The notes under the pieces are model-generated. The model did not search any database and was not told the DNA's origin. It saw only the letters and a program-made list of their open reading frames with translations. Shown here in pieces: positions 1 to 64,000 of a stretch of DNA of 64,000 bases; positions within the stretch are counted from its first letter, which is position 1, and each line of letters begins with the position of its first letter. The translations under genes and the position numbers were made by a program. The DNA comes from Candidatus Poribacteria bacterium (GTDB lineage: Bacteria; Poribacteria; WGA-4E; PCPOR2b), in NCBI GenBank assembly GCA_965218095.1, contig OZ244587.1:4928001-4992000 (forward strand). Direction: 5' to 3'.

Positions 1-1218
1 ACCCAAAGCGAGTTGCTTGCACACTTTTACAACCCCGAGCGTGAAACGCGCAAAGCCGCCGCTGCCGCCTTGACGGATACGCTCAAGGGTGAGGCTCATG
101 TGTTGACCTTCATCTTCAATACACTCCTCCACGAAAAGCAGATTATGGACGGCCTGCGAGGCTATTCATCGCCCGAGGCATCGCGGCACCTCCACAACGA
201 GGTGGATAAGGCGGTGGTCAACACCGTTGTGGATGTGTGTGCGAATAACTACGATATCGTCGCTGACTATTATCACCTCAAGCGGCGGTTGTTGGGGCTA
301 GGCGAGTTGACCCACTACGATCGATATGCCCCCATCACCGGCGCGCGCGCTAAACTTTCGTTTGATGAAGCACAGCACATGGTACTGGATGCCTTTGGTC
401 AATTTTCAACCCGATTGGCGAAAATTACTGAGCCGTTCTTCAGCAAGCGATGGATTGACGCCGCACCGCATGCAGGCAAACAGGGCGGTGCGTATTGCGC
501 GGGTATCACGCCCAACTTGCACCCCTACGTCTTCATGAACTACACAGGCGAGCTACGTGACGTGATGACGCTGGCACACGAGTTAGGGCACGGAGTTCAT
601 GACGTGCTTGCCAGCAAGCAAAACTTGCTCAACTATCATCCCGTCTTGCCACTGGCGGAGACCGCGAGCACCTTCGGAGAGATGTTGGTGTTTGACAAGT
701 TGCAGTCTACGTTGGCCTCGCCGAAGGAGCGATTGGCGCTGTTGTGTGGCAAAATTGAAGACATCTTTGCCACAGTGTTTCGCCAGATCTCGATGTATCG
801 CTTTGAGCGGGAAGCACACAGCCTTCGCCGCGAAAAGGGCGAGCACCCCACCGAAGCCTACTGTGAAATCTGGCAGCGCGTGATGCAGGAGATGTTTGGC
901 AACTCGCTAAAGTTGGGTGAAGACCATCAGTGGTGGTGGCTTTACATCCCGCACGTGTTCCAACTGTCGTTTTACGTCTATGCTTATGCCTTCGGCGAGT
1001 TGCTGGTGCTGTCGCTCTACGCGCAGTATCAACGTGATGGCGAGTCGTTCGTGCCGTGCTACTTCGATCTGTTGAGCGCTGGCTCCTCCGCCCCTCCCAC
1101 CCAGTTGGTCGCCAACATGGGCGTTGACATCGCTTCTCCCGATTTCTGGCAGGGTGGCTGCGATTTGATCCGTCAGAAAGTCGAGCAGGCGAAGCAATTA
1201 GCGGAAGCAAAGGAGTAA
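1..1218 (+). CDS. pepF: M3B family oligoendopeptidase F (5' partial)
   Basis: HExxH motif TLAHELGHGVH, GKQGGAYC, LAETASTFGE and FYVYAYAFG; the frame is open to the window start. Confidence 0.9.
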   Translation, partial: TQSELLAHFYNPERETRKAAAAALTDTLKGEAHVLTFIFNTLLHEKQIMDGLRGYSSPEASRHLHNEVDKAVVNTVVDVCANNYDIVADYYHLKRRLLGLGELTHYDRYAPITGARAKLSFDEAQHMVLDAFGQFSTRLAKITEPFFSKRWIDAAPHAGKQGGAYCAGITPNLHPYVFMNYTGELRDVMTLAHELGHGVHDVLASKQNLLNYHPVLPLAETASTFGEMLVFDKLQSTLASPKERLALLCGKIEDIFATVFRQISMYRFEREAHSLRREKGEHPTEAYCEIWQRVMQEMFGNSLKLGEDHQWWWLYIPHVFQLSFYVYAYAFGELLVLSLYAQYQRDGESFVPCYFDLLSAGSSAPPTQLVANMGVDIASPDFWQGGCDLIRQKVEQAKQLAEAKE

Positions 1219-1253
1219 AATTTCCAATTCCATTAAGTCAGGAGGAAAGACAA

Positions 1254-1439
1254 ATGCCAATTTATGAATACCAATGCAAAACATGCCAAACCAAATTTGA
1301 AGTTCTGCAAGCCATCAACGTAGATAACAAAGAACTCACATGCCCCACTTGCGGCGTGGAAAAGCCGACGAAGGTCTTTTCAAGTTTTGCCTCCATCGGA
1401 AACGGGAAAACCGCAGCATGTCAGACGGGCTCGACATGA
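1254..1439 (+). CDS. FmdB family zinc-ribbon protein
   Basis: MPIYEYQCKTC...CPTCG signature; RBS aggagg upstream. Confidence 0.88.
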   Translation: MPIYEYQCKTCQTKFEVLQAINVDNKELTCPTCGVEKPTKVFSSFASIGNGKTAACQTGST

Positions 1440-1746
1440 GCGATTCCCGGACAGGACAGTGTGTCCTGATACTGAACTCATGCACAAACACGATTTGTGT
1501 GCGTTCGCTGCTGCCCCAAACACATACGAATGTACATCTGACTTGAGAGCAATGTGGGGTATGAATGATACAAACGAGGAATTCACCTCCCGCGGTGAGC
1601 GTTCTTCCGAACAGATGATACTTTTTGAATCTGCAACAGATCGGTTCCAAATCGACCTTTCTGCATAAACCCAACATAGACTAAGAAACTGGTGTTATCT
1701 AACCCATTCTGGTCTACCACCCTATCTCAAACACGAGGTACTGCTT

Positions 1747-2376
1747 ATGAACAATAAACCAATTGAACTGTATTTAATCGGCGGCGCCACCGGTCTTTTG
1801 AGCGGTGCACTGATGCTCATCTCAAGTTGTCTGGTTACATTCCGCCTACAAACTGCCTCCCTGGGAACACCAGATCTGCGACTCGTGGGTGTTACGCACG
1901 GGTTAAGCGTCGTCAGTCTTATTCTGATTGTGCCAACGGTGGTCGCGCTGTTTGTGCTGCTCAACACTGTCGTGACCGCGCGCAGTTTTCTGGGGCTTGG
2001 TTTTGCGATGATTTGGATTATCATTGAGATGGTTGGACACCTTTCTCAAACAGCTCCGCTCCGTGCATTGAACGAGTTATACCAAAATCAGCCCGCCCAT
2101 GCAATATCGCTTTATCAAGTATCGGAGGAGTTCTGGGAAGCCCTTTTGCTCACCGGAACATTCTTCGCTGGGCTCACGGCTTTATGTTACGGTCTCGCGC
2201 TCATTGGTGGCTGGAATCGTCTGTCAGGCTACCTCTTCTTGCTAACAATCCCGGCGTTTCCAACTGGGTTGTTGATCCCCGGTGTTGGGGTTCAACTCCA
2301 TGTTTTCCTGCGTGGACTTGCCTTCTTGATTGTCGCTGGCATTTTAATCAAAATTGCAATGGCACAGGAGGAGTAA
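1747..2376 (+). CDS. Integral membrane protein (about 6 TM), unknown function
   Basis: 209-aa ORF with several hydrophobic segments; RBS gagg. Confidence 0.7.
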   Translation: MNNKPIELYLIGGATGLLSGALMLISSCLVTFRLQTASLGTPDLRLVGVTHGLSVVSLILIVPTVVALFVLLNTVVTARSFLGLGFAMIWIIIEMVGHLSQTAPLRALNELYQNQPAHAISLYQVSEEFWEALLLTGTFFAGLTALCYGLALIGGWNRLSGYLFLLTIPAFPTGLLIPGVGVQLHVFLRGLAFLIVAGILIKIAMAQEE

Positions 2377-2606
2377 GGATGGGAGACCGGCGATGCCGTG
2401 CGTCGATCAATACTTTCAGTGTATCGAACCCAGATGGGCAACCTACCCCGAAATGAGGCGAAGGCGAGAATGCATGCTTCCCTTGCATCACAGGAGCAAC
2501 CAGATCTCCGTCTTGGTGAAGCCGCTTTAGACGGCTATTTGCCCTGGGATAGCCCTGCATTTGAACCCGTCGAGAAGTTTATCAATCAACTTAGTAGAGG
2601 AATTAA

Positions 2607-4112
2607 ATGGCAGAAGCGCAGCAGTTTTTCGCTCTCGATCTCGGGGCAGAAAGTGGACGGGGTGTATTGGGGCATTTCGATGGTGAACGGCTCAAGTTAG
2701 AGGAGCTCCATCGATTTCCCAATGGAGGCGTGCGTGTGCTGAATAGCCTGCATTGGGACGTTTTGCGGCTCTGGAGTGAGATGAAGCAGGCGCTCTTAAT
2801 CTGTGCGCAGAAGAACATAGATCTGAAAGGTATCGGGCTCGATACATGGGGCGTTGATTTTGCGTTGCTCGGCAGAAACGATATGCTGCTTGGATTTCCG
2901 TACCACTATCGTGATTCGCGTACAGATGGCATGCTAGAGGAAGCCTTTCGTCGCCTACCACGGGTGGAGATTTTTGAACGAACTGGATGTCAATTCCTTC
3001 AGATTAACACGCTATATCAGTTGCTATCGATGGCGGTACATGAATTGCCGCTGATTGAGGTTGCGGAAACGTTTCTGATGATTCCCGATCTATTCAACTT
3101 TTGGTTGACGGGACGGAAAGTCTGTGAATTTACCAATGCGACGACGACGCAGTTTTACGATCCGCAGCAGCGGTGCTGGTCAAAAGAGATCTGCGATGGA
3201 CTCAGTTTGCCGTTTGACATCTTGCCAGAGATTGTGCAACCGGGCACACAACTCGGTACACTCCTCCCATCCGTTGCCGAAGAAACTGGGCTACCGGAGG
3301 TTCCCGTCATTACGCCAGCTTGCCACGATACCGGTTCAGCCGTTGCCGCGGCGCCCGCACGCGGCGAGAATTGGGCGTATATCAGCTCCGGGACATGGTC
3401 ATTGATGGGTATCGAAGTCCCTAAACCGATTCTCACTGATCAGGCGCTCGCGCTCAATTTTACTAACGAGGGCGGAGTGGAGGACACCTTCCGCTTCCTC
3501 AAAAACATCATGGGGTTATGGCTTGTGCAGGAGTGTCGTCGGACCTGGGTGCGAGCGGGCGATGAGATGTCCTATGATCGGATGACGCAAATCGCTGTGA
3601 GTGCAAAGCCTTTCGCTGCGCTGATCGATCCGGATGAGGACGCCTTCTTGCCCGCGGGTGACATGCCATCACGTATCGTTGAATATTGCAAACGCACTGG
3701 ACAAACCCTACCGTCAGACAAAGGCGAGATTGTCCGGTGTGCATTAGAAAGCCTTGCACTCAAATACCGGTGGGTTCTGGAAAAACTGGAAGCTGTCTGG
3801 GGAAGGTCGATCCATGTCATCCATGTCGTCGGCGGCGGAACACAGAATAAGTTGCTCTGTCAATTCACCGCAGATGCGACCAGGGTACCGGTCATCGCCG
3901 GTCCCATTGAGGCGACGGCGATTGGCAATATTGTGGTACAGGCGATTGCGAGTGGAACATCCCGATCTCGGGGCGGATTGATTGGCTCAATCTCTGAGGC
4001 GCGGGAGATTATCCGCCGATCTTTCGACCTCACCACTTACGAACCGCAAGATTTGGAGGAATGGGACGCGGCTTATGATCGGTTTCTGGGGATAACCGGG
4101 CTGCCATCTTAA
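2607..4112 (+). CDS. rhaB: Rhamnulokinase (FGGY family)
   Basis: ALDLGAESGRG, GLDTWGVDF, HDTGSAV, YISSGTWSLMG, FTNEGG, VGGG and GPIEATAIGN. Confidence 0.92.
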   Translation: MAEAQQFFALDLGAESGRGVLGHFDGERLKLEELHRFPNGGVRVLNSLHWDVLRLWSEMKQALLICAQKNIDLKGIGLDTWGVDFALLGRNDMLLGFPYHYRDSRTDGMLEEAFRRLPRVEIFERTGCQFLQINTLYQLLSMAVHELPLIEVAETFLMIPDLFNFWLTGRKVCEFTNATTTQFYDPQQRCWSKEICDGLSLPFDILPEIVQPGTQLGTLLPSVAEETGLPEVPVITPACHDTGSAVAAAPARGENWAYISSGTWSLMGIEVPKPILTDQALALNFTNEGGVEDTFRFLKNIMGLWLVQECRRTWVRAGDEMSYDRMTQIAVSAKPFAALIDPDEDAFLPAGDMPSRIVEYCKRTGQTLPSDKGEIVRCALESLALKYRWVLEKLEAVWGRSIHVIHVVGGGTQNKLLCQFTADATRVPVIAGPIEATAIGNIVVQAIASGTSRSRGGLIGSISEAREIIRRSFDLTTYEPQDLEEWDAAYDRFLGITGLPS

Positions 4113-4158
4113 CAGTTAAACCCCGATCAAAGATCGGGGTTTGAGGTCTATTGGTGTC

Positions 4159-4428
4159 ATGAAAAGTGTGATCATGGAAGTTGCGTATGTGTACGATAGG
4201 TGCGTCCTCCACGGCGATAAAGCCTTCCTGTTGAAGAACTTCGACTACCATCCTTTCCCGACAAGATGTCCCTATTTCGAATCCTTTGACGAGAGATGCC
4301 CGCACTTTGCCCTGGTAGATCACAATCAGCAGGGAGTGAACAATGAACTCCCGATTACGCAATACGTTTTACGCGTCACGTTTAACTTGAGTTATTGTGC
4401 CCGGCAAAGACCTACTCCAACAGATTGA
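4159..4428 (+). CDS. Possible small hypothetical protein
   Basis: Fills the intergenic gap but has no recognised motif; its 3' end runs into heptamer-like repeats and overlaps the next gene. Confidence 0.25.
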   Translation: MKSVIMEVAYVYDRCVLHGDKAFLLKNFDYHPFPTRCPYFESFDERCPHFALVDHNQQGVNNELPITQYVLRVTFNLSYCARQRPTPTD

Positions 4429-5080
4429 ACGTCGCTATCCGATAGTGGAGCAGACAATCCCTCTGACCTCCAGACACATCCGCATGACCGTTGTGAAAAA
4501 TCCAGATCATTTGCTCGAGACGTTGAGCAAAGAAGACCGGGACGGAACACTTCACCTGCCTTATTGGACATACCTGTGGCCATCTGCAATCGGTCTTACG
4601 CACTATCTCGATCAAATTGGCACATTCACAGGGCAGCAAATTTTAGAGATCGGTTGTGGGTTCGGACTCGCTGGGATTGTGGCATGTCAGAAAGGCGGGA
4701 CCGTACTTTTCACCGACTATAAAAGGGGCGCATTGATGTTTGCTCAATATAACGTCTTGCAAAACGGGTGTGCGGACAGAGCGTCCTTTGTTCAGATGGA
4801 TTGGAACGCCCCATGCCTACAGCGTCGATTCTCACGGATTCTTGCCTCAGATGTAATCTACGAGGAGAATAACTGGCAGCCAATTCTCGCGCTAATCCAA
4901 AGGTATTTGACCACAGCGGGTGAAGCCGTGTTCTCTGACCCTAATCGAGCCAACGCTTCTGGTTTTCTTGAGTTGATTGGTCGTCACGGGTTCACACACG
5001 AGAAATACGACTGCGATGTTGCCTCTGTAGATGGGTGTTCTGCCACAATCTCGGTCTACTGCGTGAGACAGACTGAATAA
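4397..5080 (+). CDS. Class I SAM-dependent methyltransferase (Methyltransf_16-like)
   Basis: PYWTYLWPSAIGL, ILEIGCGFGLAG, FTDY and ILASDVIYE motifs. Confidence 0.85.
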   Translation: MPGKDLLQQIERRYPIVEQTIPLTSRHIRMTVVKNPDHLLETLSKEDRDGTLHLPYWTYLWPSAIGLTHYLDQIGTFTGQQILEIGCGFGLAGIVACQKGGTVLFTDYKRGALMFAQYNVLQNGCADRASFVQMDWNAPCLQRRFSRILASDVIYEENNWQPILALIQRYLTTAGEAVFSDPNRANASGFLELIGRHGFTHEKYDCDVASVDGCSATISVYCVRQTE

Positions 5081-5116
5081 TTGAAATTTTCGGACTAATA
5101 AGGAGGAGTGCAAACA

Positions 5117-5827
5117 ATGTCAAAGCATGTCATGTTCATCTTGGGTGAACCGGAGTATAAGTCGGAAGTCACGATGCCGGCGATTGCCAGAGAGCTCGAA
5201 GGCAAATATAATATCACTACCAATGTCTCAATCTGCCGCGTGTTATCCGACCGGACTGACAGTCCGAGTCATGAATTCCCCGATCTCGAAGCGCTGGCAG
5301 ACGCCGACCTTGCTGTATTTTACATCCGTTTTCGGCAGATGCCCGATGAGCAGATGGAACGCATCAAGGCGTATCTGGATTCGGGACGGCCGGTGGTGGG
5401 ACTGCGGACTTCTAGCCATGCATTCCGTTATCCGGAAGACTCCAAACACCACAACTGGAATGATGGGTTTGGCCAGAACGTCTTGGGTGCGCCTTGGCGG
5501 TATCACTACGGCCATGAGTCCAGTACCGATGTAAGAATTATCCCCGAAGTGTCTGATTACCCAATCCTGAAAGGGATTCCCAGCGAATTCCATGTACGGT
5601 CATGGCTATATTATGTGCTGCCGATTACCGATACCTGCAAGCCCCTGCTGATGGGAACTTCCGTGGGCCCGAGCGGGCGAGAGGAACGGGTGGACAATCC
5701 CGTCGCCTGGACCAACACTCACAATGGCGACCGAGTCTTTTACACCTCTATGGGACATCCAGATGATTTTGAAGCCGAAGCATTCCAGGTTTTGCTGACT
5801 AACGGCATTCTCTGGGCAGTGGGCTAA
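5117..5827 (+). CDS. ThuA-like domain protein
   Basis: GRPVVGLRTSSHAF, PVAWT...RVFYTSMGHPDDF...LLTNGILWA; RBS aggagg. Confidence 0.85.
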   Translation: MSKHVMFILGEPEYKSEVTMPAIARELEGKYNITTNVSICRVLSDRTDSPSHEFPDLEALADADLAVFYIRFRQMPDEQMERIKAYLDSGRPVVGLRTSSHAFRYPEDSKHHNWNDGFGQNVLGAPWRYHYGHESSTDVRIIPEVSDYPILKGIPSEFHVRSWLYYVLPITDTCKPLLMGTSVGPSGREERVDNPVAWTNTHNGDRVFYTSMGHPDDFEAEAFQVLLTNGILWAVG

Positions 5828-5882
5828 TCTTTACTAGACTGAGTCGACTGAAACGTCAAGTTGAAACTTTCATGGGTATATA

Positions 5883-6704
5883 TCACGCTTCTTCCCACGC
5901 ACGACGAACGAAAGAGATCGCTTTTTCAAAGCCTTCTTCTCCGGTACGGCTCGCCTCCTCAATACTCAACCAACCATCGAAACCGTTGCGTTTCAAAATG
6001 GAGAAGACTTGCTTGATGGGAGACACGCCGGTGCCAACAAGGACAGGCTCAAAAACACCAGAGGCGCGAATGTCGAACGCGTGGACGACGACCACTTTTT
6101 TTATAACGGCTTCTAATAACGCTGTGGGCTCTTCGCCGATGACCAGCGGATTTGCCGTATCAAAACAGACACCCAAGGAGGTTTCAGCAAGATTGTTGAG
6201 AATTTCCAGAAAGATCTCTGCGGGCTGCGAGAAATCCCAATACTGCCAGGGCGCACCTTTAGTATGATTCTCATAAACCAAAGTCACTCCCATTTTATCC
6301 GCCTCATCAAGCGCTTGGCGGAGTCCCTCAACCGCCCAGCGAACACCCTGTTCTCGATGGATGCCGGGGTGGTTCTGCCCGGCAGTCACGCGGGCGAACC
6401 TGGCTCCCAGCGCCGCAGTCAGTCGCACGTCGGCTTTCATCTGTTCTATTTCTTGCGTACGTTGCCCGGCATCCGGGTGGGTGAAATCGGGATAACACGC
6501 TAGCATGCAAAGCTCGATACCCACTTTTTGAGCCATCTCGGAGATGGTGTTAAGCACTTGTCTCTCTCGGGTTGGGAAGAATTTCACACTGAAGTCAACG
6601 CCATCCAATCCGAGGGCAGCGGCAAAATGCACCCAATCGACAACTGATTTCTTGCCGCTAAAGATATCGTCATAGAATGAAACGGGTATACAACTTAGTT
6701 TCAT
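5883..6704 (-). CDS. Sugar phosphate isomerase/epimerase (xylose-isomerase-like TIM barrel)
   Basis: YENH, FDTAN, VGTG and FDGWLSIEE metal-binding motifs. Confidence 0.85.
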   Translation of the reverse strand: MKLSCIPVSFYDDIFSGKKSVVDWVHFAAALGLDGVDFSVKFFPTRERQVLNTISEMAQKVGIELCMLACYPDFTHPDAGQRTQEIEQMKADVRLTAALGARFARVTAGQNHPGIHREQGVRWAVEGLRQALDEADKMGVTLVYENHTKGAPWQYWDFSQPAEIFLEILNNLAETSLGVCFDTANPLVIGEEPTALLEAVIKKVVVVHAFDIRASGVFEPVLVGTGVSPIKQVFSILKRNGFDGWLSIEEASRTGEEGFEKAISFVRRAWEEA

Positions 6705-6832
6705 CGTTGAACCTTCATTTCTGTTGAGTGGGTTGGAAAAGAATCTCGATTATCATGAGCATATCATTTTTTAAAGTTTTTGTCAAACCGCAACTTCTTG
6801 AGAATTTACAAACGAACGGGGTGAAATCGAAA

Positions 6833-7261
6833 ATGAAACAACGGTCTGCTATTTTTCTCGTTGCAGTCAACTGTTTTCTGTTTGCCTGTGATGATAACGC
6901 CAGAGAGCATTAGAATCAAGGCGTTCACTACCAGGCACAAGGTAAGCTGGATGAAGCCATTGCTCAGTATAAGAAGGCGATTCGCATTGACCCGAACCAT
7001 GCACAGGCAAATTACAATCTGGGAGGCGCCCACGACATACAAGGCAAACTCAATGACGCCATTATCCGGTTCAAAACAGCCATCAGCATTGACCCTCTTG
7101 ATGCAGAAATGCATTACGATCTTGGACTGGCTTATGAGAATCAAAGTGACAATAAACAAGCCATCATGCACTACAAGGCGTTTGTCCGCCTCGCTCGCAC
7201 CTATAAATTGTATGAGGATTGTACTCCTGACCTCGAACGTCGGATACAAGAATTGAAATGA
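6833..7261 (+). pseudogene. TPR-repeat lipoprotein with in-frame TAG
   Basis: Manual translation gives MKQRSAIFLVAVNCFLFAC-DDNAREH*NQG...GKLDEAIAQYKKAIRIDPNHAQANYNLG...DPLDAEMHYDLGLAY...ELK*. The TAG at 6911-6913 sits where TPRs have Tyr. Absent from the ORF track. Confidence 0.82.
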
Positions 7262-7276
7262 AGTCTAATTCTTCGT

Positions 7277-7399
7277 ATTAAGCTGAAACATCGGGTGGGT
7301 TTAGTCGGATTGAAACAGGTAACTGGGTTTATCGATATATTCGAGTCTCATCCCGGCACGAAGGTCACGGCGATCTGTGCCATTGACTTTTTTGTTTGA
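7277..7399 (+). pseudogene. N-terminal remnant of a Gfo/Idh/MocA-like oxidoreductase
   Basis: KLKHRVGLVGLKQVTGFIDIFESHPGTKVTAICAID resembles the Rossmann start of this family and then stops. Confidence 0.5.
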
Positions 7400-7425
7400 C
7401 ATAAAAACCCATTGAGTGATATGAT
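7396..7425 (+). promoter_or_regulatory. Sigma70-like promoter for the crystallin/SPFH operon
   Basis: TTGACA-18 nt-TATGAT with a TGn extended -10, 43 nt upstream of ATG 7469. Confidence 0.5.
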
Positions 7426-7584
7426 AAATACCGCGTTATCAAGATAGATCTTAATTCCGAGGGAAGACATGCCAACCGTCATACCACGTCTCATTGCTGA
7501 GGTTTTCGAGCATACGAACTTCAGAGGCAGAAGAGGATATGTGATCGAGCCGGTGCAATTTACACGCGACATCGGATTTCAGGA

Positions 7585-7959
7585 GTATGGATAGGTAGAT
7601 TCCTTACGGGATTTTCCCCCCATCAAAACCGTGCGTGCGACTTTCACCGCACACGGCTCGCCCTGCCAATTACCGATTATCTTATACTGGTAATGCTTAA
7701 TAATGCTTTGAAGTCTTAGGCTGTCTAACTTACTGCATCACTTAAAAGATAATCTCAGCCATACTTACTTTGTATCGTTCAGAACATGGGGACGAGTTGC
7801 CAAGTATGTAGCAGGGACTTGATTTGCTCTCATTTTCCCTTAATCTGTTTATGATACATTTCAGTATGTTGACACTAGGCAGGCTTTGCATAAAATGCTT
7901 TTTCTGCCTTCCTCTCCCATATCATCTTTAAGATGACTTAGGGACTCTTTTAATCTCAC
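7585..7959 (-). mobile_element. Group II intron 3' remnant (domains V and VI), antisense to the host gene
   Basis: Reverse complement of 7659-7585 is GAGCCGTGTGCGGTGAAAGTCGCACGCACGGTTTT (DV with AGC triad, GAAA loop, AC bulge) followed by a DVI hairpin ending CCTATCCATAC. No RT ORF remains; the extent upstream of DV is inferred. Confidence 0.88.
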
Positions 7960-7961
7960 TA

Positions 7962-8837
7962 TGGTAGATCTTAGAATTAATGGTACATTTGAATAATATC
8001 GTGAAGTGTGGTTTCGGGGTGATATTCTCGGTATCGCTTGATATTGGCAAAATCGTGTTCAATCGGATTGTAATCTGGAGAATAAGGCGGTAGGAACATC
8101 AGACTCGCTCCTGAAGCCTCTATCAACTCTCGGGTCCGAGGTGTTTTGTGAAGCCGCGCATTATCAAGGATTACAACCTGTTTTGAAGTCAAACGTGGAC
8201 ATAACTGTTCAGCTAACCAGTCATTGAAATCTACCGCTTTGCAGCTCCCTTTGAACACCCGTGCCGCAATAAGTGTCGCTGTCCGGGTGCGTTGGCTTGA
8301 GATAAGTCCAAAGACTTTTTCCCCTTTGGGTGCATACCCATAACGTCTATAACTTTCGTCTCGAAACCCACTCTCATCGACATAAACAAAAGACTTACCA
8401 GAGGCTTTCACTTGTGCGAGTTGCTGAAGATACGCTTGTCGTTTTTCAGCGCATTGCTCCTTATATCCGAGACTTTTTTTCGGGTGCAACCGATATTTTT
8501 CAGCCCATACCCGATACAAGACTTTGACACACCAAAATGAGCTGCGCGCTCGGCGTAGGTCTGGTCTGGAAAATCAGCGACATGTTTTCTCAGCGCATCG
8601 GGGTCAAGGGTTCGCGGGCGACGGGGCCCTGGTTTTTGACGTTTGAGCGGGTCAGGCGCATTCAACCACTTATACAGTGTTGAGCGGGCGACGGAAAAAC
8701 GGCGGCTCGCTTCGGTCTTACCACCGCCAGCTGCGATAAAATCTAAGACGCGTTTGCGTAAATCTAAAGAATAGGCCATAATAACTATAGGATACCAGCA
8801 ATATAAGAAAATGTCTACTTATTTATAGGGTTCGCCA
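7962..8837 (-). mobile_element. IS630-family insertion sequence
   Basis: Flanked by TA (7960-61, 8838-39); imperfect terminal IRs (tggtagatct...tacatt / tggcgaaccc...gacatt); contains a two-ORF transposase. Confidence 0.88.
7977..8779 (-). CDS. IS630 transposase (orfA HTH + orfB DDE, probable programmed -1 frameshift)
   Basis: MAYSLDLRKRV HTH; YVDESG, VILDNARLH and FLPPYSPDYNPIE; A7 slippery run (T7 at 8474-8480 on +) at the TRKK/PKKS junction. Confidence 0.9.
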
Positions 8838-9938
8838 TAGTTTTGGGTCAGTGCTGACGACTCCGGGTCCTGAGTGGGGCACGATTCCCTTGATCGTCGA
8901 ATGCTATCAGCACCCAGAATACGAGGGGCGTAAAGTCACGGTCTTGCGTGATATTGCTCACACCGGAGAACTCGGTATTGAGGATGCGATCTCCTCTGTC
9001 CGCATCTTCAAGGGGCCAGACTTCCCATGCGAGGGCGCGGAAGTGATCTTCTTTGAGCATGTTGACTTCGAGGGTGCACGGCTGCCGATCCGGATGGAGC
9101 CAATGGATTACAAGAAGGAGGCACCCAATCTTCATCTGCTGCCTCAGAGCTTTGGAGATATTATTTCTTCGATAAAGATCGAGGGTTGGTCCTCCTCCAG
9201 CGAATTCACGGAACTCGTTTTTGAGGATGAATTTATCGGCAACGAGATGCGTCCTGAATGGGAGTGGGAAGATCCAAGAGGTGGAGGCGGCTGGTCAGAG
9301 CGGCAAGGTTACATGGAGATGAATGTTGAGCCGGGACAGGATCTCTGGCACGGCAACCCGCCAGGGCGAGGGGGCAATATGGATGCGCCACGCCTGCTGA
9401 TGGAGGTGGATGGCGATTTTGCCATCGAGTGCCGCATTCGTGTATCGTCACAGTTGAGAGAACATGGCGGTCTCATCGTCTGGAAGGGACCTCACGCTTT
9501 TGTCAGATTAGAAAAAACCTCTGGTCCTCACAGTTTCAGAGGCGATGTCCGATTTGAACGGCATGTCAACCGCGTTTACTCCCTCGTCGGTCGCGGTGCT
9601 GGATTGGTGAGGGTGAGGGAACTCTACTTGCGGCTTGAGCGCCGAGGCAATCTATTTTCAGGGTACGCCAGTTCTGATAGTGTCAGATGGTTAAGTTGTG
9701 GGCAAACAGTTATTGGCATGGGCGATCCGGTGAAGGTTGGGTTTCATGCGCTCTGTCCGGGAAATATTCCGCCGACGCAAACGCGATTTGAGTATTTTCG
9801 TCTCTTCAAGCGAAGGAGCGAAGCCGCTCAATACTCCCCAAGGATCGCGGAGGTTTCACAACAACGCCCTGATGGCGAAGAATATCAGCAGGAATTAGTG
9901 GACGAGCGTCGGCGTGCAATGCGTGATGTGTTCTAAAA

Positions 9939-10033
9939 CGTGATGCGTGACGAGTGATAAATGATGAGTAACGAAGAATGAGTTGCCTTTTACTCATCAC
10001 GAAATACGTATTACTCATCACGAAATACGTAAC
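9939..10033. repeat. Short heptamer-like tandem repeats (STRR-like) with a 21-bp duplication
   Basis: cgtgatg/cgtgacg units and ttactcatcacgaaatacgta x2; related tracts near 4355, 11507, 31686 and 38852. Confidence 0.6.
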
Positions 10034-10094
10034 AGTACAGTTCACGGGTGTGCAGGATCGATAGTATCTTTCAATACACATAGGAGCTCTTCCA

Positions 10095-11506
10095 ATGGCA
10101 CTGGCGCCGAGATTAGTGGTTGAAGTTTTTGAGCACATTCATTATCAAGGTCGCAGAGCAACAATTATCGATTCCGTTGCAACTACGTCGGATATTGGTG
10201 TGCATGACATCATCTCTTCGGTTAAGGTTTATAAGGGTCCCGGTTTTAACGCTTCCCCTAATTACAAGGCGATCTTCTATGAGGATGTCAACTATCAGGG
10301 ACGAAAGTTGGTGCTGCCGCCGGGATACTATCCGAGTATTCATGAGATTCCTTACAACTTCGGCGATGTGATTTCTTCCGTTGGCTTTAGCCCCGCGGCT
10401 CAAACAACGCCCCCGGATTACGGCGCAATTCCGATCGTTATCGAAGCCTTTCGCGATCTTGACTTTCAAGGTCAAAAGAGCGTTATCATGTGTGATATCA
10501 GCGACCTCAAAGAGATTGGCATGGACAATGTGATTTCGTCCCTGCGGATTCAACGCGGTCCCAATTTCCCTTTCAGTGGCTGTCAGGCGATTTTCTATGC
10601 ACAGCCAAATTTTGAAGGCAGGCGGATGAACATCCCGTTGGGTTCACGGGAATTTCAAGTGACAATACGGAGTCTTCACACACTACCTCAGTCTTTTTCA
10701 GATGTGATTTCGTCTATCAAAATTGTGCCAGTTGGGGTTTTTCGCGTCCTAATCGTCGTCGGTGACAATCTGACCACCGAGCCAGCGATTTTAGAATCGC
10801 TCCCTGAGATCGAGGGAAACAAATTTCAGTATACGACAGTTCATATTAATCCCAATCCGGATAATCGAGGCGATCCGAACAACGCCGTTAAGCTCTCCAG
10901 CATCACGCTTTCTGAATACGACATTATTTGGTTTACATAGAATGCGCCAGGCCACGATCGGGAGTATTTGTTAGAAGATGCGGAGATAGCAATCAGAGAT
11001 TTTGTGAGAAAAGGCGGGGTTGTCTGGGCATCCGCCATGGATGATAATATTATCCCTCCCGATGGCGTACACAGCACCGAACCGATGTGGCGTGGGGGTT
11101 GGCTCCCCGTGGACCGTCACCCCATTCGTGTTGTGAACTCAAGCGATATCAATGTCAGGATCACGCCCGAAGGACAAAAGACCGGTGTGTTCACCTGGCC
11201 CCATCAGGTCGATGTTGACGCATTGGTCACCGATGATCATTGGGTCACCGATGATCCGGCATATACCCGATTAGCCGTGCGCAGTGATAACGAAGATGCT
11301 GTTGGCGTCCAGTTGCGATGGATGGATATTATGTGACTTTTGCTGTGGATACCCGTGATGCACGACGCGCATCTCTCGCAAAAACGCTCATCGAAAATGT
11401 CCTTTGTTATCTTGCAAGCCTTGCGTGGCAGACCTCGCCTCGCCAACCCCTCAAAGGGCGCTATCGAACCCATTCCAATGCCGAGCGGCATATGCAGAAT
11501 GTGTGA
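10095..11506 (+). pseudogene. Beta/gamma-crystallin (4 Greek keys) + class I glutamine-amidotransferase-like domain protein
   Basis: Four FEH/YED/FRD/YAQ-xxF/YxG...ISS motifs, then YDIIWFT*NAPGHD...IRDFVRKGGVVW. In-frame TAG at 10938-40 and a frameshift near 11320 (QLRW/DGYYVTF). Confidence 0.8.
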
Positions 11507-11606
11507 AACGTGATGCGTGAAACATGAAACATAAAAGAAGGAATAATTCCCGAATTTCCTGTTTTCTCGTTCCGCTCTTGAACCGTTCATACTTTAGGAG
11601 AAGCCG

Positions 11607-13650
11607 ATGCGTTTAATCCTTGTAATCGGAATTGTTATTTTAGTCTTGGGATTAGTTGTAATGCTAGTCATCCCGGAATTAACCTCCTCTGTGGAAGGGG
11701 TCCTGCGATGGGTAGTAATTACAAATGTCTTTATTCTCTCTGGTGTTATCGCCTTCATTGCTGTCGTTTTCCGCTACAGAAAACCGAGAGCAGACGTAGC
11801 GCTCGTCCGAACCGGTGGTTGAGGTGAGAAAATCTCAATCACAGGTGGGTTGTGGATTAACACAATTATCCACGAAATCAAGGAAATTTCTCTCAATACC
11901 ATGCGAATTGAGGTCGTGCGGGAATCTCAAGAGGCATTGATTACCCTCGACTTAAACCGGGGAGACATCGAAGCAGTGTTCTATCTCAAAGTGGATCCAG
12001 TAGAGGAAGGTGTATTAAGAGCCGCTCAAGCACTTGGAGATAAGTCGATGACTCCTGAGACTGTGCGTGAATTGATTGAGCCCAAGCTAGAAGGCGCATT
12101 GAGGAGCGTCGCGGCAGAAACCGAAATCCAGGATTTGTTACAGAAACGACAGGAGTTTGCCGATAAAGTTCATGCAGCGTGCGGCGTAGACCTGAAAGAA
12201 CAAAACGGACTAACACTTGAAACGGTCTCGATCATCCGTGTGGATCAAACCCCCGTTCAAACGCTCGACCCAGAGAACCGTTTTGATGCAGTGGGTATAC
12301 GCTCAATCACGGAAATTACGGCAGACTAGGCCCGTGAGAAAGAACGGATTGTCTAGGACAAAGAGGTTGCGATTGTTCAGATTGATGTTGATGCCAGAAT
12401 TCAAAGACTGGCAGCGGAACAGGAACAGGCTTGGGCGGAATCCGATCAACAGAAGAATATCGCAATCTACGCGGCGGAAAGAGAGGCAGATACACTTAAA
12501 TTCCAGTTCGAGATGGAGCGGGGGGTGCAAGAGCGGGAATATGAGACAAAGCAGGAGGTCGAAAAAGCGCGGATTACTCAGGAGCAGACGGTTCAGGAAC
12601 GCGAAATTGAGATGGATAGGGAGGTCCAGCTTGCAAAGGTACAACAGGATCAGGTTGTTGCTGAACGTGAAATCGAGATGAACCTCATCGTTGAAACGCA
12701 GCAGATCGATCAGTCCAAAGCTGTACAACTCACAGAGATTGAGCGAACCTTAACCGTTGAGATGCAAAGGATTGAGCAGGAATCAGGTTGTTGAAATCCG
12801 GGAGATCGAGAAAACCCTTACAATTGAGAGAGCCAAAATCGCCCAAGAGCAAGCCATCTCGCTCCGTGATATTGAGCGAACGTTGGAAGTGGAAACGACT
12901 CGATTCGCCCAGGAGCAAGCGGTACAACAGCGGGAGATTGAAAAGAACCTAGTGGTTGAGACCGCCCAAATCGATCAGAACCGTCAAGTCGAGGTTACCG
13001 AAATCGACAAAATGCTGACTGTGGAGCAGACGCGTATCAATCAAGAGTTAGTCGTCATGCTCAAGGATGAAGATCGGAAGATCGATATCGCGAATAAACA
13101 ACAGGTCACCGCGGCGGCGGAGAAAGAGCAGTTACTGGCGGAAGCGGAACGGATGGGGGCGGAAGTCAATGTCACTGCAACGCAGCGCACAAGGGAGGCG
13201 GAATGGCAGCGTGATGTGGCAATAATCGGCGCGGAGGCGCAGGCGCAACCGATTGAACGTCTGGCAGATGCTATTCTCGCAGAGGCAAGGGCGAAGGCGC
13301 AAGGCGAAATGGCAGAATATGAAGCGCGAAATGTCGCTGAACAGCGTGTCCTCGTTCAGGAAGCCATTCTTGATCTCATCGAAACCTCTCCAGAGCTTGT
13401 GGAAAAACTGATGAAACCTGTCGAGAAGATCGATAGCATTAAGATTCTCAATATGGGAGGCAACGAGAACCATGTCGGCGGCGTCAATCGCAGCAATATG
13501 GGACGCCTCGCAAATACCTTGCTTGATACGGGTGCAATCTCGCCGATGCTGAAAGAGCTGTTCAACTTTGCCGATGTCGATGCCCAGCAAATTGCGGACA
13601 AAGTTGCTGAGTACCTTGCAGATTTGGTGAATCGCCCTAATAATACTTAG
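11607..13650 (+). pseudogene. SPFH/flotillin-like membrane protein with long coiled-coil repeats
   Basis: Two TM segments, VALVRTGG*GEK, ALITLD, EGALRSVAAE and NGLTLETVSI, C-terminal MKPVEKIDSIKI. Lesions: TGA 11820-22, TAG 12327-29, TAG 12354-56 and a +1 frameshift near 12780. Confidence 0.88.
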
Positions 13651-13667
13651 GAGGAGGAGCGCATTAG

Positions 13668-14991
13668 ATGCTCAGGTCTGATTCATTTACCCCGAAACGG
13701 AGACGAGCAAGGAAAAGCCGCTGTCGGACGTGCCGATCGGATAACGGGAAGCGGGTGTGTCCTGCGTTGAATGGCCTCTTAATCTGTCCAGACTGTTGCC
13801 GTGAGAAGCGGGGGAAGATTCCGGGGTGTGACCAACACTGCTGCTACTACAGCCCACTGATTCGCGCAAGCAAAATCCACTCGCCTCCTGATTTCCCGGC
13901 CCACCAGTGTTTGGTCAGCAAGTCCAATGATACCGGCATGCTCACGGTCATTGTCGCTCGTGAGCGACTTGATGGCAATCTCAGAGCGATGTTCCTCCTC
14001 CTTGATCTGTGGAAAAAGGGAATACGAGACTGTTTTGTTGACGCGAATCTGTCGAAGGAAGACCTTAAGCGACAATGTGAGAAACTAGGGAAATCTTATC
14101 ATCTCGCCGAACAACCTCCCACCGATGGAAATGAAGAAGAGATAAGTGCTGTCGATTTGCCCAAAAATACGATTGTCCTTGAGGCGGAATCCGCCGACCA
14201 AATAGATGAGGGCGTAACACCAAATAGATGAGGGCGTAACAATTGTCAAGATGGACGGCGCATCGGGTGGAAAAGCCATTGACAGCGCAAGAGGCGCCCG
14301 GGCGACGCATGAAGTTAACATTCCCAAAACCGGCAAGTGGTATGTATGGATTCGTGGGTTTTTCCCTTCCGTAGACAAGAACTCGTATTGGATCGGGATG
14401 CACAACGCAGCGCCGAATCCCCATGACCCCGCCGGAGGTGAAGGTGCCGTCAGGATATACTCAGAATACGGTGATTCCGTCAACGTGACTGAGGAACGGC
14501 CCTTCAACATCTGGCATTGGGATTCTGGGGTGAAGAACGAACCACCGCCGAACCGCTTTTTTGAGGTCAAAGCGGTGGGGACGTATAAGTTGTGGTCAAA
14601 AGGGCGGGAACCCGGATCTATATTGGATCAGATCTTGCTGACAATGGATGAGGACTTCAACGCGGAAGTGGCATCCAAAGGGAAAGCGATTCCCGTTACC
14701 ACACGGGAATCTCCATTTGAGCGAATGCCATTCGCTGAATGCCAAAAACTCATCCGCCATGCTCTGGATATCGCAACGGAAGTGAACACGGAAATTCCCT
14801 GGGAATTCCATTACTGGGGCGACACTTTGGGCGATCTCTCTAAAGTCCCCACGGAAGGTTCACTTTACAAATGTCCAAAGTGCGGTGAAGATTTGCCGCA
14901 ATCTGCTGTTGATCTCATCAAGCAACACGCCCAATCCGATGACATCCAATTTTATATCGTCTGCCGGAAGTGTGGCGGAGTGTTTGATTAG
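13668..14991 (+). pseudogene. Cys-rich (Zn-finger) protein with an inserted carbohydrate-binding-like domain
   Basis: A 22-bp tandem duplication (14198-14219/14220-14241) frameshifts one gene; removing it joins AESADQIDEGVT to IVKMDGASGGK. CxxC clusters at both ends. Confidence 0.8.
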
Positions 14992-15180
14992 TGGTTTACG
15001 GCAGCAGTATTTGGTTAAATTAGACCCCGATTGAAGATCAGGATCTGGGTCTTGGTAACCGCCCGAGCAATTATGCTTCAAAGCACTGGTCGCAATCCCC
15101 CTCTGAATCGCACCAACTCCGTTCTGGATCTCATCTTATTTGCCGCCATTCAAGCGTCGCCGAAGACTCACTGTTTTTTG

Positions 15181-15209
15181 TTGCAAATGATCCGAATCTG
15201 ATATATAAT
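15181..15209 (+). promoter_or_regulatory. Sigma70 promoter of the nuo operon
   Basis: TTGCAA-17 nt-TATAAT. Confidence 0.72.
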
Positions 15210-15296
15210 AGATACGCTCTGGGTAGCAGCAGATTTGTATAAAATAGTATTGTTCTGTCGATTGCGCAGTTTCAGGCAATTCTTTTTTTAGCCTCT

Positions 15297-15320
15297 AGTT
15301 TGTGATAAATTTCACAAACT
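15297..15320. promoter_or_regulatory. Palindromic operator, Rex-box/CRP-like
   Basis: agtTTGTGATAAATTTCACAAact is one mismatch from Rex TTGTGAA-N4-TTCACAA and an exact TGTGA-N6-TCACA; it lies between the promoter and nuoA. Confidence 0.7.
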
Positions 15321-15342
15321 CCCCTGAAAGGTTACGGAATAA

Positions 15343-15735
15343 ATGCTTTTTAATTTCGCGAATGTGCTCATCTTTTTGGTTGTTGGTTGCTTATTTGTAA
15401 CACTTAACCTCACTGTTTCTCGCTTGCTCCAAACTAGGCTGTTTATGGATGAAAAATATATACCTTATGAGTGCGGTGAGGATCCAATTGGTGATACTCG
15501 TATCAAGTTTAATGCGCGTTTCTACGTCATTGCGCTAATTTTCTTGATTTTTGATGTTGAGATTGTGTTTCTGTTTCCGTGGGGCGTTGTTTTCCGTGAT
15601 ATTGGTATTCTTGCATTCGTCGAGATGTTGATTTTCATCTTTATTCTACTGGTCGGCCTTGCCTACGTTTGGGCGAAAGGGGACCTCGAATGGATCCGCT
15701 TGATTCAGTCAGTAAGGGAGGAAAGTAACCAATGA
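15343..15735 (+). CDS. nuoA: NADH-quinone oxidoreductase subunit A
   Basis: YECGEDP and [21 protein letters not shown]. Confidence 0.96.
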
Positions 15736-16346
15736 TAATCGAAGAGAAACTGGATAAGAACATTATTGTGACCTCCATTGATGCCGTTGCCAACTGGGCA
15801 CGCGCGTCTTCTTTGTGGCCTATGACCTTTGGTCTCGCCTGTTGCGCGATCGAGTTTATGGCGACTGCCGCTGCTAATTATGATCTGGATCGCTTTGGCG
15901 CCGGTGTTCCTCGTGCGACTCCCCGTCAATCCGACCTGATTATCGTTTCGGGAACGGTCACGTTGAAAATGGCAACCCGGATTAAACGCCTCTATGAACA
16001 GATGCCTGAACCAAAATATGTCATTTCTATGGGAAGCTGCGCTACGAGTGGAGGTCCCTACTGGCAGCACGGCTATCATGTCCTGAAGGGTGTAGATCGA
16101 ATTATCCCTGTTGATGTCTATGTTCCAGGTTGCCCCCCGAGACCGGAAGCTGTACTTGAAGGTTTGATGAAGTTGCAAGAAAAGATTAAAACACAGACGG
16201 TAGCGAAACGGGCCAATATGCCTTTCTTAAAGAAACTTTTCACCAAAACGGACCTGGAGAATAATGAACAAGCAATGGCTGCAGCACAGGCTGAAGCGCA
16301 GGCACATCTCGCCGAACATGAAGAACAGGAAGAAGCCGCTGATTAA
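15732..16346 (+). CDS. nuoB: NADH-quinone oxidoreductase subunit B
   Basis: [15 protein letters not shown] and [14 protein letters not shown]. Confidence 0.97.
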
Positions 16347-16398
16347 ACTCACTAACCTTTCAAAGGTTCAATTTTAAGAAAGGAGAATTGCAACGTGA

Positions 16399-16917
16399 TT
16401 GGCAACTTTCCAAAAGCGTTGCCTTTTTTCCGTGACACCACAAGAAGTTTACGAAAAACTAAAAGATAAATTTGGAGAATCAATCCTCTCCTTTGAAGAA
16501 GCCATCGCCGATCCGTTTATCGTCGTCTCACCCGAATCGATTGCTGATGTCGCAGAATACCTTGCCGAAAATGAAGCATTAGCTTTTGATTTCCTCATGT
16601 GTTTAAGCGGCGTAGATCTTGGCGCCAAAGATTCCAATTTTTACGTCGTGTATCACCTCTACTCAATGACCCACCGTCACAAACTGGTCCTTAAAGTCAT
16701 TCTTCCTAAAGAAGAAGAACCCCACGTTTCCACCGTTGAGCATATCTGGAAAACCGCCAACTGGCATGAGCGGGAGGCGTATGATCTGTATGGGATTGTC
16801 TTCGATGGGCACAGCGATCTGCGTCGCATCTTGCTTCCAGACGATTGGGAAGGATACCCGTTGCGTAAGGATTATAAGGAGCCGGAGTTCTATCGAGGGA
16901 TGCGAGTGCCGTATTGA
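16399..16917 (+). CDS. nuoC: NADH-quinone oxidoreductase subunit C (start TTG 16399 or GTG 16432)
   Basis: ANWHEREAYDLYGIVFDGHSDLRRILLPDDWEGYPLRKDY. Confidence 0.95.
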   Translation: MATFQKRCLFSVTPQEVYEKLKDKFGESILSFEEAIADPFIVVSPESIADVAEYLAENEALAFDFLMCLSGVDLGAKDSNFYVVYHLYSMTHRHKLVLKVILPKEEEPHVSTVEHIWKTANWHEREAYDLYGIVFDGHSDLRRILLPDDWEGYPLRKDYKEPEFYRGMRVPY

Positions 16918-16943
16918 TGTACGTTGGGAGGGAGCAAAAAACG

Positions 16944-17183
16944 ATGGCGCTGTCAGAGCAGTATCAACAACAGATTATCAATAGACTTAAACAATTGCCA
17001 GAGGAAAAATTAGCCGAGGTTGTCGATTTTGTGACATTCTTAAAGGACAAATATCAACCTTGCACAGAGAAAAAAATAGTCAAATTTGGCGGTCTATAGA
17101 AAGGGTTTGAACCTACGGATAAGGGAATTCAAGCGGCGCAGAAAGAAATGTGGCACCATCTTGATACAAAGGAAATACCATGA
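16944..17183 (+). pseudogene. DUF2281-like antitoxin with in-frame TAG
   Basis: LKQLPEEKLAEVVDFVTFLKDK...KFGGL*KGF (TAG at 17097-99, probably Trp); the read-through stop overlaps the next ATG (ATGA). Confidence 0.7.
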
Positions 17184-17545
17184 GTGAGCAAGTTACTATC
17201 CAGGTATCCGACCGGGTAATACATCATGCAACGCATACAGCAGCGCAGAATCAACGGCGAATTGAGGAAGTATTGTCAGACTGGTTAGAGGGCGTCATCA
17301 CTGAAATGCCGGTAGAAGCGATGCCAGATGAGGAAATATTAGCACTTGCGGAACTTCAACTTACGACGGAGCAGCAGACAACCTTGAGCGACTTGTTGGC
17401 GCAGAACCGGGAAGATACCCTCAATGACGAGAGACGCCGTCAACTAGATGAGTTGATGGGCGCCTACGAACGCGGTCTACTTCGCAAGGCGCAAGCGCTT
17501 CGGGTTGCTGTGCAACGAGGTTTACGCGAACCGCTACGGCCATGA
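17180..17545 (+). CDS. Hypothetical protein, putative antitoxin partner of the HNH nuclease
   Basis: LSDLLAQNRE.TL...ERRRQLDELM..YERGLLRKAQAL pattern; translationally coupled to the HNH gene. Confidence 0.7.
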   Translation: MSEQVTIQVSDRVIHHATHTAAQNQRRIEEVLSDWLEGVITEMPVEAMPDEEILALAELQLTTEQQTTLSDLLAQNREDTLNDERRRQLDELMGAYERGLLRKAQALRVAVQRGLREPLRP

Positions 17546-17949
17546 GCTCAACTATTGTGTCTGCCACCATACGTCAGCGTGTGCGAGAGGCTGCATGTGA
17601 CCGTTGTGGTTACTGTCTCAGTTCACAACAGTATGTGATGGGGAAATTGGAAACCGAACACATTATTCCACTGGCTCGGGGCGGGAGCAATGATGAGTCA
17701 AACCTGTGGCTTTCTTGTAGTTTGTGCAACCGTTATAAGGGGGCTCAGATTGCGGGAGGTGACCCATATAGCGGTGAAACGGTGGCGTTGTTCAATCCAC
17801 GTACTCAGGTCTGGAGCGAACATTTTCGCTGGAGTCGGGACGGAGCACATATCCTTGGCTTAACGCCCATTGGTCGGGCAACTGTTGAAGCGCTTCGACT
17901 CAATAACGATGTAGCGGTATTAGCCGGCTGGCATCCCCCCGAGGTGTAA
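17542..17949 (+). CDS. HNH endonuclease
   Basis: RCGYC, EHIIPLARGGSNDESNLWLSCSLCNRYKG and LFNPRTQVWSEHFRW. Confidence 0.88.
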   Translation: MSSTIVSATIRQRVREAACDRCGYCLSSQQYVMGKLETEHIIPLARGGSNDESNLWLSCSLCNRYKGAQIAGGDPYSGETVALFNPRTQVWSEHFRWSRDGAHILGLTPIGRATVEALRLNNDVAVLAGWHPPEV

Positions 17950-18080
17950 CGTGAAGTTTCCTTTCATTACGACCTCCGTTAATGTGGAAGAAGAAGAAAG
18001 CCAAAGATGCAATCATTTACTTGTTTCGTGAAGAAAGAGGGAACCTAGTCTATTTTGCTTGATAGTAAAGAGGAACTTGT

Positions 18081-18446
18081 ATGGAAGCAAATATAGTTAA
18101 TCTGCAAACTCTGTTTGAACAGCAGGTCTCATATCAAATTCCTCAATTCCAGAGACGCTACGAATGGAAAGAGAAGAGGCAATGGCAACCTCTCTGGGAA
18201 GATGTACGTAAGGCTGCAATGCGCTTTCGCAACAAGGAAGGGCACGATAAAATACGACCACACTTTATGGGAGCCATCGTCCTACAACTGCAACAAAGCA
18301 ATACTGGGGAGGTAACGAAAAGACTGGTAGTTGATGGACACAGCGATCTGCATTGCATCTTGCTTCCGGACGACTGGGAAGGGCACCCCATGCGTAAGGA
18401 TTATAAAGAGCCTGAGTTCTATCGAGGGATGCGAGTGCCGTATTAA
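18081..18446 (+). pseudogene. Chimera of a DUF262 (GmrSD/ParB-like) N-terminus and a nuoC 3' end
   Basis: YQIPQFQRRYEW...LWED...HFMGAIVL...LVVDG is followed by HSDL..ILLPDDWEGHPMRKDY in place of the expected QQRL. Confidence 0.85.
18333..18446 (+). repeat. Second copy of the nuoC 3' 114 bp (direct repeat of 16804-16917)
   Basis: Manual alignment: 12 mismatches in 114 nt, 8 of them silent. Confidence 0.92.
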
Positions 18447-18456
18447 TGCGTGAGTA

Positions 18457-19240
18457 ATGATAGAAGACCAAATACGAATAACCCAAATACGACGGATTTG
18501 CGATGAGCACCGTATAACAACACTTGTGCATTTTACCCGGATCGAAAATCTATCTAGCATTCTGCAAAAAGGTGTATTGAGTCGCAGTATTCTGGAAACA
18601 AGCGGACAACAGTTTTTCTGGAATGATTCAGATCGGGCTGATGGACATCCAGAAGCAATTTGCTTAAGCATTAGTTTTCCAAACTATCGCATGTTCTATT
18701 CAATTAGATAAGGAGAAGGAGAATACTCAAGGGGTTAACGATTGGCAGTGGGTTGTTTTACTTCTTGATGCAAAAATGTTGTGGGAGTTGGACTGTGCAT
18801 TTTGTCAAGAAAATGCCTCATCTAACGCTGTTCGTTATATTCCATTGGGGGATAGAAAAAAACCTGATGCACTAAAAGGTATGGTAGAAGATTACCACGC
18901 TATTAAGCGTCAATCTTTACAAATACCCAGCGACTACCCAACGCATCCCCAAGCAGAAATTCTGGTATTTGACCAAATTCCTGCACGGTATATCAACGAA
19001 GTCCATTTTTTTACTAATACTGCTTTGGAGCAATGGTTGGCTAGCAGCCAAGCAGCTTTTTCTCGAACAGTTTCCGGTGAACCGCGCTATAGCTATCAAC
19101 GAGAATATTTCTATCCTAGATGTGATTACCTAAAATGGCAGTCTGCTGGTTCGGACAACAATGATATATCTGAGGTTGACGAGCATCAGGATTTTTGTGA
19201 GAATTCCGAGCCATGTATAGAGAAGGATATACCTTTTTAG
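18457..19240 (+). pseudogene. darT: DarT (DUF4433) ssDNA ADP-ribosyltransferase toxin, DarT1 type, frameshifted
   Basis: LVHFTRIENLSSILQKGVLSR, AICLSISFPNYRMF and catalytic PTHPQAEILVF; one extra base near 18709 (AGA-T-AAG) splits the gene. Confidence 0.85.
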
Positions 19241-19252
19241 GAGGTGAGAGGA

Positions 19253-20065
19253 ATGGCAAAACGCCCTATTTTTACCCCTGATTTCAGCGATTTTCCTTAT
19301 GTTAAAGCGGTGGACATAGAGTTTCGATGGTATTCTGGTTTTGCAAAATCGCAGCTCCAAAAATCCATCGCCTCCCTACACAAAGCCGCTGAGGATAAAG
19401 GCATTGCTCCAATTTTGGAAATCTCAGGAAAATCTACTTCAGCCTTGGGTGTTTCATTGAGTGCTTTTAATCTCCCTTTAAAAACGACAAACGGACAAAC
19501 GTTGAGCGTGGAATGTGCCTATCAAGGAAGCAAGGTGTTTGAAAACGGTGGCCCCTACCAAGATCTGTATTCGGTCTCGAGTCGAGTGGCGAAAACCGAC
19601 GAGCGGTTGCGGAATTCGGGGGAGCTAATTGCTTTTGACTTCTTCGGTGAAGACTTTCCCATAGAACCCCAAACAGCTTTCTACGACTGGTTATACCTGA
19701 CTGCGCTTTGGCAGAAAAATCCAAATATAGCAAAAGAAGAGCTTGAACCGTTTGAAGGGTTTTCAGATATAGTCTTTAATCCGCAACGATCTCTCAATTG
19801 TCAAGCACGTACCGCCGCGCTTTTTGTTTCGTTAAGCAAAGAAGAGTTGCTTGATGAACAGTTTCTCAATAAGGATTGTTATCTTGAACGAATGGCTTGC
19901 GACTTGGATTGCAACTCAGATAGTCGGAACCGACAAACCGAGCTGACTGCACACCAACTCTATCTATGGCCATTCACTGAAAAATTTAAGGCTACTAAGT
20001 TCCTGTTAATCAACCTAATCGGGTTAAAGGAAATTCATCATGGCAGTACCACAACCGGAAAGTAA
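19253..20065 (+). CDS. DarT1-associated NADAR family antitoxin
   Basis: MAKRPIF, LEISGKS...LGVSLSAFNL, SVECAYQGSKVFENGGPY, AFYDWLY and FSDIVFNP..SLNCQAR; directly downstream of darT. Confidence 0.82.
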   Translation: MAKRPIFTPDFSDFPYVKAVDIEFRWYSGFAKSQLQKSIASLHKAAEDKGIAPILEISGKSTSALGVSLSAFNLPLKTTNGQTLSVECAYQGSKVFENGGPYQDLYSVSSRVAKTDERLRNSGELIAFDFFGEDFPIEPQTAFYDWLYLTALWQKNPNIAKEELEPFEGFSDIVFNPQRSLNCQARTAALFVSLSKEELLDEQFLNKDCYLERMACDLDCNSDSRNRQTELTAHQLYLWPFTEKFKATKFLLINLIGLKEIHHGSTTTGK

Positions 20066-21218
20066 ATTTATTGAACTGAAGCCATTTTCAGATGAAATGG
20101 TTGTTAGCATGGGGCCACAGCACCCAAGCACCCACGGGGTTTTAAAACTTGAACTGAAACTGGATGGAGAGATTGTCCGAGAAGCGACTCCTCATATTGG
20201 GTATCTGCACCGCTGCTTTGAAAAACATTCTGAGAATCTGAATTATCAGCAGATTATTCCGTTTACCGACCGGATGGATTATATTGCAGCGATGAATATG
20301 AATTGGGGATTCTGTCTGGCGGTTGAGAAGCTGATGGAGGCGGATGAAAAGAAATCCTCCGGTATTCCCGAACGTGCAGAATACCTGCGTGTGCTCATCG
20401 GTGAGTTAAACCGAATCGGGAGTCATTTGTTGTCCTTCGGCACCTACGGCATGGATATTGGCGCGTTCACCCCATTTCTTTACGCCTTTAGAGACCGCGA
20501 GAAAATCCTCCTGCTTTTTGAAAAAATCTGCGGTGCACGATTAACGTACAATTATATCCGTGTCGGTGGAGTTTCAAGGGATACACCCCCGGGATTTCTT
20601 GATGAGGTTAAGGAATTTATCGACTATTTCGAGCCGAAGATCGATGAGTACAACGCACTACTCACAGCCAACCGCATCTTCATTAAGCGCACAGCAGACG
20701 TAGCTGTCATGGATACAGAAATGGCGATTAACTACGGTATCACGGGGCCAAACCTACGTGGGGCAGGTCTACAATGGGATCTGCGCAAAGATGAACCGTA
20801 CTCCATTTATGACCGATTTGACTTTGACATTCCGGTTGGCAAAGATATTCCGGAACTTGGTGTGGTTGCTGGCGACTGCTGGAGTCGGTATAAAGTTCGG
20901 ATGGACGAGATGAAACAGTCCGTGCGAATTGTCCGGCAGATCCTTGAGGAGGGGATTCCCGATGGACCAATTCAGGCTGAGATGAAAGCCGTTCGTCCGC
21001 CCAAGGGGGAGATCTTCTTCCGAAGTGAGGCGCCGCGTGGAGAAATTGGATTTTACATTGTGAGCGATGGCACGCCAAAGCCGGTTCGAGTCAAAGCCAA
21101 ATCCCCCTGCTTTACAGCGTTGAGCGCGTTTCAGGAGTTGAGTCGCGGATTGATGGTTGCGGACATTATCGCGATTATCGGCAGTATTGATATTGTCATG
21201 GGAGAAGTGGATCGCTAG
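20040..21218 (+). CDS. nuoD: NADH-quinone oxidoreductase subunit D
   Basis: MGPQHPSTHGVL, IGYLHR, EAPRGE and GSIDIVMGEVDR. Confidence 0.97.
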   Translation: MAVPQPESKFIELKPFSDEMVVSMGPQHPSTHGVLKLELKLDGEIVREATPHIGYLHRCFEKHSENLNYQQIIPFTDRMDYIAAMNMNWGFCLAVEKLMEADEKKSSGIPERAEYLRVLIGELNRIGSHLLSFGTYGMDIGAFTPFLYAFRDREKILLLFEKICGARLTYNYIRVGGVSRDTPPGFLDEVKEFIDYFEPKIDEYNALLTANRIFIKRTADVAVMDTEMAINYGITGPNLRGAGLQWDLRKDEPYSIYDRFDFDIPVGKDIPELGVVAGDCWSRYKVRMDEMKQSVRIVRQILEEGIPDGPIQAEMKAVRPPKGEIFFRSEAPRGEIGFYIVSDGTPKPVRVKAKSPCFTALSAFQELSRGLMVADIIAIIGSIDIVMGEVDR

Positions 21219-21338
21219 ATTAGGTTTTGGGTATTAGAGGGTTAGGCGTGAGTCTCTGTATGCTTAATACATTTGCTTCGTTCAAGGGCAGGTCTAAGTC
21301 CTAATACCTATTTCACGCATCACGCATAAGGAGTTGGA

Positions 21339-22568
21339 ATGCCACTCGGTCTACAACATCTTGTTGATAATTTCCCTCAATTTTTTGTACAGGCATCCGG
21401 AAACTGGGCGCAGCAATTCATTCAGAATCATGTCCCGCTTTTGGACCATTTGCCCCCTTCGATCAGCGAGCTCGCGATTATGCTCGCGTGTTGTGCAATT
21501 TTCGTCGCTGTTGTTCCCCTTATACCGTTGGGGCTCGTTTTAGCCGAAAGGAAAGTATCAGCACACATTCAAGATCGGGTTGGCCCGATGCGAGTTGGCC
21601 CACATGGTACCCTCCAAACGTTAGCGGATGGAATTAAACTAATCTTCAAAGAAGATTACATTCCACGACAGGGGGATAAGCTGCTCTTTGTTCTTGCTCC
21701 ATATATTATTTTTTCCTGTTCCTTTGCTGTATTTGCCGCGATTCCTTTCAGTCAGTCCATTTTAGTGAGTAATCTTAATATTGGCATCTTTTATATCATG
21801 GCGATTTCCTCTGTCATTGTGATGGGCGTAATTATGGCAGGTTGGGCTTCTAATAGCAAATGGTCGCTGCTCGGGGCAATGCGATCGGCTGCTCAAATTG
21901 TCAGCTATGAAATCCCGATTGGTCTCTCCATTTTGACTGTCGTCATGCTTGTGCAGACCTTGAATATGCAGGAGATTGTCAATGAACAAGCCGGAATATG
22001 GAACTGGCTTATCTTTCGCACGCCGTTCACCTTCATCGCCTTCTTTATTTTCTTTATATCGTCAATTGCTGAAGTCAACCGAACCCCCTTTGATCTCCCG
22101 GAAGCGGAATCTGAACTGGTTGCCGGGTTTCATACCGAATATAGCGGTATGCGCTTTGCGTTTTTCTTCATCGCAGAATATGCGAATATGTTTGCCGTCA
22201 GTGCAATCGCAGCAACCCTATTTCTCGGTGGTTGGCAAGGGATTTTACCGGGGTTCTATATCCTTGGTGGATTCCCCGGCCTAGTTATTAAGACACTCTT
22301 TTTAGTTTTCGTTATGATGTGGATAAGATGGACTTTGCCACGCCTCCGTGTTGACCAACTGATGAATCTGTGCTGGAAGTATTTTATTCCAATTTCATTT
22401 TTCAATATACTGGGCGTTGGAATATGGGGGTTGATTTTTCAAAGAGACTCTTTATTAAGTATTGGCATTAGCCTGGTCATTATCTTTTTGGGATTCATTG
22501 GCACATTCGCCTTATTCGGCAAAGGGTTATCTAAAGCCCCTGCGCCTCAAGCAAGTTCAACGTCATAA
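21339..22568 (+). CDS. nuoH: NADH-quinone oxidoreductase subunit H
   Basis: ERKVSAHIQDRVGP and NRTPFDLPEAESELVAGFHTEYSG. Confidence 0.97.
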   Translation: MPLGLQHLVDNFPQFFVQASGNWAQQFIQNHVPLLDHLPPSISELAIMLACCAIFVAVVPLIPLGLVLAERKVSAHIQDRVGPMRVGPHGTLQTLADGIKLIFKEDYIPRQGDKLLFVLAPYIIFSCSFAVFAAIPFSQSILVSNLNIGIFYIMAISSVIVMGVIMAGWASNSKWSLLGAMRSAAQIVSYEIPIGLSILTVVMLVQTLNMQEIVNEQAGIWNWLIFRTPFTFIAFFIFFISSIAEVNRTPFDLPEAESELVAGFHTEYSGMRFAFFFIAEYANMFAVSAIAATLFLGGWQGILPGFYILGGFPGLVIKTLFLVFVMMWIRWTLPRLRVDQLMNLCWKYFIPISFFNILGVGIWGLIFQRDSLLSIGISLVIIFLGFIGTFALFGKGLSKAPAPQASSTS

Positions 22569-22582
22569 AGGAGGTGTTCGTC

Positions 22583-23254
22583 ATGCGCACATATTTTGAA
22601 AACATCTATACGGGGGTTTATACCGTACTTGTCGGTCTAGCTATTACCATGAGACAAATGTTCAAGGAATCCGTCACGCACCAATACCCCTATCAACATT
22701 CCTTCGAGCGGAAAAAAAATGTACGTGATATTCCCAAGGGCTATCGAGGAAAGCTAGACAACCGTGTTGAGGACTGCATCGGTTGTAAAAAATGCGAGCT
22801 GATCTGCCCTGTCGATTGTATTATCATTACCACGCAAAAGCTTCCTAAAGGGGAAAGACTGTGGGATAGCATGAACGTGGTTCATCTCAAGGATAGGACA
22901 GAGATTGTCGGAAATATTGAGGGAGACGAAAAACCCGCTCCCAATACAATTGTTACAATTAATACACGCGATGAGAGAGCAGTCACCGTTTCAAGTGAGG
23001 AAATCGCTAACATCGTTGAACGTAAACCGGTGATTTTTTACCTCGATCAGTTTGACATCGATATGTCCCTTTGCATGTATTGTGGACTTTGCACTGAGGT
23101 CTGCCCAACAGAGTGCTTGATTATGTTCGATAATCTTCGAGATGGCATTGAGTACTCAACCTTCGATCGGACAGACCTGATTTACGAATTTGCAAAACCA
23201 GAAATGTACGAGCAGCCGAGTGATGAATCAAGCGAAGCGGAAACTGCTGACTAA
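22583..23254 (+). CDS. nuoI: NADH-quinone oxidoreductase subunit I with an internal insertion
   Basis: CIGCKKCELICP and CMYCGLCTEVCP; positioned between nuoH and nuoJ. Confidence 0.93.
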   Translation: MRTYFENIYTGVYTVLVGLAITMRQMFKESVTHQYPYQHSFERKKNVRDIPKGYRGKLDNRVEDCIGCKKCELICPVDCIIITTQKLPKGERLWDSMNVVHLKDRTEIVGNIEGDEKPAPNTIVTINTRDERAVTVSSEEIANIVERKPVIFYLDQFDIDMSLCMYCGLCTEVCPTECLIMFDNLRDGIEYSTFDRTDLIYEFAKPEMYEQPSDESSEAETAD

Positions 23255-23315
23255 TTCGGGGCAGTGAATTGTGACGTAAGCCCTCAAACCCAAAATTGAT
23301 AAATTTGGTCGACTC

Positions 23316-23834
23316 ATGGCATTGAATTTTCAACAATTGGTGTTCTATCTTTTCGCCCTGCTAACAGTTGGATCGGCGATTATTGTTGTGACGGTGAAAA
23401 ATATCGTCCATGCTGCTTTCTCGCTAATGGTTACGCTCTTTAGTGTTGCAGGGCTTTATGTTTTTTTACAAGCAGATTTTCTTGCCGCAACACAGGTGAT
23501 TGTCTATGTCGGTGGAATCCTGGTGCTCATTCTCTTTGGGGTGATGATGACCAGTGGCCGCTTGGACATGACGTTGCGGCTTGAGCGCGGACAGCTATTC
23601 TGGGGTGGTCTGGTTTCCCTCATCATCTTCCTCCTTCTTCTGAGTGTTATTACAAAGACGCCACAATGGGAGAACGTCGACAAAGGCGCTTCGCAGGAAC
23701 CAACAACCCAAAAGATTGGCGAAATGATTATGCAGAAGGAATTTCTACTCCCATTTGAGATTGTCTCGATTCTACTCCTGGTTGCGTTGATTGGAGCAGC
23801 TCTAATTTCCCGTAAGGAGGTTCGGGAGGAATGA
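23316..23834 (+). CDS. nuoJ: NADH-quinone oxidoreductase subunit J
   Basis: QVIVYVGGILVLILFGVM and LPFEIVSILLLVALIGA. Confidence 0.95.
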   Translation: MALNFQQLVFYLFALLTVGSAIIVVTVKNIVHAAFSLMVTLFSVAGLYVFLQADFLAATQVIVYVGGILVLILFGVMMTSGRLDMTLRLERGQLFWGGLVSLIIFLLLLSVITKTPQWENVDKGASQEPTTQKIGEMIMQKEFLLPFEIVSILLLVALIGAALISRKEVREE

Positions 23835-24139
23835 GTTTACAAAATTATCTTGTCATCAGTATCATACTGTTCAGTCTTGGAATCTTCTGTGTTTTGACGC
23901 GCCGGAATGCTATCAGCATTCTGATGGGAATCGAATTGATTCTCAATTCTTGTAATCTCAATTTTGCGGCTTTCTCTCGCTTTGTTACTCCTCCTGACGA
24001 CATCAGTGGACAGATCATCGCGCTCTTTGGAATTGTCCTCGCTGCCGCCGAAGCTGCTGTCTTTTTGGCGATTATTTTGGCAATTTATAGAGAGTTCAGT
24101 ACCATTAGCCCGGACGAAACAGATAGTTTGAAAGGGTGA
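23831..24139 (+). CDS. nuoK: NADH-quinone oxidoreductase subunit K
   Basis: RRNAISILMGIELILN and AAAEAAV. Confidence 0.96.
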   Translation: MSLQNYLVISIILFSLGIFCVLTRRNAISILMGIELILNSCNLNFAAFSRFVTPPDDISGQIIALFGIVLAAAEAAVFLAIILAIYREFSTISPDETDSLKG

Positions 24140-24586
24140 GCCTCCGCACGCTTAATGAAGGAAATGAAAGAGTGGGACGTTTTGCTGTGGAATGCGAGTT
24201 GGCAAATAATGAAGATGTTGGCCTTGCACAACGCGGCTTGCTTCCTCCTGAGAAGATGTGTCAAGTCACAATTCAAGGCGTAGTAGGAACCAATACAATA
24301 CGGCTGAGTGATTCCCGCCAGTGTGGTAGAGCGGTTAGGTGTTCGTGAAACAGGTGAGACTTAGGTCCGTTATGCTGATGGATGCAAGGCAACACGGAAG
24401 CTGATCGCTAATGTTCGGGTGGAACTACTGGGACGTTAGGCAACTTTCCGTGCAGTTGTTGAACCCGATCGGGATTCTGTTCGGATTGGCTGGCCTGTCC
24501 TCAATGACCTAGATCTTGTCACGGATCATTCCGCGCAAACCCTAAGACCCCGTGACCCAAATTACATTATCTCAGAAATCGAGTGA
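24136..24586 (+). pseudogene. Clan AA (retropepsin-like) aspartic protease remnant
   Basis: GRFAVECELANNED...RL/VIPASVVERLG...ET*VRYADG...LLGR*ATFRAVVEP...RDPNYIISEIE*. It has a frameshift near 24307 and TAGs at 24362 and 24437; the catalytic DTG is degenerate. Confidence 0.7.
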
Positions 24587-24611
24587 CCTCCCGCATTAGG
24601 AGATTTCTTAT

Positions 24612-26816
24612 ATGTCTGTTATACTTCTCATTAGCATCATTTTGCTTGCCCCCCTTGCCGCGTTTGCGTTTTTTGGTATCCTATCGCTAACCGGACGCAA
24701 TTACCCCCGCCAAGATCTTGTTTCAACGGCAGCGATGGTCATTGCATTCCTCTGCGCCCTCCTTTTATTTACAAAGATTATCGCCAATCCGGATCAATTC
24801 TCACAAGATGGAGCAGAGAGATACTCACTCACATGGCTTCCGCTTAGCGCGGTCAATTTTTCAATGGGATTCCTTTTTGACAGCGTGACATCAATCATGC
24901 TGCTTGTTGTCACGATTGTCAGTGGTCTTGTGCATATCTTCTCGATAGGCTACATGCACGGCGATCTCCGTTATCCTCGCTTCTTTGCCTTCCTCTCGTT
25001 GTTCTCTTTCTCCATGCTTTTCCTGGTTGTTTCTGATAACCTACTTGGCATCTATATCGGTTGGGAGCTTGTCGGCGTCTGTTCTTACCTGCTGATCGGC
25101 TTTTGGTTTGAAAGAGATGCGCCGGCGGATGCGTGTAAAAAGGCGTTCATGACGACCCGTGTCGGAGATGTCGGGATGTTCATCGGCATGATGATGCTTT
25201 TCGCCAAATTCCGTACTTTATCGCTTTACGGTGAAGATGGTATTTTCGCGTTAGCCAGCAATTTGACAGCAGGCGACATGACATGGCTTTCGGTTGCTGG
25301 CGTCCTGATTTTCTGTGGCGCTGTCGGCAAGTCAGCTCAAATCCCCTTGCACACATGGCTGCCGGACGCAATGGAGGGGCCCACGCCCGTCAGCGCATTG
25401 ATCCATGCCGCAACGATGGTCGCAGCGGGGGTTTATCTGGTCGCACGAATGTTCCCGATCCTGACGCCTGATTCCTCGTTGGTCATTGCTTACGTCGGCG
25501 GCATCACGGCGATATTAGCCGCCACGATTGCGATCGTTCGGTTTGACATTAAGCGCGTCCTTGCTTACTCGACCATCAGCCAACTCGGTTATATGATGCT
25601 GGCGATTGGGGCGGGGAGTTATGTTGCCGGACTTTTTCACCTTACCACACACGCATTTTTCAAAGCCCTGCTATTCCTGGGTTCTGGCAGTGTCATCCAC
25701 GCCTTTCATGCCGGCCACGATTCCCATGATGAAGACCATGCGCATGACGGTGAACATGGGCATACCGATGCGCACCAAGCTTCATTCGATAGCTTCGGCA
25801 TCGATCCGGCGCAAGATATGCGTCACATGGGCGGACTCCGTCACAAGATGCCGTGGACCTTCATAACCATGTTGGTTGCGACGTTGTCAATTTCCGGCGT
25901 GCCTTTTGTCTTTTCGGGGTTCTGGAGCAAGGATGCGATCTTAGGCGGCGTTCTTGAAAGGGCAATGGAGTGGGGGGATGTCCACTACTATATCCTGTTC
26001 GGTATGGCACTTTCCGCTGCGGGAATTACCGCATTTTATATGTTCCGCCTGATTTTCATGACCTTTACCGGCGAACCCCGCAATCGAGAAATGTACGACC
26101 ATGCACATGAATCCCCAAAGGTTATGGTGGTTCCGTTGATCATCTTGATGGTTCTCAGTTTTCCAATTGTCAACAAGTTGTCGTTTGAAAAACATGTAAA
26201 AGCCCCCAAACAACCACATGTGCATGCGCCTGAACATGCTATGAGAGGGGGCCAAAGCCAGCCAATCCTGCTCGCGCAAGCTGGTGTTTCAGATGCTTAT
26301 ACCGCTGAAGAAGAAACACATGGCGACCATGCGGCGGAAGTACATCACAGCCCCGCGCATACCATCGCGATGTCGTTATCGGTCTTTATCGCAGGACTGG
26401 GGATTTTGTTATCCTGGCTTTTCTATCATCGGAAGACTTTTTCCGCCGAGGCTGTAGCAGCGCGGTTCAGGCCAATCTACACGTTGTTTTGGAATAAATA
26501 CTACTTTGATGAATTGTACAATGGCGTGATTGTCGCGTTTACTGTTGTGGGCTCAAGAGCCCTTGGACACTTCGATTTGCGGGTCATTGATGGTATCGTC
26601 AACGGGGTTGGCTTCATCGTGCGCGCGATGCTTTCTCAGTTCATCGGCTGGTTCGATAACACCTTCGTTGATGGACTCGTCAATTGGATCGCTAAAATTA
26701 CTTGGTCAGTGGGTGGCAGAGTCAGGCGGGTCCAAACAGGTATGATTCAAAATTACCTGCTGGCTATTCTGGGCGGTGTTGTGCTGTTGATTTTGATTTT
26801 CCGTAGTTTATTATAG
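24612..26816 (+). CDS. nuoL: NADH-quinone oxidoreductase subunit L
   Basis: GKSAQIPLHTWLPDAMEGPTPVSALIHAATMV and THAFFKALLFLGSG. Confidence 0.97.
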   Translation: MSVILLISIILLAPLAAFAFFGILSLTGRNYPRQDLVSTAAMVIAFLCALLLFTKIIANPDQFSQDGAERYSLTWLPLSAVNFSMGFLFDSVTSIMLLVVTIVSGLVHIFSIGYMHGDLRYPRFFAFLSLFSFSMLFLVVSDNLLGIYIGWELVGVCSYLLIGFWFERDAPADACKKAFMTTRVGDVGMFIGMMMLFAKFRTLSLYGEDGIFALASNLTAGDMTWLSVAGVLIFCGAVGKSAQIPLHTWLPDAMEGPTPVSALIHAATMVAAGVYLVARMFPILTPDSSLVIAYVGGITAILAATIAIVRFDIKRVLAYSTISQLGYMMLAIGAGSYVAGLFHLTTHAFFKALLFLGSGSVIHAFHAGHDSHDEDHAHDGEHGHTDAHQASFDSFGIDPAQDMRHMGGLRHKMPWTFITMLVATLSISGVPFVFSGFWSKDAILGGVLERAMEWGDVHYYILFGMALSAAGITAFYMFRLIFMTFTGEPRNREMYDHAHESPKVMVVPLIILMVLSFPIVNKLSFEKHVKAPKQPHVHAPEHAMRGGQSQPILLAQAGVSDAYTAEEETHGDHAAEVHHSPAHTIAMSLSVFIAGLGILLSWLFYHRKTFSAEAVAARFRPIYTLFWNKYYFDELYNGVIVAFTVVGSRALGHFDLRVIDGIVNGVGFIVRAMLSQFIGWFDNTFVDGLVNWIAKITWSVGGRVRRVQTGMIQNYLLAILGGVVLLILIFRSLL

Positions 26817-26851
26817 GCTTCCGTTCACCGATAACAGGAGGATTTTACTGG

Positions 26852-28348
26852 ATGTTATTAACGTTGATGATTTTTGTCCCGCTGATAGGGATGATTACTG
26901 TTTTGTTCCTTCCGCGCGAGAAAGAGGAATATATTAAGCGAGTGGCGCTGGCTTTTACCTTTGTCCCGCTGTTTTTGGCAGTGATTCTTTTCGTTCAATA
27001 TAATGGAGATGATCCAGGGCTTCAGAAAGAAGTTGATGTTATGTGGATTAGCGCGTTCAATATCCATTACCACATTGGTATTGATGGGTTGAGCGTGACC
27101 TTGATTCTTTTAACCGCGTTATTGGGACCGATTTGTGTTCTTGCGTCATGGAGGAACATTGAGAAGGGCATCAAGGCGTACATGGCATTGTTTCTGTTGC
27201 TGGAAACGGGGATGCTCGGCTTTTTCACCGCTTTGGATCTGTTCCTCTTCTATGTCTTTTTTGAGCTGACGCTGTTACCGATGTACTTCTTAATCGGGAT
27301 ATGGGGCGGGCCTAGGCGTGAATATGCGGCGATTAAGTTTTTCCTATATACGCTCTTTGGCGGTGTACTGATGCTCATTGCCATGATCGCCGTTTATCTT
27401 AAGGGCGGAACCTTTGATATTCCAGAGCTGATCCGGCTTGCGAGTACCCCAGACCATCCGCTTGCGGATCGCGAGTTTCAGAAATGGGCATTCTTGGGTT
27501 TCTTTATCGGCTTTGCGGTTAAGGTGCCGATTTTCCCCTTCCATACCTGGCTTCCTGATGCCCATGTTGAAGCGCCAACCGCGATTAGCGTCATCCTTGC
27601 AGCGGTTCTCTTGAAAATGGGGACGTATGGACTGATCCGCATCAATTTTGAGATGTTGCCTGAAGGGATGGATATCTTCTGCAACGGCGAAGGATGGAAA
27701 GGGAATAGTTTAGCACTCCTCGGCTTTATCAACATTGTCTACGGTTCACTTTGTGCACTAGCGCAGACAGATTTCAAGAAACTCGTTGCCTACTCCAGTA
27801 TTGGGCACATGGGATTCGTCCTCTTGGGGCTTGCGGCGCGAAATGAACTTGGATTGAATGGCGCAATTCTTCAGATGTTCAATCATGGTGTGATTAGCGC
27901 AATGTTGTTTCTCTTAGTGGGTGTTGTGTATGATCGGGCGCACCACCGTGAGATCAACGGCTTCGGCGGACTCGGCGGCAAAATGCCGATATACACCGGC
28001 ATTACAACGCTGGCATTTATGGCATCTCTGGGACTGCCGGGACTCAGTGGGTTTGTTGGTGAGGCACTGTCCCTGCTAGGGGCATATAGTAAATTCCCAA
28101 TGCTGACCATCCTCTCAACAATTGGCATTGTTGTCGGTGCGGCTTACTTCCTTTGGACGTTACAGCGTGTCTTCCTGGGACAACTGAACCCAAAATACGA
28201 AGGCATATCCGAAATCAATGGACGCGAAATCGCAACATTAGTACCGTTGGGCATTTTAACGATTGTCCTCGGCATCTGGCCGTCCCTTGCGCTCGATATG
28301 TTTAGTCCAAAAGTAAATGACTTGCTTAAAGTTTTGCAGCTTATGTAA
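26852..28348 (+). CDS. nuoM: NADH-quinone oxidoreductase subunit M
   Basis: FAVKVPIFPFHTWLPDAHVEAPT and SLGLPGLSGFVGE. Confidence 0.97.
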   Translation: MLLTLMIFVPLIGMITVLFLPREKEEYIKRVALAFTFVPLFLAVILFVQYNGDDPGLQKEVDVMWISAFNIHYHIGIDGLSVTLILLTALLGPICVLASWRNIEKGIKAYMALFLLLETGMLGFFTALDLFLFYVFFELTLLPMYFLIGIWGGPRREYAAIKFFLYTLFGGVLMLIAMIAVYLKGGTFDIPELIRLASTPDHPLADREFQKWAFLGFFIGFAVKVPIFPFHTWLPDAHVEAPTAISVILAAVLLKMGTYGLIRINFEMLPEGMDIFCNGEGWKGNSLALLGFINIVYGSLCALAQTDFKKLVAYSSIGHMGFVLLGLAARNELGLNGAILQMFNHGVISAMLFLLVGVVYDRAHHREINGFGGLGGKMPIYTGITTLAFMASLGLPGLSGFVGEALSLLGAYSKFPMLTILSTIGIVVGAAYFLWTLQRVFLGQLNPKYEGISEINGREIATLVPLGILTIVLGIWPSLALDMFSPKVNDLLKVLQLM

Positions 28349-28362
28349 TAAGGGAGGCAGGC

Positions 28363-29829
28363 TTGGATCCATTGACAAATGTTGCAAGCATTCCATATTT
28401 TATACCAGAGATTGCTTTAGTAGTCTTTGCTGTGGCCGTCATCTTGTATGATCTGGCCGCCAAAAGAAGAAACACTGATGGGGTTGCCTATCTGTCGCTT
28501 GCTGGACTCGCAGTAACGGTTGTTGCAGCGATCTTGGTTGGATCTGAAGATCGCTCACTTTTCCTCGGCATGATTCGACTCGATAGTTTCGCCATGTTCT
28601 TCAAGATCATTGTCTCCATCGCCACAGCCGCGACAATTCTGTTTTCGATTCGCTCTGATGAACTCGATCCGGAGACAAAGGGTGAATACTACGCGCTTTT
28701 GCTTGCAGTAACATTAGGCATGTTCTTGATGGCATCATCAACCCATCTGTTGATGATCTACCTTTCGCTTGAAATGGTCAGCTTAACCTCCTACATTCTC
28801 GCCGGGTTCTTGACGCATAGTCCGCGTTCCAGTGAAGCCGCATTCAAGTATATTACTTTTGGCGCAGTCTCTTCGGGAACGATGCTATTCGGTATATCCC
28901 TTCTGTTTGGCATGACCGGTACCGGGGATGTCGTACAGGTTAGCAGCCGCCTGACGGAGATGTTCAATCAAGGCGACGTTTATCCATTGGCTGTGCTGCT
29001 GTCGATCGCCTTTATCCTCGCCGGTGTCGGTTACAAAATCGCCTCCGTGCCCTTCCACATGTGGTCTCCCGATGTCTACGAAGGGGCGCCGATTCCAATC
29101 ACAGCGTTCCTATCTGTCGCCTCCAAATCTGCCGGCTTTGCCCTGTTCATTCGCCTCTTCTACTCAGGTTTCAGAGCGGCGGATGCCTTCGTTGATTGGT
29201 CACTCATGCTGGCAATGGTTTCTGCGTTAACGATGACTGTTGGTAATCTTGCCGCACTCCCCCAGCAAAATGTCAAGCGACTCCTTGCCTACTCAAGTAT
29301 TGCACACGGCGGCTACTTGCTAATGGGAGGGGTTTTGCTGACGAGTGAGGGAATCCAAGCGATTCTCATCTACCTAGTGATTTACCTGTTTATGAATCTA
29401 GGGGCATTCTTCGTCGTTATCCTCATTGCAAACGAAGTCGGCAGTGAAACAATTGACGGATACCGCGGACTTGTTTCCCGTGCACCGCTCGTCGCGGTCT
29501 CGATGGCAATCTTCCTCTTCTCACTGACGGGCATCCCGCCCCTTGCCGGCTTTGCGGGGAAATGGGTCCTTTTTGCGGCAGTCATTAAAGAGCAGCTCTA
29601 CTGGTTAGCGATTATCGGTCTGCTCAACACTGTCGTATCGCTCTACTACTATGTACGGATCGTCAAGGCCATGTTCCTTGAAACCTCCGACGGAACCGAA
29701 TCCCTCTCCTTCTCATTCGGCAACCGTGCCTTGCTCCTTATTTTTGTCATCCCGACGCTTCTGCTCGGTATTTATTGGAACCCTTTATACGAATTGTCCA
29801 GAGTGTCACTCGGAAAACTTATGGGCTAA
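28363..29829 (+). CDS. nuoN: NADH-quinone oxidoreductase subunit N
   Basis: KIASVPFHMWSPDVYEGAP and KRLLAYSSIAHGG. Confidence 0.96.
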   Translation: MDPLTNVASIPYFIPEIALVVFAVAVILYDLAAKRRNTDGVAYLSLAGLAVTVVAAILVGSEDRSLFLGMIRLDSFAMFFKIIVSIATAATILFSIRSDELDPETKGEYYALLLAVTLGMFLMASSTHLLMIYLSLEMVSLTSYILAGFLTHSPRSSEAAFKYITFGAVSSGTMLFGISLLFGMTGTGDVVQVSSRLTEMFNQGDVYPLAVLLSIAFILAGVGYKIASVPFHMWSPDVYEGAPIPITAFLSVASKSAGFALFIRLFYSGFRAADAFVDWSLMLAMVSALTMTVGNLAALPQQNVKRLLAYSSIAHGGYLLMGGVLLTSEGIQAILIYLVIYLFMNLGAFFVVILIANEVGSETIDGYRGLVSRAPLVAVSMAIFLFSLTGIPPLAGFAGKWVLFAAVIKEQLYWLAIIGLLNTVVSLYYYVRIVKAMFLETSDGTESLSFSFGNRALLLIFVIPTLLLGIYWNPLYELSRVSLGKLMG

Positions 29830-29904
29830 AAGCGTTTGATTTTCTGTTTCCTCACCAAGGTATCATCAGGACAGTTTTTTCTCCTTTCCTACCCAATAAA
29901 AAAT

Positions 29905-29936
29905 AAAAAAGGGCAACCTGCTATGGTTGCCCTTTC
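29905..29936. terminator. Probable bidirectional intrinsic terminator
   Basis: aaaaaa-gggcaacc-tgctat-ggttgccc-tttt between convergent genes. Confidence 0.7.
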
Positions 29937-29970
29937 CTATTTCTAATGGGTTAGCTCGGACGGCATGTGA

Positions 29971-30525
29971 CTACCCTAAAAAAAACTGTTTTACGATTAT
30001 CGCCAAAACGCCGAGCATAATAGAGGCAAACATCCCGAAAAGCCACTTGAAATTCGCCTCAAACCGGTCCATCCTTTTCTCAAGGTTGGTAAACCGCAAA
30101 TCAACACTTTTCTGAAAATCACTCATACGTTTATCAGCATTGGCAAATCGCAAATCAATACTATTCTGAAGGTTGCTGAAACGAATATCCCAGCCTTGTT
30201 CCAGATCACTCAGATGGGCCTCCCATCTTTTTTCCAAATCAGTAAAGCGGTGATTGATAGTTTGTTCTAAACCCTCAAACCGCTGATCCAGATTCTGTCT
30301 CAAATCCTCGAATCGCTGGTCAATCCCTTCAAATCGCTGATCCAGATTCTGTCTCAAATCCTCGAACCGCTGGTCAACCCCTTCAAATCGCTCGTTTACA
30401 TTCTCTTTAAATGCAGCGATTTGTCCTTCTATGGCTCGAAACTCGCTGGTCACATAGCGATCAAAGTAGACTGGAATCGGGATACCCTCGATCGATTCCC
30501 TTTCTTCTCTCGGTTCTTTTGACAT
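29971..30525 (-). CDS. Coiled-coil repeat protein with a C-terminal TM anchor (DUF1640/CCDC90-like)
   Basis: Repeated DQRFEDLRQNLDQRFEG, ending KWLFGMFASIMLGVLAIIVK. Confidence 0.75.
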   Translation of the reverse strand: MSKEPREERESIEGIPIPVYFDRYVTSEFRAIEGQIAAFKENVNERFEGVDQRFEDLRQNLDQRFEGIDQRFEDLRQNLDQRFEGLEQTINHRFTDLEKRWEAHLSDLEQGWDIRFSNLQNSIDLRFANADKRMSDFQKSVDLRFTNLEKRMDRFEANFKWLFGMFASIMLGVLAIIVKQFFLG

Positions 30526-30731
30526 CGGATAATCTCCTGAAAAGTAAGATGAACACCTTTAATCATAGCACCTCATGTGCCTGAAATCAAGGCAAAATGA
30601 GGTCAGATGCAACCAAATCTCATCGTAGAAAAAATCATAAAATATGACAATGAAAAATCTATTGATGTAGAAGCATATTTTCTGGTAAACTGTTGATATA
30701 GCAATTATTCAGCAATTTCAAAGGGGAATGC

Positions 30732-31688
30732 ATGAAAATAAAACTCGGTTTTATTGGAACGGGTGGTATGGCAGGAGCGCACATGCAAAACCTGCAAACC
30801 TTCGATGATATAGCGTTCACCGCAATGTGTGATGTCTCTGAGGAACGAGCAAAGCAGCGGGCAGAGGAGTACGATGGTAATGTCTACACGGACTTCCGGG
30901 AGATGTACGACACAGAAAAACTTGACGCGGTTTATATCTGCACGCCTCCATTCGCACACGGTGAGCAGGAGCGAATCGCTTGCGAGAAAGGTGTCCCGAT
31001 GTTCATTGAGAAGCCCATTGCGGTCGAGCTAGAGCAGGCGATTATCATCAATGAAGATGTCCGACGAAGTGGCGTCATCACCAGCATCGGGTATCAGTGG
31101 CGCTACGGCGGTAATGCCCAACATGCGAAGTTGCTTCTGGGAAAGGAACCACAGGTCCTCGGTGCGTTAGGATACTGGATGGGTGGGCTGCCCGGCGTGC
31201 CCTGGTGGCGGGCCCGCGCAGAGTCTGGCGGACAACATGTCGAACAGACGACGCATATCTTCGATTTGGCGCGTTACCTGCTCGGCGACGCCAAAGCGGT
31301 GCATGGCGTTGCAACCCGTGGAAGTATGGCGGGTGTTCCAGACTACGATATCGATGACCTCAGTATGGTCAACATTGAATTCAACAACGGCACGATTGCC
31401 AATATCGTCTCATGCTGCGCGATGGAGGGTTGGGGTCGGGTGCAGCTTGAGGTTTTCTGTCGCGGTTTAGTGGTGACGGTTGGTGGCCCCAACACCATTA
31501 ATAAAAAAGGTGAGGAGGAACCACTCCCTCAGACCGGCGGGCAAGATTGCGATCGGGTATTCATCAATGCCGTGAAGACGGGTGATTCGTCGAAGATTCT
31601 TTCACCCTATAGCGATGCGTTGAAGACGTTCCGAATTATGATGGCAGCGAGCACATCTTTTGAGACGGGCAAAGCTGTTGATCTGTGA
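30732..31688 (+). CDS. Gfo/Idh/MocA family oxidoreductase
   Basis: LGFIGTGGMA, DAVYICTPPFAH, FIEKP and SGG..EQTTHIFD. Confidence 0.92.
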   Translation: MKIKLGFIGTGGMAGAHMQNLQTFDDIAFTAMCDVSEERAKQRAEEYDGNVYTDFREMYDTEKLDAVYICTPPFAHGEQERIACEKGVPMFIEKPIAVELEQAIIINEDVRRSGVITSIGYQWRYGGNAQHAKLLLGKEPQVLGALGYWMGGLPGVPWWRARAESGGQHVEQTTHIFDLARYLLGDAKAVHGVATRGSMAGVPDYDIDDLSMVNIEFNNGTIANIVSCCAMEGWGRVQLEVFCRGLVVTVGGPNTINKKGEEEPLPQTGGQDCDRVFINAVKTGDSSKILSPYSDALKTFRIMMAASTSFETGKAVDL

Positions 31689-31768
31689 TGCGTAAAACGT
31701 AACGTGAGAGCAGGTTCAATCGTGTTCATGTTTCACGTTCAACCAATAACGGAAATTGAGGGGTGACA

Positions 31769-32242
31769 ATGACTAAATTCGTTGCGATTCTAACGTCTAT
31801 CGTTATCTGTTTCAGTAGCGCCGCATTTGCTCAGAACAGCGGTTTCGGTTTAGGTGTCATTTTTGGTGAGCAGACCGGGCTCAGTTTCAAGAACTGGACC
31901 GGAGGTACGTCTGCGATAGCCGGTGGAATTGCTTGGAAATTCGGCGCCAGGGATACCTTACATCTACACGCCGATTATCTGATTCACAACTTCAACTTTC
32001 TGCAAGTGGAAACCGGCGAATTACCGCTCTACTATGGAATTGGCGCAAGGGTTAAGTTTGAGGAGAGTAAAGGCAAAGGTGACAATAATCAGGTTGGGGT
32101 GCGTGTGCCTGTTGGTATAAACTACATCTTTGCACACCACCACCTGCTAGATGTATTTTTTGAAGTTGTGCCTACGCTTGATTTTGCGCCGAGTACGGCC
32201 TTTGATTTAAGCGGCGGGATTGGTATTCGATATTTCTTTTAG
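31769..32242 (+). CDS. Small outer-membrane beta-barrel protein
   Basis: Signal peptide (AFA-Q), FGLGVIFGEQTGLSFK and C-terminal GIGIRYFF. Confidence 0.78.
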   Translation: MTKFVAILTSIVICFSSAAFAQNSGFGLGVIFGEQTGLSFKNWTGGTSAIAGGIAWKFGARDTLHLHADYLIHNFNFLQVETGELPLYYGIGARVKFEESKGKGDNNQVGVRVPVGINYIFAHHHLLDVFFEVVPTLDFAPSTAFDLSGGIGIRYFF

Positions 32243-32557
32243 GTGTTTCCAGCATTTAAACTACCCCACTAGCATGACGTTTAGGAGAAAACAAGTCGAT
32301 AGGTTATTGTATTGCGTAAAGAGGAATCAATGCGTACAGGGAATCGATACGTAATACGGATTTGGGCTGATCTAAAAATTGGGAAATCCCTGGACCGAAG
32401 TGTGAGCCAAGCCAACTTGCGTCCTGGAAATAAACTGAATAATTCCGCCGAAAATGGGAACGAATCATCAAGTGAGTCGTTAATGATGTATAGTGTCAAA
32501 ACGTTGACGTTGCACTTCTACGCCTTGTTCCAACAAACGAAAAGGAGAATATTTCAC

Positions 32558-34120
32558 ATGAAAGCGAAGTTCAGAACCCTCTACAAATTGATGATTGTTC
32601 TCATGGTGTGCGGACTCACACTCTTTACCTGCTCAGGCTGTGGCAACGATGAGCTGATGTCGATTGATGAAGCCGATGGTGGCAATAGTCGTAATAGTAG
32701 TGGAGCAGAATTCGGTTCATTCCTGAATCCTCCAAACGCCGCAACCTTTGACGATGTATTTTTTAAGAATTACGGTGTGAATCCCTTTATCGATACCGAA
32801 GATGACCATTTTTCGACATTTGGGATGGATGTGGATACCGCCTCCTATTCGGTGATGCGGCGATACATCAGGGATGGTCATCTGCCGCCGCCGGATGCGG
32901 TGCGAGTAGAGGAATTTGTCAACGCCCTTGATTACAATTATGCCCCCCCGCCGGATGGGGCGTTTGCTGTTCATATCGAGGGGGCGCCGTCAAGATTTGG
33001 TGAGGGCAAACGGCTTCAATTGTTGCGCATCGGCATCAAAGGGCGCGTTGTCTCAGACGAGAATCGGAAGGACGCGATACTCACTTTCGTGATTGACGTA
33101 TCCGGCTCGATGTCGATCGAAAATCGATTGGGGTTGGTAAAACGGGCATTGACGCTGCTCGTCGAACAACTTCGCTCCGGCGATGAGGTCGGCATCGTCG
33201 TTTATGGGTCTCGCGCCCGTGTTGTGCTTCCGCATACAGGGATTGAGGCGCGCGAGGAGATCTTGGCGGCAATCAATTCTCTTGAGCCAGAAGGCTCGAC
33301 GAATGCCGAAGAAGGGCTTCGCGTGGGCTATGACCTTGCTTTGCGAAATGCAAGGCTCGGCAGCATCAATCGCGTGATCCTCTGTTCAGATGGCGTCGCT
33401 AACGTTGGACAGACAGGCGCAGACGACATCCTCAGAGAGATACGCGCCCACGTTGATGAAGGGATTACGTTAACGACTGTCGGTTTCGGCATGGGCAATT
33501 TCAATGATGTCCTCATGGAACAACTCGCCGACGACGGAAATGGCGTCTATGCCTACGTCGATACTCTCAACGAAGCAAAGCGAATCTTCGTAGAAAATCT
33601 GACAGGCACATTGCAAGTTATCGCCAAAGATGCCAAGGTGCAAGTCGATTTCAACCCGCAGGTCGTCAGCCGTTTTCGTCTGCTTGGCTACGAAAACCGT
33701 CGCCTTGCGCACGAAGACTTCCGCGACGACAGCGCCGATGGGGGAGAAATCGGCTCAGGACATAGCGTGACGGCGCTCTACGAAATCAAGCTCCATGAAA
33801 GCGCAACCGGGAAACTCGCGACCATCTTTATACGGTACGAAGACCCCGATAGCCACCGCGTCACGGAAATCAGCGAAGACATCTTCTCGGCGGAGCTTGA
33901 AGGCGCGTTTGAAGATATGTCCCCTGAGTTTCAGTTAGCCGCTACCGTTGCCGAATTCGCTGAAATCCTGCGGGAAAGTTTTTGGGCGCAGGAAGGCAGT
34001 TTGGAAGCGGTCCATCAGGTTATTGAGAGCATTTCACCCCAATTCCGCAATGAGCGGGTCGGCGAGCTCTCGGATCTGGTAAGTCAAGCGGCGCGTTTTA
34101 AGGCACGGAACGGGGAATAG
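32558..34120 (+). CDS. von Willebrand factor A lipoprotein (YfbK/DUF3520-like)
   Basis: STFGMDVDTASY, VRVEEFVN, MIDAS DVSGSM, FRLLGYENR; RBS aaggag precedes ATG 32558; lipobox-like SGC. Confidence 0.9.
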   Translation: MKAKFRTLYKLMIVLMVCGLTLFTCSGCGNDELMSIDEADGGNSRNSSGAEFGSFLNPPNAATFDDVFFKNYGVNPFIDTEDDHFSTFGMDVDTASYSVMRRYIRDGHLPPPDAVRVEEFVNALDYNYAPPPDGAFAVHIEGAPSRFGEGKRLQLLRIGIKGRVVSDENRKDAILTFVIDVSGSMSIENRLGLVKRALTLLVEQLRSGDEVGIVVYGSRARVVLPHTGIEAREEILAAINSLEPEGSTNAEEGLRVGYDLALRNARLGSINRVILCSDGVANVGQTGADDILREIRAHVDEGITLTTVGFGMGNFNDVLMEQLADDGNGVYAYVDTLNEAKRIFVENLTGTLQVIAKDAKVQVDFNPQVVSRFRLLGYENRRLAHEDFRDDSADGGEIGSGHSVTALYEIKLHESATGKLATIFIRYEDPDSHRVTEISEDIFSAELEGAFEDMSPEFQLAATVAEFAEILRESFWAQEGSLEAVHQVIESISPQFRNERVGELSDLVSQAARFKARNGE

Positions 34121-34123
34121 CCC

Positions 34124-35077
34124 ATGACGCTTGACGATATTCAACAGATTGCTGTCATCGGGGCGGGGCTGATGGGACACGGAATCGCCCAGGAATTTGC
34201 ATTTGCGGGTTATCAAGTCCACCTCCACGATGTGAGCAGCGAGAAGGTCCGGGCAGGAATCGATCGGATTCAGGGCAACCTTCAGATGTTTGTGGAAAAC
34301 GACCTCGCCCAACCAAATCAGATTGATGAAACCCTCAATCGGATTCATGGGTCTGATCAGCTTGAAGTGGTTGGACAAATGGCGGATTTTGTGGTCGAAG
34401 CTGTCATTGAAAATCTGCCGCTCAAGCAGGAAATCTTTCGCCAACTTGATCAGATCTGCTCACCCCACACCATTTTGGCGAGCAATACGACGGCACAGAT
34501 GCCTTCGCAAATCGGCGTCCATGCGCAACGCAAAGACAAAATCCTCAACACACACTACTTCAACCCACCCTATCTCATACCCCTCGTCGAATTGATTCGC
34601 AGCCCGCAGACATCGGACGAAACGCTGCAAGTGGCGTATGACCTGATGGTGAAGATCGGGAAGACGCCGGCGATTATCCAGAAAGAAGTCCCCGGCTTTG
34701 TGGGCCCGCGCTTGCAAGCCGCACTCATCCGTGAAGCGTTCTCAATCGTCGAGCGCGGCATTGCCAGCGCGGAAGATGTTGATCTGGTTGTCCGCAACAG
34801 CTTTGGTCGCCGTCTGAGCGTGGCGGGGCCGTTTCAGGTATTTGAGCTTGCGGGGTGGGACCTTGTCCTCGCGGCGTTTGAAGATCTGTACAAAGACCTC
34901 AACAGTTCGTCGGACATCAATCCGCTCCTCAACGAGTTGGTTGAGACGGACAGGCTCGGCGTCAAATCGGGGGAAGGATTCTACGAATGGACACCGGAGA
35001 AGATTGAGGAGATTCGCGATCGAATGAATCGGGCGTTGATTGGGCGAATGAAGGAAGACATGAAACGTGATAGGTAG
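34124..35077 (+). CDS. 3-hydroxyacyl-CoA dehydrogenase family protein
   Basis: VIGAGLMGHGIA, EAVIENL, ASNT, HYFNPP and GVKSGEGFY. Confidence 0.92.
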   Translation: MTLDDIQQIAVIGAGLMGHGIAQEFAFAGYQVHLHDVSSEKVRAGIDRIQGNLQMFVENDLAQPNQIDETLNRIHGSDQLEVVGQMADFVVEAVIENLPLKQEIFRQLDQICSPHTILASNTTAQMPSQIGVHAQRKDKILNTHYFNPPYLIPLVELIRSPQTSDETLQVAYDLMVKIGKTPAIIQKEVPGFVGPRLQAALIREAFSIVERGIASAEDVDLVVRNSFGRRLSVAGPFQVFELAGWDLVLAAFEDLYKDLNSSSDINPLLNELVETDRLGVKSGEGFYEWTPEKIEEIRDRMNRALIGRMKEDMKRDR

Positions 35078-35247
35078 AGCATACTGCCAAGCTTGTCCCA
35101 ATCGATTGAAGTTTGCTTTTGCCAGTAAACCCTCTGCGAAATCCAAAATTTGCAACCCTAACTGTAGTAGGAGTGGAAACCTCCTTGTTCCGATGCCAGT
35201 AGCGCGGCTTTCTTCCCTTGTCTTTCCGTGCAGACGAAAGGAATGCC

Positions 35248-37809
35248 TTACTTGCTGACCAACATTTTCCGCGTCACTATGAAATCACCCGCCGTTAGTG
35301 TGTAAAAATAGACACCACTGGCGATAGGCTCACCCTGTTGGTTCCGGCCGTCCCAATACGCCGCACGGCTTCGGTTCTGATACACACCCGCCGCTTGAAG
35401 CCCCACCGCCAAACGCCGAACCACCTGCCCGTTCATATCATAGAGAGTGAGCGTGACATCGGCTGGCTCTGCCAACTGATACGGTATCCACGTCTCCGGG
35501 TTGAACGGATTCGGGTAGTTGGGCAACAGTGCTGTCTCTGTTGGAATCGCTTCCGTCTCCGTCAGTGCCGCCAAGAGCTGTTCTAGCACCACAATCCCTC
35601 TTGCTATCGTGGCATCTTTAACGTTTCGACTGAGCTCAACGTCGAAGCCCTCAAGCGACCTCGCGTTGGTCAGCCATTGTTGAACGTCTGCCGCCGTGAG
35701 CATCTTAAGCGATTGTGGATGCGCAGAAGGCGCGGCTGCCGTATTCCCAAACGCGCCCGCAACCAACATCAGATCAAAAATACTGACAACCCCATCTCCG
35801 TTGACATCCGCACTGTTTTGTCCTGATTGCCCGAAACACAACGCAACCAATACCAACACCAGATCCTGGATGTTTACAACCCCGTCCCGGTTGACATCCA
35901 TTGCGTTCGTGGCGGGCGTGAGCTCCCACAGGAGAACCGTGCCGTCCTCACTCCCGCTGGCAAGCGTGCCACCATCCGGCGAGAACGCCACGGAACGGAC
36001 CCAACTCCGCCCCTCAAGGGTTGCCTTGAGTTGTGCGGTGGTAGCATCCCACAACCGAATCGTGCGGTCCCAACTCCCACTCGCTAGCGTATTGCCATCC
36101 GGCGAAAATGCCACGGAAGCGACAGGAGCGGTATGCCCCTCAAGGGTTGCCTTGAGTTGTGCGGTGGTAGCATCCCACAACCGAATCGTGCGGTCCGGCC
36201 AACCTCCACCGCTGGCAAGCGTGCCACTATCCGGCGAGAACGCCACGGAGGTGACCTCCGCCGTATGCCCCTCAAGGGTCGTCTTGAGTTGTGCGGTGGT
36301 AGCATCCCATAACCGAATCGTGGCGTCCCAACTCCCACTGGCAAACGTTTTGCCATCCGGTGAGAACGCCACGGAGGTGACCTCCGCCGTATGCCCCTCA
36401 AGGGTTGCCTTGTGTTGGCCGGTGTGCATATCCCACAACCGAATCGTGGTGTCCCAACTCCCACTGGCAAGCGTGTTACCATCCGGCGAAAACGCCACGG
36501 AATAGACATAATAACTGGTATGTCCTGTAAGAGTCGCCATGTGTTCACCGGTGTTGACATCCCACAACCAAATCGTGGCGTCCCGACTCCCACTGGCAAG
36601 CGTGTTGCCATCCGGCGAAAACGCCACGGAATCGACCCAACTCCGCCCCCCAAGGGTCGCTTGGTGCTGTTCAGTGCGAGCATCCCATAACCGAATTGTG
36701 GCGTCCGGCCAACCTCCACCGCTGGCAAGCGTGCCACCATCCGGCGAGAACGCGACCGACCAGACATCAACCGTATGCCCCTCAAGGGTCACCTTGTTTT
36801 GGCCGGTGTGCACATCCCACAATCGAATCGTGTAGTCATTACTCCCACTGGCAAGCGTGTTGCCATCCGGCGAAAACGCCACGGAAACGACAGGAGCCGT
36901 ATGCTCCTCAAGAGCAACCTTTTGTTGTCCGGTGTGCACATCCCACAACCGAATCGTGTAGTCCGGCCAATCTCCACCACTGGCAAGCGTGTTGCCATCC
37001 GGCGAAAACACCACGGAACGGACCCAACCCGTATGCCCCTCAAGGGTCGCCTTTTGTTGTCCGGTGTGCACATCCCACAACCGAATCGTCTTGTCCCGAC
37101 TCCCACTGGCAAGCATGTTGCCATCCGGCGAAAACGCTACAGACAAGACCCAACCCGTATGCCCCTCAAGGGTCGCCTTTTGTTGGCTGGTGCTAACATC
37201 CCACAACCGAATCGTCTTGTCATCACTCCCACTGGCAAGTGTGTTGCCATCCGGCGAAAACGCCACAGAAAAGACCCAACCCGCATGCCCCTCAAGGGTC
37301 GCCTTTTGTTGGCTGGTGCTAACATCCCACAACCGAATCGTCTTGTCCTGACTCCCACTGGCGCCACTGGCAAGCGTGTTGCCATCCGGCGAAAACGCTA
37401 CAGACAAGACCCAACCCGTATGCCCCTCAAGGGTCGCCTTTTGTTGGCTGGTGCTAACATCCCACAACCGAATCGTGGCGTCCCGACTCCCACTGGCAAG
37501 TGTTTTACCATCCGGCGAAAACGCCACGGAACCGAATTGTCGGGATCGCCCGGCCTGAACCGTATGCCCCGTGAGCAAGGCGACTTCGGCGCCAGTCTGC
37601 GCATCATAGAGCCAAATACCGATGCCACTGGCGACCGCGAGCCGAGTGCCATCCGGCGAAAACGCGATATCAAGTATCCGACCTTTACCGAGGCGCGCTT
37701 TGGCGCCTTCGGGCAAACCCCATCGGGTATAGTCTTGGGCAACGCTGTTGTGCAGAAACAGGACAGAAACGAACAAGAGGGTCACGTTGAAAAACAGCGT
37801 CTTTTTCAT
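35248..37809 (-). CDS. Secreted WD40-repeat protein (14 repeats) with dockerin-like and FlgD/T9SS-like C-terminal domains
   Basis: Signal peptide; GH..V.SVAFSPDG.TLASGS.D.TIRLWD repeats; DVNRDGVVNIQDL/DVNGDGVVSIFDL; LLPNYPNPFNPETWIPYQL. Confidence 0.93.
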   Translation of the reverse strand: MKKTLFFNVTLLFVSVLFLHNSVAQDYTRWGLPEGAKARLGKGRILDIAFSPDGTRLAVASGIGIWLYDAQTGAEVALLTGHTVQAGRSRQFGSVAFSPDGKTLASGSRDATIRLWDVSTSQQKATLEGHTGWVLSVAFSPDGNTLASGASGSQDKTIRLWDVSTSQQKATLEGHAGWVFSVAFSPDGNTLASGSDDKTIRLWDVSTSQQKATLEGHTGWVLSVAFSPDGNMLASGSRDKTIRLWDVHTGQQKATLEGHTGWVRSVVFSPDGNTLASGGDWPDYTIRLWDVHTGQQKVALEEHTAPVVSVAFSPDGNTLASGSNDYTIRLWDVHTGQNKVTLEGHTVDVWSVAFSPDGGTLASGGGWPDATIRLWDARTEQHQATLGGRSWVDSVAFSPDGNTLASGSRDATIWLWDVNTGEHMATLTGHTSYYVYSVAFSPDGNTLASGSWDTTIRLWDMHTGQHKATLEGHTAEVTSVAFSPDGKTFASGSWDATIRLWDATTAQLKTTLEGHTAEVTSVAFSPDSGTLASGGGWPDRTIRLWDATTAQLKATLEGHTAPVASVAFSPDGNTLASGSWDRTIRLWDATTAQLKATLEGRSWVRSVAFSPDGGTLASGSEDGTVLLWELTPATNAMDVNRDGVVNIQDLVLVLVALCFGQSGQNSADVNGDGVVSIFDLMLVAGAFGNTAAAPSAHPQSLKMLTAADVQQWLTNARSLEGFDVELSRNVKDATIARGIVVLEQLLAALTETEAIPTETALLPNYPNPFNPETWIPYQLAEPADVTLTLYDMNGQVVRRLAVGLQAAGVYQNRSRAAYWDGRNQQGEPIASGVYFYTLTAGDFIVTRKMLVSK

Positions 37810-37870
37810 CAGATAATTTTCCTTTTTGAACAGGATTAAAGGATTTACAGGATTGTGGAAAGATAAAACC

Positions 37871-38746
37871 TTACGGATAAATCAAATACCCCTTTCGCTC
37901 CGTCCGGACGCGATAGAGACATCCCCCCGCGGTGACATAAAGCGTCTGTAGGTCTGCGTCCCCAAACGTGCAGTTTGTCGGTCGATCTGTCGGAAGCGGA
38001 TGGGTTTCCAGCACACGACCGTTAGGCGCAAAAACATAGATCATCGGGCCCGGCCCGCTCTCCTCCCAACCCGCTGTCGCAACGATATTCCCCTCCGTAT
38101 CCAGACACATGCCATCAATGCCCCGATGTGGAAAGAAGTTGTGCAGCACCTCATGTTCGCCAACCGTCCCATCGTCGTTGACTGGATACCCACGCAATTC
38201 GCGCTTCTTGTCGTCGCCGTCGCCGTATTCGCTCTGGGCAACGTAGAGCCACTTTCCATCCGGAGAGATCAAGAGCCCATTCGGCTTTGTTGTATCATAA
38301 GTGGCGCGGTTGATTTCCCAAGTGCCATCGGGCTGCGGATCCAAGCGAAACACGGATTGGTGCTCAAGTTCCATATCATCGAATTTCTCGCCGTAACGCG
38401 GATCTGTGAACCAGAGCCTTCCTTCGGCATCGAAGGCAAGATCGTTTGGGCTATTGAGGCGTTTCCCTTCAAAACTGTCTGAAAGGACAGTGGTTGTGCC
38501 ATCTGAATTGTAGCGCACCATCCGCCGTCCCCCACCTTCGCAGGCGTATAGTTGTCCTTCCTTATCGAACATCAAACCGTTTGCCTCATTCGTCCCTGTC
38601 CGAAACTCCGTACATTCGCCGCTGCCTGGGTCATAGCGCATGATGTGGCTGTTCGGAATATCGGTAAATAGAACAACTTCTCCATCCCATGCAGGTCCTT
38701 CCGTAAAACTAAATGGTCCTGCAACCAATTCAAAATCCCAACTCAT
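37871..38746 (-). CDS. SMP-30/gluconolactonase family protein
   Basis: FTEGPAW, ANGL, LNSPNDL, PNGL, IDGMCLD.EGN and PTNCTFG. Confidence 0.92.
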   Translation of the reverse strand: MSWDFELVAGPFSFTEGPAWDGEVVLFTDIPNSHIMRYDPGSGECTEFRTGTNEANGLMFDKEGQLYACEGGGRRMVRYNSDGTTTVLSDSFEGKRLNSPNDLAFDAEGRLWFTDPRYGEKFDDMELEHQSVFRLDPQPDGTWEINRATYDTTKPNGLLISPDGKWLYVAQSEYGDGDDKKRELRGYPVNDDGTVGEHEVLHNFFPHRGIDGMCLDTEGNIVATAGWEESGPGPMIYVFAPNGRVLETHPLPTDRPTNCTFGDADLQTLYVTAGGCLYRVRTERKGYLIYP

Positions 38747-38936
38747 GTTCGTCCTCCTCATGATAATTTGTTCCCTTCTCCGGGTATAGCTGATGACTTT
38801 TCATTTCGACAGTTCGGTTATCGCAGCCATAAAATGTAAAGAGAAAATTTCTTACGTTTTACGCATTACGTTTTACGTGTCTCACCCTATTGTGTAGCAC
38901 GAATGTATCACAAAGTCAAGTTGTTTCCTTTTTCAA

Positions 38937-38965
38937 TTGGCAAGTTTAAAAATTTCGGTTATAAT
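38937..38965 (+). promoter_or_regulatory. Sigma70-like promoter
   Basis: TTGGCA-17 nt-TATAAT upstream of the VOC gene. Confidence 0.55.
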
Positions 38966-39023
38966 ATCGATCAGTTTTACATAACAACTTTCCCTTTACG
39001 GGCAATTAAGGAGAAACATCAAG

Positions 39024-39437
39024 ATGGCATTCTTGAGACATGTTGCATTTCGAGCCAAAGACAAGGAAGAGACACGCCGATTTTATGAGACAATTGGGTT
39101 CAAATTTGTTGGTTATCGTGGTCCAGATAGTACCAGTAGCATCGATCTCACTGATGGGATGCTCAACATGACAATCCTCCAGTATGATGGCGAAGAACGT
39201 CAACCGCTAGAGGAACTGACAGAGTTTATGCACATTGGGGTCATTGTGGAAAATTTGGGGGAAGTCTACAAAAAACTCCTAGACAGCGGCGCGAATCTGT
39301 TGCGTGATGATGTCAAAAAGCGCAATGAGATCGATTGGGAAAAGCCACCGACCCGATCCTTCAAGGTCGCCGATCCGGACGGCAACGTGATCGACATCAC
39401 TTGCGCCAATGATGAATGGCGTGGGGTCACAATCTGA
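39024..39437 (+). CDS. VOC/glyoxalase family protein
   Basis: LRHVAFR...RFYE, HIGVIVENL and DPDGNVIDI. Confidence 0.88.
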   Translation: MAFLRHVAFRAKDKEETRRFYETIGFKFVGYRGPDSTSSIDLTDGMLNMTILQYDGEERQPLEELTEFMHIGVIVENLGEVYKKLLDSGANLLRDDVKKRNEIDWEKPPTRSFKVADPDGNVIDITCANDEWRGVTI

Positions 39438-39493
39438 TTCAAAGATACAGATTTTTGTTGATAGGGGAACCAAAGGGCGTTATACTACCGTTA

Positions 39494-39545
39494 ACGCAAG
39501 TTGCTAGTTGATAAAGCAAGCGTCTATGATACTAGCAACTCAGGT
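39494..39545. mobile_element. 52-bp MITE-like element (copies at 41568-41619, 49941-49992 and truncated at 49797-49833)
   Basis: Near-identical copies with internal IR agttgctag...ctagcaact; this copy has an 8-bp flanking direct repeat taccgtta. Confidence 0.75.
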
Positions 39546-39631
39546 TACCGTTATGCGCTTTGGCATTGATGATAGTCTTGCTGAGAAAACAACCGGTCTG
39601 GAACAAAACTGAGGTTAAGTAGGGTACGTGA

Positions 39632-40447
39632 TTGACCTGGAGGCTTTTAAACACTGGACGGAATAACGCTGCCATCAACATGGCAATCGATGAAGCGATC
39701 CTTGTGGCACAAAAAGCCAGCTTCCAACCAACGTTGCGGTTTTACGACTGGCTACAACCTGCTTTTAGTTTTGGCTACTTTCAGCAGATTATGCACGAGG
39801 TAGATGTAGCTGCGTGCGCGTCTCACGGCATCGAGCTCGTGCGTCGGATGACTGGCGGCGGCACGGTCATACACGGCTGGGACGTGACTTACACTGTCAT
39901 TGCGCCCCACGGTTCTGGCGTTCTACCGAAGGATATCTCAGCGGCATACCACGTTATCAGCGATTGTCTGATCAACGGATTGCAGCGGTTGTCCGTTGAC
40001 GCCGGACGTCAGATTGAAAAGCCGGGGGCGGAGAGTCGGGACAATCCCTCCGGGGTTGCCCTTCCCAATATTTGTCTGACTAACCCTGCCCAGTACGACA
40101 TCATGCTCAACGGGAACAAGATTGCTGGCGTATCCCAGCGCCGTAATCAAATTGGCGCGATGTACCAGGGTTATATCGCGCTTGACATGCCCCCGCCAGA
40201 TGTCTTAGCCCTTGCGTCAAAGCGTTTCAGTCGCGATCAGGTTATGGCAGGAAAATCTACCGCTATCAACTTAGGAAGGTCTACCCCAATTTATCGAAAA
40301 CAGCTTGAGGATGCAGTCGCCGCCGGATTCGAGGAAACGTTCAGCATCCGGTTGGTTAAAGGTGAACGGTTTCCCAAGGAGATAGAAGCCACCAAATCTC
40401 TCGTACAGACAAAGTACGCAACCGCAGAATGGAACTTTCGTCGATAA
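39632..40447 (+). CDS. Lipoate-protein ligase A / octanoyltransferase family protein
   Basis: NMAIDEAI, PTLRFYDW, VRRMTGGGTVIH and KIAGVSQRR. Confidence 0.88.
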   Translation: MTWRLLNTGRNNAAINMAIDEAILVAQKASFQPTLRFYDWLQPAFSFGYFQQIMHEVDVAACASHGIELVRRMTGGGTVIHGWDVTYTVIAPHGSGVLPKDISAAYHVISDCLINGLQRLSVDAGRQIEKPGAESRDNPSGVALPNICLTNPAQYDIMLNGNKIAGVSQRRNQIGAMYQGYIALDMPPPDVLALASKRFSRDQVMAGKSTAINLGRSTPIYRKQLEDAVAAGFEETFSIRLVKGERFPKEIEATKSLVQTKYATAEWNFRR

Positions 40448-41562
40448 ATCAAAATCGCCCACATTCAAACCCTTTGCTGGCTCAGAATGACGTACTTATC
40501 CCACCGAGCGCGTTCATTATGGGCACCGACATCGAACCCTTTTACGGCGGGATTTTAGCGCAATCCAAATATGCGAAACTAGACGAGGCACCAATACATG
40601 TGGTGTTTCTTGAACCGTATCGCATCAATCGATATCCCGTCACAAACGCGGAATATGAAGTCTTTGTACGAGCGACGGGTCACGTACCCCCTCCGCATTG
40701 GAAAAAAGGAAAAGTCTCGCCCAGTGAAGCGAATTTACCCGTTGTACACATCAGTTGGTATGATGCAAGCGCTTATGCACATTGGGCTCAGGGACGGCTG
40801 CCAACTGAAGCAGAGTGGGAAAAGGCGGCAAGAGGCGCTGATGGTCGCATTTACCCTTGGGGAAATAAATTTGATCCGTTACCAGATGAAGCGGGCAAAG
40901 AATGGAAGAATAATCTGGAATCCGAAATCCGAAATCCGCAATCGAACCACGCATCTCGGATGATGGGACAGATTCTCACCCATGAACTGACACCTGTCGG
41001 AAACCGCCCCGCCGCCGCAAGTCCTTACGGCATCCATGAGGTTGCCGGGAATGTATGGGAATGGACAGCTAACTGGTATCAGCCATACGAAGGAAATACA
41101 CATCAAGACAGCGATTACGGAGAAAAGCATAAAGTCCTGCGAGGTAGCTCATGGTTGGAGGTTCGCGACAGGACAGCGGATCGATATTTCCGGTGTGCAA
41201 ATCGTTTGCACGCACCGCCGGACTACATCACGAGCAATATCGGTTTCAGATGTGTCCGGGATGTCACGCCGGAGGAAACACAGGCTTATCCAACGCAAAT
41301 ATCCGCTGAACTGTTGAGGAAGTATGTCAGACAGGAGAGATTGAAGAATTTACATACGATTCTCAAGCGTGCGCGAAAAGGCTGCCTCCAAGATTCCGTC
41401 ATCGCGGCTTTGGCGATTGGCGGGAGTTGCTACGGAATGATGATGCCGAAATTGGTGATAGGCGGATTTACATTGGGAATGATTGGTATCGGTTTTTTAT
41501 TCAGTGCCGGCGTTAATTTCTGGCGACAATGGAAAGCAGGAAGGCGCTTGAGCAGGCGATAA
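40429..41562 (+). CDS. FGE-sulfatase (SUMF1/EgtB-like) domain protein with C-terminal TM segments
   Basis: YPVTNAEY, RLPTEAEWEKAARG, AGNVWEW and IGFRC. Confidence 0.88.
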   Translation: MELSSINQNRPHSNPLLAQNDVLIPPSAFIMGTDIEPFYGGILAQSKYAKLDEAPIHVVFLEPYRINRYPVTNAEYEVFVRATGHVPPPHWKKGKVSPSEANLPVVHISWYDASAYAHWAQGRLPTEAEWEKAARGADGRIYPWGNKFDPLPDEAGKEWKNNLESEIRNPQSNHASRMMGQILTHELTPVGNRPAAASPYGIHEVAGNVWEWTANWYQPYEGNTHQDSDYGEKHKVLRGSSWLEVRDRTADRYFRCANRLHAPPDYITSNIGFRCVRDVTPEETQAYPTQISAELLRKYVRQERLKNLHTILKRARKGCLQDSVIAALAIGGSCYGMMMPKLVIGGFTLGMIGIGFLFSAGVNFWRQWKAGRRLSRR

Positions 41563-41638
41563 ATTTAATCTGAGTTGCTAGTATCATAGACGCTTGCTTT
41601 ATCAACTAGCAACTTGCGTGAATTTAATCAATCTAGAC

Positions 41639-42679
41639 ATGACACAATACACAGCATACATTGGGTTTGCTTGTATACTTTTCATTCATAGCTTCGGTTG
41701 TGGCGCTCCCTATTCCCCGCCTGGCCCCCTTGATGTCTCATATCCACGGGGAGAAAAATCCTTCCAGTTCATCGTTTGCGGGGATAATCGACCCAACCCG
41801 GGCCGAGAAGGGCTGAATGCAATCGTTCAAAGAAACTTCGCCAAAGAAGTCATCAGGATGCAACCCAGATTTGTCATCAATACGGGAGATCTCGTATGGG
41901 CTGGGATTAGCAAAAAAGGATGGCGTAAGTTTGAATCGCAGACGTTATCCCCGATTCGCGCAAAGGAGATTCCGTACTACCCTGCCATTGGCAATCATGA
42001 GTTGAACTACGGTCCATTTGGTTTGCCGGCGTGGTGGGAGTTTCGATGGCGAGGCATCCTGATGCTGCCGCTTCTGCCGATTGAAGGACTATCGCGATTG
42101 GGGTTTCCAGGAATCCCTAATAAAACGCAGGCAATCGATAACTTTTTTAAGCACTTCCCCGAACTTCGCCGGAGGGAAGCCTACGCTTTTCAGTACGGCA
42201 ATTCACACTTTGTCTTTCTCAACACAGAATCCCCAACCTCAACGGATAGCACGCAGGGGGAATTTCTGCGAGCGCAATTTGAAAATGTCAAGGCGGACGT
42301 TTCCTATCGTTTCTTCTTCGTTGTCTTTCACCGACCTGCCTATACAATCGGCGCACGGCACTCACCCCGTCCAAGAGAACGTCAACTTGCCAAAATATTG
42401 GAATCTTATCAGCAGCGTTGCATCCAAGACAAGCGAAATCTCCAAATCATTGCCTTGATGGGACATAACCATATTTACTATCGCACACGACGAAATGGCG
42501 TCATCTATATCCTCACCGGCGGCGGGGGCGCACCGCTCTACAATGTTCAACCCGATCAAGGTACAATTCCAGGGGACAAGTGGGGAATAGGTTATCATTA
42601 CGTGCTGGTAACAATCAATAGATCGGAGATAGCGATTAAACCCACACTTATTCCAACACTCGAAGAAGGTAGAAATTAA
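41639..42679 (+). CDS. Metallophosphoesterase (purple acid phosphatase-like lipoprotein)
   Basis: CGDNR, NTGDLV, IGNHE, FHRP, GHNHIY and TGGGGAPLY. Confidence 0.88.
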   Translation: MTQYTAYIGFACILFIHSFGCGAPYSPPGPLDVSYPRGEKSFQFIVCGDNRPNPGREGLNAIVQRNFAKEVIRMQPRFVINTGDLVWAGISKKGWRKFESQTLSPIRAKEIPYYPAIGNHELNYGPFGLPAWWEFRWRGILMLPLLPIEGLSRLGFPGIPNKTQAIDNFFKHFPELRRREAYAFQYGNSHFVFLNTESPTSTDSTQGEFLRAQFENVKADVSYRFFFVVFHRPAYTIGARHSPRPRERQLAKILESYQQRCIQDKRNLQIIALMGHNHIYYRTRRNGVIYILTGGGGAPLYNVQPDQGTIPGDKWGIGYHYVLVTINRSEIAIKPTLIPTLEEGRN

Positions 42680-42704
42680 CGACATTCTCCGTAAGAAAGA
42701 AAGG

Positions 42705-43348
42705 AGAATCAAGGGCAGGCTAGAATCAAGGGCAGGCACAAGACCTGCCCCTACTCGTCTGGTAAATCGGGGGAATCAAGGGCAGGCTAGAGTCAAGGGC
42801 AGGCACAAGACCTGCCCCTACTACTGTCTGGTAAATCGGGAGAGTCAAGGGCAGGCACAAGACCTGCCCCTACTCGTCTGGTAAATCGGGAGAGTCAAGG
42901 GCAGGCACGAGACCTGCCCCTACTCGTCTGGTAAATCGGGAGAATCAAGGGCAGGCACAAGACCTGCCCCTACTACTGTCTGGTAAATCGGGAGAGTCAA
43001 GGGCAGGCACAAGACCTGCCCCTACTACTGTCTGGTAAATCGGGAGAGTCAAGGGCAGGCACGAGACCTGCCCCTACTACTGTCTGGTAAATTGGGAGAG
43101 TCAAGGGCAGGCACAAGACCTGCCCCTACTCGTCTGGTAAATTGGGAGAGTCAAGGGCAGGCACAAGACCTGCCCCTACTACTGTCTGGTAAATCGGGAG
43201 AATCAAGGGCAGGCACAAGACCTGCCCCTACTCGTCTGGTAAATCGGGAGAGTCAAGGGCAGGCACAAGACCTGCCCCTACTCGTCTGGTAAATCGGGAG
43301 AGTCAAGGGCAGGCTAGAATCAAGGGCAGGCACGAGACCTGCCCCTAC
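42705..43348. repeat. Tandem array of 12 GTAG-type REP palindromes (50/52-bp period)
   Basis: Unit agARtcaagggcaggcacRagacctgcccctact(cgt|actgt)ctggtaaatYggg, plus three 17-bp partial units; no unique spacers. Confidence 0.92.
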
Positions 43349-43404
43349 TAACCCATTTTCTGATTTTCGTTAAATTATGAACCGTTTCCGAAAATTATTA
43401 AAAC

Positions 43405-43950
43405 ATGCTCTGTTACGAAAACCAATCCATCTCCAAACTGACTTTCTATCTCCTGAACACGAGGCATCTGCCCAACAGCATACAAGTTCTGAGACAGAAG
43501 CATATTCGGCAGCCGAACTATCAGATCGATCTACGGATAGTTGGTACCAGCCACGCGCTATCGATTGTCACGCCATTTTCCGCTTTGACGGAGGTCGTCG
43601 TCTGTTCGACGATTGATGGAACGCAAGCGCCGACGCTCAACATCAAACGGCTGTGTGAATCGGAAGGGGCTGCGGCTTGCCTCACCGATATGCAGTATTC
43701 AATTGATTGGGAAATTCAGCGGTTCAATCAAGATGCTTTTTTGCGACAAACCCACAGGTTGCGTCAACGGAAGGAGAAGGATCAGATGTTCTCATACGAA
43801 TTTCCCACAAGGTCATCAGACGTGGAGAGGCCCCCTTTGACGCTCATTGAGTATGAGTGCCACCCGAAGCGTATCCAGATTCAAACCCATCACACCTATC
43901 CAGACGAATTCGGGCTCGTTGTGACGCGGACGCAGATTGAATTGAGATGA
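43405..43950 (+). CDS. DUF2617-like protein
   Basis: VGTSH and QTHHTYPDEFGLVVTRTQI motifs; adjacent to a membrane spermidine-synthase-like gene. Confidence 0.65.
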   Translation: MLCYENQSISKLTFYLLNTRHLPNSIQVLRQKHIRQPNYQIDLRIVGTSHALSIVTPFSALTEVVVCSTIDGTQAPTLNIKRLCESEGAAACLTDMQYSIDWEIQRFNQDAFLRQTHRLRQRKEKDQMFSYEFPTRSSDVERPPLTLIEYECHPKRIQIQTHHTYPDEFGLVVTRTQIELR

Positions 43951-43951
43951 G

Positions 43952-45490
43952 ATGAATGCAAACAACACCGACCGCCACTTCAAGTCACGCGGCGTTATCC
44001 TTTTGCTCTCGATCTCGGTAATCGCCATTTGTGCGATTGTCTATGAACTGGGCATCGGGAGTTTATCGTCTTATCTCCTGGGCAACAGCGTCTATCAATT
44101 TTCAATCACGATTGGGCTGTTCATGACGGCGATGGGGATTGGATCTTATCTCTCAAAGTATTTCACCCGTCAACTCATCACATGGTTTATCCAGATTGAA
44201 CTGGCGATCGGATGCATCGGCGGTTTTTCCTGCCCCATTCTCTTTGCGGCATACAGCTTCAATTTCTTCTACGCTCCGGTCATGTGGGGATTGATTATTC
44301 TGATCGGTACGCTGATTGGCTTGGAGCTACCGCTCCTGACACGGATTTTCCGCGAGTATACGACCCTGCGAATCGCCCTGGCAAACGCTCTCACCTTTGA
44401 CTATGTGGGTGGATTAATCGGCTCCCTCGCCTTTCCGTTGCTGTTGCTTCCCCTGTTGGGCATTTTTGACACCTCGATAGTCATGGGGCTTGCCAACCTT
44501 GCCGTTGTGATCGGCAACCTGATTTTATTTCGACACGAAATTCATCGCCTGAAGCAGATTTCGGCTGTGACCGCGCTAATCACTGTGGGATTGATTGTCG
44601 GTTTGCTCGTCAGTAATCCGGTGAGTCGTTACCTTGAGCAGCGCATCTATACCGATCGGATTGTCTTATCGAAAGTTTCCAAGTATCAACGAATCGTCCT
44701 GACGCGCTGGAAAGATGATATTCGCCTCTACATCAACGGGCGTTTGCAGTTCAGCGCGATGGACGAGTATCGGTATCACGAAGCGCTTGTTCATCCAGTG
44801 GCTTCGCTGATTCCCTCGCGTTCACGGGTGCTTGTGCTTGGCGGCGGCGATGGACTTGCCATACGTGAGCTCTTGAAATACGATGACGTGGATGAGATCA
44901 CGCTGGTTGACCTTGATCCGATGATAACGGATCTGGCTCGCACAGATCACATGCTCCGCCAACTCAACGGGAATGCCCTCGATAATCCAAAGGTGAAAGT
45001 CGTCAATCAGGATGCGCAGCAGTTTCTCCGAACAACCCCCCAACGCTATAATTTGATTATTATTGACCTGCCCGATCCGAATGATGAAGCGCTCGTGTCG
45101 CTCTACTCCGAGACATTCTATCGCCTCGTCAAACGCCGCCTTGCCAAAGACGGGCTTGCCGTGACACAGAGTAGTTCCCCCTTCTTTGCACGGAAAGCCT
45201 TCTGGTGTATCCATCAGACAATCGAAGCCGCGGAACTTTATGCGACCGCTTACCATGTGAACGTTCCGAGCTTCGGTGAATGGGGGTTTAACCTCTTTGG
45301 CGAATGGCAAATCGATCCAAGTCAAATAAACATTACGATCCCCACTCTTTTCTTATCAAACGCCTCATTCCCCGTACTATTTACCTTTGACAAGGATATT
45401 GACGAGATCGAGACCCAAATCAATACGCTCCTGACACCCATCCTGCTTTTCTACTATCGAGAAGGTTGGAAATCGTGGGGACTCCAATGA
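43952..45490 (+). CDS. speE: Membrane-bound polyamine aminopropyltransferase (spermidine-synthase-like)
   Basis: Multi-TM N-terminus (IVYEL...LLGNSVYQFS), DEYRYHEALVHP, VLVLGGGDGLA, IIDLPDP and VPSFGEWGF. Confidence 0.88.
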   Translation: MNANNTDRHFKSRGVILLLSISVIAICAIVYELGIGSLSSYLLGNSVYQFSITIGLFMTAMGIGSYLSKYFTRQLITWFIQIELAIGCIGGFSCPILFAAYSFNFFYAPVMWGLIILIGTLIGLELPLLTRIFREYTTLRIALANALTFDYVGGLIGSLAFPLLLLPLLGIFDTSIVMGLANLAVVIGNLILFRHEIHRLKQISAVTALITVGLIVGLLVSNPVSRYLEQRIYTDRIVLSKVSKYQRIVLTRWKDDIRLYINGRLQFSAMDEYRYHEALVHPVASLIPSRSRVLVLGGGDGLAIRELLKYDDVDEITLVDLDPMITDLARTDHMLRQLNGNALDNPKVKVVNQDAQQFLRTTPQRYNLIIIDLPDPNDEALVSLYSETFYRLVKRRLAKDGLAVTQSSSPFFARKAFWCIHQTIEAAELYATAYHVNVPSFGEWGFNLFGEWQIDPSQINITIPTLFLSNASFPVLFTFDKDIDEIETQINTLLTPILLFYYREGWKSWGLQ

Positions 45491-45528
45491 GAAAATTTCT
45501 GACTCTCCATCTGAGACCCCCCTGCAAA

Positions 45529-45556
45529 GTAGGGAACGCAGATCTGTGTTCCCTAC
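45529..45556. repeat. 28-bp palindromic REP gtagggaacgcagatctgcgttccctac (other copies 49834, 50030, 52075, 52707)
   Basis: Five intergenic copies, four perfect palindromes and this one with a single mismatch; further GTAG hairpins at 45558-45619. Confidence 0.88.
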
Positions 45557-45637
45557 TGTAGGCGCCCGATTCATCGGGCGTCGTGAATTTTGTTGTGCGG
45601 CGATGAATCGCCGAACTACTGCGTAAGTCCTACAAAA

Positions 45638-48600
45638 ATGAAATCCATATTCAAGTTATCCATAAAAAATCCCGTACTGGTTCACATGATCACCATCGCC
45701 GTGATTGTTTTTGGGACATATACGCTCATCAATATGCCGCGTGAACTTGAACCGGATATGTCCTTCAACTGGGTGATCATTTGGGCGCCATACCCCGGTG
45801 TTTCGCCCGAAGAGATCGAAAAGTTCATCACCAAGCCAATTGAGGACGAAATCGCCGATGTGGACAAAATCAGCTCCATCACTTCACTATCCGCTGAAGG
45901 ATACTCCAACATCAGCGTCAAATTCGATCAGGACATCAGCCGGGACGAATTTGAAAAACTGTACCGAGACCTTCGCACAGAGTTGGATAAAGTCAATGAC
46001 CTTCCAGAGGATGCGGAGGACCCGTTCTTGTTTAAACTGGAGTCAAACACATTGACGCCGGTAATCGATGTGGTCTTGGCAGGAACACTCCCTAAGAAAG
46101 AAATGCGAGATCTGGCTGAACACCTCCAGGACCAACTTGAAGCCATTGAAGGTGTTTTGGAGGTTTCGATGATTGGGGTTCGAGACCGCGAGATCTGGGT
46201 CGAAGTCGATCCGGACAAACTTGAGCGGTATCCACTGGCGTTGTCACAGGTTGTCGGTGCATTAGCGGCTAAGAACATGAACGTGCCGGCTGGCAAACTC
46301 AAAGTCGGACGCTCGGAATATCTCCTGCGCACCGTCGGCGAATTTGATTCCGTCGATCAGATTGAAAACGTGATTGTGCAACAGATTCCCGGTGGGGGCA
46401 AGATTCGCGTCGGCGATGTCGCGCAGGCTCGAGATACTTACAAAGAAGCAATCGTGATTTCTCGCTTAAATGGCGAACCGGCGATTACGCTCTCGGTTGC
46501 GAAACGCGGGAAAGGTAGCACAATCACGATTGTCGATCAGGTGCAATCGCTGGTCAACAAATACCGAAGGGATCGGTTACCAGAGGGAGCGAAAATCACG
46601 GTAGTCAACGATACTTCGACCTATATTCATGATTCGCTCGGCAAACTGCAAAACAACGCACTTGTCGGGGTGACGTTAGTTCTCCTTGCCTTGTACATCT
46701 TTATGGGACTTCGGAATGCAATCTTTGTTGCAGTTGGCATTCCTCTGACGCTCCTTGCCACTTTTACGCTCATGGGGGTTTTTGGCGAATCCATGAATAT
46801 GATGTCATTATTTGGGTTAGTTCTGGTGCTCGGTATCATCGTAGACGATGCAATCGTTGTGATGGAAAACGTCTATCGACGCATGCAGAGCGGCGAGTCC
46901 CCGATTCGCGCCGCTGTCAATGGGACGCACGAGGTTGCCTGGCCCGTGATCACCGCGTCCTTAACGACAGCCGCAGTCTTCCTGCCGCTGGCGCTATTAC
47001 CGGGAATCATCGGCAAATACATGCGGATTATTCCAATCATCGTCGCCTTGACATTGGCAGCCTCCGTTTTTGAATGCTTCTTCATTTTGCCGTCCCATAT
47101 CGCAGATTGGGGAAGGGTGAATCGATCAAAATCGCAGGATGGGCTGATGCGCCGACTGCTGAAGCCGTACACGAGATTCCTGGCGCTTGCGCTTCGGCGT
47201 CGCTACTGGGTACTGGGTGGAGTTATCATCTGCCTCGTTCTTAGCTTTCTGCCAATCCGTTTTGGCCTGGTTGAAGTTGACATGTTTGATGGTGATGAGT
47301 ACCCGATATTTTCTGTGAATGTCACGCTGCCGGTCAGCGTACGCTTGGAGACCACGGATGCAGTGATGCGGAAGTTTGAAGAGATCGCACTTTCGTTGCC
47401 GGAGTCTGAAGTTAAGTCCGTCATCACAAAAACCGGGATCATCGAGACGGAAACTGGAAACATACTCGATAGCCACTTGGGGTCGCTTCAGGTTGAAGTC
47501 GTCGAAGCCAAGTACCGTGCGCGTTCCATTGATGAAATTATTGCAGGGCTTCGCCAGAAATTCAGTCGAATCACGGGACCGGAGCAGGTAGAATTTGAGA
47601 AAATGGAAGAGGGACCGCCCACCGGTGCGGATGTCGAAATGATGGTCAAAGGAAAATATTTCAGCAAACTCGAAGCGATCTCTGAAGAACTCAGGAGCAA
47701 ACTCTCGAAAATTCCCGGCGTCACCGACATCAACGACAACTACTTCCTCGGCAAAGAGGAAGTCAGGCTGTACATTGACGAAGACAAAGCTTCAGAATAC
47801 GGACTGACGGTTCAGCAAATCGCCTTTGCTGTGCGAAATGCGTTTGAAGGTGCGAAAGCAACCGTCTTCCGTGATGGGGCCGAGGAGGTTGATGTCATCG
47901 TCAAGTTCAGTGAATCCGCACGAACGAAGATCAAAGATGTGGAGGATATGAGGCTGGTCGGAGCAACAGGCGTCTTGGCGCCGCTCCGAGATGTCGCTCG
48001 CTTGAGCGTAGAGCGCGGTTATTCCACAGTTCACCGCTTCAATCAGGAACGGGCAATTACAGTCACGGCTAACGTGGACTCAGAAGTCATCTCCGCGGTC
48101 AGAGTGAATCAGATCATCCGGGAAGACTTTGATCAGATCGGCTCACGCTATCCGGGCTACACGCTGGAATTTGGCGGTCAATTTGCTGAGTTCAATAAAG
48201 CGTTTGCGGGTATATTGCAGTTGTTCGGCGTTGGCATCCTGCTAGTCTACTTCGTCTTGGGAACGCAATTCAGGTCCTTCATTCAGCCGCTGATCATTAT
48301 AATGACCGTGCCGTTTGCATTTATCGGTGCGATGGTGGGCTTGATCACCTCCGGCAACCCACTGAGCATCGCCTCCATGTACGGGCTTGTGGCGCTGGCT
48401 GGCATCGTCGTCAACGATTCGATCGTGCTGGTTGAATTTATCAACCGTCAACGTGCGGTGGGTGTGCGCAAATGGCGGGCGATTATCGATGGCGGACGGA
48501 CGCGCCTGCGCCCGATCCTGCTGACCTCGATTACGACGGTGAGTGGGCTGCTGCCGATGGCGCTGGGAATTGGCGGGAAGTCCGCGATGTGGATGCCGAT

Positions 48601-48712
48601 GGCGAGTACAATCGTGTGGGGGCTGTCAGTTGCGACCGTCCTAACCCTGTTTGTGATTCCTGTATTCTACGCAATCATCGACGACATTCGTCAGTGGCGA
48701 GGTGTTCGCTAA
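45638..48712 (+). CDS. RND efflux transporter permease (AcrB/AcrD/AcrF family)
   Basis: LGIIVDDAIVVMEN, GIVVNDSIVLVEF and RLRPILLTSITT; about 1020 aa. Confidence 0.95.
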   Translation: MKSIFKLSIKNPVLVHMITIAVIVFGTYTLINMPRELEPDMSFNWVIIWAPYPGVSPEEIEKFITKPIEDEIADVDKISSITSLSAEGYSNISVKFDQDISRDEFEKLYRDLRTELDKVNDLPEDAEDPFLFKLESNTLTPVIDVVLAGTLPKKEMRDLAEHLQDQLEAIEGVLEVSMIGVRDREIWVEVDPDKLERYPLALSQVVGALAAKNMNVPAGKLKVGRSEYLLRTVGEFDSVDQIENVIVQQIPGGGKIRVGDVAQARDTYKEAIVISRLNGEPAITLSVAKRGKGSTITIVDQVQSLVNKYRRDRLPEGAKITVVNDTSTYIHDSLGKLQNNALVGVTLVLLALYIFMGLRNAIFVAVGIPLTLLATFTLMGVFGESMNMMSLFGLVLVLGIIVDDAIVVMENVYRRMQSGESPIRAAVNGTHEVAWPVITASLTTAAVFLPLALLPGIIGKYMRIIPIIVALTLAASVFECFFILPSHIADWGRVNRSKSQDGLMRRLLKPYTRFLALALRRRYWVLGGVIICLVLSFLPIRFGLVEVDMFDGDEYPIFSVNVTLPVSVRLETTDAVMRKFEEIALSLPESEVKSVITKTGIIETETGNILDSHLGSLQVEVVEAKYRARSIDEIIAGLRQKFSRITGPEQVEFEKMEEGPPTGADVEMMVKGKYFSKLEAISEELRSKLSKIPGVTDINDNYFLGKEEVRLYIDEDKASEYGLTVQQIAFAVRNAFEGAKATVFRDGAEEVDVIVKFSESARTKIKDVEDMRLVGATGVLAPLRDVARLSVERGYSTVHRFNQERAITVTANVDSEVISAVRVNQIIREDFDQIGSRYPGYTLEFGGQFAEFNKAFAGILQLFGVGILLVYFVLGTQFRSFIQPLIIIMTVPFAFIGAMVGLITSGNPLSIASMYGLVALAGIVVNDSIVLVEFINRQRAVGVRKWRAIIDGGRTRLRPILLTSITTVSGLLPMALGIGGKSAMWMPMASTIVWGLSVATVLTLFVIPVFYAIIDDIRQWRGVR

Positions 48713-48783
48713 GGCGGAAGTCCTTAGAGATTGATACATTTTCAGTTCCTTTGCGTAACTCCTAACAACGCCGTTGTGGACGT

Positions 48784-49134
48784 TCATGAAGGAATGTTTT
48801 CCGAATCTTCGATTATTTTGCGCAACTGCTTTATCTCCGCCTTAACGCTATTCTCACTTCTATCCTTTAATACAACAACAATTTTAGGGATAATCACAAA
48901 AATAGCCATAAGACTGATAAGTGTGAGCATCAAAGTCCATATGTTTTCAACACGTTTATCCAATCTATCAATTCTAGTATTTGTTGCCTGAAGTTTAAGG
49001 TCAATATGATCCTTCATGCGCTTTTCAGAAGCCGTGATCTCTTCCTTTACAATTGTCCGTACATCTTCCTTTGTCAATTCCCCAAATGCGGGCAACGCAA
49101 AAAGGAATAGCGACAAAATAGCTGCGATTTTCAT
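48784..49134 (-). CDS. Signal peptide + coiled-coil + TM hypothetical protein
   Basis: MKIAAILSLFLFALPAFG-ELTKEDVRTIVKEE...RIDRLDKR-TM; RBS aaggag. Confidence 0.7.
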   Translation of the reverse strand: MKIAAILSLFLFALPAFGELTKEDVRTIVKEEITASEKRMKDHIDLKLQATNTRIDRLDKRVENIWTLMLTLISLMAIFVIIPKIVVVLKDRSENSVKAEIKQLRKIIEDSENIPS

Positions 49135-49301
49135 GACAATGTCTCCTTGTAGGCTATTTTCAAACAATTTATCGAATCTTGCGTTCAAGCCCCCATCCCC
49201 CTGAACTCCCCCTTGTCAAGGGGAAATTCAGGGGGGCGTCTGGAATAGGCGCCGGAGGATTTGGAGGGACAATATGGCCCCTCAAATTATATATTTTTTT
49301 C

Positions 49302-49718
49302 TCACTTTTCGTGTGGATACGATTCATCTTGCGAACTGTCAGTAGTAGCCTGCGGAAAAGGGTTTTCTTGCTCATGCTCTTGCTCTTGCTCATGATCTAC
49401 AAAAATAATCTCATTCTTGTTTTTTAATCCTTCTACAATATGAGCAAAAACACGTTTACATTCTTGTTTAGTTCCAGAAAAAAGACGTTCATAAAATCTT
49501 AAATTATGAGATTGCTCTATAAGATCAAGTTCTTCAGCCCTATGTTGTTCTAATCTTGCAGAAGCATTCGCAGACACATAAGGTTTTTCAAAATTTACAA
49601 ACAAATCAGCTTTTTCACACTCGTCCTCTACATCTGAATAAAGAACAATTTGAAATGACTCAATCTTATCAATATTAATTATTAAACCGCGCTCATACGA
49701 AACAATAGCCCGTTGCAT
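49302..49718 (-). CDS. Hypothetical protein (AT-rich)
   Basis: 138-aa ORF with RBS aaagga; the HEQEQEHEQE tail comes from a hexamer repeat. Confidence 0.55.
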   Translation of the reverse strand: MQRAIVSYERGLIINIDKIESFQIVLYSDVEDECEKADLFVNFEKPYVSANASARLEQHRAEELDLIEQSHNLRFYERLFSGTKQECKRVFAHIVEGLKNKNEIIFVDHEQEQEHEQENPFPQATTDSSQDESYPHEK

Positions 49719-50094
49719 TTTTTCAATCCTTTCTGAAAATGTTCCTCTTTCAATTTAATCACGCAATGAGTAGATAGGGGCTTTTCTCTTAATTTAACCT
49801 GAGTTGCTAGTATCATAGACGCTTGCTTTATCAGTAGGGAACGCAGATCTGCGTTCCCTACAAACGGAAATGCGTAACTCCTACTAATAATGAAACTATT
49901 GTATCACAATTACACGAAAGCCACAATAAAAATTAGAATAACCTGAGTTGCTGGTATCATAGACGCTTGCTTTATCAACTATCAACTTGCGTTATTCTAA
50001 TCCTTACAACATCGTGGATTCACGGTTTCGTAGGGAACGCAGATCTGCGTTCCCTACAGAACCACGCCCGGTTGAGCAGTGAGTTGAGCAAGGT

Positions 50095-50163
50095 GTGGAA
50101 GGAAAAAGATTGGAAGGTTGGAAGGGATAAACTCTTCCATTCTTCCAGCCTTCCAATCTTCCA
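50095..50163. repeat. Inverted cluster of 8-mer ggaagRNt/ttcca repeats
   Basis: tggaaggttggaaggg...cttccattcttccagccttccaatcttcca. Confidence 0.6.
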
Positions 50164-50217
50164 ACGGAAAATGTGATATCCTTGGGTTCCAAGGCGTTTT
50201 GTGGTACAATTCAACCT

Positions 50218-51909
50218 ATGCACTCCATCACCCGCCGTCGCTTTCTGAAACTCAGCCTGCTGGGAACAACGCTGCCATTTCTGCCCCACTGCTCTCCGTC
50301 CCCATCCAAACCGCCGCCTGCCTTTGACATCCCCGGCGAAATCATCGGCGAGCCGAGCGGAATTGGACACCTTATGCGCCAGCCGCTTCCTGATGAACTG
50401 CTCCCTCCACCCACAGGCAGACTGCACCCCGTGATTATCATCGGAGGCGGGGTATCGGGTGTCAGCGCAGGTTGGAAACTGATGCGATCCGGCGTCGCCG
50501 ATTTTGTCATCCTGGATCTCGGCGATCAGTTGGGAGGCACATCAATCTCCGGTTGGGCAAATGGCGCCGCATTCCCCTGGGCGGCGCATTACATCAATAC
50601 ACCCCCAATTGAGGCGGATTGTATCCTTGAAGCGCTTGAAGACCTTGGGGTGGTCGTGGACTACACGGATCTGGGTTGGCCAATCATGAACCCCGAATAT
50701 GTCTTGCGTGAACCGGGGGAACGCCTGTTTATTGAGAACCGCTGGGTCGAAAATCTGGATCCCTTTTCCAGCGGGCTAGAGGCGGATCGACACGCCTTTC
50801 AGGAATTTCAAACGGATATGCTTCGCTGGATGCTGTACAAAGGCGCGGATGGGCGCCGCGCTTTCACACTCCCGCTGGCGTATAGTAGCGCCGACCCGGA
50901 GATCCGTGCGTTGGACCAGATGACGATGCGCGAATACATGCGGCGCAAGGGCTGGAATTCGGAGCGGCTGGATTGGTTTGTCAACTACGGCTGCCGCGAT
51001 GATTATGCCTGCCCGATAGATCAAGTTTCGGCGTGGGCGGGCATCCACTACTACGCCTGCCGCTACTATGCGGACGAATTACAGGGGCGCTTCCCCGTCT
51101 ACACAGTCACCTGGCCCGAGGGAAACGCCTTTTTGGTGAATGGGATGGCGCGTCGTTTCTCGCCGGACAACGTGCGCCTTAACGCGCTTGCCCTTTCGGT
51201 TCGCCAACGAGCGCACGAGATCCTGGTGACATTCATGGATACCCATAACCGCCAATTCACCACGCTGCGGGGCAGGGCAGTGATTTATGCCGGGCAGAAG
51301 CACATCGCAAAATATATCATACCCAACCTCCCCGGCGAGCAGCAAGCCGCCTTTCAGGCGTGCCACTACACCCCATGGCTGACAGCGAGCATTCACCTCA
51401 AGCGCCTTCCGAAGACGAAGCGCAGCGAGATTGCGTGGGACAATGTCATGTATGAGAGCGAAGGGCTGGGCTATGTCGTCGCTGACCATCAGACGCGGGA
51501 GGCGAATGGGAGTGAACGTGCGTCTGTCCTCACCTACTACCTGCCTTTCGATCATTCGCCTGACCGAAAGCGGAGGGAACTCCTCGAAAAAGGGCGCCGC
51601 TTCTGGGTCAACGAAATCATGAAGGACCTCTGGCAGATGCACCCCGGTGTTGAAAAGGAGATCACCCAAATCGACCTCTACAAATGGGGGCACGCGATGA
51701 TTCGTCCGACGCCGAATTTTATCTGGCATCCGGATCGCGCCCTGCGGGAACGCCCGTTTGGCGCGATCTTCTTCGCAAATGCAGATGTGACCGGACTTCC
51801 CCTATTTGAAGAGGCGTGCTATTCAGGGATTCGCGCCGCGCAAGGGGCAATGGATACGCTAAAGGTCCCCTACGAAAATTCGATTGGAGGAACGTTAAGC
51901 AGCAGGTGA
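50218..51909 (+). CDS. Tat-exported FAD-dependent oxidoreductase (amine-oxidase-like)
   Basis: ITRRRFLK Tat motif, IIIGGGVSG, PWAAHY, CRDDY, VSAWAGIHYY, TWPEGN, WGHAM and LFEEA. Confidence 0.88.
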   Translation: MHSITRRRFLKLSLLGTTLPFLPHCSPSPSKPPPAFDIPGEIIGEPSGIGHLMRQPLPDELLPPPTGRLHPVIIIGGGVSGVSAGWKLMRSGVADFVILDLGDQLGGTSISGWANGAAFPWAAHYINTPPIEADCILEALEDLGVVVDYTDLGWPIMNPEYVLREPGERLFIENRWVENLDPFSSGLEADRHAFQEFQTDMLRWMLYKGADGRRAFTLPLAYSSADPEIRALDQMTMREYMRRKGWNSERLDWFVNYGCRDDYACPIDQVSAWAGIHYYACRYYADELQGRFPVYTVTWPEGNAFLVNGMARRFSPDNVRLNALALSVRQRAHEILVTFMDTHNRQFTTLRGRAVIYAGQKHIAKYIIPNLPGEQQAAFQACHYTPWLTASIHLKRLPKTKRSEIAWDNVMYESEGLGYVVADHQTREANGSERASVLTYYLPFDHSPDRKRRELLEKGRRFWVNEIMKDLWQMHPGVEKEITQIDLYKWGHAMIRPTPNFIWHPDRALRERPFGAIFFANADVTGLPLFEEACYSGIRAAQGAMDTLKVPYENSIGGTLSSR

Positions 51910-52076
51910 GAAAGTGTGCAGGTGAGAAAGTGGGCAGGTGAAGAAAGTGTGCAGGTGAGAAAGTGGGCAGGTGAGAAAGTGGGCAGGTGAGAAAGTGGGC
52001 AGGTGGGAAAGTGAGCAGGTGAGAAAGTGTGCAGGTGAGAAAGTGTGCAGGTGAGAAAGTGTGCAGGTGAGAAAGT
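51902..52076. repeat. 16-bp VNTR (gcaggtgagaaagtgN) x11
   Basis: Counted directly; it overlaps the oxidoreductase stop codon and abuts a REP. Confidence 0.93.
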
Positions 52077-52146
52077 AGGGAACGCAGATCTGCGTTCCCT
52101 ACTGCTATATTTATGCACACCTCTTGATTATTTGCGTCAATTAGAT

Positions 52147-52175
52147 TTGACATGATTCCCTTTTTTTGCTATACT
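52147..52175 (+). promoter_or_regulatory. Sigma70 promoter of hicBA
   Basis: TTGACA-17 nt-TATACT, followed by hairpin gaggcgg..ccgcctc (52188-52207). Confidence 0.72.
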
Positions 52176-52231
52176 AAGCAGGCTTTTGAGGCGGGAGTTT
52201 CCGCCTCTTTACATATCAAGGAGATATACCA

Positions 52232-52438
52232 ATGCCCGCTACTTATACAGCTCTGATTGGACAAGAAGGAGATTGGTGGATAGGTTGGGTTCAGGAGGTT
52301 CCGGGGGTAAATTGTCAAGAACGTACCCGTGAGGAACTAATGGATTCACTTAAGACCATTTTGAAAGAGTATATGAGTGAGGATATTGCTCAAGTTTCTG
52401 CCCTAAGAGGCTATGAACAGGTTCCTATTCAGTTATGA
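52232..52438 (+). CDS. hicB: HicB family antitoxin (short form)
   Basis: YTALIGQEGDWWIGWVQEVPGVNCQERTREEL. Confidence 0.87.
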   Translation: MPATYTALIGQEGDWWIGWVQEVPGVNCQERTREELMDSLKTILKEYMSEDIAQVSALRGYEQVPIQL

Positions 52439-52623
52439 AACGTCGTTCGTTGATACGACATCTCGAACAGAATGACTGCTATCAGTTTAGAGAAGGGGGT
52501 AATCATTCCATATGGCGGAATGATGCTACCGGTCAGAGGTCATCTGTGCCAAGGCACAATGAGATTATGGATATTCTTGTCAAGAAAATCTGTAGGGATT
52601 TGGGTATTCCTTCGCCGAATTGA
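52435..52623 (+). CDS. hicA: HicA family toxin
   Basis: MKRRSLIRHLE...REGGNHSIW...VPRHNEI...KICRDLGIP. Confidence 0.9.
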   Translation: MKRRSLIRHLEQNDCYQFREGGNHSIWRNDATGQRSSVPRHNEIMDILVKKICRDLGIPSPN

Positions 52624-52783
52624 TTGCTATCCCGTGGTACTCACTGGGTTGCTTTCTGTATGGCAGTTCTCAGCGTTGGCTGATAACATATTGAGCATGA
52701 TATCTCGTAGGGAACGCAGATCTGCGTTCCCTACAAACGGAAATGCGTAAGTCCTAATGTATAATTAAGAAGGAGGAAAAAAC

Positions 52784-53182
52784 GTGAGTAGTACAGTAGT
52801 GGAGGTTATTACAGCCATATTATCGCCTGCTGTATTAGGCTTGTTTTGTTTAATAATTAACCATCGGATTAGTGATATTAGCAATAGCTTTAACAAACGG
52901 TTTGATGATATTAACAATAGTTTTAACAAACGATTTGATGAAATAGGTAATCGGATTAGTGATATTAACAATAGCTTTAACGGTCGGTTTGATGATATTA
53001 ACAATCGGTTTGATGATATTAACAATAGCTTTAACAATCGATTTGATGATATTAACAATCGGTTTGATGACTTGCGTGCGCAAATGAGCAGAGAATACGA
53101 TAATTTGACGAAAAAAGTAGATGCTATTGACCAGAAACTTACTCACCACATCAACGATTACAGTAAGCATACAAAAGCCTGA
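52784..53182 (+). CDS. N-terminal TM + coiled-coil repeat protein
   Basis: RFDDINN(SFNK) repeats encoded by 21/33-bp units; RBS aggagg. Confidence 0.72.
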   Translation: MSSTVVEVITAILSPAVLGLFCLIINHRISDISNSFNKRFDDINNSFNKRFDEIGNRISDINNSFNGRFDDINNRFDDINNSFNNRFDDINNRFDDLRAQMSREYDNLTKKVDAIDQKLTHHINDYSKHTKA

Positions 53183-53186
53183 GGAA

Positions 53187-53455
53187 AAAGACTGGAAGGT
53201 TGGAAGGTTGGATTTCCGAATCCTGCGTTCAAGCCCCCATCCCTCTGAAGATTCCCCCCTTGGGCAGGGGGTGTGAGTTCTCCCCCTTGAGAAGGGGGGC
53301 TAGGGGGGGTTAGGAAGAAAGACTGGAAGGTTGGAAGGGATGGAAGGTTGGGTTTCCGAATCCTGCGTTCAAGCCCCCATCCCTCTGAAGATTCTCCCCT
53401 TGGGCAGGGGGCGTGAGTTCTCCCCCTTGAGAAGGGGGGCTAGGGGGGTTAGGAA
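53187..53455. repeat. Two-copy ~135-bp direct repeat with ccccctt/aaggggg palindromes (related sequence at 49180-49236)
   Basis: Direct alignment of 53187-53316 with 53318-53455. Confidence 0.82.
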
Positions 53456-53702
53456 TAAAGAGTAGTGCAGCGTTGCGGAAGTCCTTTACCAGTTAGAAAC
53501 CGATACCATTTAGAAACCGAGTTTTTGCTAAAAACTCGGTTTCTCCTCACTATAAATGATTTTTTTGACCAAAAATTATGAAACCCCCACTCTCCCATTC
53601 GCGTAAACTCTCAGCGTACTATTCTGATCTACCTACTTCCCGACGCTGCGGAAAACATCGTGACTTTTTCTAGTAAAAAGTTATATTTCTTTAAATAAAG
53701 TC

Positions 53703-53731
53703 TTGACAGATTTTTCAATCTATTGTATTAT
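53703..53731 (+). promoter_or_regulatory. Near-consensus sigma70 promoter of the giant surface protein gene
   Basis: TTGACA-17 nt-TATTAT with an AT-rich upstream region. Confidence 0.75.
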
Positions 53732-53979
53732 AAGGCATCTTTAATTCTGGAAGGAGGAATTATGGGGGATATTCTGTGTGGGGTTGACCGACTTTCGTTG
53801 GGGGGACCGCCCCAAATGAACCCGGTTTCCATATCTTCATGTTTTACATTCTTACACGAAAGGATTTTATTTTTATGATAGAGCAGAAAGACGCATCGAA
53901 ACTAAGTGATGGGCTTCATGTTAAAAATAGATTTAACGCAAACTTGTTAACCCAAAAAAAGATAGGAGGAAAACAGACA

Positions 53980-56900
53980 ATGGGTAATCAAGGTACGAAA
54001 AATTGGAAATTAGGCGCGTTCTTTGCGGTCAGCTTGATGCTGATTGCGGGCTTGTTCAGTAACGCCGCAATTGCAGGGGATGGCGATGGAATGATAACGG
54101 TGCAATGGGACGACGAGGCGGAGGGTAGTCCTTCCGAAACCACTACTGCGGACCCGCTTCCTGCCGCTGGCCCTAGTACGCTAGAGTTTACCTATACCAG
54201 CACGGTAGATATGTCCGGTGGAATGCTTCAGATTCTGATTCCAAGTGGTTGGACGCCGGTTAAAATTGCGGCAGACATTGAAACTACCGACGATCTTGAC
54301 GAGACAACCTTATTCCAAAACGTAACCATCGTCGATGATGATGATGTTACTTTACTCGGTACAAACGCCACCGGGCGAATCAACGTGGCAGAGGGTGACC
54401 AGATAACCGAGAACGGTAAGGTGACGACACTCTCCGGCGAAAAGATAGAGGTCACGCTTGGAACTAACTGGAGTGACGGTGGAACCCTGACAATCACGCT
54501 AGGTAATGTCACTGTTGCTACCCCCTCGAGTCTGGCTTTCATCGAAGGTGCTAACACGCAGCCTTATGCGAGTTATCGATTCACGACCCGATCCAAAGCC
54601 AAAGATGGTATTCGTCTTACCAGATTGAAGCCAACCACCGATGAAAACGGTGACCCGGTAGATCCGCAACCGCGTGTCAGGGTTAGCAATATTATACCTG
54701 GAGCCGGCGACGTTACCATTGAGCCGACAGTGTCGTACGAAGGGGAAGAAGCCACCTTCTTAATCAATTTTGAGGCGACCGGTCCGATGTACGATTTTGT
54801 TGATGAGGACGCAGCAATCACCGATAGTGATATCCAGATTCAAATTGCCAGCGGGCGCACCGGTTTTGGCGTTGCAGAACCAACCGAGGACGTGGACAAT
54901 GTCAAGGTGGATTACAAAAGTCCTGGCGTCAGGTTTGAGAGTGGCATGGACCGTGTGGTAGTTGGCGCTGATAATGTGATAACAGTCAACATCAACCAGA
55001 TGAACGCAGGCGATCAAGTTCACATCTCCTATGGACCCGTTACAATTAGCAATATCGGCGCGGATGATGACAGCTTCCCCGCGGATGTGAGTGTTTTCCA
55101 GGTGAGCACAAGGACCTCCGGCGATAGCGGTTCTACCCCCCTTGTTGATGGCGATGTGGCAGGCGGGCGGACGCAGGCAGAAGAGGGGTCTGGAACAGTC
55201 ACCCTTTCGCCCGATGTTGTTGATGCCGGTAAAACCAATCGTACGTTCACCTTTACCTATGAGGCGGACACCGAGATCACAGGCGATTTAGTGATTACTG
55301 TGAATGGAATTGATCCAGATGACCCTAACACAGAAATCACAGACAGCATCCTAGCAGAAACAAATCTAACGCTTCAGTCTACGACGGAAGACGCTTACGC
55401 TTATGTTTCCAGTCCGGATACCGATATAACGCCTGAATTTCTTGGTGCCCCTAGCCCCACGCCCACAATCACGTGGAGAAATCTAACCGTTAAAAAGGAT
55501 ACGTTGTTCAAGACCGTCGTGGCAAACGTGAATGTCTCGAAAAATACCGGTATATACCCGTGGACCACAGAGGTAAGTATACCTGAGACACCTAGTACAG
55601 TTGGTGATGTAGTCGATGGTACAGATGTGACCATGCAGGTCAATCTCTACGTCATAGAGGCAGAGCCGGAGAGCGTTCAAATAGGTGCGGATCGCAGCAG
55701 TATCTTCGCAGCAGACGAGACAACCATAACCTTCACGTTTACAGCGGATGACACGCCGATAAGGAATGGTAGCGTCCGGTTCATTACTCCACCGAATTGG
55801 ACAGAACCTACCACTGATGAGGATACACCGGGTAGGATAACAGGTCCTGCAGCAGACGATATTAGCATATCTAAGGTGCGTACAGGGGTGTATGCAGGGG
55901 GGTATTCAGTCACCGTTGCAGTCAAAGATCTGGCAACAGATGATGTCCTTAGTATTAAATACGGTGATGGAAAAGCCGCTGTTGTGCAGTCTAACGCCGG
56001 AACGGTCTCAATCCCCGGGTACTTTAAGGCATCTTCAGACTCCCCGGAACGCAGCGCAGGGAGCATTGAGATAGATGTCACAAATGTCGACGACGGTGGC
56101 GGTACTGCGACGATAGCTGAGACCTCAACTGGGACCTCCGTCAGGGCGGGTAGTGCCAATAACGAGATGGTCGCGCGATTCGAGACGCAGGGAACGATGG
56201 ATGGCGGTAGTGTGAGTTTCCAGATCCCCGACGGTTGGGGTGACATGCAGCGAGATCCACTGGAGCGTAACTACATCAACGTAACCACGCGTGGTGGATC
56301 GTTGGTAGATGTTGATTATGGAAACAGAATCGTTATCGCGAATCTGAACACGCTTAGGCCCGAAGGTACTGTCACATTTAGCTACGGCGGTAGCCAAGGT
56401 ATCTCTGCGAACAAAGGCGCCGAGGCTGACACAGAAATCCGCATCTCCACATTCACCATTCAATCGGATGGGAATGGCGATGGTAGGTTCAAGCGTGTCG
56501 TAGGCAGCAGAGCACTGGCTGATGTGGAGGAAACCAACCCCGACGGTCTCGGAGAGGTCTTCACAGATAATCCTGGAGAGCTTAAGGTTAGGATCACCGG
56601 TGCAGCCGACGGTACAGGTACGGCGACGGTTGCAACCGAGGAGACCAAAGCGGGTACACAGACCTACAAAGATGAGCAGGGTGAGGATGTACAAGATATG
56701 CGCATCCACGCCGGTGACGACAGCACCTATCTCAAGTTCACCTACACACCAGGTCAGACCATCAAAGAGGGACAGTTGACGTTCACCGTCCCCAGCGGAT
56801 GGACCAATCCACAAGGTGAGGATCCAGGGGCTCCCGGTTATACCCGTGTCCGTGGTGGACAGCCCGCTCAGTTCGACGGAGAAGGTTCTCTGACCGTGGA

Positions 56901-59900
56901 CATCATCACGCTTGATAAGACGGAGCCCATTGAGATTCACTACGGTGAGTATCAATTTGGAGGGACAGAGGGCGGTGCTATAGCACCCGATGTCGCGACC
57001 CCTAGCAGTGAATTCGACATTTTGATCAAGGGTACTAAAAATGGTACTCCTGACTCGATCAGGGACCATCGCGATACCATGCTTGATGTAGAGGTCTGGT
57101 CACAGGCAAGTGGCGGCGGCATGGCTATGATCGAGGTGACGGATGATATAGGAGAACTCAGTGCCGGCGATATGGGGCGCGAGCTCACTATTACCTACAC
57201 CGCTTCCGGTGAACTTAAAAATGGCGCGCTCAAGTTGACCACACCCGAGGAATGGTCGGCTCCGGCGGGTGCCAACGTTGAGATCTCCTCAACAGGCAGC
57301 ACCGGCAGGGAGAGGCATGGTGGCGATTATGGAGAAGATGATACTCTGCCCGACGATCTTAAGGCTCGTGAGGTCATCGTTGAGGGTGTCAACTTAGATG
57401 CGGGGCAAACCGTCACCTTCGTCTATAAGGGTGTGATGGTGCAGCCGACAGCGGCGACCGGTGTCGCATTCGGGGTTGCGTCTATGGGCAGCGAAGGTCC
57501 CGGTATGGACTTCATCGATCTCGATGATCTGACAGTCGATGTCGGAGAGGCGGCAGCCGGCTCCGGTATGGCGATGGTAGATCCGATGTTTGTCACAGCA
57601 GGGTCTAGCGGGAATATCCTTACCTTCACCTACACTGTGGCGGGTGAGGCTACCTACCCGAGAGATATCCGTATCGCAGTTCCCGAAGGTTGGTCAAAGC
57701 CGGGCGATGTAGCAGATGAGGGCACCTACACAGTGACGCTCATGCGTGGCGGCAAAGCGGAAACGGGTGTTGTCGAAGGAAAGAGTCCGATTGAGGGCAG
57801 TATGGTCGCTCGCGTCCAAGCAGGCAGTAAGGGCGCGGAGGGCGGTGATATGGTTATGTTTGAATACCAGAACGCCGACGCACCCACATCACCGGGACCC
57901 TCCATGTTCGCAGTCTCTTTCGATGGCAGAGATATTGATGAGAGTCCTAGTGTGCTCGTTCAATTAGCCGTGCCCGTCGTGACGGCTTCAGCATCTCCAG
58001 AGATAGCCAAAAACGGCGCCTTGGTTACCATAACCGCCGAGAGCAGTGAATCTGGTTTGTCAGTTTCAGCGAATGTATCTATGCTGGATTCGACGCAGAC
58101 AGAGATGATTTCACTGATGGAGGCAGATGGAGATGGTACATATATCGGTTCGTTCACTATCAGCAATGAGAACGAAGCGGATGACGGTCCCCAAACGATT
58201 ACTGTGACGGCGACAAACGGCGCTGGCAACAGCGGAACGCCGGAAGATCCGGTGACTGTGACTCTTGATAATACGGATCCCGTCGTGACGGCTTCAGCAT
58301 CTCCAGAGATAGCCAAAAACGGCGCCTTGGTTACCATAACCGCCGAGAGCAGTGAGTCTGGTTTGTCAGTTTCAGCGGATGTATCTATGCTGGATTCGAC
58401 GCAGACAGAGATGATTTCACTGATGGAGGCAGATGGTACATATATCGGTTCGTTCACTATCAGCAATGAGAACGAAGCGGATGACGGTCCCCAAACGATT
58501 ACCGTGATGGCGACAGACGGCGTTGGCAACAGCGGAACGCCGGAAGATCCGGTGACTGTGACTCTTGATAATACGGATCCCGTCGTGACGGCTTCAGCAT
58601 CTCCAGAGATAGCCAAAAACGGCGCCTTGGTTACCATAACCGCCGAGAGCAGTGAGTCTGGTTTGTCAGTTTCAGCGGATGTATCTATGCTGGATTCGAC
58701 GCAGACAGAGATGATTTCACTGATGGAGGCAGATGGTACATATATCGGTTCGTTCACTATCAGCAATGAGAACGAAGCGGATGACGGTCCCCAAACGATT
58801 ACCGTGATGGCGACAGACGGCGTTGGCAACAGTGGAATGCCGGAAGATCCGGTGACTGTGACTCTTGATAATACGGATCCCGTCGTGACGGCTTCAGCAT
58901 CTCTAGAGAAAGCCGCAAACGGCGACGAGGTTACCATAACCGCCGAGAGCAGTGAGTCTGGTTTGTCAGTTTCAGCGGATGTATCTATGCTGGATTCGAC
59001 GCAGACAGAGATGATTTCACTGGATGAGGCAGATGGTACATATATCGGTTCGTTCACTATCAGCAATGAGAACGTAGCGGATGACGGTGACCAAACGATT
59101 ACCGTGACGGCGACAGACAGCGCTGGCAACAGCGGAACGCCGGAAGATCCGGTGACTGTGACTCTTGATAATACGGATCCCGTCGTGACGGCTTCAGCAT
59201 CTCCAGAGATAGCCAAAAACGGCGACGAGGTTACCATAACCGCCGAGAGCAGTGAATCTGGTTTGTCAGTTTCAGCGGATGTATCTATGCTGGATTCGAC
59301 GCAGACAGAGATGATTTCACTGGATGAGGCAGATGGTACATATATCGGTTCGTTCACTATCAGCAATGAGAACGAAGCGGATGACGGTCCCCAAACGATT
59401 ACCGTGGAGGCGATAAACGGCGTTGGCAACAAGGGAACGTCGGAAGCTATGGTGACTCTTGATAATACGGATCCCGTCGTGACGGTTTCAGCATCCCCAG
59501 AGATAGCCACAAACGGTGATACGATTGAGATCACGGCTACGGTTGAGGACGCAGGAGAAGTATCCCCCGTTATGGCGGATGTCTCTATGCTGGATTCAAC
59601 CCAAATGGATCTGATTGCACTGATAATGGCAGATGGTTCCTACATCGGTTCGTTCACTATCAGCGATGAGAACGAAGCGGAGTACGGAATGCAAGAAATC
59701 ACTGTAGCCGTGGAGGACGCTGCTGGCAACAGTGGAATGGGTTCTGCAATGGTTGACCTGCAAATGGTAGAAATTACCTCCGTTACGGTTACTCCACTCG
59801 CGAAGGTAGGTGAGATGGTAACCGTCATGGCAATGGGTACGCCCGGTAAAGAGGCAATGTTCTCAGTGGGTTCGATTGTCACCGATAAGCCGATGACAGA

Positions 59901-61521
59901 GGGGGAAAGTGGCTCGTATAGCGGCTACTTCACCGTCGTTGTCGATCAGCACGCAGACGGTACGTACGATGTGACTGTCAATCTCAGTAAGGAAAGCGAA
60001 ATTAAGGAAGGCGCCTTAACCATTGACAGTACCGCGCCAGTGGTAACGGCATCGGCGTCTCCAGCGACTGCTGCAAACGGTGATATGGTTACCATCACGG
60101 CTATGGTTGAAGACGCAGGAGAGATATCCTCCGTCATGGCGAATGTCTCTATGCTGGATTCAATGCAAACGGAGATGGTTACACTGACAATGGCAGATGG
60201 TTCCTACATCGGTTCGTTCACTATCAGCGATGAGAACGAAGCAGAGAACGGAATGCAAGAAATCACTGTAACCGCAATGGATGCCGCTGGCAACGATGGA
60301 ATGGATTCTGCAATGGTTGAGTTGAAAAACGAGCTGGAATACACCTCAATGATACCGGCAGGTATCAGCCTGTTCCACGTACCGTTGGATGTTGAGGAAC
60401 TCGACACCGTGGGCAATCTCGCCGAGATGCTTGGGGATGCTGTCAATCTCCTCATCACCCGTGACACCGCTTCAGGGTCATGGGAAAGCGATACCAGTGA
60501 TATGCCGATTACAGCCGATCTCGGGATCGTCCTTTCGATGAAGACCGCGATGGAGGTCACTTTCACCGGCCATCCGTGGGGTGACGACACATCAATGATA
60601 AGTCTCATGGAGGGACATAATCTCATAGGGTTGCCCCTCAACGATTCAAGAGTGTCGAAAGTCAGTGACATCATGGGTCTGTTTGGTGAGGACGTAATCA
60701 CAGGCGTAATTGTTTCGGATGAGGGTACATTCCGATCAGTCATACAAGCTGATGATCCAGGCGACAATCCCGTCGCAGGCGATGCCTCCTATCTCGTAAC
60801 GGCGACCGCCGATGAGACTGTGATGGTCATGGGTGAAGGTTGGAGCAATGGCGGCGGCGCTGCTGCCGCGCCAATTGCGCTCATCGGACACAAGGTTGAC
60901 AACCAGACCCCTGTCCTGCTTGCCGAAGGTTCCGTCGTTGACGAGCTCACCGGGTTGGCAAAAGAAGGCTTCCGTGTCAAGGTTAAGAACCTGTCAACGA
61001 GAGCCTCGCTCAGTTCCATCTCTCAGAGTGACGCCGAAAACGGCTACGACATGACCTTTGTGAATCTGACTACAGGCAATGCGGCACGGGTCGGGGATGT
61101 CCTTGAGATTTCCGCTGATTCACCGGATCCGCTGATTGGCATCCAACCGTTGCGTCATATCATCACCGTTGATGATGTGAGAAATAGCCGGATCCAGTTG
61201 GAGAATCTCATCGCGTATGAGATTCCCGCAGAGACGGAGTTACTTCGGAACTACCCGAATCCGTTCAATCCCGAAACATGGATTCCATTCCAGTTGGCGG
61301 AAGATGCTGTCGTAACGTTGACCATCTACGATACCGCCGGACGGGTTGTACGAGGCATTGATATTGGGCATCAGCCTGCTGCGATGTATGAGACCAGAGC
61401 GAAAGCGATCTATTGGGATGGTCGTAACGACTTTGGCGAGCAGGTCGCCAGCGGGATTTACTTCTATAACTTGAGCGCCGGAGAGTTCTCAGGGACTCGC
61501 AAGATGCTCATCCTGAAGTAG
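53980..61521 (+). CDS. Giant (~2513 aa) acidic Ig-like secreted/surface protein with a FlgD/T9SS-like C-terminal domain
   Basis: RBS aggagg, signal peptide (NAAIA-G), repeated DG.G.A...FTYT...P.GW domains, and C-terminal LLRNYPNPFNPETWIPFQL...TRKMLILK. Confidence 0.92.
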   Translation: MGNQGTKNWKLGAFFAVSLMLIAGLFSNAAIAGDGDGMITVQWDDEAEGSPSETTTADPLPAAGPSTLEFTYTSTVDMSGGMLQILIPSGWTPVKIAADIETTDDLDETTLFQNVTIVDDDDVTLLGTNATGRINVAEGDQITENGKVTTLSGEKIEVTLGTNWSDGGTLTITLGNVTVATPSSLAFIEGANTQPYASYRFTTRSKAKDGIRLTRLKPTTDENGDPVDPQPRVRVSNIIPGAGDVTIEPTVSYEGEEATFLINFEATGPMYDFVDEDAAITDSDIQIQIASGRTGFGVAEPTEDVDNVKVDYKSPGVRFESGMDRVVVGADNVITVNINQMNAGDQVHISYGPVTISNIGADDDSFPADVSVFQVSTRTSGDSGSTPLVDGDVAGGRTQAEEGSGTVTLSPDVVDAGKTNRTFTFTYEADTEITGDLVITVNGIDPDDPNTEITDSILAETNLTLQSTTEDAYAYVSSPDTDITPEFLGAPSPTPTITWRNLTVKKDTLFKTVVANVNVSKNTGIYPWTTEVSIPETPSTVGDVVDGTDVTMQVNLYVIEAEPESVQIGADRSSIFAADETTITFTFTADDTPIRNGSVRFITPPNWTEPTTDEDTPGRITGPAADDISISKVRTGVYAGGYSVTVAVKDLATDDVLSIKYGDGKAAVVQSNAGTVSIPGYFKASSDSPERSAGSIEIDVTNVDDGGGTATIAETSTGTSVRAGSANNEMVARFETQGTMDGGSVSFQIPDGWGDMQRDPLERNYINVTTRGGSLVDVDYGNRIVIANLNTLRPEGTVTFSYGGSQGISANKGAEADTEIRISTFTIQSDGNGDGRFKRVVGSRALADVEETNPDGLGEVFTDNPGELKVRITGAADGTGTATVATEETKAGTQTYKDEQGEDVQDMRIHAGDDSTYLKFTYTPGQTIKEGQLTFTVPSGWTNPQGEDPGAPGYTRVRGGQPAQFDGEGSLTVDIITLDKTEPIEIHYGEYQFGGTEGGAIAPDVATPSSEFDILIKGTKNGTPDSIRDHRDTMLDVEVWSQASGGGMAMIEVTDDIGELSAGDMGRELTITYTASGELKNGALKLTTPEEWSAPAGANVEISSTGSTGRERHGGDYGEDDTLPDDLKAREVIVEGVNLDAGQTVTFVYKGVMVQPTAATGVAFGVASMGSEGPGMDFIDLDDLTVDVGEAAAGSGMAMVDPMFVTAGSSGNILTFTYTVAGEATYPRDIRIAVPEGWSKPGDVADEGTYTVTLMRGGKAETGVVEGKSPIEGSMVARVQAGSKGAEGGDMVMFEYQNADAPTSPGPSMFAVSFDGRDIDESPSVLVQLAVPVVTASASPEIAKNGALVTITAESSESGLSVSANVSMLDSTQTEMISLMEADGDGTYIGSFTISNENEADDGPQTITVTATNGAGNSGTPEDPVTVTLDNTDPVVTASASPEIAKNGALVTITAESSESGLSVSADVSMLDSTQTEMISLMEADGTYIGSFTISNENEADDGPQTITVMATDGVGNSGTPEDPVTVTLDNTDPVVTASASPEIAKNGALVTITAESSESGLSVSADVSMLDSTQTEMISLMEADGTYIGSFTISNENEADDGPQTITVMATDGVGNSGMPEDPVTVTLDNTDPVVTASASLEKAANGDEVTITAESSESGLSVSADVSMLDSTQTEMISLDEADGTYIGSFTISNENVADDGDQTITVTATDSAGNSGTPEDPVTVTLDNTDPVVTASASPEIAKNGDEVTITAESSESGLSVSADVSMLDSTQTEMISLDEADGTYIGSFTISNENEADDGPQTITVEAINGVGNKGTSEAMVTLDNTDPVVTVSASPEIATNGDTIEITATVEDAGEVSPVMADVSMLDSTQMDLIALIMADGSYIGSFTISDENEAEYGMQEITVAVEDAAGNSGMGSAMVDLQMVEITSVTVTPLAKVGEMVTVMAMGTPGKEAMFSVGSIVTDKPMTEGESGSYSGYFTVVVDQHADGTYDVTVNLSKESEIKEGALTIDSTAPVVTASASPATAANGDMVTITAMVEDAGEISSVMANVSMLDSMQTEMVTLTMADGSYIGSFTISDENEAENGMQEITVTAMDAAGNDGMDSAMVELKNELEYTSMIPAGISLFHVPLDVEELDTVGNLAEMLGDAVNLLITRDTASGSWESDTSDMPITADLGIVLSMKTAMEVTFTGHPWGDDTSMISLMEGHNLIGLPLNDSRVSKVSDIMGLFGEDVITGVIVSDEGTFRSVIQADDPGDNPVAGDASYLVTATADETVMVMGEGWSNGGGAAAAPIALIGHKVDNQTPVLLAEGSVVDELTGLAKEGFRVKVKNLSTRASLSSISQSDAENGYDMTFVNLTTGNAARVGDVLEISADSPDPLIGIQPLRHIITVDDVRNSRIQLENLIAYEIPAETELLRNYPNPFNPETWIPFQLAEDAVVTLTIYDTAGRVVRGIDIGHQPAAMYETRAKAIYWDGRNDFGEQVASGIYFYNLSAGEFSGTRKMLILK
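57973..59472 (+). repeat. Five near-identical intragenic ~300-bp tandem repeats (plus two diverged copies to about 60320)
   Basis: Units start at 57973, 58279, 58579, 58879 and 59179 (PVVTASASPE...VTLDNTD). Confidence 0.93.
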
Positions 61522-61545
61522 ACGTCGCTATACAGTCACTTGACG

Positions 61546-61591
61546 TAGCTGTTAAATGCCTCAACTCTGAGGCATTTAACAGCTATTTTTT
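61546..61591 (+). terminator. Intrinsic terminator
   Basis: 18-bp stem tagctgttaaatgcctca/tgaggcatttaacagcta followed by a T-run. Confidence 0.88.
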
Positions 61592-61666
61592 GTGTAAAAA
61601 CCCAAAATTCTAAATTGGTATACGACATTAGATTGTACCGATAGGAACTCTCAGGAGGATAGATTA

Positions 61667-64000
61667 ATGAGTAACAAGAAGTTGGTTTATTTTTTAATGG
61701 TATCGCTTGTCTATGGTTTAATTGCAGGTGGCGTTGCCCATGGACAGTCTACCGGTACTTTCACTATTGAAGGAACAGTCATGAATGCCGCCGGCGAGCC
61801 TGCCGCCGGACTTCAGATAGAAGCAGACACGATTAGCGAGTTTATTCCTTATACTTCGCGTGACAATGGCGCCTACGTACTCGGCTTTCTCTCCTTTACG
61901 AACGCTCAGATAAGTGTCGGAGATCAAATTCGAATAACTGCTACCGATTCTGACGGCAGCGAGGTCGGGAGAACAACCTATACAGTTACGGCGGCGGATG
62001 TAAACGCCAATAATGCGACTGTTGATATTACCCTTTCCGTTATTTCTGTTGAACCCAATCCGAGCGTACTCCCCGCCGACGGTGTTTCGACATCAACAAT
62101 TACGATAATGGTTCAAGAGGATGGAAATCCAGTCACCGGTGATACAGTAATGGTTTCCGCGGATAAAGGGGATGTCACCGAGGCTACGGAGGGTGAGAAC
62201 GGCGTTTACACAGCGACCTATACCGCTCCCTCTCTCGCCTTAACCGCCCCTGATGTCGCTCAGCTATCCGTGCGGTCAACCCAACTCGACCAGGAAGTGA
62301 TGGAATCCATCACATTGATGGTTGTTCCAACGACCGTTACGGTAACCGTTGACCTGGATACATTTAGCGCGGATACACCCGAAACCGCAGCGGTAACCGT
62401 CATGGTCAATCGAGGCGCCACCCGTGTCACCGATGAGACCGTCACACTGGCACTGTCCCGTAATGACGGCGGATCTGACATGGGAATGGTCAGTGAGGTA
62501 ACAAACAATGAGGACGGTGCGTATGCTGCGACCTACACCTCCGGGGGAATGGTTGGCAATGTAACACTCACCGCAATGGCAACCCAAGCCGGCGTTTCAG
62601 GGATGACGACAATTAGCATCAATGCGGGCCCGCCAGTCGCAATCATGCTCAGTGCAAACCCGGTAACGGTCTCAAGCGAAAGAGATTCCATCATAACCGC
62701 GACGGTTATGGATAGTGTCGGTAACGGTGTCGGCGGCTTGAGTTTGGCTGCGATCCCATCGGGCGATGGAATGCTCACTCCGTTTATGGAGGCAGCCGAG
62801 TTTGGCGTGTACACGGCGACTTATAGCGCGCCAGTCGTTGACGCGGATGGGACCGAAATGATTACGGTCATGACGGTCATGGCTGATAGCATTTCGGAGC
62901 AGTTGACCCTGAACCTCACCCCGATTCCTCCCAAAATGGTCACGATTCTGGTTGTGGAGGGGGTCGTCTATAAAGAGGATGGTGAAGTCCCCGCGGATGA
63001 CGTCAATGTGATGGTAACGGTCGGCGCGAATCCTCCCCAGATGGACCAAACCAAGGAGGATGGCTCTTTTTCGGTGGCGGTCGCTGATCTACTCGGGGGC
63101 GCTGCGGCAGGCACCGGCGAACTGGTTTCGATTGTTGTGACAGATGACACCGGCGCAGAACACGGCCCTTATATGTCTGTGCTAACGCATGAAGACCTTG
63201 GCGAAGAGGATTCTGCGACAGTCACATTCCCAAACGTGGTGACAGATATTGTGATTCCTCCCAGGTCGGTCACTATCTTGGTTGTGGAGGGGGGCGTCAC
63301 CAAAGCGGAGGGTACAGTCCCTGTGGAGGGTGTTGACGTAACGGTTACGGTCGGCGCGAATTCTCCCCAGATGGACCAAACCGAGGTAGATGGCTCTTTT
63401 TCGGTGGCGGTCGTGAATCTACTGGGTGCTGCGGGAAGCACCGGCGATATGGTTTCGGTTGTTGTGACAGATAGCACCGGCAAAGAACGTGGCAGCGAGA
63501 TGTTTATGCTGACAAATACACAACTCGGCGAAGGGGATTCTGCGACAGTCACACAGAATGTGGATACAGATATTGCATCCACTTCAACAGCCCTCGCTGT
63601 TAGCGGTACGGTCTACCTCAAAAACGGTGATGGCACTAAAACACCGGCGGCGAGCAACTCAATGGAGGGCGAACTGACCGTTGTTGTCACCAATAACACC
63701 CGCGACATGCCTATGAGCGGCTCCGTTGATGCCGACGGCAAATATTCCGTCCTATTCTTCACTATTCCGTCCACCACCGTTGCAGAAACGGACAACCAGC
63801 TCACTGTTGAGGTCAAAAATGACGCAGATGAGACGGTTGAGACAGCCATGCACACCCTGACCTCATTACAGATCGAAGCGAATCAGGTGCAAATTGATGT
63901 GGATACAGACCTTCCTGCCATAACAAAGCTACTGGCTATCGTCGGTAGCGTTGTCAATGTCGATGGTACTTCCGCCGGCCCGGGAGTTGGCGTAACACTC
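61667..64000 (+). CDS. Large secreted invasin/Big_1-like Ig-domain protein (3' partial)
   Basis: RBS aggagg; MSNKKLVYFLMVSLVYGLIAGGVAHG signal; LPADGVSTSTIT...GVYTATYT motifs; two ~110-aa repeats at about 62920-63575; no stop seen before the window end. Confidence 0.88.
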   Translation, partial: MSNKKLVYFLMVSLVYGLIAGGVAHGQSTGTFTIEGTVMNAAGEPAAGLQIEADTISEFIPYTSRDNGAYVLGFLSFTNAQISVGDQIRITATDSDGSEVGRTTYTVTAADVNANNATVDITLSVISVEPNPSVLPADGVSTSTITIMVQEDGNPVTGDTVMVSADKGDVTEATEGENGVYTATYTAPSLALTAPDVAQLSVRSTQLDQEVMESITLMVVPTTVTVTVDLDTFSADTPETAAVTVMVNRGATRVTDETVTLALSRNDGGSDMGMVSEVTNNEDGAYAATYTSGGMVGNVTLTAMATQAGVSGMTTISINAGPPVAIMLSANPVTVSSERDSIITATVMDSVGNGVGGLSLAAIPSGDGMLTPFMEAAEFGVYTATYSAPVVDADGTEMITVMTVMADSISEQLTLNLTPIPPKMVTILVVEGVVYKEDGEVPADDVNVMVTVGANPPQMDQTKEDGSFSVAVADLLGGAAAGTGELVSIVVTDDTGAEHGPYMSVLTHEDLGEEDSATVTFPNVVTDIVIPPRSVTILVVEGGVTKAEGTVPVEGVDVTVTVGANSPQMDQTEVDGSFSVAVVNLLGAAGSTGDMVSVVVTDSTGKERGSEMFMLTNTQLGEGDSATVTQNVDTDIASTSTALAVSGTVYLKNGDGTKTPAASNSMEGELTVVVTNNTRDMPMSGSVDADGKYSVLFFTIPSTTVAETDNQLTVEVKNDADETVETAMHTLTSLQIEANQVQIDVDTDLPAITKLLAIVGSVVNVDGTSAGPGVGVTL

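Follow-up and report, generated by a model that had tools for sequence, protein, structure and literature searches.

The window, the whole stretch of 64,000 nucleotides of Candidatus Poribacteria DNA that was analysed, holds 11 plus-strand open reading frame (ORF) pieces between positions 7469 and 14991. Three-frame translation and comparison with intact orthologs joined them into four co-oriented genes, g1 to g4, confirming a reconstruction that the original prediction had made from the ORF fragments. All four genes are broken, by eight lesions in total. The features are, in plain words:

7469-7594, 8851-9936, 10095-10940, 10968-11336, 11318-11506, 11607-11822, plus strand: first six ORF pieces
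11850-12329, 12513-12794, 12757-13650, 13668-14231, 14251-14991, plus strand: last five ORF pieces
7396..7425, plus strand: sigma-70-like promoter match (TTGACA, 18 nt, TATGAT, with TG; consensus only)
7469..7591, plus strand: g1 5' fragment, codons 1-41, first beta/gamma-crystallin Greek-key motif
7582..7961, minus strand: 3'-terminal fragment of a group II intron, antisense to g1, domains V-VI at 7585-7661
7960..8842, minus strand: insertion sequence of the IS630 family, its transposase split over two overlapping ORFs (8408-8779 and 7977-8519)
8851..9936, plus strand: g1 3' fragment, crystallin motifs 3-4 and a DUF1349 (ConA-like) domain
10095..11506, plus strand: g2 pseudogene, four crystallin motifs and a ThuA/GATase1-like domain
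10938-10940, plus strand: TAG in g2, at a Trp conserved in orthologs
near 11320, plus strand: 4-nt deletion in g2, from ortholog comparison
11607..13650, plus strand: g3 pseudogene, flotillin with N-terminal transmembrane (TM) hairpin, SPFH domain, stalk of 22-residue repeats and Flot C-terminal domain
11820 (TGA), 12327 (TAG) and 12354 (TAG), plus strand: nonsense lesions of g3, from three-frame translation
near 12783, plus strand: 1-nt insertion in g3, from ortholog comparison
13668..14991, plus strand: g4 pseudogene, N-terminal 8-Cys motif, beta/alpha core, CBM6/35-like insert and C-terminal CxxC...CxxC zinc ribbon
14198-14241, plus strand: 22-nt tandem duplication in g4, causing a frameshift

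The promoter match fits 11/12 consensus positions, and the g1 start lies 44 nt downstream. A scan for the consensus returned 14 sites versus 9.9 +/- 2.5 in shuffled sequences, so the match is no evidence of a promoter, and the single promoter claimed for the four genes was not upheld. Close by upstream, the window encodes a genuine ThuA and a xylose-isomerase-like protein. The cluster also has a DarT-NADAR module and mobile elements in its vicinity.

The product of g1 matches Crystall and DUF1349 (43.4 bits versus a cut-off of 32.4, Pfam). Its 5' fragment shares 67-82% identity with residues 1-39 of g1 orthologs from the seven loci with g1 upstream, and the 3' fragment 71-82% from ortholog residue ~102 onward. 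The g2 product matches Crystall with 58.8 bits (Pfam). Orthologs of g2 are 66-76% identical to it and free of internal stops. The crystallin module superimposes on Ciona crystallin 2bv2 (VIA Z 14.4, rmsd 1.3 A over 83 residues), and further on Protein S (1nps, Z 11.2) and clostrillin (3snz, Z 11.4). It contains the Y/FxxxxY/FxG signature, and each of the four Greek keys has an x-D-x-I-S-S motif. In three of these motifs the Ser positions are kept in 35/35 orthologs, and motif 3 alone opens with the N/D-N/D that is canonical for the Ca2+ motif. The C-terminal domain of g2 has a GATase1/ThuA-like fold (VIA Z 15.1, rmsd 3.1 A, 200 residues, to 1t0b). It has no invariant Cys or His among 47 sequences and no Pfam ThuA match, and just 42 cluster representatives were found among 1.84 billion proteins.

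Flotillin features of g3 comprise Band_7 (53.5 bits) and Flot (73.6 bits) matches, two N-terminal hydrophobic helices and basic residues past TM2. The stalk pattern recurs every 22 residues, or every 88 in an ortholog of 1386 residues. Total length ranges from 679 to 1386 residues among species, with the stalk varying. The g4 product has a strongly basic N-terminus and 16 Cys in zinc-type spacing with an 8+4 arrangement. Its insert was assigned as CBM6/35-like (Foldseek E 1e-6; VIA Z 12.2, rmsd 2.5 A, 122 residues, to 2cdo). Depending on the lineage, the insert is CBM6/35-like, LamG, discoidin, DUF1080 (3-keto-disaccharide-hydrolase-like) or absent, the last yielding short g4 forms. Fold and profile searches recognised no fold or family for the g4 core, and the profile searches no DNA-binding family. 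No signal peptide or TM segment was predicted in g1, g2 and g4 orthologs.

Profile and fold matches thereby confirmed the domains originally named (crystallin with DUF1349, crystallin with a GATase-like domain, SPFH, Cys-rich with a CBM-like insert). The crystallin proteins were correctly described as free of signal peptides. The reported absence of NfeD from the locus also held; NfeD genes are ~2.86 Mb off in the same genome.

Inactivation of g1 resulted from the intron fragment and the IS630 element, which split the gene at 7582-8842 with a loss of ~62 codons (~40-101 of the intact gene). The intron fragment was identified by RF00029 (66.1 bits versus a gathering score of 40, E 1.3e-11). A second 380-nt copy in the genome shows 99.5% identity, and no reverse-transcriptase ORF was found beside it. 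The insertion sequence (HTH_Tnp_IS630, 89.2 bits; DDE_3, 103.1 bits) has six more genomic copies with 99.2-99.5% identity. Indels of g2 and g3 were placed against four to five orthologs. The four stops in these genes are transitions, with ortholog codons for Trp, Arg, Gln and Gln: Arg, not Cys or selenocysteine, stands at the TGA of g3, and Gln, Gln and Trp at the three TAGs.

Strains were compared on contigs of the runs X1, X2 and X4, which originate from three independent studies and span 88xx-15100. They are identical to the reference at the four stop codons and two indels of g2 and g3; contigs of these runs span the g1/intron junction at 7582. Since the lesions of g1 to g3 recur in three independent studies, they are not assembly errors. 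X2 is without the 22-nt duplication, so that g4 is open there, but carries an extra 17-nt deletion in g2. X4 is likewise without the duplication, but has a TGG>TGA change at 14520 in g4. The strain pN/pS is ~0.5 (5 non-synonymous versus 3 synonymous changes in X2, 12 versus 7 in X4). Decay is still under way, and the cluster is being lost stepwise in this genome. The genes g1, g2 and g3 were inactivated first, their lesions being common to the three sampled populations, and g4 was struck last, independently in different strains. With lesions in all four genes, those of g1 to g3 in contigs of three studies, the description of the operon as dead in this genome stands. The pseudogenised state with its strain-specific late lesions informs on dispensability and on the order of decay.

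Intact counterparts occur in relatives. Full-length g2 orthologs are present in 18/40 relatives, g3 orthologs in exactly the same 18 genomes, and g2, g3 and g4 are present or absent as a set. A genus with the taxon label "g4" and the family "f3" lack all three genes. The module is dispensable, because whole genera are without it. Contiguity of g2-g3-g4 was found in 17 of 18 same-order loci, with g1 directly upstream in 7/18 and elsewhere in 11/18. The order g1-g2-g3-g4 recurs in another order (L031, family f8) and in another class of the phylum (L036, family f10). The g4 family is more widespread (142 of 176 genomes of the phylum), and at three loci (L032, L033 and L034) it has no flotillin beside it. 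Kin genomes are not independent, and co-occurrence counts therefore overstate the support. In 11/18 loci, drawn from two families, the cluster lies directly upstream of nuoA; it is flanked by ordinary core genes, which differ from family to family. From family up to class, ortholog identities follow taxonomy. Where the module is present, purifying selection on it is strong (dN/dS of intact orthologs 0.02-0.16). All named homologs (121, 127 and 31 found) belong to Candidatus Poribacteria, bar one labelled 'bacterium'.

Searches of Pfam, NCBIfam and PADLOC matched nothing to the cluster as a system, and no description of it or of its function was found in the literature searched. The original prediction, which had not recognised the system as described, is borne out for these libraries and the literature searched, no already characterised operon having matched, and the synteny on which it was to be judged held in the same-order loci as well as in the other order and class. 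The intact cluster is kept by other sponge-associated Poribacteria.

A four-gene operon, specific to Poribacteria and vertically inherited, is present here in pseudogenised form. Such a decaying copy is the best overall explanation (probability roughly 0.8). For the intact system, a cytoplasmic flotillin cage or scaffold with lectin-like partners is the most likely reading but a tentative one, with odds somewhat short of even. The N-terminal hairpin of g3 would insert into the inner membrane with the SPFH domain on the cytoplasmic side. Oligomerisation into a cage or scaffold, as in other SPFH proteins, would follow, the hendecad/22-residue repeat stalk forming the wall. The products of g1, g2 and g4 may act as soluble cytoplasmic partners at or within this scaffold. 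Both g1 and g2 would bring a common double beta/gamma-crystallin module with putatively Ca2+-binding motifs, to which g1 may add the ConA-like DUF1349 and g2 a presumably non-catalytic ThuA/GIFT-like domain. A putative zinc-binding protein, g4 would supply a lectin-like insert exchanged between lineages. It could instead be a nucleic-acid-binding zinc protein.

The earlier interpretation of a cytoplasmic, Ca2+/glycan-responsive module thus stands in part. Synteny, the undescribed status and the dead state are supported. A cytoplasmic location is indicated at the sequence level by g1, g2 and g4 lacking signal peptides and TM segments, by the basic residues past TM2 of g3 and by the zinc-type Cys spacing of g4. 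Responsiveness to Ca2+ or glycans is inferred from the x-D-x-I-S-S motifs and the lectin-like folds.

Some observations run against the scaffold reading. The cytoplasmic lectin-like domains have no obvious ligand, g1 is often outside the operon, g4 occurs without a neighbouring flotillin, and a single crystallin motif has the canonical start.

An unlikely alternative is a cytoplasmic carbohydrate-sensing or -processing unit rather than a cage, with g4 as zinc-finger regulator and its insert as sensor, g1 and g2 acting on sugars via their DUF1349 and ThuA-like domains, and the flotillin as a tether only. The basic, Cys-rich g4, its varying sugar-related inserts and the ThuA-like proteins as closest fold of the g2 C-domain agree with it, as do the ThuA and isomerase genes upstream. 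However, those genes are not conserved neighbours at other loci, the g2 domain is without invariant Cys/His or a Pfam ThuA match, short g4 forms dispense with the insert, and no DNA-binding family matches g4.

Protein S and spherulin 3a exemplify microbial beta/gamma-crystallins that assemble with Ca2+ into coats during stress or dormancy. A coat of this type, with flotillin and g4 serving release or envelope assembly, is rather improbable here. The conserved Ser-containing motifs of Ca2+ type would fit, and so would the missing signal peptides, since Protein S likewise has none. Nevertheless, the orthologs share a tight operon with a zinc protein and a flotillin that faces the cytoplasm, no sporulation or cyst genes are among the flanking genes, and there is no sign of export.

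Anti-phage defence or another mobile accessory island, with the g4 insert as diversifying sensor, has very little probability. Inserts swapped among lineages, genera without the cluster and the nearby mobile elements and DarT-NADAR module recall such islands, but 0/4 proteins match PADLOC, and the fixed position upstream of nuoA, the core-gene flanks, the identities following taxonomy and the low dN/dS speak against it. Functional genes, with breaks due to sequencing or assembly errors or to recoding (selenocysteine, read-through, programmed frameshifts), are already largely refuted and the least probable case: one stop is a TGA and RNA-library contigs cover parts of g2 and g3, but the same stops and indels recur in three studies, the ortholog residues do not suit recoding, g1 lacks ~62 codons and strains carry further, differing lesions at a pN/pS of ~0.5.

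The locus partly resembles several known systems. One group is the flotillin/SPFH operons of bacteria that include NfeD, such as floT-nfeD2 and floA-nfeD of B. subtilis. Shared features are a membrane-anchored SPFH/flotillin co-encoded with dedicated partners, Band_7 and Flot domains and a hairpin anchor. In contrast, the poribacterial locus is without NfeD, which is encoded megabases away in G000 and G010, and its partners are crystallin-type and predicted zinc-binding proteins. The g3 product reaches 44 bits against the FloT equivalog cut-off of 700 (NCBIfam), and its stalk of 22-residue repeats extends up to ~1000 residues.

Protein S, spherulin 3a, M-crystallin and clostrillin share the double Greek-key domain with g1 and g2, and several of them are fold matches. 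The difference is a fusion of two crystallin domains, with predicted Ca2+ motifs, to a DUF1349 or ThuA-like domain in an operon with a flotillin.

In the pspA-ydjGHI (samGHI) operon of B. subtilis, an SPFH protein and its operon partners form an interdependent membrane-associated complex (PMC8581546; see also PMC13713150). YdjI (SPFH) is described there as soluble, recruited by the membrane proteins YdjG and YdjH and then recruiting PspA (PMC8581546). Encoding with operon partners is common to both systems, whereas the poribacterial flotillin has its own TM hairpin and soluble partners. Neither the four gene products nor the tested flanks matched the PspA family.

SPFH proteins reportedly form cages able to enclose clients, among them a 44-mer of flotillin-1/2 and a 24-mer of HflK/C around FtsH (PMC11260169). 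In comparison with these, the domain order of g3 is identical (SPFH, coiled-coil wall, C-terminal oligomerisation domain). Its helical region, known from sequence, is several times longer and varies in length by 88-residue modules, and the candidate clients are unrelated to FtsH. The flotillin-1/2 and HflK/C cages offer a model of a client-insulating cage on a membrane patch (PMC11260169).

The genome holding the window (G000) is closed and comprises 6.35 Mb with 50% G+C. Between 7469 and 14991 on the plus strand, 11 ORF pieces merge into four co-oriented genes, as the original prediction had it; three-frame translation and comparison with orthologs gave the following assignment.

Genes of the broken operon (window positions)
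7469-7591 and 8851-9936, plus strand: g1, beta/gamma-crystallin module followed by DUF1349
10095-11506, plus strand: g2, four Greek-key motifs and a C-terminal domain without Pfam family
11607-13650, plus strand: g3, flotillin with Band_7 and Flot profiles
13668-14991, plus strand: g4, Cys-rich protein with a predicted CBM6/35-like insert

The intergenic gaps g1-g2, g2-g3 and g3-g4 measure 158, 100 and 17 nt; those of an intact relative (L023) measure 24, 26 and 11 nt. For the one promoter predicted originally, a strong sigma-70-like match was located at 7396-7425, 44 nt upstream of the g1 start, but the scan did not rise above shuffled sequences (14 sites versus 9.9 +/- 2.5), and a single promoter for the operon stays a guess from the sequence. 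A tblastn search with the 11 pieces identified no intact paralogs of the operon genes elsewhere in G000, only two weak partial extras of 27% and 37.5% identity.

Lesions and mobile elements in the four genes (window positions)
7582-7961, opposite strand to g1: 3' fragment of a group II intron, 380 nt, domains V/VI (RF00029, 66.1 bits versus 40)
from 7960: IS630-family element cutting the intron fragment (HTH_Tnp_IS630, 89.2 bits; DDE_3, 103.1 bits)
10938, g2: TAG replacing a conserved Trp (consensus ...IIWFTWNAPGHD...)
near 11320, g2: 4 bases missing in comparison with five orthologs
11820, g3: TGA, Arg in the ortholog
12327 and 12354, g3: TAG at each position, Gln in the ortholog at both
near 12783, g3: one extra base in comparison with four orthologs
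14198-14241, g4: perfect 22-nt tandem duplication, causing a frameshift

The intron fragment has a 99.5% identical copy at genome positions 2598744-2599123. No reverse-transcriptase ORF lies beside either copy, and at the second copy no full-length parent, i.e. no long ORF with a YADD motif, was found. With only 380 nt and no reverse-transcriptase ORF at either site, the element in g1 is a fragment. Several more domain V/VI-like pieces occur elsewhere in the genome. The IS630-family element is present in six further copies (99.2-99.5% identity). Beyond it, the g1 frame resumes only at ortholog residue ~102, which corresponds to a loss of ~62 codons. All four stops are accounted for by single transitions. 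Without one copy of the 22-nt repeat, g4 is open for 433 codons, the length of its ortholog.

Of the words sampled from the stretch, 82-92% recur in public sequencing runs, which come from at least three studies; contigs of four runs were compared with the window. Run X1 covers 8810-15100 in one contig and shows no differences. The contigs of X2 (8838-15100) and X4 (8813-15100) lack the 22-nt duplication and carry 8 and 19 substitutions, respectively, X2 in addition a 17-nt deletion at 11221 in g2. X10, an RNA library, yielded five stretches of g2 and g3, each differing from the window by 0-1 letters. The four stop codons and both indels of g2 and g3 are untouched by the X2 and X4 differences, and contigs of X1, X2 and X4 also continue across the junction of g1 with the intron fragment (7400 to 7614-7648). 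Since the same g1-g3 lesions are found in all three, they are common to three populations and are not assembly errors. The state of g4 differs by strain: the duplication is present in the window and X1, a nonsense codon in X4 (substitution of TGG at 14520 to TGA), and the gene is apparently open in X2. Decay across the strains affected g1-g3 first and g4 last. Relative to the window, X2 has 5 non-synonymous and 3 synonymous substitutions and X4 has 12 and 7, giving a strain pN/pS of ~0.5 from small counts (4330 non-synonymous and 1277 synonymous sites); dN/dS for g2, g3 and g4 amounts to 0.02-0.16 in three pairs of intact orthologs. With g1-g3 lesions recurring in contigs of three populations and g4 frameshifted in the window, the operon is dead in this genome, as had been claimed, and the copy is a set of ordinary pseudogenes. 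Continued transcription of the dead operon is only weakly suggested by the X10 contigs, as DNA carry-over is possible and their strand is not readable; stretches of the operon without X10 contigs carry no information on this.

The crystallin modules of g1 and g2 are related. Intact g1 orthologs of ~461 residues comprise four Greek-key motifs and the ConA-like DUF1349 (PF07081), which scores 43.4 bits in the window fragment (cut-off 32.4) and 39.0 bits in the ortholog. The Crystall profile (PF00030, cut-off 25) reaches 19.1 bits in the g1 3' fragment alone, 58.8 bits in the g2 fragment and 62.3-62.8 bits in intact orthologs. Both proteins share a double-crystallin module with ~47% identity. The AF2 model of an intact g2 ortholog (pLDDT 86.6, pTM 0.81) superimposes its crystallin module on 2bv2 with Z 14.4 and rmsd 1.3 A over 83/83 residues in the VIA structure comparison, and the Y/FxxxxY/FxG signature occurs at residues 12, 119 and 168. 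The Ca2+-binding motif of beta/gamma-crystallins reads N/D-N/D-x-x-S/T-S. In the module, x-D-x-I-S-S motifs are conserved, and only motif 3 has the canonical start, with N/D at position 1 in 35/35 and at position 2 in 31/35 sequences; motifs 1, 2 and 4 read Q/N/H/D-D, G-D and G/S-D ahead of x-I-S-S.

The C-terminal domain of g2 (model range 214-450) is predicted to adopt a class I glutamine-amidotransferase-like fold, in agreement with the GATase-like C-terminus proposed originally. Its nearest VIA matches are 1t0b (ThuA-like, Z 15.1), 3rht (GATase1-like, Z 15.0) and 2gk3 (Z 14.9), with rmsd 2.9-3.1 A over 190-200 residues; further fold matches were the IFT52 GIFT domain and GH42 trimerisation domains. 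Pfam gave neither GATase nor ThuA above cut-off, and a sequence search of solved structures with g2 returned weak crystallin matches only (E 0.005 and worse) and none for the C-terminal domain. True amidotransferases use a catalytic Cys-His-Glu triad. As no Cys or His is invariant or near-invariant in 47 aligned sequences, a role of the domain as amidotransferase is ruled out. Among 1.84 billion proteins, it is represented by 42 cluster representatives (E <= 0.001).

The flotillin assignment of g3 is based on Band_7 (53.5 bits, cut-off 23.6) and Flot (73.6 bits, cut-off 27) in the window fragments; the ortholog scores 33.0 and 62.7 bits, respectively. Two N-terminal hydrophobic helices are followed by basic residues, an arrangement that would fit a membrane hairpin with the SPFH domain on the cytoplasmic side. 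The central stalk of ~380 residues shows a 22-residue (2 x 11) periodicity. Ortholog lengths range from 679 to 1386 residues, with an 88-residue period in the longest. This longest form (L011 9280-13440, genome G001) owes its enlarged stalk to 88-residue (264-nt) modules; G001 has also lost the insert of g4, and its g3 and g4 are separated by a two-component regulator pair encoded on the other strand. Assignment of g3 as FloT equivalog (NCBIfam NF058507) was rejected at 44 bits versus a cut-off of 700, and NCBIfam otherwise gave only a sub-threshold Cys-rich peptide match for the operon proteins.

The g4 protein has a basic N-terminus with eight Cys (CxxC-x8-C-x8-CxxCC-x9-C-x3-C), followed by a small beta/alpha core, an inserted beta-sandwich and a C-terminal CxxC...CxxC ribbon. 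The modelled insert has a CBM6/35-like beta-sandwich fold: Foldseek matched it to 1gmm (E 2.4e-6, TM 0.67 on the target) and 5fui (TM 0.73), and VIA gave Z 12.2 and rmsd 2.4-2.5 A over 122-123 residues (model range 165-320). Pfam found no CBM family on g4 of the window's lineage. In other lineages the same position is occupied by Laminin_G_3 or F5/8-type-C domains or is empty, and in some relatives a DUF1080 domain is found at the C-terminus instead. All matches listed for the full-length model by VIA and Foldseek fall on the insert (residues ~155-340), so that the core was barely probed by these searches. In eight g4 relatives no Pfam family was found for the core (E <= 1), DUF7837 and RING-type matches staying far under their cut-offs. 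An ESM Atlas query with a short g4 form gave best feature scores of 0.78, under the useful range. Complex prediction of g4 with g2 scored 0.00, which is no verdict and counts neither for nor against pairing.

Related proteins combine these parts differently. In P0113 (655 aa), a g1-type protein, a region resembling about half of g4, probably the CBM-like insert, sits between the crystallin module and DUF1349. The g2-type proteins P0128-P0155 have 684-685 aa, and in P0139, the one looked at, the ThuA-like domain matches in three stretches. Together, these sequences suggest shuffling of modules within the protein set of the operon.

Across Poribacteria, a full-length, stop-free g2 ortholog with 66-76% identity occurs in 18/40 same-order relatives. 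The 22 relatives without it belong to genus 'g4' (16), genus 'g6' (1) and family 'f3' (5). Orthologs of g3 (at least 65% identity) are found in exactly the 18 genomes with g2; a different flotillin paralog of 36-42% identity exists in some genomes, including 9/16 of genus 'g4'. The gene family of g4 is distributed over 142/176 genomes of the phylum (E <= 1e-10) and is missing from genus 'g4' (0/20), family 'f3' (0/11), genus 'g6' and genus 'g23'. Synteny of the orthologs, proposed originally as a check, was found: g2-g3-g4 are contiguous in 17/18 same-order loci. The exception is G001, with the g3 of 1386 residues and a short-form g4 7 kb further on, adjoining nuoA. Directly upstream, g1 is present in 7/18 loci; elsewhere g1-like genes sit at other genome positions. 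Among ten further, more distant loci, the full g1-g2-g3-g4 order occurs twice, in L031 from another order (family f8) and in L036 from another class (family f10); g3 and g4 are adjacent in three more, whose contigs end there, and three have g4 without flotillin. No operon remnants were found within ~9-12 kb upstream of nuoA in five operon-less genomes (G003, G007, G019, G005, G029); in G005, other contigs carry no more than a g1-like piece of 62 residues and one of a flotillin paralog. All names attached to the homologs read 'Candidatus Poribacteria bacterium' except one plain 'bacterium'. Taken together, the operon is ancient in Poribacteria, passed on vertically, under constraint wherever it is kept, and repeatedly lost. 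The window genome represents such a loss in progress.

Flanking genes vary. After g4, nuoABC follow in 11/18 loci; the other neighbours are ordinary and family-dependent (mutS, glutamate synthase, pyrF, a menaquinone gene). In family f2 (L024 12066-14279; equivalents in L019, L020, L025 and L026) nuoA does not follow, and the gene after g4 encodes a secreted M6-type peptidase with a T9SS-type C-terminal domain. Its long ORF overlaps the g4 3' end, and the start is probably mis-set. In the window, g1 is immediately preceded by a small TPR lipoprotein gene (6833-7261, plus strand; signal peptide ending LFAC). Its codon 27 is an in-frame TAA (6911-6913), and it is probably another pseudogene. Further upstream, a genuine ThuA gene (76.9 bits) shares positions 5108-6704 with a divergent xylose-isomerase-like TIM-barrel gene; in other genomes the operon does not have these two as conserved neighbours. 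Direct neighbours in relatives such as L014, nuoC and nuoD are separated in the window by an insertion of ~3.1 kb (16914-20065). It encodes an HNH endonuclease, a DUF2281 antitoxin-like protein, a DarT truncated to its C-terminal half and a complete NADAR antitoxin of the DarT1 type; two further ORFs in it have no family. No tRNA genes were found in window positions 1-20000.

SPFH/flotillin scaffolds occur in all domains of life. To our knowledge, their cargo is known in few cases only, e.g. HflK/C with FtsH. For the operon, the observed basis of a functional reading consists of gene content, order, conservation, predicted folds and absent export signals. The proteins of g1, g2 and g4 begin directly with folded domains and have no export signal, which extends to g4 what had been predicted for the two crystallin proteins; TM-type hydrophobic segments are found in g3 only. 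SPFH proteins are reported to build cages walled by their coiled-coil regions, which can surround client proteins on a patch of membrane (PMC11260169). In Bacillus subtilis, an SPFH protein and the partners encoded in its operon depend on one another as a membrane complex (PMC8581546). By analogy, it is proposed with a probability of roughly 40% that g3 forms a cytoplasmic flotillin cage or scaffold with g1, g2 and g4 as clients or co-scaffolds. Cage height would follow from how many stalk modules are present. The double-crystallin module shared by g1 and g2 might act as a common docking or Ca2+-responsive part, while DUF1349, the ThuA/GIFT-like domain and the exchangeable g4 insert, as lectin-like domains, would provide specificity.

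Other readings are less probable. It is unlikely that the operon encodes a sugar-sensing or sugar-processing unit in which g4 serves as zinc-finger regulator. A stress coat resembling Protein S is improbable, and a defence island highly so, PADLOC having returned 0 families for all four intact orthologs (E <= 0.05).

An extension of the scaffold reading, itself quite unlikely, assumes tall cytoplasmic flotillin cages, their height given by the number of 88-residue modules, that would enclose Ca2+-binding crystallin-lectin and zinc-protein cargo as a new membrane-bound micro-compartment peculiar to Poribacteria. The phylum was once reported to show internal compartmentation. If the extension were true, the window genome and the operon-less genera, as natural knock-outs, could show what the compartment is for.

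Throughout the phylum, a flotillin and three partners are retained together as a tight operon; the stalk varies in length by discrete modules, and the binding domain of one partner is exchanged between lineages. The flotillin-client relation becomes directly testable with a small, defined gene set. The decayed copy adds that the operon is dispensable, whole genera being without it and this species losing it, and makes the order of decay visible. Clues to the function might come from comparing carriers and non-carriers that live in the same hosts.

The closest known systems are flotillin/SPFH-NfeD operons, the pspA-ydjGHI operon and the structurally solved SPFH cages. In SPFH-NfeD operons NfeD adjoins the SPFH gene, whereas the window locus has none. 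Its absence had been noted originally, and the PF01957 matches lie megabases away, at 2,081,555-2,082,291 versus ~4.94 Mb for the locus in G000 and at 1.02 Mb versus 4.28 Mb for the operon in the relative G010. The pspA-ydjGHI operon combines PspA/IM30 with YdjG/YdjH-type membrane partners; the window operon has neither, as Pfam found no PspA family in the four products or 14 flanking ones, and g1, g2 and g4 are without TM segment. Among the papers listed in a literature search of openly accessible main texts, none linked Poribacteria with crystallin, flotillin, SPFH, band 7 or stomatin, and none dealt with DUF1349 and crystallin. The papers found for betagamma-crystallin together with flotillin all concerned the toad beta-gamma-CAT protein. 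Nor did that literature describe the set of partners, the modular stalk or the confinement to a single phylum, consistent with the original impression of a system not yet described. Beside its closest counterparts, the operon is new as a putative flotillin scaffold operon with a partner set not previously linked to flotillins in the searched literature.
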